From Nitrospirota bacterium (GTDB lineage: Bacteria; Nitrospirota; UBA9217), in assembly GCA_963840455.1 (NCBI GenBank), contig CAWIYV010000009.1, positions 224,001 through 288,000 of the forward strand: a stretch of DNA of 64,000 nt, in the 5' to 3' direction. A program made the position numbers and the translations under genes. The notes under the pieces were generated by a model, which saw only the letters and a list, made by a program, of their open reading frames with translations, had not been told where the DNA came from and ran no database searches. Positions 1 through 64,000 of this stretch are shown here, in pieces (position 1 is the first letter of the stretch; every line of letters begins with the position of its first letter).

Positions 1-60
1 TGGCTGTCTTTCCGAGCAAGCGAAGCAGTCACGTATTAAATTGATCTACAATAGGTTATT

Positions 61-91
61 CTCCGCGGTCTCTGCGTCCTCTGCGGTGAAA
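61..91. repeat. REP-like element half (ctccgcggtctctgcgtcctctgcggtgaaa)
   Basis: Same periodic ctctgcg/ctctgtg pattern as the arms at 16698-16723 and 53318-53338. Confidence 0.5.
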
Positions 92-243
92 AAGCTTCTC
101 TTCTCAATTTATGGTTTCAGGATTATCACCGCGGACTCCCTCCTGGTGATAGTTGAGGCGGCAGGGGCGGGAAGGCGTTCCCCCGGACGTTGTTCCTTCC
201 CGCCCTTCTTCCTTAGAAGGCCCGGTCCGGGATCGGATGGCAT

Positions 244-561
244 ATGACCAAAGTGATCGTCAACTCAGGGGCATGCGGCTTCACGGTCACCATCACGGCC
301 GAGAAGGCGAAGGACAAGAAGGTTCTCATCATCCTGGACACGGCCTGCGAGATGGTGAAAAAGCTGCAGACAGATATCGCTTCTGTCGACCGGATGGTGA
401 CGCTCACGGGCTTTGCCGACAATCCGGTCTACCGCTCCGCTGCAAAGCATCTCAAGCACGTCGCCTGTCCGGTCCCGTCCGCCATCCTGAAGGCCATCGA
501 GACCGAATCAGGCATGAACGTGCCGAAGGACGTGCGGATCGAGTTCGTCCGGGAGAAATGA
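244..561 (+). CDS. Small Cys-containing protein, DUF6951-like
   Basis: 105 aa; N-terminal GACGF and C-terminal HVACPVPSAILKAIE motifs; GC3-rich codons. Confidence 0.7.
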   Translation: MTKVIVNSGACGFTVTITAEKAKDKKVLIILDTACEMVKKLQTDIASVDRMVTLTGFADNPVYRSAAKHLKHVACPVPSAILKAIETESGMNVPKDVRIEFVREK

Positions 562-629
562 CGGCGCTCCTCGCATCTTCCGCGTGCCCGCTGTGTTATA
601 CTGAGAGCACTTTTCGGAAACGGACGGCC

Positions 630-1316
630 ATGGGAACGATCATCATCATTGCGGTGTACGGCGTGTACGCTGCGTTCTGGATACGGTTCTTCCTGCATAC
701 GCTGGCGTGGTGGCGCGGCCGGGCCGAGGACATGGTCGCGGTCCTTCCGCAGAGGCCGCCGCTGCTCAAGGCCTGGGCGCTTACCCTGCGCGACGTGGTC
801 CTCTTCTGGCGGCTTCTAAAGGTAAACCCTGCGCTTTGGTTCGGCGAGTATCTGTTTCACTCGACGTTCCTGCTCGTGGCGCTGCGCCATCTACGGTACA
901 TCCTGGACCCTGTGCCGTTGTGGGTCTGGGACCTGCAGCTACCAGGCCTCATCGCCGGCTATGTGCTTCCCTTTTCGCTGGTGTACATCCTCGCCGTCCG
1001 CTTCTTCAGCGAGCGGGAAAAATATTCCTCGCCGGCAAACGTCCTGCTCCTTGCGCTGATCCTGATGATCAGCGGCATCGGGGTGGTGATGCACGCTTTC
1101 TTCACGCCGAATCTTGTGGACGTGAAGTACTTCGTGCTCGGGCTTTTGTCCCTTGCACCGGCGCCGCTTCCGGCAGGCGTGCTGTTCCCGCTGCATCTGG
1201 TCCTGGTGCTGGTGCTGGTCGCGCTCGTGCCCAGCCACATCGTTACCGCTCCGCTGGTGATGCTGGAGGCCAGGAGGCGGGAACTGGGCCTTCCACAGGT
1301 GATGCATGAAAAATGA
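630..1316 (+). CDS. Membrane b-type cytochrome of the NarI/DsrM/HdrE family
   Basis: About 5 hydrophobic helices; LFHSTFLLVALRHLRY and LHLVLVLVLVALVPSH give two His pairs; ATG630 chosen because the 153-629 extension overlaps the upstream gene. Confidence 0.8.
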   Translation: MGTIIIIAVYGVYAAFWIRFFLHTLAWWRGRAEDMVAVLPQRPPLLKAWALTLRDVVLFWRLLKVNPALWFGEYLFHSTFLLVALRHLRYILDPVPLWVWDLQLPGLIAGYVLPFSLVYILAVRFFSEREKYSSPANVLLLALILMISGIGVVMHAFFTPNLVDVKYFVLGLLSLAPAPLPAGVLFPLHLVLVLVLVALVPSHIVTAPLVMLEARRRELGLPQVMHEK

Positions 1317-2508
1317 CCGGTCCTTCACCGAAGAGCTTTCTTCGCGCCAGATGTTGGAGATCGACGCCTGCACGCAGTGCGGCGAGTGCCTGAAGCATTG
1401 CCCGGTGCAGGATGTGACCGGCAACCCGTCGGTCTCTCCGCCTGAGAAGATCCGCATGTTCCGCGAGTTCATCCGAAAAACCGACGGGCTCAAAGCAAAG
1501 CTCTTCGGCTCGAGCGACGTCGATCGCAAGCTTCTTGATGACTTCACGAAGGCCGTCTACGAATGCACGACCTGCGGCGCCTGCGGCCAGAACTGCCCGG
1601 TCGGCATCTTCACGCAGCGGCTCTGGCCCACGCTCAGGAAAGAGATGGTAAAGCGCGGGCTCGGTCCTATCGGCATACAGGCGAACCTGCCGAAAGTAGT
1701 TAAGAGCAGCGGAAATCCCTACGATAAGCCCGCCGCTGACCGCTATCGTCCTTGGTTTCCGGAGCAGGTGAAGGTTGTTGAGCAGGCGGACATCGCCTAT
1801 TACGCTGGATGCACCGGCGCCTACGAAGCTCACCCCATGGTGCGGGGCGATGCGCTCGTGCTCGGTGCCGTCGGCGAACCTTTCACTATGCTGCCGCCGG
1901 AAGAGGAGGTCTGCTGCGGGTTCCCGCTTTTCATCACGGGCCAGCACGACCTGCTCAAGGACCTTGTCGACCGGCTCGTCGAGGGATATCGCAGCCGGGG
2001 TGTGAAGACGCTTGTCTGCTCCTGTCCGTGCTGCGTGAACATCATGTCGCGGGACTGGCCCGCGCTCTATGGCCGCGAGCTGCCGTTCACGATCCGGCAC
2101 ATCACGCAGTACGTATCGCACGCGCTGCGGGAGGGGCGGCTCAAGATCACGAAGGAACTGAAAGAGTCCGTGATCTACCACGACCCATGCTACCTGAGCA
2201 GGGGGGTGGGCGTGATCGAGGAGCCCCGCGAGGTGCTCCGGAGCATCCCCGGCGTCACGGTGCTCGAGTTCGAGCGGCATGGCCTTAACTCGCGGTGCTG
2301 CGGGTCGGGCGGGGCGGCCCGGAAGGTGTACCATGAGAACGCCATAAAGATGGGAAGGCAGACGATCGACGAGGCCGTGGCAAAGAAGGCGGACCGGCTT
2401 ATCCTTTCCTGTCCCGCCTGCTACGCAAAGGTGAACGAGGCCATGCAGGGACACGACAGGCAGATCAGGATCACTGATATCATGGAGCTGGTGAGCGGAT
2501 TGATCTAA
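1306..2508 (+). CDS. HdrD/GlpC-like Fe-S oxidoreductase (2x[4Fe-4S] + two CCG domains)
   Basis: CTQCGECLKHCP and CTTCGACGQNCP; CCG domains YAGC..CCGFP..CPCC and HDPCY..CCGSGG..CPAC. Confidence 0.9.
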   Translation: MKNDRSFTEELSSRQMLEIDACTQCGECLKHCPVQDVTGNPSVSPPEKIRMFREFIRKTDGLKAKLFGSSDVDRKLLDDFTKAVYECTTCGACGQNCPVGIFTQRLWPTLRKEMVKRGLGPIGIQANLPKVVKSSGNPYDKPAADRYRPWFPEQVKVVEQADIAYYAGCTGAYEAHPMVRGDALVLGAVGEPFTMLPPEEEVCCGFPLFITGQHDLLKDLVDRLVEGYRSRGVKTLVCSCPCCVNIMSRDWPALYGRELPFTIRHITQYVSHALREGRLKITKELKESVIYHDPCYLSRGVGVIEEPREVLRSIPGVTVLEFERHGLNSRCCGSGGAARKVYHENAIKMGRQTIDEAVAKKADRLILSCPACYAKVNEAMQGHDRQIRITDIMELVSGLI

Positions 2509-2556
2509 AGCGATCGCTGGTCAGCTTGCAGGCTTGCCTGACTGGGGACTTTACCT

Positions 2557-3813
2557 ATGAGCCATTTTTCCATACGCTGCAGAAACTGCGGGAAGATCCT
2601 CGATCACTCGTACTGCGCCTTTTGCGAACATTGCGCCGATTCGCTGCTGGTCACGGACTACAATGCGCGGTTCAGCAAGCAGGGCGGCGAGGGCGTCTGG
2701 CGCTTCAACTGGCTGCCGGTGCACTCCCCTATCGTGGCGCAGCCGGGCCCGGTCGTGTACCGCTCCGTTGGGCTGGCCGTCCACCTCGGGCTCGAGAACC
2801 TGTACATCGCGTTCAACGGGTACTGGCCGGAAAAGGGCGCCGGGCTCCAGACCTGCACATTCAAGGAGTTCGAGGCCGCGGTGGTGCTCCAGAACGCCAG
2901 GGAGAACGGGATCGAGGGGCTCATCGCGGCTTCCGCGGGGAACACGGCCCGCGCCTTCGCGCACTTGTCAGCGCTGTCCGGATATCCCGTGGTCATCATT
3001 GTGCCGCGCATGTGCCTGTCCGAGATGTGGTACCTTAAGCACTCCACGGGTGTTCCCACGGTAGCAGTGGCCGACGGGGACTACTCGGATTCGATCGACG
3101 TGGCTCGCCGGATCGCGCGGGTGACCGGTTTTCCCTTCGAGGGCGGCGTCAAGAACATCGCGAAGCGGGACGGGTTGGGCATTGTGCTGCTCGAGGCAGT
3201 GTCGGTCATGAAGCGGCTGCCGGACCGCTATTTCCAGGCCGTGGGCAGCGGCGCGGGGGCCATCGGCGTGTGGGAGATGGCCGAGCGGTTCCTCGCTGAC
3301 GGACGCTTCGGGCACCGGCTCCCGGTCCTGCACCTGGGCCAGAACCTGCCATTCGCTCCGATGGTGATGGCCTGGCAGAGAAAGGAAAGGGCGCTGGCGA
3401 AAGAGGACCTGGACCAGGCCCTGATCCCGATGATCACGACGCGGGTGCTGTCGACACGCTATCCCGCTTACAGCATACAAGGGGGCGTGTTCGACGCGCT
3501 CATGGCGACGCAGGGGAGCATGCACGGCGTCCGGAACAACGAGGTCTACGCGGCCATGGACCTGTTCCAGCGCACAGAGGGTTCGGACATCGTACCTGCC
3601 GCGGGAGTTGCGGTGGCGGCGCTGCAGCAGGCGGTGCGGAACGGTATAGTCCGGCCCGACGAACTGGTCCTCCTGAACATCACCGGGGGCGGCGAGAAGA
3701 GGCTGGCCCCGGACAATAAGGTGCCGTGCCTCGAACCGCGGCTTGTTTCCAAGAACATCACCGAAAAAGAGATCGAGGAGCTGCTGTGCAACGTTCTGAA
3801 GAAGAGGTCATAA
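2557..3813 (+). CDS. Cysteate synthase (PLP-dependent, threonine synthase family)
   Basis: AFNGYWPE, TCTFKEFEA (PLP Lys), ASAGNTARAF, FQAVGSGAGAI, LLNITGGG; adjacent to comDE. Confidence 0.9.
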   Translation: MSHFSIRCRNCGKILDHSYCAFCEHCADSLLVTDYNARFSKQGGEGVWRFNWLPVHSPIVAQPGPVVYRSVGLAVHLGLENLYIAFNGYWPEKGAGLQTCTFKEFEAAVVLQNARENGIEGLIAASAGNTARAFAHLSALSGYPVVIIVPRMCLSEMWYLKHSTGVPTVAVADGDYSDSIDVARRIARVTGFPFEGGVKNIAKRDGLGIVLLEAVSVMKRLPDRYFQAVGSGAGAIGVWEMAERFLADGRFGHRLPVLHLGQNLPFAPMVMAWQRKERALAKEDLDQALIPMITTRVLSTRYPAYSIQGGVFDALMATQGSMHGVRNNEVYAAMDLFQRTEGSDIVPAAGVAVAALQQAVRNGIVRPDELVLLNITGGGEKRLAPDNKVPCLEPRLVSKNITEKEIEELLCNVLKKRS

Positions 3814-4931
3814 CAACGCTCACGAGGAACGGCGTGGACTTCACCGCGTCGCTCCCCTGTGAGAAGATCAAGACCCTGTTGGAGATGGTCGCCCGCTCGT
3901 TTCAGCATCTTCCGCTGACTCGGGAAGAGGAGGGCGTGGGGATCTGCGCAGGCGCAGCGCTGGCAGGCAGGCGTCCGGCCATGTTCGTCCAGAGCTCAGG
4001 CATCGGGAACATGATCAACGCGCTGCTGTCGCTTACCCAGTTCTATGAGCTGCCGCTTGCATTGTTTGTGAGCCGTCGGGGTGTATACCAGGAGAAGATC
4101 GAGGCGCAGTTCCCCATGGGACGGAAGCTCCCGGCCATGCTTGCCGGGGCAGGGATCACCTATACCGAGATCAATGCGCACGATGAGCTCTCTGCGCTGG
4201 AACGGGAATTGCCCCATCTCTACGAAAAGAACAAGATCCATGCGTTCCTGCTGAGCCCGAAGGTGTGGGAAGGGTCCGATTGTGGATCGCGGATCGCGGC
4301 TTGCGGCTTGAAAGATGAAAAAACCCTTGAGATATCAGGCGAGAGGCGCGATATACGCGAAATTCAGGGAGCACACCTCACGCGCTATGACATCATCAAT
4401 ATCCTTTCACCGTACCTTGACGGCAAGGTCGTGGTGTGCAACCTCGGTTGGCCGTCCAAGGAACTTTTTGCGATCAAGCACCAGCCGTCGAATTTCTACA
4501 TGCTCGGCAGCATGGGCATGGTGACGCCCATCGGGCTCGGCATCGCGCTCTCTTCGCGCAGCGAGGTCGTCGTCATCGACGGCGACGGGAGCCTCTTGAT
4601 GAACCCCGGCACGCTCGCAACCGCCGCTGCTGCCGCTCCGGAGAACCTCACGATCGTCGCAATCGACAACGGCGCCTACGGGTCGACCGGGAACCAGCCG
4701 ACGCTGGCAGCCTCCTGCGTGGACCTCGAACAGGTGGCGCGGGGATTCGGATTCAGGAACACCGTGAAAGTGGCGGGAGAGCAGGAGATCGCCGAGGCGA
4801 TGAAGGGCCGGGGAAAGGGACCCAAGTTCATTCATGTCCTGGCGGTTCCGGGGAACAAGGACGTGCCGAACATCCCCGTGCATCATCTCGAGATCAAGAA
4901 GCAGGTGCAGGAGCTTTTGAGATCAGAATAA
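3786..4931 (+). CDS. comDE: Fused sulfopyruvate decarboxylase alpha/beta (ComD-ComE), TPP-dependent
   Basis: SLPC, TREEEGVGICAGA, QSSGIGN, FYMLGSMG, DGDGSLLMN..DNGAYGSTGNQ; GTG3786 follows GAGGAG. Confidence 0.88.
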   Translation: MQRSEEEVITTLTRNGVDFTASLPCEKIKTLLEMVARSFQHLPLTREEEGVGICAGAALAGRRPAMFVQSSGIGNMINALLSLTQFYELPLALFVSRRGVYQEKIEAQFPMGRKLPAMLAGAGITYTEINAHDELSALERELPHLYEKNKIHAFLLSPKVWEGSDCGSRIAACGLKDEKTLEISGERRDIREIQGAHLTRYDIINILSPYLDGKVVVCNLGWPSKELFAIKHQPSNFYMLGSMGMVTPIGLGIALSSRSEVVVIDGDGSLLMNPGTLATAAAAAPENLTIVAIDNGAYGSTGNQPTLAASCVDLEQVARGFGFRNTVKVAGEQEIAEAMKGRGKGPKFIHVLAVPGNKDVPNIPVHHLEIKKQVQELLRSE

Positions 4932-5040
4932 TGTCCGAATAAGGGGAGCGCAGCATAGCGCCCCCCTTGATGCGCTGGTTGGGATCAGTGTGTCGGGTTT
5001 CGCTTTACTCTATTCGACTTACAAAACGTATCGAAAGCAT

Positions 5041-5209
5041 CACAGAATACCTCCGGGTCTCGACACGGATATGAATGTCATTCTTGCCAGAGGGTAATAG
5101 AGGGAGCGGAAAGCCACCCGATACCGAGGAGGTCGTCGGCGAAGCCGAGACCTGCACAGCGTCATTATGAAGTGCTGAGATGCCCCGCCCCTTGAGGCGG
5201 GTAGCTCAC
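5041..5209 (+). mobile_element. Decayed IS200/IS605-family right end (TnpB-like tail + RE hairpin)
   Basis: Short frame ..GLDTDMNVILARG* resembles the TnpB DRDxNAAxNILxRG tail; ends gccccgccccttgaggcgggtagctcac. Confidence 0.5.
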
Positions 5210-5236
5210 TGTAATAAACCCATCTTTGGCGATGTT

Positions 5237-6628
5237 TTACATCCAATGGGAAAATATATGCGCAAACCATTCCCTGATCCTTCGGAACAAGGGTCTTTTT
5301 TTCCACTCATCCCATTGTATCTGGTCGGACTCCTCGAGATCCCTGGCAAACATCTTCTCCATTTCGATGGCAAACTCATGACTCAGGATAACCGCATTCA
5401 CTTCGTCATCGCTTAACAAGCTCCAGAAGTCCATGTTGGTAGAGCCGACCGTCGCCCAGACGCCGTCAATCACCGCGGTTTTCGCATGCAGCAAGGCGTT
5501 GCGGCGTTCATATACCTTCACCCCCGCCTTCAAAAGCTCGGAATAATTATACCGCGCTGCAGATAAGGCTATCCGAGAATCACTGGTCGAGGGAAGAATA
5601 ATCTTTACGTCAACACCGCGCCTTGCAGCATCAGTGAAGGCATCCAGTATCTGGTCGTCGGGGATGAAATAGGCATTCGTCAGATGGACCGAATGCTCTG
5701 CAAACGTGATGGCGGACATATAAACGATAAAAATGATCCTGTTGCTCTGTCCTGGCGTGCTGCCGACCACCCGCACCAGGGCGTTCCCCGCTTCTTTCAG
5801 ATCAGGGAAATAGTTCCGTTCAGAGAGTTTCGGGCCCTTCTGCTTGTGCCAGGTGTCAAGAAATAGTTTTTGGAACTCAGCTACCACAGGGCCTTCAATT
5901 TGAACATCTGTATCACGCCAGGGTAGCGGCGCCTTTTTGTCCTGGTCACTGCGGAAGGGCGTGCTCGAATAGACCTTGCTGATATTGATACCCCCCGTAA
6001 TGGCAACTTTGCCGTCGACGATCAAGATCTTGCGGTGGTCCAGATGCTCCAGGAGCCAGTGCCCGTGGGCCTTCAGCGGATTTACCGGATTGAATTCAAC
6101 TACCTGGATTCCCTTGTCCCGCAGGCGCTGAAAAAAGGGAGCGGGAGTACTGAAACTACCAACGCTGTCAAAAATGAGATTTACTTGAACACCCTCCGCC
6201 TGTTTTTGCAGCAACAGATCGGCAAATTTTCGGCCTGGTTCATCATCTTCGATGATAAAGGTTTCGAGGTTGATATGGTCCTTGGCTTTCTGTATTGCTT
6301 TGAACATTGCGGCATAGGCGGCCTGACCATCAATGAGCAGAGTGACTTTGTTCCCCTTCGTCAGCGGACTTTCGGTGACCGATTCTACCACGGCATTGTG
6401 GCGCTCCAGAATGTCTGTAGGGTCAACCGAGTTCTTTAGCCGTTCCATGATAGCCTTGCTTTTTTGGGGAGATAACAGTCCATGGGACGACTCGATTTGA
6501 CGAGGTTCCCGTGCAGTCGGCGCCTCATCAATCACTTCAGAGGCATTCGGCAAGGTCGCACATCCATTGCTGAGGCTAAAGATGGATACGAACAGAAAGA
6601 ACAAAAAGAAAGGCCTGGCTACTGTCAT
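5237..6628 (-). CDS. cls: Cardiolipin synthase (phospholipase D family)
   Basis: Two HKD motifs (DHRKILIVDG, LHAKTAVIDG); lipoprotein-like N-terminus (SNGC). Confidence 0.9.
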   Translation of the reverse strand: MTVARPFFLFFLFVSIFSLSNGCATLPNASEVIDEAPTAREPRQIESSHGLLSPQKSKAIMERLKNSVDPTDILERHNAVVESVTESPLTKGNKVTLLIDGQAAYAAMFKAIQKAKDHINLETFIIEDDEPGRKFADLLLQKQAEGVQVNLIFDSVGSFSTPAPFFQRLRDKGIQVVEFNPVNPLKAHGHWLLEHLDHRKILIVDGKVAITGGINISKVYSSTPFRSDQDKKAPLPWRDTDVQIEGPVVAEFQKLFLDTWHKQKGPKLSERNYFPDLKEAGNALVRVVGSTPGQSNRIIFIVYMSAITFAEHSVHLTNAYFIPDDQILDAFTDAARRGVDVKIILPSTSDSRIALSAARYNYSELLKAGVKVYERRNALLHAKTAVIDGVWATVGSTNMDFWSLLSDDEVNAVILSHEFAIEMEKMFARDLEESDQIQWDEWKKRPLFRRIREWFAHIFSHWM

Positions 6629-6710
6629 AGGGTGTTTTATGAAGAAGGAATCTCATTCATTCGGTGAGATCAGTCGAACGATTTTGGTTCAGGATTGTTC
6701 AGGTGTGTTA

Positions 6711-7304
6711 TCATAATTTTCCCGTTTTCCTATATTCCTCGATATAGACCTTGATCGCCCGCAGGATGATCCAGTCCACGGTAACACTGTTGTCCTGCGC
6801 GATCTGGATCATCGCGTCGATCAGCTCCTTGTCGATCGTCGGCATGCCTGCGGGCTGCGGCGTAACGGCTTCCTCCGCCTGTCCGGTATCCAGGGTCCCT
6901 GCTCCGGCTGCTTCGGGCGAGCGCTTCAGGTGCTCCTGTCGAAGGATATCCATGAGCCCTTTCACGTCTCCGTCCTGGACCAGTTTCACGACCTCTGCGG
7001 GGACCTCCCGCTGAGAAGGCGGCTGTGCCTCTCCCTCTCGTGCCGCTGCAGCGGGCTGATCAGGAGTAAATCTTGCCCCAGCAGGCATCATCCCGGACAT
7101 CCCCATCATCATAGTTGCCAGCTTCCTGGCATGCTCATTGTCGGGCATTTCGTTCTTCAGAAATTCTTCCAGTTTGCCTTCCGCCATGGCCGCGGCCATA
7201 CGGTCCGCCGTGAGCGGTTCCTGTTCTTCGCGCTGCTCTCCGGCCCGCTTGCGGCCGAAAGGCGTTGAAGGCGGTTTGGGAAGCTTTTTTTCGTTCTGAG
7301 ACAT
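6711..7304 (-). CDS. Hypothetical protein, possible C-terminal ribbon-helix-helix
   Basis: 197-aa ORF with GAGGT RBS; C-terminus IDKELIDAMIQIAQDNSVTVDWIILRAIKVYIE. Confidence 0.65.
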   Translation of the reverse strand: MSQNEKKLPKPPSTPFGRKRAGEQREEQEPLTADRMAAAMAEGKLEEFLKNEMPDNEHARKLATMMMGMSGMMPAGARFTPDQPAAAAREGEAQPPSQREVPAEVVKLVQDGDVKGLMDILRQEHLKRSPEAAGAGTLDTGQAEEAVTPQPAGMPTIDKELIDAMIQIAQDNSVTVDWIILRAIKVYIEEYRKTGKL

Positions 7305-7376
7305 GATAGTTACCTCTTTCTCCTATTACCCTTACACTATACACCTAAGCGCAACAAGCTGGAACCAAAACCGTGG

Positions 7377-7476
7377 AACCGCGAAGGCGCAAAGATCGCT
7401 AAGAAAAATCTTAATTCTTCGTTCCAAACCAGGAAGGATATATTGCTTTCCTTCGCGTTCTTAGCGACTTCGCGGT
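7377..7476. repeat. About 100-bp REPIN/MITE-like palindromic element, copy 1
   Basis: Imperfect inverted arms accgcgaag..cgctaag / cttagcg..cttcgcggt; aligns with the reverse complement of 10652-10751. Confidence 0.7.
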
Positions 7477-7539
7477 AAAAGGTGTCTTCATCCGTGTGCC
7501 CAGATGAAGTCGGGACCTGTGGTTTAACGCCTTTTGGAA

Positions 7540-8175
7540 TCAAATGTTCTTCGACGGGCAGATATCGTAGAGGACGCACTCGGCGTGGTTGGGTCTCCGG
7601 GCCTGGCAAATGGCCCGGCCGTGGTAGATTAGAAGATGCGAAAAGTTCGACCATTCTTTCTTCGGCGTGATGGCCAGGAGGTCCTGCTCGATCTTGACGG
7701 GATCGGTGTGCTTCGTCAGTTTCAGGAGGTAGGACAGCCGCTTCACGTGGGTGTCCACGGCCATGCCTTCATTGATGCCGAAGGCGGAGGACAGGACGAT
7801 GTTCGCGGTCTTGCGCGCGACGCCGGGAAGGGTGACGAGCTCTTCCATGGTCCGGGGGACCGTACCGCCGAACTGTTCGATGACCATGGCAGCGGCCTTC
7901 TGGATGCTCTTAGCCTTGTTGTTGAAGAAATTGACGGAGTTGATGTCCTGTGCGATCTGCTCCGGTTTCGCCATCGCAAAAGCTTCGATGTTCTTGTACT
8001 TCCTGAACAGGCCGGGTGTGACCTTGTTCACCTGCACGTCGGTGGTCTGGGCCGAAAGGATCGTTGCCACCAGCAGTTCGAAGGGCGTGGAGAACCTGAG
8101 CGCGGTCAGCGGCGTTCCCGCGTATTCCTTCTTCAGCAGCTTGATGATGGTGAGGACCTTGTCACGGTTGTTCAC
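7540..8175 (-). CDS. nth: Endonuclease III
   Basis: LLVATILSAQTTD, HhH LPGVARKTAN, VDTHV, C-terminal ICQARRP..C..C cluster (one Cys position is His). Confidence 0.95.
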   Translation of the reverse strand: MNNRDKVLTIIKLLKKEYAGTPLTALRFSTPFELLVATILSAQTTDVQVNKVTPGLFRKYKNIEAFAMAKPEQIAQDINSVNFFNNKAKSIQKAAAMVIEQFGGTVPRTMEELVTLPGVARKTANIVLSSAFGINEGMAVDTHVKRLSYLLKLTKHTDPVKIEQDLLAITPKKEWSNFSHLLIYHGRAICQARRPNHAECVLYDICPSKNI

Positions 8176-8999
8176 GGGACGCCTCCGGTGCTTCCCACGG
8201 GCTTAATAGTGTGGCAATAGGAGCATAACTGCGACGGCGTCTTTGCCGTATACCGGAAGAGCTTTATCTCGTCAGAGCTGTGGGGGTTGTGGCAGCTCGC
8301 GCAGGAGAATATCTTCCCTTTACGCTTGGGGTCTTTGACAGGTTCCTTCCCTGCGCCTTTCATCGATCTTTCCCCGCCGAGGGAATGGCCGGCCTTGCCA
8401 AAGACCCCGCCGGCATGGGAGGAATTTTTTACCTGGCCATGGCAATCGAGGCAAATTTCATTGGGGCTTTTCACGAGGATGCCGGGATAGCCCGACGAGT
8501 GGGGGGCGTGACAGGTCAGGCACCTGCCTGCCTCTACGGGAGAATGTTTCTTTGTCTTCGTGAACTCGCCCTTATCATGGCAGTTGAAGCAGAGACCGGG
8601 AACAGCGGCGACCAGCAGCTTTTCGTTATTGCCGGCATGGGGAGTGTGGCATCCGGTGCAGCCCATCCCCACTGCTGCGTGCACGACCTTCTTCGTGAAC
8701 TCGCTCCGGTCATGGCATCCGTAGCAGAGCTCCGGCTGTTCAGCGGACAGGCCTTTGGTGATAGTGTTGGTCTTCTTATGAGGGACCTTAAGGGCATCGG
8801 CGATCCCGGTATGGCAGTACGGGCAGCCTCTCTGGAGCGGGGCGTGCACGATCTTCATCCTGACCACAAGGCGGGTATGGCACTTGGTGCAGTCAACCTC
8901 CGTTGGAGCAGCAACAGCAGTAGCTGCTGCAAAAGGTGCGAGGCAGAGGGACAGGACCATTATGACGATACGTGTCGGCAACAAGCTTATGGTTCGCAT
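8172..8999 (-). CDS. Secreted multiheme cytochrome c (9 CxxCH)
   Basis: CTKCH, CPYCH, CYGCH, CTGCH, CFNCH, CLTCH, CLDCH, CASCH, CSYCH after a signal peptide; start could be 9008. Confidence 0.9.
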   Translation of the reverse strand: MRTISLLPTRIVIMVLSLCLAPFAAATAVAAPTEVDCTKCHTRLVVRMKIVHAPLQRGCPYCHTGIADALKVPHKKTNTITKGLSAEQPELCYGCHDRSEFTKKVVHAAVGMGCTGCHTPHAGNNEKLLVAAVPGLCFNCHDKGEFTKTKKHSPVEAGRCLTCHAPHSSGYPGILVKSPNEICLDCHGQVKNSSHAGGVFGKAGHSLGGERSMKGAGKEPVKDPKRKGKIFSCASCHNPHSSDEIKLFRYTAKTPSQLCSYCHTIKPVGSTGGVP

Positions 9000-9160
9000 A
9001 CAATCCATCCTTGGACGATGAGCTAATAAGTAGTGTATCAATAAACTGTGCTCAGATTGTAGCCGATTTTTTGCCTCGGTGCAACCATCTCTGCCGGGTT
9101 CGCCGAGCCATCCGGGCATAGATCGGGGCGGGTCTTCCTCCTTCAGACAGTTGTTTTTGT

Positions 9161-9189
9161 TTGACAGGCTTGCAACACTTCATTAATAT
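9161..9189 (+). promoter_or_regulatory. Sigma70-type promoter
   Basis: TTGACA-17 bp-TAATAT. Confidence 0.55.
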
Positions 9190-9196
9190 GCAAGAC

Positions 9197-9508
9197 GTGT
9201 CAGAAAACAGAAAGGACAAGGAAGAGGTCGACTGGGAATACGGCGAGGTCTGGAAGGATGGATCGCCCGATGACCCTGTTGCCCCTGATGCCGGTGAGTA
9301 TGTCGAGGTCCTCCGGGGGGACACCGGCATGGGGTACAATGATACCACCATGCTGGAATATGTGCTCTTCCTTGGGGAGCACGGGATCAAGGCAACATTC
9401 GATTCCTATCCTCTCGAACAGATCAAGATCTACGTTCTCAGGGTGGAAGCCGGCAGGGAAGCGGAAGCGTTCGCGCTGCTCCGGAAGAAAATGCAGGACG
9501 ACAAGTAA
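9197..9508 (+). CDS. Acidic hypothetical protein
   Basis: About 103 aa; GTG9197 or ATG9188 start. Confidence 0.6.
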   Translation: MSENRKDKEEVDWEYGEVWKDGSPDDPVAPDAGEYVEVLRGDTGMGYNDTTMLEYVLFLGEHGIKATFDSYPLEQIKIYVLRVEAGREAEAFALLRKKMQDDK

Positions 9509-9805
9509 CGGACGGGCAGGGATCACTAAGGCCAAGTTTACCCTGGTTTTCATTTTTCTGCACCCCGGTTCACAGGTCCATGCAGGCATGCAGGGTTGGT
9601 ACTGTTAACAAGTTTACTCGAGCATCGCAGCGCTTCCCCTCGCCCAGGAATAAGGGCTCGGCCGTGTCTGCCTAGCTTGGTGATGTCATCGGCCATGACT
9701 GCTTCCGCATGCTTGTGCACAGACCTGTTCACGGGATGCAGTGGCTTTTGGAAAGGCAGATTCACAGGCCCATACCCAAACCCCGCATGTCCCTGGAGCG
9801 GCCCT

Positions 9806-9932
9806 ATGAAATGCCTGGGCACCCGTCTTGGCCTAAGGAAGCGTCCCGCAGGGCGAACGTGCATGTCTGAGGCCGAAGGCCGAGTTTGCGCGGGCGAGCG
9901 GACGTGGCCTTAGACGGGTCAGGAATTTCATT
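9806..9932. repeat. Nested inverted-repeat element (MITE-like or structured RNA)
   Basis: atgaaat.cctg...cagg.atttcat and cccgtct...agacggg pairs around an internal ggccgaaggcc hairpin. Confidence 0.5.
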
Positions 9933-10031
9933 CAGGACGCGAAGGGGATATGCAAAAAATTACGCCTCTTCAATCGATAATATATACTCACTCAAGAGAG
10001 AAAAGACCCATTATTTTATTATGGAGGAATC

Positions 10032-10505
10032 ATGTCGGAAGAAAAAGAGATCAAGGAGTGCGAAAGCACCCTCGAAGCGTACAAAACGAAGGTCTCGCAG
10101 GTGAACAAGGCAACGCTGACCTGGGACAAGGACCTGATCTTTGTCGGCCGTACCAACCGCGGCTACGAGGTGGAGTACGACGCCCAGCAGCAGTGGGGGT
10201 GCTCTCCCACCGAGACGCTGCTGCTCTCCGTTGCCGGCTGCATGGGCATCGACATGGTGTCCTTCCTCAAGAAGATGAAGTGCGAGATCAAGTCCTACAA
10301 GATGGACATCATGGGGGAGCGGAACCCCACGCCTCCCCAGTACTACACCTCCATCGACATGGTCATCACCGTGGCCGGCAGCGGGCTCACCGCGAAGAAG
10401 ATCGAACGCGCCATCGCCCTGTCCCAGGATAAGTACTGCTCCGTCTATCACTCGCTCCGGAAGGACATGAAGGTGAAGGTAGAGTATACCTTCGAGAACG
10501 CATAG
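10032..10505 (+). CDS. OsmC/YhfA family protein
   Basis: SPTETLLLSVAGCMGID and SQDKYCSVYHSL; GGAGG RBS. Confidence 0.9.
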   Translation: MSEEKEIKECESTLEAYKTKVSQVNKATLTWDKDLIFVGRTNRGYEVEYDAQQQWGCSPTETLLLSVAGCMGIDMVSFLKKMKCEIKSYKMDIMGERNPTPPQYYTSIDMVITVAGSGLTAKKIERAIALSQDKYCSVYHSLRKDMKVKVEYTFENA

Positions 10506-10651
10506 CGCATGCGCGATCGGAAACGTAAATAATGGAAATTGAAGCGTGAAGCTTGAACAATGCAGTGCCCCAGGCCTGCGCCGGCCGGTCTGTTGCCGAT
10601 TTCCACTTATTAATCTTGCCTGATCCGGGCAAGCCGGGACGAAAACCTTGG

Positions 10652-10751
10652 AACCCCGAAGGCGCGAAGGACGCCAAGGAAGGCAAATAATTGTTCCTGG
10701 TTTAAACCAAAGAATCAGAGATCTTCTTCTCGACCTTTGCGCCTTCGCGGT
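10652..10751. repeat. About 100-bp REPIN/MITE-like palindromic element, copy 2 (inverted)
   Basis: Reverse complement matches 7377-7476, including the internal aaaccaggaa. Confidence 0.7.
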
Positions 10752-10824
10752 GAGTTTTTCTTGCCATTTTGAGCAGAATTTGATTCTTCACAGACTACGC
10801 CTATTCAACGTTCAATAGCGCTCT

Positions 10825-11952
10825 ATGCCTTCCATCCGGCTTCTCAAGAACGGCACCGAGGTCTTCCCGGCGATGTTCGACGCCATCGACCGGGCTGTTT
10901 CCTGCGTCGTACTCGAGATGTACATCTACGCCGACGACGGGACAGGCAGGGAGGTCCGGGGGCGGCTGGTGAACGCGGCCAGGCGGGGCATCCGGGTCAT
11001 GGTGCTGGTGGACGCCGTGGGGTCGTGGTCCCTTTCAGAGGCCTTCTGGGATGAGCTACGGAACGCCGGAGGCATGGTGCGGCGTTTCCGGCCGGTCTCT
11101 CGCGGCATGTTCCTGTTCCGGAACCACCGGAAACTCCTGCTGGTGGACGACCGGACCGCCTTTATCGGCGGGCTGAACATCGCAGACGAGTACTTTCGCG
11201 GCTCCGGCGGCGAGCCGCCCTGGCGGGACAATGCCCTGGAGATAAGGGGACGCGAGGTGATGCAGCTCAGGCGCTCCTTTGACCGGATGTGGGCGCGGGC
11301 CGATCTTCCGTTCCGCAGAACGTTCTTCCGGTCCCGGCATGATCGCGGGGGGCGGGAGACTGCAGCCGGCAGGCTGCGGTTCCTGGAAAGCGGCCCTGAA
11401 AACCCCATGCACCCGGTGCGGAAGGTCTATCGTCAGCTCATCCGTGGGTCGGCCGCAGGCATTGATCTTGCCATGGGGTATTTTTATCCCCACGGGGGCA
11501 TCCTCCGGGCGCTCAAGCGCGCGGTCAACCGCGGCGTACGCGTTCGGCTCCTGTTCCCCCGGAAAAGCGACATCCCCATGGCGCGCTGGGCGGCACGGGG
11601 GCTCTACGGCAGGCTGCTGCGCTCCGGGATGGAGGTTTGGGAGTACCGGCCGTCCATGATGCACGCCAAGCTCGCGATCGTCGACGATACGCTGATCGCC
11701 GGATCGGCGAACCTGGACATCCGGAGCGGCAGGATCAACTACGAACTGGTCGCGGTCGTGAACGACAGAGAACTGGCGCGCCGGGCAAGGTCCGACTTTG
11801 AGGAAGACCTGATGCAGGCCGAGCGCATCACGCTCGAAGCGTGGAAGGCCCGGCCGTTCATGCAGAAGATCAAGGAACGCATCAGCTACTGGCTCCTGGC
11901 GCGGCTGGACATCTTCTTCGCCAAAGCGGAGATGGCACGGCTGATGCGGTAG
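10825..11952 (+). CDS. Cardiolipin synthase B-like phospholipase D
   Basis: RNHRKLLLVDD and MHAKLAIVDD..GSANLD. Confidence 0.85.
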   Translation: MPSIRLLKNGTEVFPAMFDAIDRAVSCVVLEMYIYADDGTGREVRGRLVNAARRGIRVMVLVDAVGSWSLSEAFWDELRNAGGMVRRFRPVSRGMFLFRNHRKLLLVDDRTAFIGGLNIADEYFRGSGGEPPWRDNALEIRGREVMQLRRSFDRMWARADLPFRRTFFRSRHDRGGRETAAGRLRFLESGPENPMHPVRKVYRQLIRGSAAGIDLAMGYFYPHGGILRALKRAVNRGVRVRLLFPRKSDIPMARWAARGLYGRLLRSGMEVWEYRPSMMHAKLAIVDDTLIAGSANLDIRSGRINYELVAVVNDRELARRARSDFEEDLMQAERITLEAWKARPFMQKIKERISYWLLARLDIFFAKAEMARLMR

Positions 11953-12077
11953 AATTGCAGAGGCAGGATAGGGAAGGCTGTAGACAAAAGACAGGGGACA
12001 GGAACACTGCTCGCTGACTTCCTTTGTCCTGTGTATATCTGTGTTCATCTGTGGTTAAATTGTTAAAGGAGGCTGTT

Positions 12078-12650
12078 ATGAAGTTCAAGGGATCGAAGAC
12101 CGAGAAGAACCTGCTGGCCGCCTTTGCGGGCGAATCGCAGGCCAGGAACCGTTACACTTTCTTCGCCAGCGCGGCGAAGAAGGAAGGGTATGAACAGATC
12201 GCTGCGCTTTTTCTGGAGACCGCGGAAAATGAGAAGGAGCACGCCAAGCGTTTCTTCAAGTTCCTCGAGGGCGGCATGGCGGAGTTCACGGCCACCTTTC
12301 CGGCGGGCCGCATCGGGACCACTGCTGAGAACCTGAAAGCCGCGGCGGAAGGGGAGAACGAGGAATGGACGAAGCTCTATCCAGGCTCGGCTGACGTGGC
12401 GGAGCAAGAGGGGTTCAAGGATGTTGCAGCAGCGTTCCGCGCCATCGCAAAGGTCGAGGTCCAGCATGAGAAACGGTACCGAAAGCTGCTGGAGAACGTG
12501 GAGAAGGGAAAGGTGTTCAGAAAGGACAAACCGACCGCCTGGAAGTGCCGCAACTGCGGGCACATCCATGAGGGCCCCGAGGCGCCCGAGGTCTGCCCGG
12601 CCTGCCTCCACCCGAAGACCTTCTTCGAGCTGGTGTCGGAGAACTACTAA
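12078..12650 (+). CDS. rbr: Rubrerythrin
   Basis: [30 protein letters not shown]; AAGGAGG RBS. Confidence 0.95.
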
Positions 12651-12718
12651 GTTCACTGTTGCATTGCGGTCTGCCGGAGTCGTATAATTGTATCATTACG
12701 ATCCGGAGGGGCTGCAAC

Positions 12719-13060
12719 ATGACGATGGAAGCTGAGTACATGATCAAGGAAGCGCCGACCTGCCCGCACTGCAAGGCGGTCATGGAAAAAATGGACGCTC
12801 GCTACCTTGACTGGGGCACCACATTCCTGTGGGTCTGCTTCAACAACGACTGCGGCTTCTTCAAGAAGGGCTGGGAGCATATGATGAACACCGTCGGCCA
12901 GCTCGTATCCTACCGGTTCATGATCACGCCGGACACCGGCACGCAGGGCGTGATCCCTGCGTTCAGCTCGGAGTACCTGGCCAAACAGGGCAAACCGTCG
13001 AATCCCTACCTGGACCCGGATGCCGTGGACAAGTATTACGAGGTGCCGGACGAGGAGTAG
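12719..13060 (+). CDS. Zinc-ribbon-like hypothetical protein
   Basis: CPHC...WVCFNNDC; GGAGG RBS. Confidence 0.75.
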   Translation: MTMEAEYMIKEAPTCPHCKAVMEKMDARYLDWGTTFLWVCFNNDCGFFKKGWEHMMNTVGQLVSYRFMITPDTGTQGVIPAFSSEYLAKQGKPSNPYLDPDAVDKYYEVPDEE

Positions 13061-13086
13061 GTAGATCTACCTGATCAGGTGCAGGA

Positions 13087-13128
13087 AAATCAAAAGAGGC
13101 AGCCGAATGGCTGCCTCTTTTTGATTTT
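13087..13128 (+). terminator. Intrinsic terminator (bidirectional)
   Basis: aaaagaggcagcc-gaat-ggctgcctcttttt. Confidence 0.8.
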
Positions 13129-13408
13129 GCGGGTTCCTGCATCCTGTGAATCCAGGAACGAGTGCAATCACGATATGCTGCGTGATGAGCGAGTGATTAG
13201 GATAACTTCAACACCCTGAGGATCGAAGCTCCAAAGCAGTTTCCGTTGGGAGCTTCAACCGGGGTGCGGAAAAAAATCTTGTTTTTGGGCAGCCCGGTGC
13301 GGCTCGACTGAACTCGCCGAAGTCTCCGCTGTGCCAAGCATGCAGGATGCGCGTGAATGATCCTGTCCCAACCCCACAAAGTTCCCGGCTTCTGAACAGC
13401 GGAAACAA

Positions 13409-13441
13409 CAAAAAGAGACGGCCGATAGGCCGCCTCTTTTG
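13409..13441 (-). terminator. Intrinsic terminator of the fdh operon
   Basis: aaaaagagacggcc-gata-ggccgcctctttt just past the fdh stop. Confidence 0.7.
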
Positions 13442-13461
13442 CTTTCCCGCCTGATAACGCG

Positions 13462-16167
13462 CTACTTCCTGCCCGAGAGGACCTCTTCGCTCGACTGTTT
13501 TTCCGCCAGAACGACCTTCACGGCGCAGACCTTGAACTCGGGGATCTTGACGTCCGGGTCCAGGGCGTCGTTCGTCAGCACGTTGGCTGCCGCCTCGCGG
13601 TAGTGCATGGGGATGAAGACCGTGCCCTCGGAGACCCGCCGGGTGAACCGCGCCTTGATCTTCACTTCCCCGCGCCTCGAGCTGACCGTCACGAGGTCTC
13701 CCTGGGCGATCCCGAGCTTTGCGCCGTCCAGGGGGTTCAGCTCCACATAGGCCTCGCCGGCATGCTCTTCGATGGCCCTGACCTGGCGCGTCATGGTCCC
13801 GGAATGGTACTGGTAGAGGTTCCTGCCCGTCGTCAGGATGAAAGGATAGTCCCGGCTTGCCACCTCCGCCGGGGGATTGAAGGCGATGGGCATGAAGGGG
13901 ATCTTTTTGGCGAACCCGTCCTTGTACAGGAACTCGGTGCCCGGATGGTCCTTCGTCGGACAGGGCCAGGCGATGCCGCGTGATTTGATCCGGTCATAGG
14001 TGATGCCTCCCATGGCCGGCCAGAGCCTGCCGAACTCCTCCAGGACCTGCTCCGGCGACCGGTAGTCCATCGGGTATCCCATGGCCTTCGAGAGGTCCTT
14101 GATGATGGACAGGTCGTCCCGCGCTTCCCCGGGAGGGCTGACCGCCCTGCGCACGCGCTGCACCCGGCGCTCGGTGTTGGAGAAGGTTCCGTCCTTCTCG
14201 AAAGAGCAGGCTGCGGGAAGCACCACGTGGGCGTAACGCGCCGTCTCGGTCATGAAGATGTCCTGCACCACGAGGAACTCAAGGTTCTTCAGCGCCTTGA
14301 TGGTGTGGTGCTGGTTCGGGTCGGTGAGGATGGGGTTCTCGCCCATGATGTACATGGCCTTGAGCGTTCCGTCCGCCGCCGCGTTCATCATTTCCGTGGC
14401 GAAGAGCCCGCGCCTGGAAGGGATGGCGACGCCCCAGGCTTGCTCGAACTTTTGGCGCGGTTCGGTGAGGTCCACCCGCTGGTACCCGGGAAGGACGTTC
14501 GGCATGCACGCAGCGTCCGACGCGCCCTGCACGTTGTTCTGGCCGCGGAGGGGGTTCACGCCCGTGAACTCCCTGCCGATGTTCCCGGTCAGCGTCGCGA
14601 GGTTCGCGATGGCCCGCACATTGTCCGTGCCGCAAGTGTGCTGGGTGATGCCCATGGTGTAGAAGATGCCGGCCTTGCGGGACCCGCCGTACATCCTGGC
14701 CGCCTTGATGAGGTCCGACTTGGGCACGCCCGTGATCAGTTTCACCTTCTCGGGCGTGAACTCATCGAGCGACCTTTTCCAGGCATCGAACCCTTCGGTC
14801 CTCTCCTTGATGAACTCGTCGTTTTGCAGCCCCTCTTTGAGGATGACGTGGGCCATGCCGTTCAGCAGGGCGATGTCCGTGCCCGGGCGTATCCTGAGGA
14901 ACACCTCGGCAAACTTCACCATGGGGACCTTGCGCGGGTCGGCGACGATGATCTTCGCGCCTTTGCGGTAGGCCTTGATCATGCGGTTCGCGATGACCGG
15001 GTGCGTCTCCTTGGTGTTGGAGCCGATGATGAAAATGACCTCCATGCCCTCGATCTCCCGGATGGAGTTCGTCATGGCACCGGAGCCGAAGATGGCGGCC
15101 AGACCGGCCACCGTGGGGGAGTGTCAGAGTCGGGCGCAGTGGTCGACATTGTTGGTGCCGATCGCCGCGCGCATGAACTTCTGGAAGAGGTAGTTCTCCT
15201 CGTTGGTGCACCGCGCCGAGGAGAGGCCGCCGATGGCATCGGCGCCGTGCTTCTCCTTGATCTTCTTGAACCACGCCGCGGTGTATTCCAGCGCGCCGGT
15301 CCACGAGGTCTCCTCGAACTCGCCGCTCGCCCTCCGGATGAGGGGTTTGGTGAGCCGGTCGGGGCTGTTCACGAACTTGTATCCGAACCGCCCCTTGACG
15401 CAGAGCCAGCCCTCGTTCGGCGTCCAGGGCTTCGACGAGATCCGGACGATCTCGTTGCCCTTCACATGGGCCGTGACCGTGCAGCCCGTGCCGCAGTAGG
15501 GGCAGGTGGTGTCCACTTCGCGGACGCCCTCGTAGCGGCCGCGGCGGGCCCATTGTTTGCCGGTGAGCGCGCCCGTGGGGCAGACCGAGACGCACTGGCC
15601 GCAGAACTCGCAGTCCAGGTCATCCTCATAGGTCGTGCAGATCTTGGACTTGAACCCGCGGTAGCCGAAGTCGATGGCCTCGACGCCCTGCACCTCGTCA
15701 CAGACCTTGACGCACCTGCCGCACATGACGCACTTCTCCATGTCCCGCTCGATGAACGGGTTTCCGTCGCGTTTTGGGTAGAGGCGCCGTTCGCCGGCAT
15801 ATTCCTCCCCCCGGACGCCATAGGTGTATGCGAGTTCCTGCAGGGCGCAGCTGCCCGTGGCCTCGCAGGTCATGCAGTCGTTGGGGTGGTCGGACAGGAT
15901 CAGCTCCAGCACCATCTTCCGGTAGTCCTCGATCTCCGGCGTCGAGGTCAAGACCTCCATGCCGTCGGAGACCGACGTGGTGCAGGACGCCACGGGCTTC
16001 GGCATGCCCTTCACCTGGACGATGCAGAGCCGGCACCCGCCGAAGGGCGTGAGCTGCGGATGGTGGCACAGGGTCGGGACCTGGATCCCGTTCCGCCGCG
16101 CAGCTTCCAGGACCGTGAGGTCCGCGGGGACGGTGAACTTCTTTCCGTTTATGGTGAGGGTGACCAT
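13462..16167 (-). CDS. fdhF: Selenocysteine-containing cytoplasmic formate dehydrogenase alpha subunit with NuoG-like N-terminal Fe-S domains (about 901 aa)
   Basis: Track ORFs 15124-16239 and 13462-15111 are in frame across TGA: NNVDHCARL-U-HSPTVAGL; CPYCGTGC, LRGQNNVQG; GAGG RBS before ATG16167. Confidence 0.93.
15094..15112 (-). promoter_or_regulatory. Bacterial SECIS hairpin
   Basis: GGUGGCC-GGUCU-GGCCGCC begins 11 nt after the in-frame UGA, as in fdhF-type SECIS. Confidence 0.85.
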
Positions 16168-16234
16168 CGTTTTCCTCGTTTGTTCCTGTTCGTCATTCCC
16201 TCGACCAAGGGAATCCAGTCGATCAACTTCTTCC

Positions 16235-16260
16235 GCCACAGAGGCACAGAGAACACAGAG
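16235..16260 (+). repeat. REP-like arm (left)
   Basis: gccacagaggcacagagaacacagag; inverted partner at 16698-16723. Confidence 0.75.
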
Positions 16261-16279
16261 GGAAAGAAATCTTAAGCCA

Positions 16280-16642
16280 TCACTGCTGAGACTTTATCTT
16301 CTTCCCGGGGATCCCTAGCAGTCTGTTGAATTCCTCCGGCGAATGGAGCTTAAAAACAGGCACTTTCGCCTTGGATAATACCTGAACATATCCCGCAGGA
16401 TCGTACAGCCATCTATTGCCTGGGTTGATGTCTATCTTATATATTAGCGCCGTTGGTGTTTCTGCGGCTATCTTTGTTTTCTTGCTCCAGTGATCCTGGA
16501 ATCGCAAGAGCATTTTCTCATCTCGGATTTCGTTGATTATTTCGAAATTCTTATCACGAATCGTAATGCTAATGATTTCATCGGCCCGGGCCGAGACAGG
16601 TAACAGTACGACGACGAGGATGAAAATCAATTTGTAGTTCAT
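16280..16642 (-). CDS. Small AT-rich secreted hypothetical protein
   Basis: 120 aa; signal peptide MNYKLIFILVVVLLPVSARA; visibly lower GC than its neighbours. Confidence 0.7.
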   Translation of the reverse strand: MNYKLIFILVVVLLPVSARADEIISITIRDKNFEIINEIRDEKMLLRFQDHWSKKTKIAAETPTALIYKIDINPGNRWLYDPAGYVQVLSKAKVPVFKLHSPEEFNRLLGIPGKKIKSQQ

Positions 16643-16697
16643 ACGATCAAGAATATGTTCTCTCTGCGTCCTCTTCGGCGAGAAAGGATCTGTCTTT

Positions 16698-16723
16698 CTC
16701 TGTGCTCTCTGTGCCTCTGTGGC
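16698..16723 (-). repeat. REP-like arm (right)
   Basis: ctctgtgctctctgtgcctctgtggc, near-perfect reverse complement of 16235-16260. Confidence 0.75.
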
Positions 16724-16782
16724 GAAAACTAAGTTGCCTTTTCCCCGTGTCTCCCCGTCCCCGCGTCTCCGCGTCGGTTTTT

Positions 16783-18561
16783 CTAATCCCTCATCACCGA
16801 TTTGAACTTGCAGACATCGAAACAGCTCCCGCAGCGGATGCACTTGACCGGATCGATCTTGTGGGGGACCTTCTTCTCGCCCGTGATCGCGCCGGTGGGG
16901 CAGGCCTTCAGACAGGCGCCGCAGGCCTTGCAGAGCTTCTCGTCGATCGAGTAGGTCAGGAGGGCCTTGCAGACCTTTGCCGGGCATTTCTTGTCACGGA
17001 TATGGACCTCGTACTCCTCGCGGAAGTACTTGATGGTCGACAGGATCGGGTTCGGGGCGGTCTGTCCGAGCCCGCACAGCGAGGTGTTCCTGATGCCGGC
17101 GGAGAGCTTCTCGAGCCGCTCGATATCGTCGGGACGGCCCTGTCCTTTCGTGATCCGGTCCAGGATCTCCTTGAGCCGCTTGGTGCCGACGCGGCAGGGG
17201 ACGCACTTCCCGCAGGACTCTTCCTGGGTGAAGTGGATGAAGTACTGGGCCATGTTCACCATGCAGTTATCCTCGTCGAGGACGATCATGCCGCCGGAAC
17301 CGACGATGGAGCCGACCTTGGCCAGGGACTCGTAGTCCACGGTCAGGTCGAGCATGCTTGCGGGGATGCAGCCGCCCGAGGGGCCGCCGGTCTGGACCGC
17401 TTTCAGGGGCTTCCCGCTTTCAATGCCGCCGCCGATCTCGTTGATGATCTCGCCCAGGGTGATGCCCATGGGTACCTCGATGAGGCCGGTGTTCTTGATC
17501 TTGCCGGTGAGCGCGAAGACCTTGGTGCCCCGGGACTTCTCCGTGCCGTAGGCGGCGTACCAAGCGCACCCTTTCCGGATGATGTACGGGATGTTGGCGA
17601 GCGTCTCGACATTGTTGATGACCGTGGGGCGCTGCCACAGCCCCTTGTTCACCGGGAAGGGCGGCTTGGGCCGGGGCATGCCGCGCTGGCCTTCGATGGA
17701 GGCGATGAGCGCCGTCTCCTCGCCGCAGACAAAGGCGCCGGCGCCGAGCTTGACCTTGATGTCGAAATCAAAGGTGGTGCCGAAGATCTTGTCGCCCAGG
17801 AAGCCCTTCTCGCGCGCCTGTGCGATCGCCCGGTGCAGCCGCTCCACGGCCAGAGGATACTCGGCGCGGATGTAGACGTAGCCGTGATGGGAGCAGAGGG
17901 CGTAGGCGCCGATGATCATGCCCTCGATGACCGAATGCGGGTTGCCTTCGATGACGGCCCGGTCCATGAACGCGCCCGGGTCTCCCTCGTCGGCGTTGCA
18001 GACGATGTACTTGATGTCGCCCGCCGCCTTCCTGCCGAGGTCCCACTTGAGTCCCGTGGGGAACCCGGCGCCGCCGCGGCCCCTGAGGCCGGACTGCTTG
18101 ATCTCCTCGATCACCTCTTCGGGGTACCAGGAGTGGAGCACTTCGCGCGCGGCCTCATACCCGCCCACGGCCCGGTAGGCCTCGATGTCCTCGGGGTCGA
18201 TGCGGCCGCAGTCCGACAGCACGACCTTGATCTGTTTGCGGTAAAATGCGTCGTAGGCCCCGTCGACGAGCCATTCCTTCACCGGAGTGCCGGCGACGAG
18301 GTGCTCCTCGACGATGCGGGGGACCATGTCGGGTTTCACGTACTGGTAGACCGTCTTTTCCCCGCCTGCGTGCACCTCGACGAGCACATCGCGGGCGCAG
18401 AGGCCGACGCAGCCTACCTGGTGGGACGAGCAGTGTTCCTTGAGCGCTGCAGGGACACCGGCCTGCGCGAGGGCCTCGGAGAACGCTTCGAGGACCTTCT
18501 TGCCGCCTGCAGCGATGCCGGCGGGCCCCATGCAGACCCGTATGACGGTCGTGTTCTCCAC
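16783..18561 (-). CDS. NuoF/HydB/HylB-like FMN- and NADH-binding subunit
   Basis: SGLRGRGGAGFPTG, NADEGDPGAFMDR, GAFVCGEETAL, ESCGKCVPCR, C-terminal 2x[4Fe-4S]. Confidence 0.93.
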   Translation of the reverse strand: MENTTVIRVCMGPAGIAAGGKKVLEAFSEALAQAGVPAALKEHCSSHQVGCVGLCARDVLVEVHAGGEKTVYQYVKPDMVPRIVEEHLVAGTPVKEWLVDGAYDAFYRKQIKVVLSDCGRIDPEDIEAYRAVGGYEAAREVLHSWYPEEVIEEIKQSGLRGRGGAGFPTGLKWDLGRKAAGDIKYIVCNADEGDPGAFMDRAVIEGNPHSVIEGMIIGAYALCSHHGYVYIRAEYPLAVERLHRAIAQAREKGFLGDKIFGTTFDFDIKVKLGAGAFVCGEETALIASIEGQRGMPRPKPPFPVNKGLWQRPTVINNVETLANIPYIIRKGCAWYAAYGTEKSRGTKVFALTGKIKNTGLIEVPMGITLGEIINEIGGGIESGKPLKAVQTGGPSGGCIPASMLDLTVDYESLAKVGSIVGSGGMIVLDEDNCMVNMAQYFIHFTQEESCGKCVPCRVGTKRLKEILDRITKGQGRPDDIERLEKLSAGIRNTSLCGLGQTAPNPILSTIKYFREEYEVHIRDKKCPAKVCKALLTYSIDEKLCKACGACLKACPTGAITGEKKVPHKIDPVKCIRCGSCFDVCKFKSVMRD

Positions 18562-19020
18562 TTATTTCTTCCTCAGGGTCTTGATCTCTTTTAGGATGGG
18601 ATCGGCGGTCGTCTTGCCGTGGACCGCGCCGTTGATCAGGACAACGGGGGCGAAGCTGCAGAAACCGAGGCAGGCGACCTTCTCGACCGTGAACTGGCCG
18701 TCAGGCGTGGTGTCCTCTTCGTCGGCGAGATGCAGTTCCCGCTTCAGACTGGTCAGGATGCGTTCTGCGCCGCGGACATGACAGGCCGTCCCGCAGCAGG
18801 CAGTGATGCGGTTCTTGCCGCTGGGCTTCAGGCGGAACTGCGAGTAGAAGGTCGCGACGCCGTAGAAGCGGCTGGGTGCGATGCCCAGCGTGTCCGAGAG
18901 ATACTGGACGGCCTCTTTCGGCACATAACCGAAGGCCTCCTGTGTGTCCTGGAGGAGGGAGATGATGTTGCCGCCTGTTTCCCGGTGCTTTTTGATGATG
19001 TTGTCGAGGGTGGTTTCCAT
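18562..19020 (-). CDS. NuoE/HydC/HylC-like [2Fe-2S] subunit
   Basis: GVATFYSQF, CCGTACHVRG, VACLGFC. Confidence 0.93.
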   Translation of the reverse strand: METTLDNIIKKHRETGGNIISLLQDTQEAFGYVPKEAVQYLSDTLGIAPSRFYGVATFYSQFRLKPSGKNRITACCGTACHVRGAERILTSLKRELHLADEEDTTPDGQFTVEKVACLGFCSFAPVVLINGAVHGKTTADPILKEIKTLRKK

Positions 19021-19205
19021 AAAAATAATTTATGCGGCCATTAATAATAACACACGGTTCCATTTTTGCAACGAAAAAAAAGGGGAGAGGACCATCGATG
19101 CGCGGACCAGGGAGGGCGGAGGGAGGAACGTGGTCCGCGGCGGAGAACGTCGTTCCCCGCCGCGTGAATATCAGACCGGAGGGAGCAGCGAAGGGGGGCC
19201 TGCCC

Positions 19206-19634
19206 TTAACCGGCGATATAGTCCCGGAGGTAATGCAGGTCCGAGGTGAGCTTCTTTACCTGGGTCTGGATGATGTCGCGGATGGACAGCATGCCGATGA
19301 CCCGGCCGTTGTGCAGGACCGGCAGGTGGCGGATGTTCTTCTCCACCATGATCGAGCTGATATCGCCCAGTTCGTCGTCGGGCACTGCTACGATCAGGTT
19401 GGTCACCATAGCGTCGCGGACCTTCGATTCCTTGAAGCTCTTGCCCCCGGAGTTGATGTAGCTCCGGACAACATCGCGCTCCGTGAAGATGCCCACGGTC
19501 TTGCCCTGTTCGGTCACCATGATGGCGCTGATCTTCCGGGCGTTCATGGAACGGATGGCGTCATCCACCGAGCTGTCGACATCGATGGAGACGATGTCCC
19601 TTCCCTTTGAATCCAGCAGGTCCCGTACCTTCAT
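19206..19634 (-). CDS. CBS-domain pair protein
   Basis: GIFTERDV, IRHLPV, GMLSIRDII. Confidence 0.9.
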   Translation of the reverse strand: MKVRDLLDSKGRDIVSIDVDSSVDDAIRSMNARKISAIMVTEQGKTVGIFTERDVVRSYINSGGKSFKESKVRDAMVTNLIVAVPDDELGDISSIMVEKNIRHLPVLHNGRVIGMLSIRDIIQTQVKKLTSDLHYLRDYIAG

Positions 19635-19911
19635 GATCGATACCCCCATGTCTCGAGAATAGGCAGAACGTACAGCGGCGCCGCATCAACCGTATGGCGC
19701 CAATTATAGCAAAGGTGCGGGGTGAAAGTAAAGCGCTGACGCAGGAAAAAGCAGGTGCACGGCCGGGTAATGCGGTCGTCATCGTTCCAAAAAACATTTT
19801 GCAAAAAAGACCCTGCTGTGCTAAAGTTTTTTTGAAATCGCGCATTTAACGCGGATTGCGCAGGATCCCCGTGCTGGCCGGCTCGCGGCGGGCGGGGATC
19901 GGAGGCGAGCG

Positions 19912-20106
19912 ATGGAACCGATCATGTGTCCGTTCTGCGGCGGGACGAACTTGTATCAGGACGACGACTACAGCCTCGAACTGGACTTCGAGTACTGGAC
20001 CATCCATCACTGGGAATGCATGGAGTGCGCACAGTCGTTCGACAAGGTCGATATCCTGCCCGCGACCAACAGCTTCGAGGAGATCAATGAGAGCACCATA
20101 CACTGA
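19912..20106 (+). CDS. Small acidic zinc-ribbon protein
   Basis: 64 aa; CPFC...CMEC; GGAGG RBS. Confidence 0.65.
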   Translation: MEPIMCPFCGGTNLYQDDDYSLELDFEYWTIHHWECMECAQSFDKVDILPATNSFEEINESTIH

Positions 20107-21262
20107 ATCAGAGTATGTCTGCTCGCCTATTGCCTCACGGGCCGCCAATCCTTCATCAGACCGCCCCACCATGGCGACGGTCGACCTGAACGCACTTACC
20201 CATAATTACCAGGAAATGGCCCGGCGCATCGGGGACCGGAAGGTCCTGGCTGTGGTCAAGGCCCAGGCCTACGGCCACGGCGCCATCCCGGTCTCGCGGC
20301 GGCTCGTCGAACTGGGCATCCACATGCTCGGTGTGGCGCTGGTGGAGGAGGGGCGGGACCTCCGGGACGCCGGCATTACGGCCCCCATCCTCGTCATGGC
20401 GCCGGTCTTCCCCGGACAGGCCGACGTGATCGTAGGCGCGAAGCTCACGCCGGTCGTGTATACCCTTGCCGTCGCCCGGGCCCTTTCGGATGCGGTGGCC
20501 GGGATGGGCAGGACGCTCGGGGTCCATGTGAAGATCGATACGGGCATGGGCAGGATCGGGCTCTCGCCCGAAGAGGCCGTCGATTTCATCGTGGCCGTAG
20601 GCAAGCTCCCCGGCCTTGCCGTCGAAGGGCTCATGACCCACTTTGCCGATGCTGATCTGCGCGACAAGGCGTTCGCATGGGCCCAGATGGACCGCTTCGA
20701 ATCGTTGATACGATTGCTGGAGGCCAAGGGGATCACCATTCCGCTCCGGCACGCGGCCAACAGCGCCGCGGTGCTGGAGTATGACCGAGCGCTCCTGACC
20801 ATGGTCCGGCCGGGGCTGATGCTGTACGGGTACAATCCCCTCGAGAGCAGGGTCAGCGCAGACCTGCGTCCCGTGCTCAGTCTCGTGACGCGCGTCGCAT
20901 TCTTGAAAAGGGTGCCCGCAGGAGTGCCGATCAGCTACGGCAGGACCTTCGTCACGAACCGGGAGAGCCTGATCGCCACCATTCCCCTTGGCTATGCCGA
21001 CGGATACAGCCGCGGCCTGTCCAACAAGGGGGAGGCCATTGTGCGGGGCGCGCGCGTTCCCGTCGCGGGCCGGGTGTGCATGGACATGACCATGCTGGAT
21101 GTGACCGACGTCCCCGGCGTCGCGGAAGGCGACGAGGTCGTGCTCATCGGCGAACAGGGGAATGAGCGGATCACGGCCGATGACATCGCCGCGAGGACCG
21201 GCACGATCGCCTACGAGGTGCTCTGCGGGATCAGCTGCAGAGTGCCGAGGGTGATAAAGTAA
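20087..21262 (+). CDS. alr: Alanine racemase
   Basis: AVVKAQAYGHG, HVKIDTGMGRIG, HAANSA, GYADG, GRVCMD; exact start uncertain. Confidence 0.95.
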   Translation: MRAPYTESEYVCSPIASRAANPSSDRPTMATVDLNALTHNYQEMARRIGDRKVLAVVKAQAYGHGAIPVSRRLVELGIHMLGVALVEEGRDLRDAGITAPILVMAPVFPGQADVIVGAKLTPVVYTLAVARALSDAVAGMGRTLGVHVKIDTGMGRIGLSPEEAVDFIVAVGKLPGLAVEGLMTHFADADLRDKAFAWAQMDRFESLIRLLEAKGITIPLRHAANSAAVLEYDRALLTMVRPGLMLYGYNPLESRVSADLRPVLSLVTRVAFLKRVPAGVPISYGRTFVTNRESLIATIPLGYADGYSRGLSNKGEAIVRGARVPVAGRVCMDMTMLDVTDVPGVAEGDEVVLIGEQGNERITADDIAARTGTIAYEVLCGISCRVPRVIK

Positions 21263-21335
21263 ATTCAAGATTTCTGATTCATGCAAGATTCAAGAACGGG
21301 TCACGAGCTGTTGTCGTTGCCAACAGGTCCTTTAT

Positions 21336-21455
21336 ATTGAATCCAGGAGCGAGCGCATTCCCCGTAGCTTGCTGCGGGGTTAGCGAGCGATTAGAATAAA
21401 TAGTTCTACCTTGAGGATCGAAGACTCCCTGCAGCTTGCTGCAGGGAGCTTCAAT
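21336..21455. mobile_element. MITE-like element with two related hairpins
   Basis: attgaa...ttcaat ends; ccccgtagcttgctgcgggg and ccctgcagcttgctgcaggg palindromes; degenerate half at 13214-13258. Confidence 0.55.
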
Positions 21456-21482
21456 GTTCGTTTTTGAATTCTGAATTATCCT

Positions 21483-22253
21483 ATGACCGCCTGGCTCGAA
21501 CTGATCGGCAAAAAGACCTTGGCCCTCGTCCGCGAGATGGGGGCGGTCATTATCTTTTGCTGTCAGACCCTGCGCTGGTCCTTCAGCAGCCCCTTCTATC
21601 TCAAGAACCTGCTGAAGCAGATGGAGCAGATCGGCTTCAACTCGGTCCCGGTTGTGATGACCACGGCCCTCTCCACGGGCATGGTGCTGGCGCTCCAGAG
21701 CTACACGGGGTTCAAGCGTTTCGGCGCCCAGTCGCTCGTCGGCGCGGTCGTGTCGCTCTCCATGACCCGGGAGCTGGGGCCGGTGCTGACGGGGCTCATG
21801 GTGGCGGGCAGGGCCGGCGCGTCCATGGCCGCCGAGCTCGGCACCATGCGGGTGACGGAACAGATCGACGCGCTGCACACGCTGGCAACGAACCCCATGA
21901 AGTACCTGGTCGTGCCGCGCTTCCTGGCGAGCACGATCATGATGTTGTTTCTCTCGGCGCTGGGCATGTACATCGGCATCCTGGGCGGGTATTTCGTGGG
22001 CGTGAAGGTGCTCGGCACCAATCCGGTCACCTATATCAACCAGAGCATCAACAACACCGAGGTATCGGACATCTGGTACGGCCTCATCAAGTCCCTGGTC
22101 TTCGGCGCCGTGGTCGGGCTCATCGGCTGCTACAAGGGGTTCAACACCGAGGGCGGCGCCGAGGGCGTGGGCAAGGCCACGACGGGCGCGGTGGTGGTCT
22201 CGTGCATGCTGATCCTGATCCTCGATTATTTCCTGTCGGCGCTCCTGTGGTGA
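21483..22253 (+). CDS. mlaE: MlaE-family ABC permease
   Basis: RELGPVLT, AELGTMRVTEQIDAL, GAEGVGKATT. Confidence 0.93.
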   Translation: MTAWLELIGKKTLALVREMGAVIIFCCQTLRWSFSSPFYLKNLLKQMEQIGFNSVPVVMTTALSTGMVLALQSYTGFKRFGAQSLVGAVVSLSMTRELGPVLTGLMVAGRAGASMAAELGTMRVTEQIDALHTLATNPMKYLVVPRFLASTIMMLFLSALGMYIGILGGYFVGVKVLGTNPVTYINQSINNTEVSDIWYGLIKSLVFGAVVGLIGCYKGFNTEGGAEGVGKATTGAVVVSCMLILILDYFLSALLW

Positions 22254-22257
22254 CCCC

Positions 22258-23010
22258 ATGGCGATGATCGAGATCACGAACCTGTTCAAGAGCTTCGGCA
22301 GCCTTCAGGTGCTCAGCGGCGTGAACCTCACGGTCGAGAAGGGCGAGAGCATGACCGTGATCGGCGGGAGCGGCAGTGGCAAGAGCGTGCTGATCAAGCA
22401 TATCATCGGCCTGCTCTTCCCCGACCGGGGGCAGGTGACGGTCGACGGCCAGGTCCTGAACGACCTGGACGAGGAAGGGTTGAACGACGTGCGGAAGAAG
22501 TTCGGCATGCTGTTCCAGGGCGCGGCGCTCTTCGACTCGCTGACGGTCTGGGAGAACGTGGGCTTCGGCCTGAAGCAGCACACGAAGATGTCCGATAAGG
22601 AGATCCGGGCGGTCGCCACGCAGAAACTGGCGCTGGTCGGTCTCAAGGATGTGGAGGATAAGATGCCCGTGGACCTGTCGGGCGGCATGAAGAAGCGCGT
22701 GGGCCTCGCCCGCGCCATCGCCATGGACCCGCAGATCATCCTGTACGACGAGCCGACGACCGGGCTTGATCCGATCACTGCGGACGCCATCAACGACCTG
22801 ATCGTAGGTCTCCGGAAGAAACTGGGCGTTACCTCAGTGGCCATCACCCACGACATGCACAGCGCCTACAAGATCTCGGACCGGATCGCCATGCTGTACA
22901 AGGGGGAGATCCAGGAGATCGGCACGCCCGACGAGATCAAAGGCACGACGAACCCTATCGTGAAGCAGTTCATCACCGGCAGCGCCGTGGGACCGATCAC
23001 GGCGGATTGA
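22258..23010 (+). CDS. mlaF: MlaF-family ABC ATPase
   Basis: GGSGSGKS, LSGGMKKRVGLARA, LYDEPTTGLDP. Confidence 0.93.
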   Translation: MAMIEITNLFKSFGSLQVLSGVNLTVEKGESMTVIGGSGSGKSVLIKHIIGLLFPDRGQVTVDGQVLNDLDEEGLNDVRKKFGMLFQGAALFDSLTVWENVGFGLKQHTKMSDKEIRAVATQKLALVGLKDVEDKMPVDLSGGMKKRVGLARAIAMDPQIILYDEPTTGLDPITADAINDLIVGLRKKLGVTSVAITHDMHSAYKISDRIAMLYKGEIQEIGTPDEIKGTTNPIVKQFITGSAVGPITAD

Positions 23011-23014
23011 CACA

Positions 23015-23150
23015 ATTTCGGATTGCGGATCGTAGATTACGGAATGAAAAACGCATACTATTCTCCGGGGCCCCAAATCCGCAATCCCCCGTTTGAACGG
23101 GAGCTTCTATGGTATTTAAATCCGCACTCCGCATTCCGCATTCCGCAATG
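23015..23150. repeat. Heptamer-periodic inverted repeat (ggattgc / tccgcat)
   Basis: ttcggattgcggatcgtagattacgga ... tccgcactccgcattccgcattccgcaa. Confidence 0.55.
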
Positions 23151-23164
23151 GAGATGGAGCGTTT

Positions 23165-24577
23165 ATGGCGAAATTGAGCGCAGAGGCGAAGGTCGGTCTG
23201 CTGGTGCTGGTGGGATCGGTGATCCTGATGTACATGACCCTTGTCGTCGGGAAGTATGAGCTCGGCGAGAAGAAGGGGTACCGCGTCGTGGCGATGTTCG
23301 ACTCCGTGGCCGGTCTCGATGCGAAGGCCGTGGTGCGCATGGCCGGCGTGAAGATCGGGACCGTGGAGACCGTCGAGCTCGAGGACGGCCGGGCAAAGGT
23401 CGTCCTCCGCATCAATCCGAACGTGAAGATCGGCCGGGGTGCGGAGGCCGCGGTCAAGACCATGGGCCTTTTGGGCGACAAGTACGTGGACATCGTTCCC
23501 CCCAGAGGGACGGAGGGCGGACGGCAGCCCCGTGAGCGCTCCGGCTTCTACCAGGACAACGAGCGGCTTGAGGTGACGGCCTCTCCCAGCGACGTGGACC
23601 GGCTCGTCACCCAGCTTTCGGGCATCGCCGACGACATCAAGCAGGTAACGGCATCGCTCCGTCAGGTCTTCGGCAGCCAGCGCGGCGAAAAGTCCATGGA
23701 GGACATCCTGCATGACCTCCGCCAGACCACGGCGAACATCAAGGAATTCTCCTACGCGCTCAAGGGCGACGGGGGCGAACTGATCACCCGCCTCAACGAG
23801 CTGGCGCAGAACCTGAACGGCGTGGTGAACGACAACAAGGACAATCTCAAGGTGACCATGGAGAACGTCCGCGAGGCGTCCAAGAACGCAGAGCTGGCCC
23901 TCGCTTCGATCAATGAGGTCACCAAGCGGATCGACCGCGGCGAGGGGACCCTGGGCAAGCTCGTGACCGATGAGAGCATGTACACCAGCATCGACAGCGC
24001 GGCCAAAGGCATCGCGGATTATACCTCGCGGATCGAACGTCTGAAGACGGCCATCGCGTTCCGGTCCGAGTACGGGTTCCCGAAGTTCAAAAATTATTTT
24101 ACGCTCGAGCTGAAGCCCCGTCCGGACCAGTACTACATCCTCGAGCTGGTCTCCGACCCCTTCGGCAAATATTCGCGCGTTGAGACGACCAGCACACCGC
24201 CCGGTAGCACGACCGTGACCGAGACCTACGAGGACAAGCTCAAGTTCAGCATCGAGTTCGCAAAGCGCTACGGCAACCTCGCGTTCCGTATGGGGCTCAT
24301 CGAGTCCACGGGCGGCGTGGGAGGCGACGTCTTCCTGTTCGACGACCGGGTGAAGTTCAGTCTCGATGCCTGGAACTCCAACAGCCATGAACCGCATAAC
24401 ACTTATTCGCATTTGAAGGCTACGGCGAACATGATGCTGAACAAGGTCCTGTTCCTGAATGCGGGCTACGACAACATCCTGAACGTCGAACGGCGGTCTG
24501 CGTTTGTCGGCGCCGGCCTGCGCTTCACGGACGACGACCTCAAGTACTTCATGGGAAGCGTGCCGATCCCGAAGTAG
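23165..24577 (+). CDS. mlaD: MCE/MlaD-family protein with long helical region and beta-rich C-terminus
   Basis: N-terminal TM; FDSVAGL..VRMAGVKIGTV; GLLGDKYVDI. Confidence 0.85.
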   Translation: MAKLSAEAKVGLLVLVGSVILMYMTLVVGKYELGEKKGYRVVAMFDSVAGLDAKAVVRMAGVKIGTVETVELEDGRAKVVLRINPNVKIGRGAEAAVKTMGLLGDKYVDIVPPRGTEGGRQPRERSGFYQDNERLEVTASPSDVDRLVTQLSGIADDIKQVTASLRQVFGSQRGEKSMEDILHDLRQTTANIKEFSYALKGDGGELITRLNELAQNLNGVVNDNKDNLKVTMENVREASKNAELALASINEVTKRIDRGEGTLGKLVTDESMYTSIDSAAKGIADYTSRIERLKTAIAFRSEYGFPKFKNYFTLELKPRPDQYYILELVSDPFGKYSRVETTSTPPGSTTVTETYEDKLKFSIEFAKRYGNLAFRMGLIESTGGVGGDVFLFDDRVKFSLDAWNSNSHEPHNTYSHLKATANMMLNKVLFLNAGYDNILNVERRSAFVGAGLRFTDDDLKYFMGSVPIPK

Positions 24578-24601
24578 CGAGTAGCGCCGGACGCTCCGTT
24601 C

Positions 24602-24630
24602 TTGACATTTCATTCCCTGTAACCTAGAAT
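24602..24630 (+). promoter_or_regulatory. Sigma70 promoter of galU-lon
   Basis: TTGACA-17 bp-TAGAAT. Confidence 0.7.
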
Positions 24631-24657
24631 ACGCTCGTTGCTCATGCCACCGAGGAG

Positions 24658-25533
24658 ATGCGTTTGAAGAAAGAGATAACGAAGGCGGTGTTTCCCGCCG
24701 CGGGGCTCGGGACGCGGTTCCTGCCCGCGACGAAGGCCATGCCCAAGGAAATGCTCCCCCTGGTGGACAAGCCCCTCATCCAGTATGTGGTGGAGGAGGC
24801 GGTCTCGTCGGGGATCGAAGAGGTGGTGCTGGTCACGGGCCGCGGCAAGCGGGCCATTGAGGACCATTTCGATGTTGCCTTCGAGCTCGAGGAGGAGCTC
24901 AAGGCCAAGGGCAAGCACAAGATCCTGAACGAGGTGCAGCGCATCGCCGACCTCGTGACGTTCTGCTACATCCGCCAGAAGAAGGCGCTCGGCCTGGGCC
25001 ACGCCGTGCTGACGGCCAAGCGCGTGGTGGGCAATGAACCGTTCGCGGTGCTCCTGGGCGACGACATCATCGACGCGGCCACCCCGGTCCTCCGGCAGAT
25101 GATGGACGTGTACCGGCGCTATCCCGGGACGATCCTCGCCATCCAGAAGGTGCCCCGGTCGCAGACGCGCAATTACGGCATCATCGACGCCCGGAAGATC
25201 GAGAACGACGTATACCTCGTGAAGCACCTGGTGGAGAAGCCGGCCCCCGAGGATGCGCCGTCCAACCTGGCCATCATCGGGCGGTACATCCTGACGCCGG
25301 AGATCTTCACAGCGCTGGAGCACACGAAAGCGGGGAAGGGCGGCGAGATCCAGCTCACCGACGGGCTCCGCCTGCTCATGGAGAAACAGCCTATCTACGC
25401 CTTCGAGTTCGAGGGCACGCGGTATGACGCCGGCGACAAGCTCGGCTTTCTCAAGGCCACCGTCGAGTTCGGCCTCAGGAACACCGAGTTCGGCAGCGAG
25501 TTCCGGAGCTACCTGCAGAAACTGAAGTTCTGA
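24658..25533 (+). CDS. galU: UTP-glucose-1-phosphate uridylyltransferase
   Basis: PAAGLGTRFLPATKAMPKEMLP, GLGHAVL, GEIQLTD. Confidence 0.97.
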   Translation: MRLKKEITKAVFPAAGLGTRFLPATKAMPKEMLPLVDKPLIQYVVEEAVSSGIEEVVLVTGRGKRAIEDHFDVAFELEEELKAKGKHKILNEVQRIADLVTFCYIRQKKALGLGHAVLTAKRVVGNEPFAVLLGDDIIDAATPVLRQMMDVYRRYPGTILAIQKVPRSQTRNYGIIDARKIENDVYLVKHLVEKPAPEDAPSNLAIIGRYILTPEIFTALEHTKAGKGGEIQLTDGLRLLMEKQPIYAFEFEGTRYDAGDKLGFLKATVEFGLRNTEFGSEFRSYLQKLKF

Positions 25534-25574
25534 GCGCGCCGCGGCATCCCTGACGCTGTCATAAGGAGACCATC

Positions 25575-27986
25575 TTGGCAAAGACCGAACCTAAGGGCAA
25601 CGAGCTCCAGCAGTCCATCGAGATCCCCAAGAAGATCCCGCTGCTCCCCATCCGGGACATCGTGGTCTTCCCCTACATGGTGCTCCCCCTGTTCGTGGGA
25701 CGGGAGATGTCCATCAAGGCGATCGAAACGGCGCTGGAGGGGAACCGGATGATCTTCCTCGCCTCCCAGAAGGACATCAACGTCGAGAACCCCTCGCCGT
25801 CGGACCTCTATTCCATGGGGACCGTGGGCGTGATCATGCGGATGCTGAAGCTCCCCGACGGCAGGATCAAGATCCTGGTCCAGGGGGTGTCCCGCGCGAA
25901 GACCACGAAATTCCTGCAAAAAGAACCGTTCTACATGGTCGAGATCAAGACCTTCCCCGACGCGCCGTCGCCCGTGAACATCGAGCTCGAGGCGCTCATG
26001 CGGAACGTCAAGGAGCAGATCGAGAAGCTCGTGTCCTTTGGCAAGGTGATCCTGCCCGACATCATGGTGGTCATCGAGAACGTGGACGACCCCGGGAAGC
26101 TCGCCGACCTCGCCGTGGCGAACATGGGCCTCAAGGTGGAACAGGCCCAGGAGATCCTGGAGGTCACCGATCCCCTGCAGCGGATCAAGCGGATCAACGA
26201 GGCGCTGGGCAAGGAGATCGAGCTTTTGTCCATGCAGCAGAAGATCCAGGCCGATGTCCGTGGCGAGATCGACAAGACCCAGCGCGAGTATTTCCTTCGC
26301 GAGCAGCTCAAGGCCATCCAGAAGGAGCTGGGCGATACGGACGACCGCTCCGAGGACATCCGCGAGCTCCGGGAGAAGATCGTCGATGCCAAGATGCCGG
26401 AGAAGGCCATGAAGGAGGCCGAGAAGCAGCTCCGGAGGCTCGAGCGCATGCACCCCGATGCCGCTGAGGCGTCCATGACCCGCACGTACATCGAGGGGCT
26501 CGCCGAGCTCCCCTGGAGCAAGTCGACGAAGGACAACCTGGACCTCAAGGCGGCGCAGAAGATCCTCGAGGAGGACCACTACGACCTCGAGAAGGTGAAG
26601 GAGCGCATCCTTGAATATCTTGCCGTGCGCAAGCTCAAGGACAAGATGAAGGGCCCCATCCTGTGCTTTGTGGGGCCTCCGGGCGTAGGCAAGACCTCGC
26701 TCGGCAAGTCCATCGCCCGCTCCCTGGGGCGCGAGTTCGTGCGCATCTCGCTGGGCGGCGTGCGGGACGAGGCGGAGATCCGCGGCCACCGCAGGACCTA
26801 CGTGGGGGCGCTGCCGGGCAGGATCATCCAGGGCATCAAGACGGCCGGGTCCAATAATCCGGTCTTCATGCTCGACGAGATCGACAAGATCGGCGCCGAC
26901 TTCCGGGGCGACCCGTCGGCCGCCCTGCTCGAGGTGCTGGACCCCGAGCAGAACAACTCTTTCAGCGACCATTACATCGGGCTGCCCTTCGACCTGTCCA
27001 ATGTCATGTTCATCACCACGGCCAACATGACGGACCCCATCCCGGGGCCGCTCAAGGACCGCATGGAGATCATCCGGCTCTCGGGGTACACGGAGCATGA
27101 GAAGCTCGGCATCGCCAAGAGCTACCTGGTACCGCGCCAGCTGAAGGAGAACGGCATCACCGCGAAGAACATCAGCATCCCGGACAAGACCATCCTCAAG
27201 ATCGTTGATGCGTACACGCGGGAAGCGGGGGTCCGCAACCTGGAACGGGAGATCGGCCACCTCTGCCGCAAGGTCGCCAGGAAGATCGCCGAGGGCGAGA
27301 CCGGGCTTTTCACCATCACCACGGCCAACATGCACAAGTACCTCGGCGTGCAGAAGTTCCTGCCCGAGGAGGAGCGGAAGAAGGACGAGATCGGGGTGGT
27401 GACGGGCCTCGCCTGGACCGAGACCGGCGGCGACGTCCTTTATATCGAAGCGACCACGATGAAGGGCAAGGGCACGCTTACCCTCACCGGCCAGCTGGGC
27501 GACGTGATGAAGGAGTCTGCCCACGCGGCCCTTACCTATGTCCGGTCCCGGGCGGCCGACCTCGGCATCAACACCGAGCGCTTCGGCAAGACCGATGTGC
27601 ACATCCACGTCCCGGCCGGCGCCATTCCCAAGGACGGACCCTCGGCCGGCGTCACCATGGCAACCGCCCTGGCGTCGGTCTTTACGAGCGAGCCGGTGCG
27701 GAACGACCTCGCCATGACCGGTGAAGTGACGCTGCGGGGGCGGGTGCTCCCCATCGGCGGCCTCAAGGAAAAGACCCTTGCGGCCCGGCGTGCCGGCATC
27801 ACGACCGTGATCATCCCGAAGCAGAACGAAAAGGACCTTGACGACATCCCGAAGGAGATCCGGAAGGACATGAAGTTCATCTTTGCCGAGACCATGGACG
27901 ACGTGATCAATATGGCGCTCAGGAAAAAACTGCCCCGCCGCATCGCCCATGGGAAGAAGCCAGGCAGGTCACGGGCAACGCACTGA
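25575..27986 (+). CDS. lon: ATP-dependent Lon protease
   Basis: [26 protein letters not shown]; TTG start after AAGGAG. Confidence 0.97.
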
Positions 27987-28067
27987 CATGCAGGGGATAG
28001 AATACCAGGGGCAGGAGAGAGAAAACAGGGTAGGGGCGGGTCAGAGACCCGCCCCTCCGTCGTTTCT

Positions 28068-29090
28068 ATGAAGATATCCAGCCTTGGCGAGTTCGGCCTC
28101 ATCGAACAGATCCGGAGAACAGCGGCGCGTGATGCGAAGCGGGTGCGCATCGGTATCGGGGACGATGCCGCGGCGCTCGTGCTTTCTCCCTCCTCGGCGC
28201 TCCTCGCCACGACCGATATGCTGCTGGAGGGCGTCCACTTCGACCTCGCCACGACCGACCTGTTCTCCCTGGGCTGGAAGTCCGCGGCCGTGAACCTGAG
28301 CGACATCGCGGCCATGGGGGGGACACCCCGCTTCTGCCTGACCGCCCTCGGCATCCCGCCCTCCCTCTCGGTCGAGGACATCAGGGTGTTCTACCGGGGT
28401 GTCAATGCCTGCCTGAAGAAGTTCGGAGCGGTCCTCGTGGGCGGGGACACCTGCCGGTCCCGTACAGGCCTTGTCATCAGCGTGTCGGTGCTCGGCGAGA
28501 TGGAAAAGAAGCGGGTCATCACGCGCTCAGGTGCCCGGCCAGGAGATCTGATATTCGTGACCGGAACGCTCGGGGACTCAGGCGCGGGGCTGGAAGTGCT
28601 GCAGCGTAAAGCAGGGGGCAGGGGTCAGGGGACAGAGGTCAGGAAACTGATCGAAAAACATCTGCGCCCGGTACCGCTCGTTGCTCTCGGGAGGAAGATC
28701 GCTGCCAGCGGGATCGCATCGGCCATGATCGATGTGAGCGATGGGCTTTCCTCTGATCTGGGACATATTTGCGAAGAGAGCGGCGTCGGCGCGGAAATAG
28801 TCGCCGCAAATATCCCTCTTGGAGCGGGCGTGATGTCCTTGAAGACCTTGGAGCGGCCGGCGCTGGCGTACGCCCTGTCCGGCGGGGAGGACTATGAACT
28901 GTTGTTTACGGTCCCTCCAGACAAGCTGCGGAAGTTCAGGTCGCTCAGGCTCGCTGCATCGGAGATCGGCGTTATCACGCGGGGCCGGTCAATGTCGATC
29001 GTGGGCAGGGACGGCCGGAAAGCCCTGCTCCCGGCCTCCGGGTACGACCACTTTCGTGCGGGACGGAATGTTCGGGGAACGGGACGATGA
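28068..29090 (+). CDS. thiL: Thiamine-monophosphate kinase
   Basis: GEFGLI, GIGDDAA, NLSDIAAMGG, IDVSDGL, GGEDYELL. Confidence 0.95.
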   Translation: MKISSLGEFGLIEQIRRTAARDAKRVRIGIGDDAAALVLSPSSALLATTDMLLEGVHFDLATTDLFSLGWKSAAVNLSDIAAMGGTPRFCLTALGIPPSLSVEDIRVFYRGVNACLKKFGAVLVGGDTCRSRTGLVISVSVLGEMEKKRVITRSGARPGDLIFVTGTLGDSGAGLEVLQRKAGGRGQGTEVRKLIEKHLRPVPLVALGRKIAASGIASAMIDVSDGLSSDLGHICEESGVGAEIVAANIPLGAGVMSLKTLERPALAYALSGGEDYELLFTVPPDKLRKFRSLRLAASEIGVITRGRSMSIVGRDGRKALLPASGYDHFRAGRNVRGTGR

Positions 29091-29533
29091 GAAAGTACAT
29101 TACGGAACGCATACGGGAGATCGTGAAGCTCGACGATACGCCGCACAAACTGGCGCTCGCTTCCGCCATCGGGATCTTCATCGCCTTCAGCCCCTGGCTT
29201 GGGCTGCACATCGTTTCCTGTTTTTTCTTTGCCTGGATCTTCCGGGTGAGCAAGTTCGTGGTCATAACCGCCATGTTCGTGAACAACCCGTGGACCATGG
29301 TGCCCATCTATGCCTTCAATCTCTGGTTCGGCGTCCGCCTCACGGGCAGCGAGATCATCATCCCCGAGATCGCCTGGAGCGAGATCGGCTTCCGGGAGCT
29401 CTTCACGATCCTGAAGCCCATGCTCTGGCCCTTTGTCCTCGGATCGCTGGTCGCCGGGGCCGTGGCCGGGGTGCTCGCCTACTTCTTCTTTCATTGGGCT
29501 GTTACGCACTATCGCAAGATCGAGCCCGTCTAG
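29087..29533 (+). CDS. DUF2062-family membrane protein
   Basis: DTPHKLALA..GIFIAFSP, NNPWT..PIY. Confidence 0.8.
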   Translation: MRKYITERIREIVKLDDTPHKLALASAIGIFIAFSPWLGLHIVSCFFFAWIFRVSKFVVITAMFVNNPWTMVPIYAFNLWFGVRLTGSEIIIPEIAWSEIGFRELFTILKPMLWPFVLGSLVAGAVAGVLAYFFFHWAVTHYRKIEPV

Positions 29534-29751
29534 GGCGGTCAATCTCACTTCACCCAAGAGGTCTTCTTCAGGGGAGGCCTGTCCTGTCGTCCGGCTCCTC
29601 CAGATAGAAAAGGCACAGAAAGGTGGATGCAAATGAGCAGCGCGTCTGTGATGACGCCGGCTTGCGCCCCACCGGAACCGCGTGCCGATCAGCTGCAGGT
29701 CCGTGAGCAATGAGGGCATCTCGGATCAGGCACAGGCCCCGGTAATAGTGC

Positions 29752-29780
29752 TTGACATTGCGGGGTTCGTAGCTTATTAT
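29752..29780 (+). promoter_or_regulatory. Sigma70 promoter of the tRNA
   Basis: TTGACA-17 bp-TATTAT, 11 nt before the tRNA. Confidence 0.75.
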
Positions 29781-29791
29781 GCTCTCCTCAT

Positions 29792-29868
<77 letters not shown>

Positions 29869-29876
29869 ACAAGTTC

Positions 29877-29909
29877 AAGGACTTACGGTTTGCCGTAAGT
29901 CCTTTTTCT
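29877..29909 (+). terminator. Hairpin/terminator after the tRNA (att-junction-like)
   Basis: aaggacttacgg-tttg-ccgtaagtcctt ttt, then a tctaaca direct repeat at 29928-29946. Confidence 0.65.
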
Positions 29910-29999
29910 TTGTCCGAAGGGCCTTCTTCTAACAATCTTCTAACACTTTCCGACGAGTTGCTGCATTGCTCTCCTGCTTCAAGGATGTAATAGAAAGCG

Positions 30000-31148
30000 C
30001 TAAATCGGTCTGACGGGAGACTTAACAAGGGGCCGCGCGATTAAGCTCACCTTGGATTTCCTTCTCAGTGTTTCCCGATGGTGTTCCGGCAGGATGGCCG
30101 CAGTCTTCTGTGCAGCAGTGACAACAGGGACCCCCAGTATCATACCCATTATGCCGAAGAGATTCTCCCCCACGATTAACGTAATCACGAGGAGCATGGG
30201 ATGGAGGTGCACGCCTTTGCCGATCAGGAGCGGCTGCATAATGAGGTCGTCCATGAGTTTTATTGCGAGGTACAGGACAACGACATTCCATACTGGATCA
30301 AAGCTGCGGTACTGCATCAGAGCGACGAGCGAGGATACCGTGCATCCGACAATGGGGCCAAAATACGGTACAATGTTTGCCACACCGCTCAAAATGCCGA
30401 GCGAGATATGATAGTTGATCCCGATGAGCCAGAGCCCCGCTGAAGCCAGTACACCTATAACAAAACAATCAACGGCAAGCCCGCGGAGATACTTTCCAAC
30501 GAGAATATTGATCTCTTCAATGACCGAAATAGTCGTTTCCACGTAAGAAGGCGGAACCCAGGCCATGACCCTCTTCTTTACGCCCGGCCAGTCCTTAAGC
30601 AGGAAAAAGACAAAGAAAGGGACAAGAATGAACGCCATAATAAATGGAGTCGCCTGCTTGAGAATTTCTGAAGCGTTGGGCGTCCGTTCGAGAAATCCGC
30701 TCGGACCGAACACATTATCAACAAGGTTCATGATGCTGGATTCGATGAAGGGGTATTGTCCTGCGATGTCTTGCGCGATCAACAGGAGAGCGTCCTTTAT
30801 CTGATGCGAGAACTCGGGATACTTTGCATAGACATTCATGATCTCCTGCTTAAGACCGGGAATGAAGATCAGGTCTGCTGCAATCACGAATACGCCAGCG
30901 AGCACAAAGAGCAGAGTGACCGCCACGCTCCTCTTGATTCCAAGCCTTTCAAAGGCCTTGATAACCGAACTGAAGATATAGGCAATGACCACTGCGGCTA
31001 TCATTATCATGAGGAGTTGGGTAATACGGGAAGCGATTACTGCGGCAACACCGAGGGCCAGGAGAATAAAAACCCACCGAGGCATCTGGTTACGGAGCTT
31101 GCGCGGATCGGTTAGCGAAGTGCCATTCTTATGCCCTTCGTCTGTCAT
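30000..31148 (-). CDS. AI-2E family transporter
   Basis: Multi-TM; FFLLKD, YLRG, IVPYFGP, QPLLIGKGVHLHP. Confidence 0.85.
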   Translation of the reverse strand: MTDEGHKNGTSLTDPRKLRNQMPRWVFILLALGVAAVIASRITQLLMIMIAAVVIAYIFSSVIKAFERLGIKRSVAVTLLFVLAGVFVIAADLIFIPGLKQEIMNVYAKYPEFSHQIKDALLLIAQDIAGQYPFIESSIMNLVDNVFGPSGFLERTPNASEILKQATPFIMAFILVPFFVFFLLKDWPGVKKRVMAWVPPSYVETTISVIEEINILVGKYLRGLAVDCFVIGVLASAGLWLIGINYHISLGILSGVANIVPYFGPIVGCTVSSLVALMQYRSFDPVWNVVVLYLAIKLMDDLIMQPLLIGKGVHLHPMLLVITLIVGENLFGIMGMILGVPVVTAAQKTAAILPEHHRETLRRKSKVSLIARPLVKSPVRPI

Positions 31149-31590
31149 GGCAATACCTTTTCATCGATGCCTTCGGGCTGGTTACGGTGAATGTAGTCCG
31201 ACAAAATCTGGGCGAGGTTCAGAAGGATTCTTGCAGAGGTTGCACTATTGTACCGGATAAGATCGTCAAAGTATGACTTATACATGATCAAAAGGAGAGA
31301 ATCCTTTTCAGCAACAGCAGTCGCAAAGCGTGAAGTGTGGCCGATGAGGGCTAGTTCACCAAAATGGGAGCCTGGCCCCAGAACAGAAAGTATCTTGTTC
31401 TCCAAATTCGACTCTTTGATTATTTTGACCGATCCCTCGAGGACGACATAGACCGCCTTTCCGCTTTCTCCCTCGTGAAAGATAATATCGCCCGCTGAAT
31501 ATTTTTTTTCGATGAGGTCGATAACCAGTTTCCTGAGTAGCTTCTTGTCCATACCCAAAGAGGGGACAGTCCGCTAACGCATCACTAGAG
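31145..31590 (-). pseudogene. Cyclic-nucleotide-binding domain protein, 5' frameshifted or truncated
   Basis: IFHEGE..VYVVLEGSVKI, FGELAL..RFATA; upstream DALADCPLF sits in another frame just before GMDKK (about 31562). Confidence 0.6.
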
Positions 31591-31809
31591 ATCCCGCCTA
31601 ATCATAACTCCGACCAAACTGCGCCGGGGATACGCACCTCGTACGGAGTATAGAACGCAATCTGGCTACGGCGGCGGCTTCGGAAGGCAGCGAGATCCAT
31701 CGTCGCGGCAAAGACGCTGGCCAATCTCATGCCTCAATGCAACGCTGGTTGTTGCCGTGTATCGTGGCTCGGCTGTGCTATTTATGCTCGGATTTTGGTT
31801 GGACATTGA

Positions 31810-33530
31810 ATGCCTCCGTGGAAGAATAGCGGGCTTCACATAGGGCTTGCGGCGCCTGGGCTATGGGAAGACATATACCGTCATCCTTATTGCCTGCAGC
31901 TCCTGTCCTACGGGTACTTCCTGTTTCTCCAGGAGAATGTCCTTCCGAGGCTCACTTTCCATCTCGTCTCTACGAGGAACAGTAAAACGCAAGACATCGA
32001 ACTGGCCCTCGATATCCCGCGCTACGAGCAGTGGTTGGAACTGCGGCTGGAAGAACTGGTCCGAGAAGCAGAGAAGGAGGAGAAGCGCGCAGCACGGCGA
32101 AGGAAGATCAGCCGCGACTTTCCCTTTCCTTTCGAGAGTCCTCGACCCGGCCAGCTCGAGATCGTAGACACCGTGGAGCAGGCGATGCAGGAGAATCGGC
32201 CGCTCCTGATTCAGGCTCCCACCGGCCTCGGAAAGACCGTGGGCGTTCTGTATCCCGCGCTCAAGGAATCGCTCGGCAGGGGACAGAAGGTGGTTTATGT
32301 GACGCCAAAGAACAGTCAGCACGCTGTTGCTGAGGATGCGGTCGGGCGGTTCCAGCGGGCAGGGGCGCCGGTCAAGTCGCTCACGATCACGGCAAAGGGC
32401 AAAATCTGCTTCAAGAACGAGCCGCTCTGCGAGCCGGAGTACTGCGAATTCAGTCGAGACTATTACTCCAAGGTACAGAAGCAGGGGCTGATCGACAAGC
32501 TCGCCAGGAAGCGCAAACTCACTGCCGGCGTCTTCCGAAGCCTGGGAGAGGAGCACGATGTCTGCCCCTTCGAGCTGCAGTTCGACGCAAGCCGGGAAGC
32601 GGACGTCGTGATCTGCGACTATAATTATGTGTTCGCGCCTCGCTCCGCCTTCGGCCGGATCGCCATGTCCGGCATCGACCAGACCGGCAGGCCGAACCTG
32701 ATAATCGACGAGGCCCAGAATCTTCCGCAGCAGGCCATGAACTACTATTCCCCAACCCTCTCCAGTCTCATGCTTGAACAGATGCGGCCTGCGCTTCAGA
32801 TGTTTCCTGCTCGGTTCCGAAGCGAAGCAGAAGGACTTCTGGACGGCTGCTTCGCGGCGATCGCAGCCGCTGTCCCTGCCGGGACTCAGCAGCCGCAGAG
32901 GATCGAACCGCCTGTTGATGAGTTCCTGGACCAGGACGCTCTGCTTCGTTCGTTCCTGACTCGCTATCTCGAGTCGGACGTGGATATCCAACCGCGCGAC
33001 CCTGTGATGGTCCTTGCGAACTACTGGTCCAGTTTCTGCGAGGCGCTCGTGCTCGCTGCTGATCCGGAGCGGAGGAGTTCTTCGTCACCGTACATCCCCA
33101 TCCAACAGGCGGCGTGATCAAGATCACCTGTTGCGACGCGAGTCTGATGTTGAAGGACTGTTACAAGGAGTACGAGCAGGTGATAGGGTTCTCTGCTACG
33201 CTCAAGCCCTTTACCTACTACGCCAACCTGTCAGGGCTCGATCTGGCCAGAACCATGACAGCGGAATTCCCGAGCCCCTTTTCGAAGGAGCATCGCAAGC
33301 TCCTGATCATCCCGCAGATATCCACGAAGTACAGTGACCGTGAACGCAACTATGCAAAGATTGCAGAAGCTGTGGCCCGCATCGCGTCGCTCAGGAGCGG
33401 CAACTACTTCATCTTCTTCCCGAGCTTCGAGTTTCTCGACCGGGTGCATGCTCTCTTCCAGGCTCAACCGGAACGCTCGTATTGAAGCAGGAGAGGGAAA
33501 TGAAGGCAGCAAAGGTAAGCGAAGTACTTG
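31810..33530 (+). pseudogene. DinG/Rad3-like Fe-S helicase, fragmented
   Basis: QAPTGLGKT, CPFE, CDYNYVF, IIDEAQNL; frameshift near 33072; FSATL and FFPSF in the second frame; both termini missing. Confidence 0.8.
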
Positions 33531-33774
33531 ACCGCCTGTCAGCAGACCATGATTCCCCCCAATCTTTGTTTTGCTCCCCATCACAGCATTCAAGCGCATT
33601 CAGGAGATCCGATAGTCGAAAAACTTCCATTCCATTCTGATTTCACTGCTTCCCCGCACCCTCCTTGTGATCTCTTCACAGTAATCCGCTCAACATTTCA
33701 GGATCAACCATTTCAAATCTACCCTGCCTTGCCTGTACCTATCGCCCTATTCCTGTCAAATAAAAATGGGAAAT

Positions 33775-33945
33775 CATGATAATTATATGATTAATATATC
33801 AATATGATATAAAACTGAATTATTTTGGTAATACCATATAAATAGCAATATATGCAAGAAAAACTCTTAATTATCATTATATAACAATGCATTATATAAA
33901 ACAGATTTTTCTTGACAATACAATATAAAATTGGTATTTTCTATA
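33775..33945 (+). promoter_or_regulatory. Very AT-rich regulatory region with sigma70-like promoter ahead of the fibre locus
   Basis: Sharp AT-rich tract; TTGACA(33912)-17 bp-TATTTT. Confidence 0.5.
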
Positions 33946-34042
33946 TTAAGGAATGCTCTGTTTAAACAGGGGGCGCGGGGCTGACAACAGCTCAACGCCC
34001 AGGGAGTCGCATGTCAAACATGGGGTACAGGAAACAACTGCT

Positions 34043-37000
34043 ATGCCGATAAAAAAAGATGACTCACTGCTCCGGACACTCGTAAAGCGCTGCCTCTGGA
34101 TGGTCCTATGGCTTTGCGGCGCCTTCCTGGTGATCTGTCCGGATAGCCTATGGGCCGCTTCCATCACCGGCAATGTCTTCGAAGATATCAACTACGGCGG
34201 TGGAGCAGGACGGAACTGGGCGACCGCTTCCGGCAACGGCGGCCAGACGCGCCCGAACGCCCGGGTTGAGTTGTTCAACGACAACGGGCGCATTTGTGAC
34301 ATCAGTCACCACGAATGCCGCCGGAAATTACTCCTTTCTCGCTCAAATTGCCGCAAATAGGAACTGGATCGTCCGCGTTGTCAGTTCGAGTGTTACTTCG
34401 TCGCGCACCGGGTATGTGGCCGGACTCCTCCCGGTGATGACCTTCCGGACAAACGCCTCTACGGGCACGGCAGTGGACGTGACGGACTACGTCGGGGGCC
34501 TCGATCCGACCACGGCGGACGCGGGGCCTGCGGCGGCGGGATGGATACTGAATGCTGCGACGGGCGTCTTCTCCGGACCCGGCGCCTCAGGCAAGGCGCA
34601 TGCGTTCGCGGCGGTCATAACGGACCCGGGCGCGGCCGCGACCGCCAATGTCAACTTCGGTTGGAACTTCAACACGATCGTGAACACGAACGACACCGGC
34701 CAGGGTTCGCTGCGTCAGTTCATTCTCAACAGCAACGCGCTGGGCAATGCCGGACTGGCCATTCAGGGCCAGCCCGCCGGCCAGGACGTGTCCGTGTTCA
34801 TGATCAGCGACGGTCTGGCTCATCCCGGCCTGCGCGCGGGGCTGGCAAATCTGCTCAGCGCGGGAGTCGCGGTGATCACCCCCGCGACCGCGCTGCCGGC
34901 CGTGACGGATGCGAACACGACCATCGATGGCACGACCCAGACCGTCAACGTCGGCAACACCAACGCGGTGGTGCTGGGAACCGGAGGCACCGTCGGCGTG
35001 GATGGACTTGCGCTCTCCACGGTCCCGGGACCGGAGGTTGAGATCGCCGGCCCGGGGACGCTGGCGAACGGACTGCTGATCCAGGCCAACAATGCCATCG
35101 TGCGCGGCCTCTCGATCTATGGCTTCGGCAGCGTGGTCGGCGACGCCGGTGTCCGGGTCGACGCCTTCACGGGCGCACTGATCGAAGGCAATGTGCTGGG
35201 TTCGCGTGCGACATCGTTCACTGATCCCGGTGTGGTCCAGCGCAATCAGGCAGGCGTCTCCTCCGCGGGCGGCATCAGCGGCATCGTGCGCAACAACCTG
35301 GTCGGATTCGGCCGCGTCGTTGGCGTGAGACTGGATACGGGAAGCACAGGCTGGGTGGTCACCGGCAACGAGATCCGCGACAGCGGCATGGATACTGCCG
35401 ATGGCGACGGCATCACGATAAACGCCGCGCCGACGAACACGGCGACCGGCAATCTGATCACGGGATCCTCGAGCCAGGCCATAGCCGTGACCGTCGCGGG
35501 TGCGACCGGCAATACGTTCACCAATAACACAGTGACGGGCAACGGTGTCGGCATTACGACAGGCCTTGTGCAGAGCTCGGCCGTTGTCCTTCGGTCTGGC
35601 GCAGCGTCGACCACGCTGGACCGGAACGTCATCCGCGCCAATTACGGAGCCGGCGTGCAGGCGAACAACGGCTCCACGGGTACGCGCATGACGCGGAATT
35701 CGTTCGCCCTGAACGGCACCATCGCGGCCCGGAACGGCAGCGGTACGACGGGGCAGATCGCCATCGATCTTAATTCACCAACTGACGACATCAACTTAGG
35801 AACGGTTCCCTTCTACACCCTGAACGATGCCGGCGATGCGGACGCCGGGGGCAACGGTCTGCTCAATTTCCCGGTCATCACTTCGGCCACGACTATCGGA
35901 GGGAATCTGGTTGTAACGGGTTACGCGCGTCCGGGGTCGCTGGTCGAGCTGTACATCGCCAACCCCGACCCATCGGGGTTCGGGGAGGGCGAGACGTATC
36001 TCCTTACATTGACCGAAGGGGGCACTGGCGCGGGTGGCACCGATCCGTACGCCGACACTGACGCCGGAACGGGAGCTTACGGGCCCGGCGCCATCAACGG
36101 CATCGTCCAGGGCGCCGACACCACCAACCGGTTCACATTCACGCTTCCCATCCCAGGTGGGGTCAGCACCGGCACGCGCCTCACGGCGACTGCGACTCTG
36201 GGAGGCGAGACCTCGGAGTTCGGCGGTCTCGTCACCGTTATGGCCTCGGTTTCGGGGACGGTGTTCGAGGACGTGAACTACGGCGGCGGGGCGGGTCGGG
36301 ACAGGACCACCTCTTCCGGCGTGCCCCGTTCCGCAACGCGGGTAGAGCTGTACAACAATGCCGGCGCCTATGTCAACTTCACCACTACCGACGCCTCGGG
36401 CAACTACATCTTCTCCGGCCTTGCGGCGGGTAATTATACAGTCCGTGTGATCAATGCCACGGTCACTTCGTCCCGCACCGGCTACGTGGCCGGGTTGTTG
36501 CCGGTGCAGACCTACCGCACCAATGCATCGAGCGGTTCAGCCGTAGCCGTAACGGACTACGTCGGCGGCCAGAACCCGTCCGTGGCCGACGCCGGCAACG
36601 GCAGCGCCGGTGCGACCATGAACACTGTCACCGGCGTCTTCACCGCGGGAATCAGCGGAACGGCCCAGTCGATCACCAATGCGACGCTCGGAGCCTCCAG
36701 CGTCACAGGAGTAGATTTTGGATTTAATTTCGACGCCATCGTCAACGTCAATGACAGCGGTCAGGGGAGCCTGCGGCAATTCATCACCAACGCCAACACG
36801 CTCGGCGGTGACGCTTCGCTGGTCCAATCAGGACTGGTTGCCGCCAAAGAGAACGCCGTCTTCATGATCTCCAACGGCACCGCGGCAACTGGACTGCGCG
36901 CGGCGAACAACTACTTTGTCGGCGGCGTGGCCACGATCACACCCGCGTCGGCCTTTCCCATCGTTTCCACACCGATGGTCATCGATGCGCAGAAACAGCC

Positions 37001-38156
37001 GGGTTGGAGCAGTACGCCGGTCGTTGAGTTGAACGGGACCGGTGCAGGCGTCGGGAGCAACGGCCTGACCGTGAGCGGCGGCAGCAGCCTCATCAAGGGA
37101 CTTATCATCGACCGTTTCGGCGCCGCCGGTATCTCTCTCTCCGGCGCGGGCGGCACGACGCTCAGCGACAGCATCATCCGCGCCAACAACCGGGGCATCT
37201 ACGACAATGCCGCCAATGATCTCTTTTCCAGGAACGTGATCCAGGGCAACAACGGCGGCAACGGCGAGGGAATCTACCTGGACAGTGGCGCTAGCGGCGC
37301 CAAAGTCTATCACAATACCATCCACGGCAATGCCACCCGGGGGATCAGCCAGGCCGGCGGAAGCGCGACGGTGCGCAACAACCTGATCACCGGCAGCGGC
37401 GGGGTCGGGCTGTTCAGCAGCGGCGGCACCCTGACCGAATCGTACAACGGGATCACCGACGCCATAACCGCCCCGGCTAACACCGGCGGTAGGAGCAATG
37501 TGGCGCTCAGCAGTACCGACCTGAACGTGAACCCTCTCTACATCAACGCCGCTGCGGGTAATTTTACCCTCACCGAATGCGCCAGCCCTGTTATCAACCA
37601 GGGGACCGACCTTGGCGCCGACCAACCGGACATGAACGGCGCAGCTGCAGGTCTCTGGAACAACAACGCCCCGGAGCTGGGAGCCTTTGAGACGACCGGC
37701 AGCTGTACACCAAGCTTGGCCATCGTCAAACAGGCCTGGGACCTGAGCGGAATCGCGCCCCTCGGCTCGCCGGTGACCGCGCCGGCCGGCTCCACCATCA
37801 TCTTCCTGATCTACGTGAAGAACACCACCGCAGGGCCGGTAGCAGACCTGCGGATCAACGACATCCTGGATGAAACCGCTTTCCAGTATGCGTCGGGCAG
37901 TCTGGTTCGGACGCTTGCCGCTTCGCCGCCTGCGGACACGGCCACGGACAAGCAGATTTTCGACGCAACAGCTTCGGGCACAGGCACCGCTCTTTCCGAT
38001 GCCCTGGACGGAGATGTGAGCTCGGCCCTTGACACGGGAGGCCCGGCAGGGGCGGACAGGATAACGATAGGCGCGGTAACAGGCCAGGCCAATGGAATCC
38101 TGACGATCAACGGGCATACCACCTTTGCACTGCAGTTCAAGGTAAAGATCAAGTGA
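34043..38156 (+). CDS. Large secreted adhesin-like protein: 2x (SdrD-B-like + beta-helix) modules and a C-terminal incomplete DUF11-like domain; +1 frameshift at about 34287
   Basis: Signal peptide ..SLWA; ITGNVFEDINYGGGAGR repeated as VSGTVFEDVNYGGGAGR; GQGSLRQFI twice; PbH1-like repeats; removing one G gives ELFNDNGAF, matching ELYNNAGAY in repeat 2. Confidence 0.8.
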
Positions 38157-38197
38157 TGGAATCGGACATTACGGAAAGGCGCATGAAAGGAGCTGAC

Positions 38198-39770
38198 ATG
38201 GTCAAAGAGTATGAAATATTAGTGGTGGATGATGATGAATCCATCTCGCAACTACTGGGCGAGCTGTTGCGCGAGGAAGGTTATCCCGCCACCCGGGCTG
38301 TCGTGCGGCAAAGACATGCGTGATGCCCTTCGTGTCCAGCCCTATCATCTCGTGATGCTCGATCTTATGCTGCCGGACGCGCATGGCATTGAGCTTCTGC
38401 GCGAGATCAAGACCCTGTATCCGAAGACCGACGTGATCATCATGACCAGCAACGCCTCGATAGAAACGGCAGTAAAAGCACTACGGCTGGGGGCCTCCGA
38501 TTACCTTTTCAAACCCTTCGACGACGTGAATGTTGTATCCCACGTAATCGGTAAGGCGTTTGAGAAGCGGCAGATCGCAGATGAAAACGAACGCCTGCAT
38601 CAGAAACTCAAGGCAAAATCCGCAGACCTGGAATCCTCGGTAAGGCGATTGACCTCGCTCAACAATGCCGGCCGGACGCTGCATTCCATGCTGAACATAA
38701 AAGAGCTCTTTGTGGTCACCACCCAGCTCATAGCCTCGGAATTGAAGGCAAAGAGGGTCTCGCTGATGATCCTGAACAAGGCGACGAATGAGCTTGCGAT
38801 CGAGGCCTCAGTGGGGTTGGATGAGCAGATTGCGCAAACTGTCCGCGTTCCCCTCGGGGGAGGCATAGCAGGGTGGGTGGCCAGGGAAGGCAAGGCACTT
38901 CTTGTGGAAGACATTGAGCACGACGACCGATTCAAAAGAAGCCCGGACGGCAAGGGTTATGATACCAACTCCTTCATCTCAGCCCCGCTCCTGCTCAGCG
39001 TCCCGATCCAGTTTCAGAACAAAATCGTAGGCGTTATCAACATCAACAACAAAGTAGGCGGCGGCGTTTTTACCACGGCTGATCTCGAATTCGTAAGTAC
39101 CCTGGCCAGCCAGGCGGCAATTGCCATTGAAAATGGCCGCATATTCGAAAAGCTCAAAGCAATACACATGGAGGTGATCACGGCGCTCGCTGACGCGCTG
39201 GAAGCGAAAGACGTAACCACCGGACACCACAGTCTTCGTCTCATGCACCTGGCCGGACAGGTTGCCGAACGGCTCGATCTCGATGACAAGGCACAGGAGC
39301 GACTTCGCTATGCCGCAGTGCTCCACGATATCGGCAAAATCGGCGTACCGGAACGGATACTCCAAAAGCGCGGAAAGCTGACATCGGAAGAATTTGAAGA
39401 AATCTATAAACACCCGCTCCTGGGGGCGACGATCGTAAAAAAAGTAGCCTTTCTGTCGTCAGTGGCGCCCGTTATTCTGGCGCACCACGAGCGGCTCGAC
39501 GGGAGGGGTTATCCATACGGTATATCGGGAGACGCAATACCCATGGAAGCGCGGATCGTGTCGGTGATGGATTCTTTCGACGCCATGACTTCGGACCGGC
39601 CGTACAGAAAGGCCCTGGGCAAGGCGTACGCGATCAATGAGCTGGTGGCGCGTGCAGGGAGCCAGTTCGATCCACATGTCGTAGAGGCGTTTCTGGCTGT
39701 ACTTCAAGAGAACGAGAAGGATGCTGTCCAATGGGATCACCTGGACGTTTCGATGCCATGGACAGGATAA
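38198..39770 (+). CDS. REC-GAF-HD-GYP cyclic-dinucleotide phosphodiesterase; +1 frameshift at about 38292
   Basis: AAGGAG RBS then MVKEYEILVVDDD in one frame, DLMLPD..KPF in the next; LHDIGKIG, HHERLDGRGYP. Confidence 0.85.
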
Positions 39771-39847
39771 CGATCAAGTCGGTAACGGACGCAGCAAGAG
39801 AACGGTTTGAAACTATAAATTAATCTGGATTCAAAAGGAGGAGCAAA

Positions 39848-40465
39848 ATGAGAACCACAAGTAGAGTTTATGGATTGGCCCTGTGTCTGACGTTCATCAT
39901 ATCCGCCTGGGGTTCGGCCGGCATGGCGGCGACGAACACGGCCACGGACCCGGGCGGCGGCGGCGTGGCCCTGACCGCGTCCGGAGCCGTGACGGTGAAT
40001 TCGACGGCCTTGCAGCTGGTAAAGCAGGTATGGACCACTGCCGGCGCGTGCCTGGCAAGCTCGCCGGCCGACGCCACGTGTAACGGCAGCGCCACCACCA
40101 TTACCGTTCCCGTGAACACCCAGCTCAAGTTCGTCATCTTTGTCAAGAACGCCACGAACCTCGCCCTGAACGATGTCCGTTTCCAGGATACGCTGGATAT
40201 AACTCCCACGGGGTTCACGTACGTAGCAGGTTCGCTCAAGTATGACGGCAATCAATTGGACACGGCAACGCTTGCGCAGATCTACGCCGCTGTTGATGGC
40301 GGTACGGTCGAGACCGACGCGGTTGATGCGGGAGTAGGGCGTTATGCATCAATAACCGGCGGCAGCAATCTGACGGTAGGAGCGGTTGTCGGGCAGGTCA
40401 ACGCGGCATTGACTGTTGCCGCGAACAGGACCTTTGCTCTTGAGTTCCAGGCGAGAAAGAACTAG
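39848..40465 (+). CDS. Secreted permuted DUF11/CnaB-like protein, putative major pilin, copy 1
   Basis: AAGGAGGAG RBS; signal peptide; ATNTAT..VTV then LVKQ, FVIFVKN, FQDTL, FTYVAGS; ends FALEFQARKN. Confidence 0.8.
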   Translation: MRTTSRVYGLALCLTFIISAWGSAGMAATNTATDPGGGGVALTASGAVTVNSTALQLVKQVWTTAGACLASSPADATCNGSATTITVPVNTQLKFVIFVKNATNLALNDVRFQDTLDITPTGFTYVAGSLKYDGNQLDTATLAQIYAAVDGGTVETDAVDAGVGRYASITGGSNLTVGAVVGQVNAALTVAANRTFALEFQARKN

Positions 40466-40577
40466 CCCTGGGATCAACGGTCATGCAGCCGGGTGAGGCA
40501 AATAGCCCGTTCCTGGTTTTGCAGCAAGAGGACGGTTTGAAGCTATAAATTAATCCGGATTCAAAAGGAGGAGCAAA

Positions 40578-41195
40578 ATGAGAACCACAAGTAGAGTTTA
40601 TGGATTGGCCCTGTGTCTGACGCTCATCATATCCGCCTGGGGTTCGGCCGGCATGGCGGCGACGAACACGGCCACGGACCCGGGCGGCGGCGGCGTGGCC
40701 CTGACCGCGTCCGGAGCCGTGACGGTGAATTCGACGGCCTTGCAGCTGGTAAAGCAGGTATGGACCACTGCCGGCGCGTGCCTGGCAAGCTCGCCGGCCG
40801 ACGCCACGTGTAACGGCAGCGCCACCACCATTACCGTTCCCGTGAACACCCAGCTCAAGTTCGTCATCTTTGTCAAGAACGCCACGAACCTCGCCCTGAA
40901 CGATGTCCGTTTCCAGGATACGCTGGATATAACCCCCACGGGGTTCACGTACGTAGCAGGTTCGCTCAAGTATGACGGCAATCAATTGGACACGGCAACG
41001 CTCGCGCAGATCTACGCCGCTGTTGATGGCGGTACGGTCGAGACCGACGCGGTTGATGCGGGAGTAGGGCGTTATGCATCAATAACCGGCGGCAGCAATC
41101 TGACGGTAGGAGCGGTTGTCGGGCAGGTCAACGCGGCATTGAGTGTTGCCGCGAACAGGACCTTTGCTCTTGAGTTCCAGGCGAGAAAGAACTAG
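40578..41195 (+). CDS. Putative major pilin, copy 2
   Basis: Differs from copy 1 at 2 of 205 aa. Confidence 0.8.
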   Translation: MRTTSRVYGLALCLTLIISAWGSAGMAATNTATDPGGGGVALTASGAVTVNSTALQLVKQVWTTAGACLASSPADATCNGSATTITVPVNTQLKFVIFVKNATNLALNDVRFQDTLDITPTGFTYVAGSLKYDGNQLDTATLAQIYAAVDGGTVETDAVDAGVGRYASITGGSNLTVGAVVGQVNAALSVAANRTFALEFQARKN

Positions 41196-41344
41196 CCCTC
41201 GGATCAACGGTCATGTGATGGACGGAAGCAGCGTTCATGAGCATGACGTAGCGTTTTGTATCGGGACTGCAGCATAAGGAAAGATGCGGAACATGTTCGA
41301 ATCTATTTACATAACGAGCGATCGGTGAGGGCAAAGTGACAGGA

Positions 41345-41959
41345 ATGCCTGTGACTATAGAAGGTCCTCCTCCCTCCAGGAAGGCCTTTGCCCGCGGTCT
41401 CGCGCTGGGTGCGATGATCGTCGTGCTCCTGCTCGGCTGCCCTCTCGCGGCTTTCTCAGCCACGAACACGGCCATTGATCCGGGCGGCGGTAGCATATCG
41501 CTCGTTCCCTCCGGACCGGTGACGGTAAACAGCGTTCAGCTGGCCTTGGTCAAGCAGGCCCGCGATCTTTCCGGCGCCGTTCTGTCAACGGGCGCCAACG
41601 TAACGCCCGGTCAGACGATCTATTTTGTTCTGTATGTCGACAACACCACCGCTTATCCCGCCAACGATATACAAATTATCGATCCATTGGACGAATCCGC
41701 CTTTACCTATCTGATAAACAGCATGGAAACCGCCGTTGTCCCCGCGGGATCCAATGACGCTGCAATATGGGCAGGCGCGTGGTCTTCCCTGTCAGATCTT
41801 CGGGGCGCACCGGATGATCTTGCCTCGATAACGGATAGCGGCGGCCCGGCGGGGCTGGACCGGTTGACGGTCGGTGCAGTTGCAATTCAGGCGAACCAGA
41901 CGTTGAATATTTCCGGCAATACCCTGCGCGCAATACGGTTCAGGGTTACGGTGAACTGA
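41345..41959 (+). CDS. Paralogous permuted DUF11-like protein, putative minor pilin
   Basis: ATNTAIDPGGG..VTVNS, LVKQ, YFVLYVDN, IIDPL, FTYLINS; start may be GTG41336. Confidence 0.8.
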   Translation: MPVTIEGPPPSRKAFARGLALGAMIVVLLLGCPLAAFSATNTAIDPGGGSISLVPSGPVTVNSVQLALVKQARDLSGAVLSTGANVTPGQTIYFVLYVDNTTAYPANDIQIIDPLDESAFTYLINSMETAVVPAGSNDAAIWAGAWSSLSDLRGAPDDLASITDSGGPAGLDRLTVGAVAIQANQTLNISGNTLRAIRFRVTVN

Positions 41960-41961
41960 TA

Positions 41962-52241: not shown

Positions 52242-53206
52242 ATACTGGGGATATCTCGAAAAAACCGGTGCGCATCCTTGTTGCAGACGATGATGAAAGT
52301 CTGCGGTCCGTTCTCAAGCAGGTGCTGAGCATGGACGGCTACGAGGTGAATCTGACAGCGAGTGGCGAAGAAGCATTGGCGGCTTTCAAGAAGGAACCCT
52401 GTTCGCTGATCATCACCGATATCCGGATGGGGAAAATGAGCGGTATACAGCTCCTGCAGGAGGTCAAGCGGCTCCGCCCCGATACACAGGTTATCATTAT
52501 TACCAGCAATGCCACGCTGGACACGGCGATCACCGCCATTCAGGCCGGGGCGTATGACTATCTTACCAAGCCCTTTGACGACATTGCGCTCATATCTTCG
52601 GTGGCGCGCCGGGCAGTTGAAAAGATCCGGCTTATCGAGGAGAACAAAAGCCTGTTAGAGAAACTGAAGCGGAAAAATGAGGAGCTGGAATTCGTCAACT
52701 TGACCCTCAAGGAGCTCACGATCCGCGACGGCCTCACCGGCTTATACAACCATCGTCATTTTCAGGAGACCCTTGCAGTGGAGATCCTCCGGTCCAAGCG
52801 TCACGCAAAAACTTTTTCCCTGGTATTTCTGGATGTGGATTTCTTTAAGCAGTATAACGATACCCACGGACATCTTCATGGCGATGCCGTTCTCGTTGCG
52901 CTGTCGAAGTTGCTGATCGCTGGTCTTCGAAAATCGGATGTCGCCGTCCGCTATGGCGGAGAGGAATTTGTGCTCCTCCTCCCCGAGACATCGAAGGAGA
53001 ACGCCTTTGCCCTCGCCGGGACCATCCGCGAGAAGATCGCCGCCCATCCCTTCCCGGGGCGGGAAACGCAGCCGCAGGGGAAGGTCACGGTCAGCATGGG
53101 GATCGCCGCGTTTCCGGAGGACGGTAGCGACAGTTCCACGCTGCTGCATCGTGCCGATGAAGCACTTTACCAGGCAAAAAATGGCGGAAGAAACAAGGTA
53201 TGCTGA
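52238..53206 (+). CDS. REC-GGDEF diguanylate cyclase
   Basis: DGLTGLYN, DVDFFKQYNDTHGHLHGD, RKSD I-site, RYGGEEF, ADEALYQAK. Confidence 0.93.
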   Translation: MNTGDISKKPVRILVADDDESLRSVLKQVLSMDGYEVNLTASGEEALAAFKKEPCSLIITDIRMGKMSGIQLLQEVKRLRPDTQVIIITSNATLDTAITAIQAGAYDYLTKPFDDIALISSVARRAVEKIRLIEENKSLLEKLKRKNEELEFVNLTLKELTIRDGLTGLYNHRHFQETLAVEILRSKRHAKTFSLVFLDVDFFKQYNDTHGHLHGDAVLVALSKLLIAGLRKSDVAVRYGGEEFVLLLPETSKENAFALAGTIREKIAAHPFPGRETQPQGKVTVSMGIAAFPEDGSDSSTLLHRADEALYQAKNGGRNKVC

Positions 53207-53246
53207 AATTCTTTTAAAAAACTCATGAAAAAACGGGCAAAGAATG

Positions 53247-53338
53247 AAACCACAGAGGTCACGGAGAAAGTGCTGGGTGAATACCTGAATACATTGAGTT
53301 GATCTATCAATAAAATACTCTGTGTTCCCGTGGGTTAA
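53247..53338. repeat. Degenerate REP-like inverted pair
   Basis: aaccacagaggtcacggag ... ctctgtgttcccgtgggtt. Confidence 0.45.
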
Positions 53339-53766
53339 AGGACAAGAACAAAACGGAGCTGTGATAAAAACGGCTCAAAATGGGTATCAAAATACATCAA
53401 CAGTCATATACCATCTATTGGGTATTTACAGAGAGATATCAGGAGATTGCAATAAAACATATACGTTATGGTCTGAGCCCTTTCGCCTGTCACGGCGATA
53501 ATCATTTGCTCAATTCATCAACGTCCCTTGTCATCCCTATATATGAAACATGCTGTGAAGGATTCTTCCTGAAGCATGCAGAGATGAGCAGATCGTCATC
53601 GGTACATACTTTATCTCGTAATTTTGCTTTCTACATCTGCGACTTTTGTATCCTTTCCCACATATCTCATCATATATCTTAAAACCCCCTATGAATTATC
53701 GGAGCTCATTCGTGATCCATGCTATACTTTAAATCATTAGTTCTCGTTCCCATCAATTGTTAGCCT

Positions 53767-53842
53767 CTGATAAAGCCAAACCTTTCATGAGAAAGGGGCG
53801 GAAAACCACGGGTCTTGCTATAAGATAGCCGAGCTACCGAAG
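53767..53842 (+). ncRNA. GEMM-I (c-di-GMP-I) riboswitch
   Basis: GAUAAAGCCAAACC..GG..CGGAAAACCACGGGUCU..AGAUAGCCGAGCUACCGA. Confidence 0.8.
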
Positions 53843-53918
53843 GATGTAAGTCTTCGTGTTCGCTCGACTCTTTTATCAGTTCAGTATAGTGATCGAAGAA
53901 GCAAACAAGGAGGTAAGC

Positions 53919-55289
53919 ATGAAACAGTTACAAAAAGCAATTATCGACGAGTTCAAAGCGCACTTCAGGGGGAGTGTGCTTCTTCCTGGCGACGCGGGCT
54001 ATAACGAGGTACGCCAGATTTGGAACGCCATGATCGACCGCAGGCCTGGGCTGATTGCCCGCTGCACCTCGCCTGAAGATGTTGTCCAGGCCGTCCGGTT
54101 CGCGCGCAAGCACAACCTCCTTGTTTCGATCAGAGGGGGTGGACACAACATCGCGGGCAATGCCGTCTGTGACGACGGCCTCATGATCGATCTTTCGCTG
54201 ATGAAGGGCGTCAAGGTGGACCCGAAGGCCCGCCGGGCGACCGTTGAGCCCGGCTGTACTCTAGCCGACTTCGACATGGCCGCTCAGGTGCATGGCCTCG
54301 CCACGCCGCTGGGTATCAACTCGACCACAGGTGTGGCCGGCCTGACACTCGGCGGCGGCTTCGGCTGGCTAAGCCGAAAATACGGAATGACCGTCGACAA
54401 CCTTCTCTCCGCGGATGTCGTCTCAGCGGATGGCACTCAAGTGCACGCCAGCGAGAAGGAAAATGATGACCTGTTCTGGGGGCTGCGCGGTGGTGGTGGG
54501 AACTTCGGTATTGTCACCAGCTTCGAGTTCCAGCTCCATCCCGTCGGGCCGAATGTGTTAAGCGGCCTCATCGTTTTCCCGTTTGACCAGGCGAAGTCCG
54601 TGCTCACACAGTTCGCTCGTTTCACCAAGACGATGCCCGACGAGCTTAACGTTTGGATGGTCACTCGGAAAGCGCCCCCGCTTCCCTTTCTACCCGCGAA
54701 TGTCCACGGGAAAGAGGTTGTCGTGCTCGCACTGTGCTATACGGGTGACCCCACTGAGGGTGAGAAAGTGATAAAACCGCTGCGCGGATTCGGCACAGCG
54801 CACGGAGAGTATATAGGTGTACAGCCGTACACGGCCTGGCAGAAGGCCTTTGATCCGCTCTTGACGCCAGGTGCCCGCAACTACTGGAAGTCGCACAACT
54901 TCGTTCAGCTCAACGAAGGCGCGATAGACATCATCATCGAATTCGCTGGCATGCTGCCGTCACCGCAGACTGAAATCTTCATTGGCACGATCGGAGGTCA
55001 GACAGCCCGCGTAGCGCCCGAAGCAATGGCATACTCGAACCGAGACGCCAATTACGTGATGAACGTGCACGGTCGCTGGGAATCGGCCACTGATGACGAG
55101 CGATGCATCGCTTGGGCGCGCAATTTTTTCGCGAAGTCACAGCCATTTGCCAGCAGCGGCGCATACATAAACTTCCTCACCCAAGACGAGACAGACCGCG
55201 TCGCATTCGCCTACGGGATCATGCGCCGAATGGCATGCAGTGAACGTGCTGCATGCCGCCGGGTTCAGTTTCAACTTTCACGGCGATAA
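53919..55289 (+). pseudogene. FAD-linked BBE/VAO-type oxidoreductase, C-terminus truncated
   Basis: WNAMIDRRP, RGGGHN, LRGGGGNFGIVT, AYINF; homology stops after AYG (about 55219) with no K..YDP.N.F tail. Confidence 0.75.
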
Positions 55290-55437
55290 CGGGGGTGTAA
55301 GCGCCCTGATGATAAGTGCTCAGGCGCTTCGTCGTTCAAGGAAAGGTTGTATTGATCAATGCCAGCCTGACCGGTAAACGAATACGCACGTCATGCCGGC
55401 ATTGACGATCAAATCCCCCCTGCGGACGCCAATCAAT

Positions 55438-55471
55438 AAAAAAGGAGCTGCAACCATGCAGCTCCTTTTTT
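55438..55471. terminator. Bidirectional intrinsic terminator
   Basis: aaaaaaggagctgca-acca-tgcagctcctttttt between convergent genes. Confidence 0.85.
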
Positions 55472-55533
55472 ACTCCCCATTCATGAATATCTGCACGAGT
55501 CGGCCCAACACGAATCCAATTCGAGAAAAGAGC

Positions 55534-55570
55534 GGGGTCAAATCTATGATTTGATCAAAGATTTGACCCC
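55534..55570. repeat. REP-like palindrome
   Basis: ggggtcaaatct...agatttgacccc. Confidence 0.6.
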
Positions 55571-55695
55571 TTAGGTTGCTATCCCCTGATTACGCCAGAG
55601 AGGGAGAGGGCCTGCAATGTTGCATCCCCTTTACTGGCTCTGCATGCGTGAGCTACTGTCCGGACGACCTGGCGTGGGGCATGCATTCTTTTCTG

Positions 55696-57726
55696 CTAGA
55701 TGGTCTTCGAGACCTCCATTGAATATCCGCTTTCCTGCCCCAGGGTATCGACGTCCGTCACGACAAAATAGTAAGTGCCCGGAGCAAGGTTCAAAGTCTT
55801 CGTTATGGTCGCGGTCCCGGGATTGGTGACGCTCACGGTTTGCGTATAGGACTGCGATGACGTTCCATAATATATCTTGTACAGGGACAGGTCGGTTGCC
55901 GCGTTCAACGGAGTCCCGTCTTCCCGCGTCGTCGGCGCATTCCATGTTAACGTTACGCTCCCACCACCGGTGGCACCGGTGACAGTAAGCGCAGTAGCCC
56001 CGGAAACACTTCCTGATGTCGCCCGGATCGTGGTCGATCCTGCCGCCACCGACGTGGCGAGGCCGTTGGAACCTGCAGCGTTGCTGATCGTCGCCACAGC
56101 GGTATTGGAGGAGCTCCAGGTCGCCGTTGTCGTCAGGTTCTGCGTCGTACCGTCGGAGTAGGCCCCCGTCGCCGTGAACTGCTGGGTCGTCCCGCTGGCG
56201 ATCGAAGCCGAAAGAGGCGATACCGAGATCGATGTGAGCGTTGCCGCCGTTATGGTCAGGGTGGTCGAACCCGAGATGCTTCCCGATGTCGCCCGGATCG
56301 TGGTCGATCCTGCCGCCACCGACGTGGCGAGGCCGTTGGAACCTGCCGCATTGCTGATCGTCGCCGCGGCGGTATTGGAGGAGCTCCAGGTCGCCGTTGC
56401 CGTCAGGTTCTGCGTTGTACCGTCGGAGTAGGTCCCCGTCGCCGTGAACTGCTTGGTGGTCCCCTTGGCGATGCTCGGATTGGCCGGAGTGACTGCGATG
56501 GAGACAAGCGTTGTCGCCGTTATGGTCAGGGTGGTCGAACCCGAGATGCTTCCCGATGTTGCCTGGATCGTGGTCGATCCTGCCGCCACCGACGTGGCGA
56601 GGCCGTTGGAACCTGCCGCATTGCTGATCGCAGCGACTCCCGTATTGGTTGAGCTCCAGGTCGCTGCTGCCGTCAGGTTCTGCGTCGTGCCGTCAGAGTA
56701 AGATCCTGTCGCGGTGAACTGTCTCGTCGTGCCCAGCGCGATGCTCGGGTTGGCCGGAGTGACTGCGATGGAGACAAGCGTTGTCGCCGTTATGGTCAGG
56801 GTGGTCGAACCCGAGATGCTTCCCGATGCCGCCCGGATCGTGGTCGATCCTGCCGCCGCCGACCTGGCAAGGCCGTTGGAACCCGCCGCATTGCTGATCG
56901 TAGCCGCGGCGGTATTGGAGGAGCTCCAGGTCACCGCCGCCGTCAGGTTCTGAGTCGTATTGTCCGAGAAGGTTCCCGTGGCGGTGAACTGACGGGACAA
57001 TCCAAGCGCGATGCTCACATTGGCCGGCGTTACGGCAAGGGACACGAGCGTTGCCGGTGTCACCGTAAGGGTGGTCGAACCCGAGATGCTCCCCGACGTC
57101 GCCGTGATCGTCGTCGAACCTGAGGCTGCCGAGGTGGCCAGACCGTTGGAACCCGCCGCATTGCTTATCGCAGCGACACCCGTGTTGGAGGAGCTCCAGG
57201 TCACCGCCGCCGTCAGGTTCTGAGTCGTATTGTCCGAGAAGGTTCCCGTAGCGGTGAACTGTTGCACCGTACCCTTGGCGATGCTCGGGTTGGTTGGGGT
57301 GACCGTGATAGCAACGAGCGTTGCCGGTGTTACCGTCAGGGTGGTGGAACCGGATAAGTCTCCCGAGGTCGCCGAAATCGTTGCTTTGCCGACACGCTTG
57401 CCGGTTACTTTTATGCGTCCGGGGGTGTTGACCGCGGCTGCCGTCACAAGGCCGCTGATCTCTGCTACGGTCGTATCAGATGAACTCCAGGTTAATGATG
57501 CGGTCAGGTCTTTCGTCGTGCCATTCGAATAGCTGCCGATGGCCGTGAAATCCTGACTGGTGCCGGTTGCTGCCGCTGGATTCGTAGGTGACAACGAGAG
57601 GGAAACAAGCTGTCCATTGTCATTCGCTGCGTTTACCGGGACTTCGCTGAGCCCCCCGCCGCATCCCGCCAGGCCGATCAGGATCAGGAATGACACGAGC
57701 ATGAAGCGTATTCTGTTCTGGATCAT
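55696..57726 (-). CDS. Lipoprotein with six Big_2 Ig repeats and a C-terminal FnIII-like domain
   Basis: Lipobox LAGC; about 90-aa repeats SIAVTP..QFTATG.YSD..TWSSSN; LTWNAP..YKIYYG..YYFVVT. Confidence 0.9.
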   Translation of the reverse strand: MIQNRIRFMLVSFLILIGLAGCGGGLSEVPVNAANDNGQLVSLSLSPTNPAAATGTSQDFTAIGSYSNGTTKDLTASLTWSSSDTTVAEISGLVTAAAVNTPGRIKVTGKRVGKATISATSGDLSGSTTLTVTPATLVAITVTPTNPSIAKGTVQQFTATGTFSDNTTQNLTAAVTWSSSNTGVAAISNAAGSNGLATSAASGSTTITATSGSISGSTTLTVTPATLVSLAVTPANVSIALGLSRQFTATGTFSDNTTQNLTAAVTWSSSNTAAATISNAAGSNGLARSAAAGSTTIRAASGSISGSTTLTITATTLVSIAVTPANPSIALGTTRQFTATGSYSDGTTQNLTAAATWSSTNTGVAAISNAAGSNGLATSVAAGSTTIQATSGSISGSTTLTITATTLVSIAVTPANPSIAKGTTKQFTATGTYSDGTTQNLTATATWSSSNTAAATISNAAGSNGLATSVAAGSTTIRATSGSISGSTTLTITAATLTSISVSPLSASIASGTTQQFTATGAYSDGTTQNLTTTATWSSSNTAVATISNAAGSNGLATSVAAGSTTIRATSGSVSGATALTVTGATGGGSVTLTWNAPTTREDGTPLNAATDLSLYKIYYGTSSQSYTQTVSVTNPGTATITKTLNLAPGTYYFVVTDVDTLGQESGYSMEVSKTI

Positions 57727-57780
57727 AGCAGCACCTCCAATGTCCGGATAGGTAAATAGAAAACCGCCAAAGAGTGGTCC

Positions 57781-57867
57781 TCTGGCGGCCCGGCGGACAT
57801 GGAATCCTGTGATCCGTTAGTCCCGTGGCTCTGCGTCCCAGGGTTTCCCCCGGTTTGCTCTGAGCAG
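57781..57867 (-). ncRNA. GEMM-I riboswitch, A20 variant (candidate 3',3'-cGAMP sensor)
   Basis: CUCAG-A-GCAAACC GGG GAAA CCCUGG GACGCAGAGCCACGGGAC..GUCCGCCGGGCCGCC, 5' of the lipoprotein gene. Confidence 0.8.
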
Positions 57868-57969
57868 AGAAAGCAAGTAAACATTCGTAACGTCTGCAAC
57901 TCGCAACGATCGCTCGCATATTGGATCATGCGATGATAGGTACTTTTACACTAGCGCCGAAAAAGTGTC

Positions 57970-58008
57970 TGTGATTCAAGTTACCGAACATTTGTGATCC
58001 ATATCACC
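57970..58008. promoter_or_regulatory. Two CRP/FNR-like boxes
   Basis: TGTGA-N6-TTACC and TGTGA-N6-TCACC. Confidence 0.5.
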
Positions 58009-58214
58009 AGGTGAAGGCTCACGCTTCGTCGGTGTATGTCAAGAGCAGAGCCTGCAGTGATGAGAAAAGCCCCGGTAACGAATGATCGCGATGACGAACT
58101 CGCCAGTGCTCAGTACATTTCTCGTGGACGTATTCCAGGTTCACAGGTTCAAGGGCTCTGTTCTATCTCCGGCGCAGGGAATGGTTCACTGCACCAGCAT
58201 AGTGATACCTCCTT

Positions 58215-58252
58215 GAAAAAGAAAAAGCCTGCTCCAAAAAAAGGAGCAGGCT
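58215..58252 (-). terminator. Intrinsic terminator (riboswitch expression platform)
   Basis: agcctgctcc-ttttttt-ggagcaggct ttttcttttt. Confidence 0.8.
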
Positions 58253-58280
58253 GCGTCAGGTCAATAAAGATCATCGACTC

Positions 58281-58358
58281 TTCGGCGGCCCGGCAGTCCT
58301 TTTTATGGAGGATCCGCGGCTTTGCGTCCCCCGGTTACCCGGGGTTTGCCCTTATCGC
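58281..58358 (-). ncRNA. GEMM-I (c-di-GMP-I) riboswitch, G20
   Basis: GCGAUAAGGGCAAACCCCGG GUAA CCGGGGGACGCAAAGCCGCGGAUCC..GGACUGCCGGGCCGCCGAA. Confidence 0.9.
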
Positions 58359-58408
58359 GAGTACGAATTACGCGAGTTGTATGGAATTGTTCTTCTGCGA
58401 CTGTATGA

Positions 58409-58451
58409 ATTATAGATACAGGACCGCAGACATGCAGTGATTCAAATCACA
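58409..58451 (-). promoter_or_regulatory. Class II CRP/FNR-type promoter
   Basis: TGTGA-tttgaa-TCACT centred about -41.5 relative to a perfect TATAAT (58414-58409). Confidence 0.65.
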
Positions 58452-58697
58452 GAGGAAGGGAAGGGGGCACTGTTGCTGAAGGTGTCTCTTGGGCCCAGAG
58501 GAGGATTTCCAGGGGTGACCCTGAAGATGCCGCGCGGTCATTCCGAATCGCTGATGACCTTTCTCGCCAGGAGATGACATCGGTTTACTGCCGATTCGAA
58601 GTATATGCGGACGAAGGAGAGCATATTGCGGTAGAAATGGAAATTCAAAACGCGGAGCCGGGAACGACGATCCTGCCGAGAATGAGCTCTCTTGCCC

Positions 58698-58871
58698 CTA
58701 CGCGGCCGACCGGTCTTCGCTCTCTATGCAGTAACGTCGGCGGAGTTCGCAATAGAATACGGCTACGTATTCTACCCACCCGCAGGCCTTGCACATCCCG
58801 GACTCCCGAGGGTCGGTTTTCATCACGTAATTGCCGCACTTGGGGCAGTGCTTGCACCACATGCCGTCCAT
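58698..58871 (-). CDS. Small Cys-rich protein (57 aa)
   Basis: GGAGGA RBS; CPKC, CKAC and three further Cys. Confidence 0.6.
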   Translation of the reverse strand: MDGMWCKHCPKCGNYVMKTDPRESGMCKACGWVEYVAVFYCELRRRYCIESEDRSAA

Positions 58872-58894
58872 ATGTCCTCCTTTTCGGACCCGCG

Positions 58895-60721
58895 CTATTC
58901 GACGGTGACGCTCTTCGCAAGATTTCGCGGTTGGTCCACATCGCATCCCTTCAAAACGGCAACGTGGTATGCCAGGAGCTGGAGAGGGATGACGGTCGCA
59001 AAGGGCACCAGCGCCGGGTGCGTAGGTGGAACGACAATGATATCGTCCGCCTTGTTCCGGAAGGCGGCGGGAGCGTCGGTGATCACGATGATTCGTCCGC
59101 CCCGCGCCTTGACCTCCTCGATGTTGGACAGCAGCTTTTCGTGCAGGCCGTCCACAGTGGCAAGGAACACGACCGGCACGCCGTCCTCGATGAGGGCGAT
59201 GGGGCCGTGCTTCATCTCTCCCGCGGGATACCCCTCCGCATGGATATAGGACAGTTCTTTCATTTTCAGCGCGCCTTCGAGAGCCACCGGGTAATTGATG
59301 CCCCTGCCGAGGTAGAGGATGCTCCGGGCGTCCACCAGCGTGTGCGCGACCTCGCGCACGGAACTGTCGGTGAGAAGCGCCTGTTCGATGGTCCTCGGAA
59401 GCTCAAGCAGGAACGCTTTGAGCGTGCTGATCTCGGTCTCGCAAAGCTTCCCCTTTTTTACTCCCAGGGCAATGCCCAGAAGGGACAGGGCGGCGAGCTG
59501 GGCAGTGAACGCCTTGGTGGATGCCACGCCGATCTCCGGTCCTGCCCGGGTATAGAGGACCGAGTCCGCTTCCCGCGCGGCTGTGCTGCCCACGACATTG
59601 CAGACCGTGAACGTTACAGCGCCCCGTTGCCTGGCCTCGCGCTGTGCGGCGAGGGTGTCGGCGGTCTCCCCGGACTGGGTGATGGTGATGAACGCAGTGC
59701 CTTTGGGCAGGACGGGGCTCATGTAACGGAACTCCGAGGCGATGTCCACTGCCACGGGGATGCGCACGAACTTCTCGATCAGATAACGTCCTACGAGGGC
59801 GGCGTGATACGATGTGCCGCAGGCCGCGATATGAAGGCGCCGAAGGTCCTTGACGCTGCCTGCGATGCCGAGCTCGTTCACCAGCCGGTCAGGATCGTCG
59901 ATCCATTCGCGCAGGGTGTTCGCAACCCCCTGGGGCTGCTCGTAGATCTCCTTCAGCATGAAGTGCTCATAGCCCTGTTTCTCGGCCATGGCGGGCGACC
60001 AGTCAACGGACACGATCCTCCCCGCGAGCGGCAGGTTCTCGTGACAATCAAATTTCTTCAGTTCGACGCCGCCCTCCCGGAGGATTGCCAGGTGACCGTC
60101 CTCGAGGAACACGAACTTTCTGGTGTATGGAAGGATGGCAGGCACATCGGACGCGATATAGTGGGCGTGGTCGCCGATGCCGAGCACCAGCGGGCTGCCG
60201 TTCCGAACGGCATATATCCGGTCCGGCGTATCCTCATGCAGGATGGCGAGCGCATACGAGCCGCGCAGCTGGGTCGTGGTCCTCAGGATGGCCTCGACGA
60301 TGGGAAGACCAAGTCGCAGGTGGCGGGCGATCAGGTGCGGGATGACCTCTGTATCGGTCTGGGACAGGAATGCGCTGCTGTTCATTTCCAGCGATTCCCG
60401 CAGCGAGCGGTGGTTCTCGATGATGCCGTTGTGCACCACGGTCACCCCTTCGACCGTGTGGGGATGCGCATTGACCGTGGAGGGCGCGCCGTGCGTGGCC
60501 CACCGCGTGTGCCCGATACCGATCCGGATGGAAGGGGCGGGGGCGGGAAGGATCTGCTGCAGGTCATGGATCTTGCCCTGCGTCTTGTAGATCTCCAGAC
60601 CCTTACCATTCTGGTATGCTATCCCCGCGGAGTCATACCCACGGTACGCGAGCCGCTTAAGCCCGTCCACCAGCACGTGCAGTGAGTTCGGTCGTCCTAC
60701 ATATCCTACAATGCCGCACAT
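58895..60721 (-). CDS. glmS: Glutamine-fructose-6-phosphate aminotransferase
   Basis: MCGIVG, YRGYDSAG, GHTRWATHG, QSGETADT, PRNLAKSVTVE. Confidence 0.97.
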   Translation of the reverse strand: MCGIVGYVGRPNSLHVLVDGLKRLAYRGYDSAGIAYQNGKGLEIYKTQGKIHDLQQILPAPAPSIRIGIGHTRWATHGAPSTVNAHPHTVEGVTVVHNGIIENHRSLRESLEMNSSAFLSQTDTEVIPHLIARHLRLGLPIVEAILRTTTQLRGSYALAILHEDTPDRIYAVRNGSPLVLGIGDHAHYIASDVPAILPYTRKFVFLEDGHLAILREGGVELKKFDCHENLPLAGRIVSVDWSPAMAEKQGYEHFMLKEIYEQPQGVANTLREWIDDPDRLVNELGIAGSVKDLRRLHIAACGTSYHAALVGRYLIEKFVRIPVAVDIASEFRYMSPVLPKGTAFITITQSGETADTLAAQREARQRGAVTFTVCNVVGSTAAREADSVLYTRAGPEIGVASTKAFTAQLAALSLLGIALGVKKGKLCETEISTLKAFLLELPRTIEQALLTDSSVREVAHTLVDARSILYLGRGINYPVALEGALKMKELSYIHAEGYPAGEMKHGPIALIEDGVPVVFLATVDGLHEKLLSNIEEVKARGGRIIVITDAPAAFRNKADDIIVVPPTHPALVPFATVIPLQLLAYHVAVLKGCDVDQPRNLAKSVTVE

Positions 60722-60740
60722 ACCGAAAGCCTTCTTTCGA

Positions 60741-62072
60741 TCAGCGACCGCTCCGGCGAACTGACGGGTCCTGCTGATGAGCGGTGGTCGAATCCACAGT
60801 TCTCAGATAATTGGCGGTATAGATGAAATCATCGAGGTCGTCCAGCTTGCCGTCCTTGTTCAGGTCTTTTCCCCGCTCCTTGAGATACCGGTCAAAATCG
60901 GCCATGGTGACGGTCTTTCCGCGGACAGGCCTGATAACGATCTTCGGTGCGACCGTGAGGGGATAGATCATCTTCAGCCCGCCCAGGGGGACCGCCACGC
61001 TTGCCTGGTATGCTCCTCGGTCCGGAAGCAGATCGACGATCCAGGTGTTGGTATTGTCCGGGTCCCTCTTCAGGGAAAGCAGCTTGGCGCCCATGACCGC
61101 GATATCCGAGGACGTTCTGGTGCCGGGGGAAGATACGAATACGAACCGCACGACGGATTTTCCGTCGGAGAGCGCGACAGGAGGCTCCTGGCGGCAGCCG
61201 ATCATGCTCTCATTGCCAAAGAGACCGATGAAGGCCGCGGGTGTACGCTCCCCCCGGTATGTCCGGAAGCGATCCAGGATGCTGGTCTGCCGATAAACGG
61301 ACTTGTCAGCGGCCGATGAGCCGGTTGCTGCGTCCTTTCCCTTCTGCGCCGCATCACTGGTCCGCGCCATTGCCAGACGATCTTGCTGAGCGGGACCGGC
61401 CTCAGCCGGGACAGACGGCCTGGCATCCTGTCCCGATGGGCGGGAAGCAGCGGGGGTCTCCGGAACGTTCGCTGAAGGGCTCCCTGGAACAACGAGAACG
61501 GGTGACTGAACGATTATCGGGGCCGCTGGCGTACCTGTGGACGCCGCCGATGGCGGTGTCGCCGGAGCTGACGGCGCATCCGTTCCTGTTGAGGCAGCGG
61601 CGGATTCGGATGCTGCGACGGGCGGAGCAGTAATGCTTGCCACCGATGGGATCGGCGATCCATTGATATCGGCAAGCCGGGCGGCCAAGGCGGTTATTCT
61701 GCCGGGAGACGAGCCTTTGCGGTCAAAGGTCATCGTGGCGATCACTCCGCTGCCGCGGACGGGGGTGAGGCTCACCATGACTATGCGGATCGTTCCAGGG
61801 ACATTCGGGTTGAACACCGGCATTGCCCCGGCGATCAGCGGGCCCGCAACGACGCGGGGGTTGGCGAGGGCTGCCGTATCATATGACACAACGACCTCCA
61901 GCGCTGCTGCATTCTCGACACCGATCCCCTGGAGCAGAAACACGCCGTCCCCGCCCGACGTTGCCGTGATCGTGGAAACGGCGAAGACCGGCATCGGCAG
62001 GAATATCATCAACAGCACCAAGATGGCAAGAATGATGCTGGCGGAAAGGCGAGCTCTTATTCTGACGACCAT
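60741..62072 (-). CDS. Secreted cohesin-like domain protein with Pro/Ala linker and EF-hand/dockerin-like C-terminus
   Basis: AALEVVVSYD..GTIRIVMV..GSGVIATMTF; DLNKDGKLDDLDDFIYTANY. Confidence 0.7.
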   Translation of the reverse strand: MVVRIRARLSASIILAILVLLMIFLPMPVFAVSTITATSGGDGVFLLQGIGVENAAALEVVVSYDTAALANPRVVAGPLIAGAMPVFNPNVPGTIRIVMVSLTPVRGSGVIATMTFDRKGSSPGRITALAARLADINGSPIPSVASITAPPVAASESAAASTGTDAPSAPATPPSAASTGTPAAPIIVQSPVLVVPGSPSANVPETPAASRPSGQDARPSVPAEAGPAQQDRLAMARTSDAAQKGKDAATGSSAADKSVYRQTSILDRFRTYRGERTPAAFIGLFGNESMIGCRQEPPVALSDGKSVVRFVFVSSPGTRTSSDIAVMGAKLLSLKRDPDNTNTWIVDLLPDRGAYQASVAVPLGGLKMIYPLTVAPKIVIRPVRGKTVTMADFDRYLKERGKDLNKDGKLDDLDDFIYTANYLRTVDSTTAHQQDPSVRRSGR

Positions 62073-62085
62073 AGGGATGTCCTTC

Positions 62086-62628
62086 CTAATATATCGACGC
62101 TGTTGCTGACAAGGACAGATTCGCTTCCAGACCGAATACGGTCGAAATGGTCATGGTGTCGATTCCCGTGGCATCATCGAGGACAAGTGGTACGAAACTC
62201 GATACAGTCGGAGACCCTGAAGCGATATTGGCGGTCACCTTACAAAATTCTCCCGCGGCGAAACCGGCAGCGCTGTAAACATATACCTTCACTGTTCCCG
62301 GGAACGTCCCTGTTGCTGCGGTATAAACTCCATCAATGACGGCGCCCGATGCCTTCCCTGACGCAGTCACCACGCCGGTGCCTGTTGCTGATGAGCTCGG
62401 CATGGTCTTGACCGTAACACCGGCAGGCAGGGTGATGGTGACGTCATAACTGTTGATGGTTGTTGTTAGAGGGAAAGTGGTGGTAACCGCGGTCGAAAGT
62501 GTTAGGATCGCCGTGGTAGGCTGGAATGGTGGTGGCGGCGTACTGCTGCTCCCTCCGCCGCCGCAGGCCGAAAGCATAGCGAGGCCAAGAGCAACTATCA
62601 ACAAGATGGATAGGGATGTCTTTTTCAT
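62086..62628 (-). CDS. Beta-rich lipoprotein (possibly cohesin-like)
   Basis: Lipobox LSAC followed by GGGG; YDVTITLPAGV..GEFCKVT. Confidence 0.75.
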   Translation of the reverse strand: MKKTSLSILLIVALGLAMLSACGGGGSSSTPPPPFQPTTAILTLSTAVTTTFPLTTTINSYDVTITLPAGVTVKTMPSSSATGTGVVTASGKASGAVIDGVYTAATGTFPGTVKVYVYSAAGFAAGEFCKVTANIASGSPTVSSFVPLVLDDATGIDTMTISTVFGLEANLSLSATASIY

Positions 62629-62767
62629 TTATCTGATCCTCCTGGAATTTACGTTCCCTTCATGCTGCTAACGTTGAACAGCGTAGCAAGCGTTTTTTCG
62701 GCAGGCTCACCAGGCGTGGCCAGCATTCAAGCCTGGCCGTTCTGGTGTCCTGCCGGTACTCACCGCA

Positions 62768-64000
62768 TTACCAACTAGGCAGAAGAGCTGCCTTTCTCAA
62801 TATTGCAACCACATCGGCGCTGTCAAGCTTCCCATCGGGCACACGGGTCCCGCTTGACAGCGGGGCCACGTCGCCATGCGCAGTATCTGACGCGGTCGGT
62901 GTATCAATGCCGGCAACGAACCGAAGAGCCTTGAGGGCGTCGATCATGTCCACGATGCCGTCACCATTCAAATCACCGGAAGCATTGTCCACGGTGAAGG
63001 TAGCGCCCGGCCCGGCCGAAGAAGAGATGTTTCCTGCCAGGTCGCTTGCCGTCCCCGCCGCTATCGATATGCCGAGCGTTCCGTTGAATCCCGTGATATT
63101 AGAGACCGTGATCGTTCTGCTGCTCGTTCCTGCGCCGGTCACCGTGACTGACCCGTTCGCGTCGCCGGTCTTGTTCAAGGTTACATTCCCCGCCGCCAGG
63201 GTCACGTTGTCAGCGCCGGTGTAGGTCACGGTGTATGTTACCGGTGTGCCTTTATTTGCCACGGACAACGATGGCGGGCTGACCGCCAGGGTAGGCGCAG
63301 TGGTGTCATAGGTCCTGGTGAGCTGCAGAGCGGCACTGTTGCCGTTGCCCGCCGCGTCCTGAGCTACGTTACCAGCAACGTTCACCGTCACCGCGCCATT
63401 GGCAGTCGGCGTGACGTTGAAGTTATAGGTGGTGCCGCTGCCGGTAAAGTTTCCGATGGAGCCGTTGCCGACGATCACGTCGCCGCTCACAAAGCCCGTG
63501 ACCGCTTCGCTGAAGGTCACGGTCACTGGTATCGGCGATGTTCTGGTCTGATTCGAGGCCAGGGAGCTGATCGTCACGGTCGGCTGTGTGCTGTCATAGG
63601 TTCGGGCAAGCTGTACAGCCGCACTGTTATTGTTGCCCGCAGCGTCCTGGGCCACTCCGCCAGCAACGTCCACCGTCACGATACCATCAGCAGCGGGCGT
63701 AACAGTGAGGGTGTACGTAGTCCCGCTGACAGCAGTAAATAACCCGATGGAGCCGTTGCCGATGGTCACGTCACCGCTCGTGAAGCCCGTGACCGGTTCA
63801 CTGAAGGTCACGGTAAACGGGATCGGTAGTGCATTCGTCGGACTCGAGACGCTGGAGCTGATCACCGCGGTCGGCGCCACAGTGTCATACGTCCTGGTGA
63901 GCGAGACTGCCGCCAGGTTTGGGTTGCTCGCCACGTCGTGCGCAACACCGGCTGCAATTCCAACTGTTACCGTGAAATTGCCGGTTGGCGTAACATTGAA
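62768..64000 (-). CDS. Ig-like repeat surface protein with C-terminal dockerin-like domain (5' end outside the window)
   Basis: VTFSE.VTGF...QDAAGN repeats; GDLNGDGIVDMIDAL and GDVAP..DGKLDSADVVAIL. Confidence 0.85.
   Translation of the reverse strand, partial: FNVTPTGNFTVTVGIAAGVAHDVASNPNLAAVSLTRTYDTVAPTAVISSSVSSPTNALPIPFTVTFSEPVTGFTSGDVTIGNGSIGLFTAVSGTTYTLTVTPAADGIVTVDVAGGVAQDAAGNNNSAAVQLARTYDSTQPTVTISSLASNQTRTSPIPVTVTFSEAVTGFVSGDVIVGNGSIGNFTGSGTTYNFNVTPTANGAVTVNVAGNVAQDAAGNGNSAALQLTRTYDTTAPTLAVSPPSLSVANKGTPVTYTVTYTGADNVTLAAGNVTLNKTGDANGSVTVTGAGTSSRTITVSNITGFNGTLGISIAAGTASDLAGNISSSAGPGATFTVDNASGDLNGDGIVDMIDALKALRFVAGIDTPTASDTAHGDVAPLSSGTRVPDGKLDSADVVAILRKAALLPSW

What the first reader, a model, noticed from the sequence alone, without database searches (positions are those of the whole stretch)
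39929..40465. Circularly permuted DUF11 domain as a natural Tag/Catcher-like ligation pair
The donor hairpin (A28-S52, Asn30) runs through about 3 residues into the Lys59 strand, the same junction seen between consecutive domains of tandem Ig-like repeats. That linker seems too short for self-complementation. Asp114 is the likely catalyst and C68-C78 a likely disulfide. The roughly 25-aa peptide plus acceptor could serve as an orthogonal SpyTag-like tool.
Basis: inference. Interest (0 to 1): 0.82.

Follow-up and report, generated by a model that had tools for sequence, protein, structure and literature searches.

The report
Self-ligating split-domain pilus locus
Three small secreted proteins carry the asparagine strand of an isopeptide-forming Ig-like domain at the wrong end, so each probably completes and covalently locks onto its neighbour, making a chain from a tip adhesin to an outer-membrane anchor.

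Summary
ORF 39848..40465 encodes a 205-aa secreted protein with Asn30, Lys59, Cys68, Cys78 and Asp114 as stated. It is a weak DUF11/CLIPPER match (TIGR01451, 25.3 bits against a cut-off of 24).

In solved DUF11 the order is Lys, Asp, Asn. Here it is Asn, Lys, Asp, and the protein ends where the Asn strand should begin.

Comparative evidence favours complementation between subunits:
- Asn30, Lys59 and Asp114 are nearly invariant in about 200-aa homologues.
- Large beta-helix proteins carry the same domain at their extreme C-terminus. They keep Lys and Asp but have no Asn hairpin (acceptor only).
- The downstream 1985-aa OmpA/barrel protein and 17 of 23 homologues begin, after the signal peptide, with an Asn hairpin and no acceptor domain (donor only).
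- The order tip, pilin(s), anchor recurs in unrelated phyla.
- One homologue fuses two units, so that the second unit's hairpin follows the first unit's last strand.

No published description of a DUF11-based version turned up. The closest precedent is BsaA of Clostridium perfringens.

Three homologues lack the donor Asn.

The parts
34043..38156 (+). Putative tip adhesin gene (beta-helix, NosD-like, SdrD_B). The signal-peptide-bearing 5' piece and the 1327-aa body lie in different frames, with a frame break near 34280-34290.
   Evidence: Contigs of relatives differ at 34280-34283 by one letter fewer or two more.
37710..38156 (+). Acceptor-only C-terminal domain of the tip protein (residues about 1181-1327). 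It has the Lys strand (..AIVKQAW..) and the Asp motif (..RINDILD..) and ends with the protein. No Asn hairpin precedes it.
   Evidence: own-genome match to pilin profile positions 53-204, E 4.8e-34; family HMM positions 54-202 align to residues 1181-1325. Sequence.
38153..39770 (+). Response regulator with GAF and HD-GYP domains. The receiver N-terminus lies in another frame, with a second frame break near 38300.
39848..40465 (+). Pilin W1, the subject of the finding, 205 aa.
39848..39928 (+). Signal peptide of W1 (residues 1-27).
   Evidence: Read (Ala/Val-x-Ala at 25-27 is conserved). The -3/-1 rule is recalled; no predictor was run.
39929..40003 (+). Donor hairpin Ala28-Ser52, with Asn30 at 39935-39937. 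It is the best-conserved segment of the protein.
   Evidence: W1 against W3 is 18 of 25 identical here and 39 of 125 in the rest; among distant pairs 45% against 35%.
40004..40462 (+). Acceptor domain Thr53-Asn205. It holds the Lys59 strand (40022-40024), the Cys68-Cys78 loop, the Asp114 motif (40187-40189) and the last strand ..TFALEFQARKN at the C-terminus.
   Evidence: the domain ends within 3 aa of the C-terminus in 52 of 52 small homologues that reach the profile end.
40578..41195 (+). Pilin W2, a tandem duplicate of W1 (730-nt period). The proteins differ at F16L and T189S.
41336..41959 (+). Pilin W3, 207 aa, second subtype without the cysteine loop. It has Asn44, Lys73 and Asp116 and the same 29-residue Asn-to-Lys spacing. 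It is the subtype next to the anchor gene in the window, L008 and L013.
41962..47919 (+). Putative anchor, 1985 aa: signal peptide, donor hairpin, Ig-like domains, one canonical DUF11, an OmpA-like peptidoglycan-binding domain, and a C-terminal 885 aa without a known family.
42115..42216 (+). Mature N-terminus of the anchor. It reads Ile52-Gln53-Asn54 (42121-42123), then ..SATGTIGGS.., then a strand. This is a donor hairpin with no acceptor domain behind it.
   Evidence: The same design occurs in 17 of 23 homologues. The anchors give no hit to the pilin HMM.
42985..43431 (+). Canonical single-chain DUF11 inside the anchor, in the order Lys346, Asp380, Asn455 (..YVNTATA..), followed by a CxxC last strand.
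   Evidence: PF01345, 29 bits against a cut-off of 24.6; 9IFR at E 0.025 aligns its VNKVTA and CTTC with VNTATA and CDQC.
44206..44493 (+). OmpA-like domain of the anchor (residues 749-844).
   Evidence: PF00691, E 1.9e-23.
45262..47919 (+). C-terminal 885 aa of the anchor, probably an outer-membrane barrel. It ends ..RLQGKY.
   Evidence: No Pfam or PDB match. For homologue P0258, the nearest Atlas clusters are about 850-aa proteins, some of them auto-named outer membrane protein (a lead only). Relatives occur in 26 of 61 related genomes.
48052..53206 (+). Conserved downstream genes: a FecR-like protein with an Ig-like domain, a HAMP histidine kinase, and two receiver-GGDEF proteins.
   Evidence: The FecR-like gene and the kinase follow the anchor or the giant acceptor protein in L008, L010, L011 and L013; only the FecR-like gene is seen in L015, which ends at the contig end.

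Best explanation
The locus encodes a pilus-like surface fibre of a diderm bacterium, built from a split DUF11/CLIPPER domain.

Each pilin (W1, W2, W3) is exported by the Sec pathway and cleaved before Ala28. It then consists of two parts. The first is a free N-terminal hairpin that corresponds to strands 8 and 9 of a canonical DUF11 and carries the isopeptide Asn. The second is a DUF11 body that has the Lys strand and the catalytic Asp but stops just before strand 8.

The hairpin joins the Lys strand through about three residues. That is how the last strand of one repeat joins the first strand of the next in a tandem stalk. The hairpin therefore points away from its own body and inserts into the open body of the neighbouring subunit (donor-strand complementation). 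There Asn30 meets Lys59 beside Asp114, and an isopeptide bond forms spontaneously.

The chain begins with a beta-helix adhesin whose C-terminal domain is an acceptor only. It ends with the 1985-aa protein, which offers only a donor hairpin. That protein is held in the outer membrane by a C-terminal barrel and tied to peptidoglycan by its OmpA-like domain.

Shown here: the residue order, the conservation, the domain truncation, the three classes of protein and their synteny.

Inferred: the fold, the trans insertion, the covalent bond, the route across the outer membrane and the polarity of assembly.
For: (a) Triad conservation in pilins is given.

(b) Acceptor-only proteins. 59 representatives have 300 aa or more.
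- Lys is present in all 37 where that column is aligned, and Asp in all 53.
- The Asn30 column is a gap in 52 and Ala in 4. It is Asn in 3: P0197 is a two-unit pilin, and P0154 and P0158 are alignment noise by eye.
- Of the 52 that the family HMM hits, 48 reach the profile end. In 47 of those the domain ends within 3 aa of the protein's C-terminus.

(c) Donor-only anchors.
- The window anchor starts Ile52-Gln53-Asn54 after its signal peptide.
- 17 of 23 listed homologues start the same way. The other 6 are partial records or have other N-termini.
- The anchors of G036, G065, G319 and G345 also have the Asn.
- The anchors give no hit to the pilin HMM.

(d) Synteny.
- Tip, pilin(s), anchor, in that order, in the window, G065 (a Nitrospirota MAG), G319 and G345.
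- A divergently oriented tip in G036.
- Pilins then anchor in G061 and G063 (Gammaproteobacteria), with giant acceptor proteins encoded elsewhere.

(e) A fused two-unit homologue. In P0197 a complete pilin unit ends at residue 184. An Asn-bearing hairpin (..VLNQTTGG..) and a second acceptor domain follow at once. The second unit's hairpin therefore sits where unit 1's canonical strands 8-9 would be.

(f) The canonical order and chemistry are established. 9IFR has a Lys715-Asn806 bond beside Asp748, and loss of Lys lowers the melting point from about 80 to about 45 degrees C (PMC12617251 section 8).

(g) The hairpin is the best-conserved segment between paralogues. This is expected if it must fit other subunits.

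(h) There is a precedent for the mechanism. In BsaA, Asn35 on the N-terminal donor strand bonds to Lys74 of the next monomer, catalysed by Glu56, and alanine mutants lose oligomers (PMC11580942, passages).
Against: - No structure or complex could be predicted, so neither the geometry nor the claim that the linker is too short was tested.
- The hairpin could not be shown by profile methods to be homologous to canonical strands 8-9. With the tandem-repeat HMM, 2 of 171 pilins gave such an alignment. hhalign gave P 0.58 and 0.04, and only for the Lys strand. Pfam gave nothing for the three hairpin peptides.
- The donor Asn is replaced in P0122 (Leu), the G061 anchor (Ser) and the anchor-proximal pilin of G345 (Thr). 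The lock is therefore not universal.
- No chaperone, usher or other export gene was recognised in the neighbours scanned. How the subunits cross the outer membrane, and what stops them polymerising in the periplasm, is unexplained.
- In this genome the tip gene and the adjacent regulator each carry a frame break.
Confidence: 0.6

Rival explanations
1. The subunits form a donor-strand-complemented fibre, as above, but without a covalent bond. Asn30, Lys59 and Asp114 would be conserved for packing or hydrogen bonding.
For: Three natural members replace the donor Asn with Leu, Ser or Thr. BsaA N35A oligomers still resist SDS until heated (PMC11580942 passage), so strand exchange alone can be stable.
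Against: The three conserved residues are the same types that form and catalyse the bond in solved DUF11, and Asp114 and, weakly, Lys59 align to canonical positions. Lys and Asp also stay invariant in acceptor-only proteins. Near-invariance of a buried Asn, Lys and Asp set is hard to explain by packing alone.
Confidence: 0.15
2. The protein is a monomeric, truly circularly permuted DUF11. The N-terminal hairpin folds back on its own body and forms an intramolecular isopeptide. The small proteins would be soluble matrix or surface proteins, not polymer subunits.
For: All three residues lie in one chain. No multimer model could be made.
Against: Acceptor-only domains with conserved Lys and Asp, and donor-only anchors, would have no partner. 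The Asn-to-Lys spacing equals an inter-repeat junction. In tandem Ig-like stalks such a junction places the hairpin on the previous domain; this last point is general knowledge and an inference, not a test. P0197 places a hairpin after a unit, not before it.
Confidence: 0.08
3. The parts form a short complex of fixed composition: adhesin, one or a few adaptor pilins, and the anchor. The donor and acceptor parts would serve to attach a secreted adhesin covalently to an outer-membrane anchor, not to build an open-ended homopolymeric pilus.
For: G036 has a single pilin gene. Some genomes encode giant acceptor proteins away from any pilin. The barrel domain is also found in single-chain proteins of 1700-4500 aa in relatives, so the anchor family normally carries its own stalk.
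Against: Each pilin has both a donor and an acceptor, so nothing in the sequence stops self-addition. W1 is duplicated in tandem, as expected for a major subunit.
Confidence: 0.17

Closest known systems
DUF11 / CLIPPER domain (PF01345, TIGR01451), solved as 9IFR from an Acinetobacter silvestris fibrillar adhesin
   Same: It shares the core motifs around the conserved Asn101 and Asp114 and the same three residue types. Disulfides frequently co-occur. It is used in surface stalks of diderm bacteria with an OmpA-like anchoring domain.
   Different: In CLIPPER the Lys, Asp and Asn lie in that order in one domain, and the bond is intramolecular. Here the Asn hairpin precedes the Lys strand and the domain is truncated at the protein's C-terminus. 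Pfam's model does not report W1 or W2.
BsaA of Clostridium perfringens (TasA family), 'donor-strand exchange and lock'
   Same: An N-terminal donor strand carries an Asn that bonds to a Lys of the next monomer, catalysed by an acidic residue of the acceptor. No sortase is needed.
   Different: The fold and family are unrelated: there is no TasA or camelysin match here. BsaA comes from a Gram-positive host and is processed by SipW. No tip or outer-membrane anchor with matching half-domains is described in the passages I read.
Archaeal thread filament (Saci_0406, Sulfolobus acidocaldarius)
   Same: Donor-strand complementation through an N-terminal tail, plus a proposed spontaneous covalent link between subunits.
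   Different: [quoted passage not shown] It is not a Lys-Asn bond. The threads are archaeal, have no Pfam domain and are heavily glycosylated.
Chaperone-usher pili (type 1 and P pili)
   Same: They use N-terminal extensions to complete the preceding subunit, have an adhesin first and a terminator last, and are held at the outer membrane. This is recalled textbook knowledge, also summarised in PMC11821415.
   Different: Those pili are not covalent and need a periplasmic chaperone and an usher. Neither was recognised in the neighbours scanned here.
SpyTag/SpyCatcher and related engineered split isopeptide domains
   Same: A peptide carrying one reactive residue docks as a strand into a truncated Ig-like domain that carries the partner residue and the catalytic acid (recalled; review PMC6539128 seen only in the search listing).
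   Different: Those were made by cutting CnaB-type domains in the laboratory. Here the split appears to be natural, in a CnaA-like DUF11 domain, with natural acceptor-only and donor-only proteins.

Membership tests
DUF11 / CLIPPER (PF01345, TIGR01451) | Scores above the curated cut-off of the family model | tested here: inconclusive
   TIGR01451: W1 and W2 score 25.3 bits against a cut-off of 24; W3 scores 16.5 bits, below it. PF01345: W1 and W2 are not reported; W3 scores 13.8 bits against 24.6. A local HMM of canonical repeats matches W1 at E 7e-12.
DUF11 / CLIPPER (PF01345, TIGR01451) | Lys on the first strand, then Asp, then Asn on strand 8, all within one domain (intramolecular isopeptide) | tested here: not met
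   The order is Asn30, Lys59, Asp114, and the chain ends before a strand-8 equivalent. The canonical order comes from PMC12617251.
DUF11 / CLIPPER (PF01345, TIGR01451) | CnaA-like beta-sandwich fold | not testable with these tools
The Atlas model of homologue P0087 resembles DUF11/DUF7507 clusters at TM 0.47-0.58. This is a lead only.
Donor-strand exchange with spontaneous intermolecular isopeptide lock (BsaA type) | An N-terminal donor segment with a conserved Asn, plus a conserved Lys and acidic residue in the body | tested here: met
Donor-strand exchange with spontaneous intermolecular isopeptide lock (BsaA type) | Homology to the TasA/BsaA family | tested here: not met
   No such Pfam or NCBIfam match.
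Donor-strand exchange with spontaneous intermolecular isopeptide lock (BsaA type) | Heat- and SDS-resistant oligomers that are lost in Asn, Lys or acid mutants | not testable with these tools
Chaperone-usher pili | PapD-like chaperone and PapC-like usher genes in the operon | tested here: not met
   Pfam scans of the tip, pilins, anchor and nine neighbouring ORFs show none. The anchor's last 885 aa have no family.
Sortase-assembled Gram-positive pili | A C-terminal LPXTG-type sorting signal and a pilin-specific sortase | tested here: not met
   The pilins end ..QARKN or ..RVTVN with no sorting signal. No sortase family was found in the neighbours scanned. The only sortase hit was a chance-level PDB match for W3, E 0.12.

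The most novel reading that the evidence does not exclude
This is a previously undescribed class of covalent, sortase-independent pilus in diderm bacteria. A fibrillar-adhesin stalk has been cut into separate polypeptides inside each DUF11 domain, and it re-ligates itself outside the cell by Lys-Asn isopeptide bonds. The result would be one continuous covalent chain from a peptidoglycan-bound outer-membrane anchor to the tip adhesin. Nature would then already supply a Catcher (the C-terminal domain of tip proteins) and a Tag (the first 25 or so residues of anchors and pilins). A second, more divergent locus of the same design in the same genome suggests that the principle is widespread.
Probability: 0.5. 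Interest if true: 0.85.

Novelty: new variant of a known kind. Interest (0 to 1): 0.75.

Why it matters
If true, covalent pili would no longer be confined to sortase-bearing Gram-positive bacteria. It would show a second, independent fold in which donor-strand exchange is locked by a spontaneous isopeptide bond.

It would explain why many giant beta-helix adhesins of environmental Proteobacteria, Nitrospirota and the window's own phylum end in a truncated DUF11 domain.

It would also offer a natural peptide and protein ligation pair that is unrelated to the CnaB-derived Spy, Snoop and Dog systems.

Finally, it raises an open question about how such self-reactive subunits cross the outer membrane, since no recognisable usher is present.

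Tried and rejected
No fold search was possible.
- PDB by sequence: W1, W3 and the profile A1 gave only chance-level hits, best E 0.11. The anchor's last 885 aa gave none.
- Tests that the N-terminal hairpin is homologous to canonical strands 8-9:
  - The tandem-repeat HMM placed an N-terminal segment on the HMM's C-terminal part in 2 of 171 pilins.
  - hhalign of the whole pilin profile against a double canonical repeat aligned only the core.
  - hhalign of the hairpin profile alone gave P 0.58 against the tandem repeats. Against the anchors' DUF11 it gave P 0.04, for the Lys strand only.
  - Pfam gave no family for the three hairpin peptides at E up to 10.
  These tests are underpowered for a 25-residue segment. 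I count them as inconclusive, not as support.
- Consensus promoter and terminator scan of 39650-42100: nothing above the shuffles.
- Expression: no RNA holder was listed. This says nothing about expression.
- The apparent 'SATAT' match of several large proteins to the donor region is a different motif (..TATD..G.TSEFS..) at the end of their beta-helix part. I rejected it as a donor.
- Literature: searches found no paper describing a DUF11/CLIPPER domain completed between chains. Tables S2-S5 of PMC12617251 and the supplement of PMC11580942 may list related cases that I could not see.
- Papers: for PMC12617251 I read passages and the whole of section 8. For PMC9715654, PMC11580942 and PMC11821415 I read passages only. 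All others I saw as search listings only.
Full report
1. WHAT IS THERE

The finding's interval, 39929..40465, is the mature part of a 205-aa ORF (39848..40465, + strand). Residues 1-27 read as a Sec signal peptide, and Ala/Val-x-Ala at 25-27 is conserved in the family. The cleavage rule is recalled; no predictor was run. On that reading Asn30 is the third residue of the mature protein.

A near-identical copy, W2, follows at 40578..41195. It is a 730-nt tandem duplication and the proteins differ at two residues. A 35%-identical paralogue, W3, lies at 41336..41959. W3 has Asn44, Lys73 and Asp116 with the same 29-residue Asn-to-Lys spacing (read).

Upstream lies a beta-helix protein of 1327 aa. 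Between it and the pilins is a receiver-GAF-HD-GYP regulator. Downstream come a 1985-aa OmpA-domain protein, a FecR-like protein, a histidine kinase and two receiver-GGDEF proteins.

2. FAMILY

- W1 passes NCBIfam's DUF11 repeat model narrowly: TIGR01451, 25.3 bits against a cut-off of 24, at residues 82-134.
- Pfam's PF01345 does not report W1.
- A local HMM built from 75 canonical tandem DUF11 repeats matches W1 residues 82-161 at E 7e-12 and aligns Asp114 with the repeat's conserved Asp.
- hhalign against the canonical DUF11 of the anchor and its homologues gives P 9e-5 for the same core. It gives P 0.04 for ..LQLVKQV.. against ..IELRKSA.., that is Lys59 on Lys346.
- No solved structure matches by sequence.
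- The Atlas model of homologue P0087 lies nearest DUF11/DUF7507 clusters (a lead only).

3. THE PERMUTATION

In the solved CLIPPER domain (9IFR), Lys715 bonds to Asn806 beside Asp748. The fold has nine strands, and the final strand 9, which carries a CTTC disulfide (Cys818-Cys821), follows the Asn (PMC12617251, Table 1 passage and section 8).

The window itself holds a canonical example inside the anchor. It has Lys346, Asp380 and Asn455 (..YVNTATA..) followed by a CDQC strand. It is the one sequence here that hits 9IFR (E 0.025), and its Asn strand and CxxC align with those of 9IFR.

In the pilins the order is Asn, Lys, Asp. The protein ends right after the strand ..TFALEFQARKN, which is where a canonical domain would continue into the loop and the Asn strand. 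That truncation is general. The domain ends within 3 aa of the C-terminus in 52 of 52 small homologues and 47 of 48 large homologues that reach the end of the family profile.

The Asn-to-Lys distance is 29 in 130 of 164 pilins. The distance from the Asn of one repeat to the Lys of the next is 31 in 14 of 21 canonical tandem junctions, with a range of 30-37. The pilin therefore reads like a tandem stalk cut inside each domain rather than between domains.

Direct profile tests that the 25-residue hairpin is homologous to strands 8-9 were not significant.

4. CONSERVATION

Close set: 123 sequences, made up of three from the window and 120 homologues of 50-95% identity. Asn30 is kept in 122, Lys59 in 123, Asn101 in 123, Asp114 in 123, and each cysteine in 122.

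Distant set: 132 representatives from the 50%-identity library. Of the 56 that are 185-265 aa long:
- Asn30 is Asn in 48 and Leu in 1. It is unaligned in 7, of which 4 are evident fragments of large proteins.
- Lys59 is Lys in all 54 where aligned.
- Asp114 is Asp in all 56.

The cysteines occur together or not at all: 42 have both, 4 have one and 49 have neither. This fits an optional disulfide-stapled loop inserted after the Lys strand, but does not prove it. W3 lacks the loop.

The alignment A1 lists Asn30, Lys59, Asn101 and Asp114 as its only invariant columns. Its 48 distant rows were chosen for having those residues, so A1 is not independent evidence.

5. THREE CLASSES OF PROTEIN

This is the strongest evidence that the hairpin acts between chains.

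(a) Acceptor only. 59 representatives have 300 aa or more. Many have beta-helix regions, as seen in the sequences.
- They carry the domain at the extreme C-terminus.
- Lys is present in all 37 where that column is aligned, and Asp in all 53.
- The Asn30 column is a gap in 52 and Ala in 4. It is Asn in 3, of which one (P0197) is a two-unit pilin and two look like alignment noise.
- The window's upstream protein is one of these. Its last 145 or so residues match profile positions 53-204 at E 4.8e-34.

(b) Donor plus acceptor: the pilins.

(c) Donor only. The anchor's mature N-terminus reads Ile52-Gln53-Asn54-Ser-Ala-Thr-Gly-Thr-Ile-Gly-Gly, then a strand. A domain with no Lys strand follows, and the anchors give no hit to the pilin HMM.
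- 17 of 23 anchor homologues found with residues 1-260 start the same way. Two of them (P0251, P0265) have a hairpin almost identical to a pilin's. The other six are partial records or have other N-termini.
- The anchors of G036, G065, G319 and G345 have the Asn. That of G061 has Ser.

6. SYNTENY AND DISTRIBUTION

- The order tip, pilin(s), anchor, FecR-like, kinase recurs in L008/G065, a Nitrospirota MAG by its record title.
- Tip, pilin(s), anchor recur in G319 and G345.
- In G036 the tip is divergently oriented.
- In two gammaproteobacterial MAGs the pilins sit directly before the anchor, and giant acceptor proteins (up to a 4506-aa frame) are encoded elsewhere.
- The system is rare and patchy. 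It was found in 3 of 61 related genomes, counting the window's own. It was not found in the five other genomes of the same genus, although one of them, a 550-contig assembly, holds a 95%-identical fragment of the anchor. It was found in 4 of 401 genomes sampled from the phylum.

7. A FUSED TWO-UNIT HOMOLOGUE

P0197 (367 aa) is a complete pilin unit (signal peptide, Asn hairpin, Lys, Asp) that ends at residue 184. An Asn-bearing segment (..VLNQTTGG..) and a second acceptor domain that runs to the C-terminus follow at once. In this single chain the second unit's hairpin stands a few residues after the first unit's last strand. That is where canonical strands 8-9 belong. This is what the trans model predicts for neighbouring subunits.

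8. MECHANISM PROPOSED

After export and cleavage, each subunit offers a free hairpin and an open body. The hairpin of the proximal subunit completes the body of the distal one. Asn then meets Lys beside Asp, and the bond forms as it does inside CLIPPER. The tip (acceptor only) caps the distal end. The anchor (donor only) caps the proximal end and ties the chain to the outer membrane and peptidoglycan.

The argument that the three-residue linker forbids self-complementation rests on the general geometry of tandem Ig-like stalks, where a domain's two termini lie at opposite poles. It is an inference and was not tested.

The closest precedent for the mechanism is BsaA: Asn35 to Lys74, catalysed by Glu56, confirmed by mutants (PMC11580942, passages). 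Archaeal threads combine strand complementation with a different covalent link (PMC9715654, passages).

9. WHAT ARGUES AGAINST IT OR IS UNEXPLAINED

- No structure or complex prediction was available.
- Three natural members lack the donor Asn.
- No chaperone, usher or other export gene was recognised.
- The anchor's last 885 aa have no family or solved relative. They resemble Atlas clusters of about 850 aa, some of them named outer membrane protein (a lead only). They have relatives in 26 of 61 related genomes, some within single-chain giant proteins.
- In this assembly the tip gene's signal-peptide-bearing 5' piece is out of frame with the rest. The break lies near 34280-34290. Contigs of relatives in three public runs differ there by one letter fewer or two more.
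- The adjacent regulator also changes frame, near 38300.
- Either the assembly has small errors, or this copy of the locus is decaying. The pilins and the anchor are intact.

10. NOVELTY

Six literature searches found no description of a DUF11/CLIPPER domain completed and ligated between chains. The CLIPPER survey treats only intramolecular bonds in the passages and the section I read. Supplements were closed.

I rate this a new variant of a known kind. Strand exchange with an isopeptide lock is known. This fold, the host type and the tip/pilin/anchor division are not.

11. VERDICT

My confidence that the subunits polymerise by trans complementation with a Lys-Asn lock is about 0.6. I score interest at 0.75.

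Noticed in passing
window 34043-34360: The tip adhesin gene changes frame near 34280-34290. A start codon, a signal peptide and the first SdrD_B-like residues lie in the frame of 33950..34360, and the remaining 1327 aa lie in the frame of 34134..38156. Contigs of relatives in runs X1, X2 and X3 differ at 34280-34283 by one letter fewer or two more.
   Followed up: partly
window 38153-38330: The receiver domain of the HD-GYP regulator is split between two frames. Its N-terminus ..ILVVDDDES.. lies in 38153..38323 and the rest in 38229..39770. This is a second frame break within 4 kb, near 38300.
   Followed up: no
G000:C1 about 46300-57600 (loci L026, L027): The same genome holds a second, more divergent locus of the same design. 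It has a 1126-aa G8/beta-helix protein ending in a Lys..Asp DUF11-like domain with no Asn strand. It has 345-aa and 367-aa proteins with an Asn strand (..I.N[ST]VSV.Y..) just after the signal peptide and a C-terminal Lys..Asp DUF11-like domain. It also has a barrel/OmpA protein whose mature N-terminus reads ..GTNIINTAAAVY...
   Followed up: partly
window 45262-47919; G000:C11:631431-634094; G063:C7:6652-12375: The anchor's C-terminal 885 aa belong to a wider family found in 26 of 61 related genomes. Members occur in proteins of 1700-4500 aa, some without any donor hairpin (for example the own-genome paralogue L025, which starts with OmpA-like repeats). The anchor module seems to be a general outer-membrane holder for fibrillar adhesins.
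   Followed up: partly
window 39791-41250: W1 and W2, with their upstream regions, form a 730-nt tandem duplication. The first 300 nt are 99% identical, including the ribosome-binding region.
   Followed up: yes
L015 (G061) 1462-7356; L024 (G345) 7291-7932; protein P0122: These are natural exceptions to the donor Asn. The anchor of G061 has Ser, the anchor-proximal pilin of G345 has Thr, and P0122 has Leu at the aligned position.
   Followed up: no
window 48052-49359 and loci L008, L010, L011, L013, L015: A FecR-like membrane protein with a C-terminal Ig-like (Glucodextran_B-like) domain accompanies the system. In L008, L010, L011 and L013 it is followed by a HAMP histidine kinase. In L010 and L011 it sits beside a giant acceptor protein with no pilin in view. 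Its role, in sensing or in assembly, is open.
   Followed up: no
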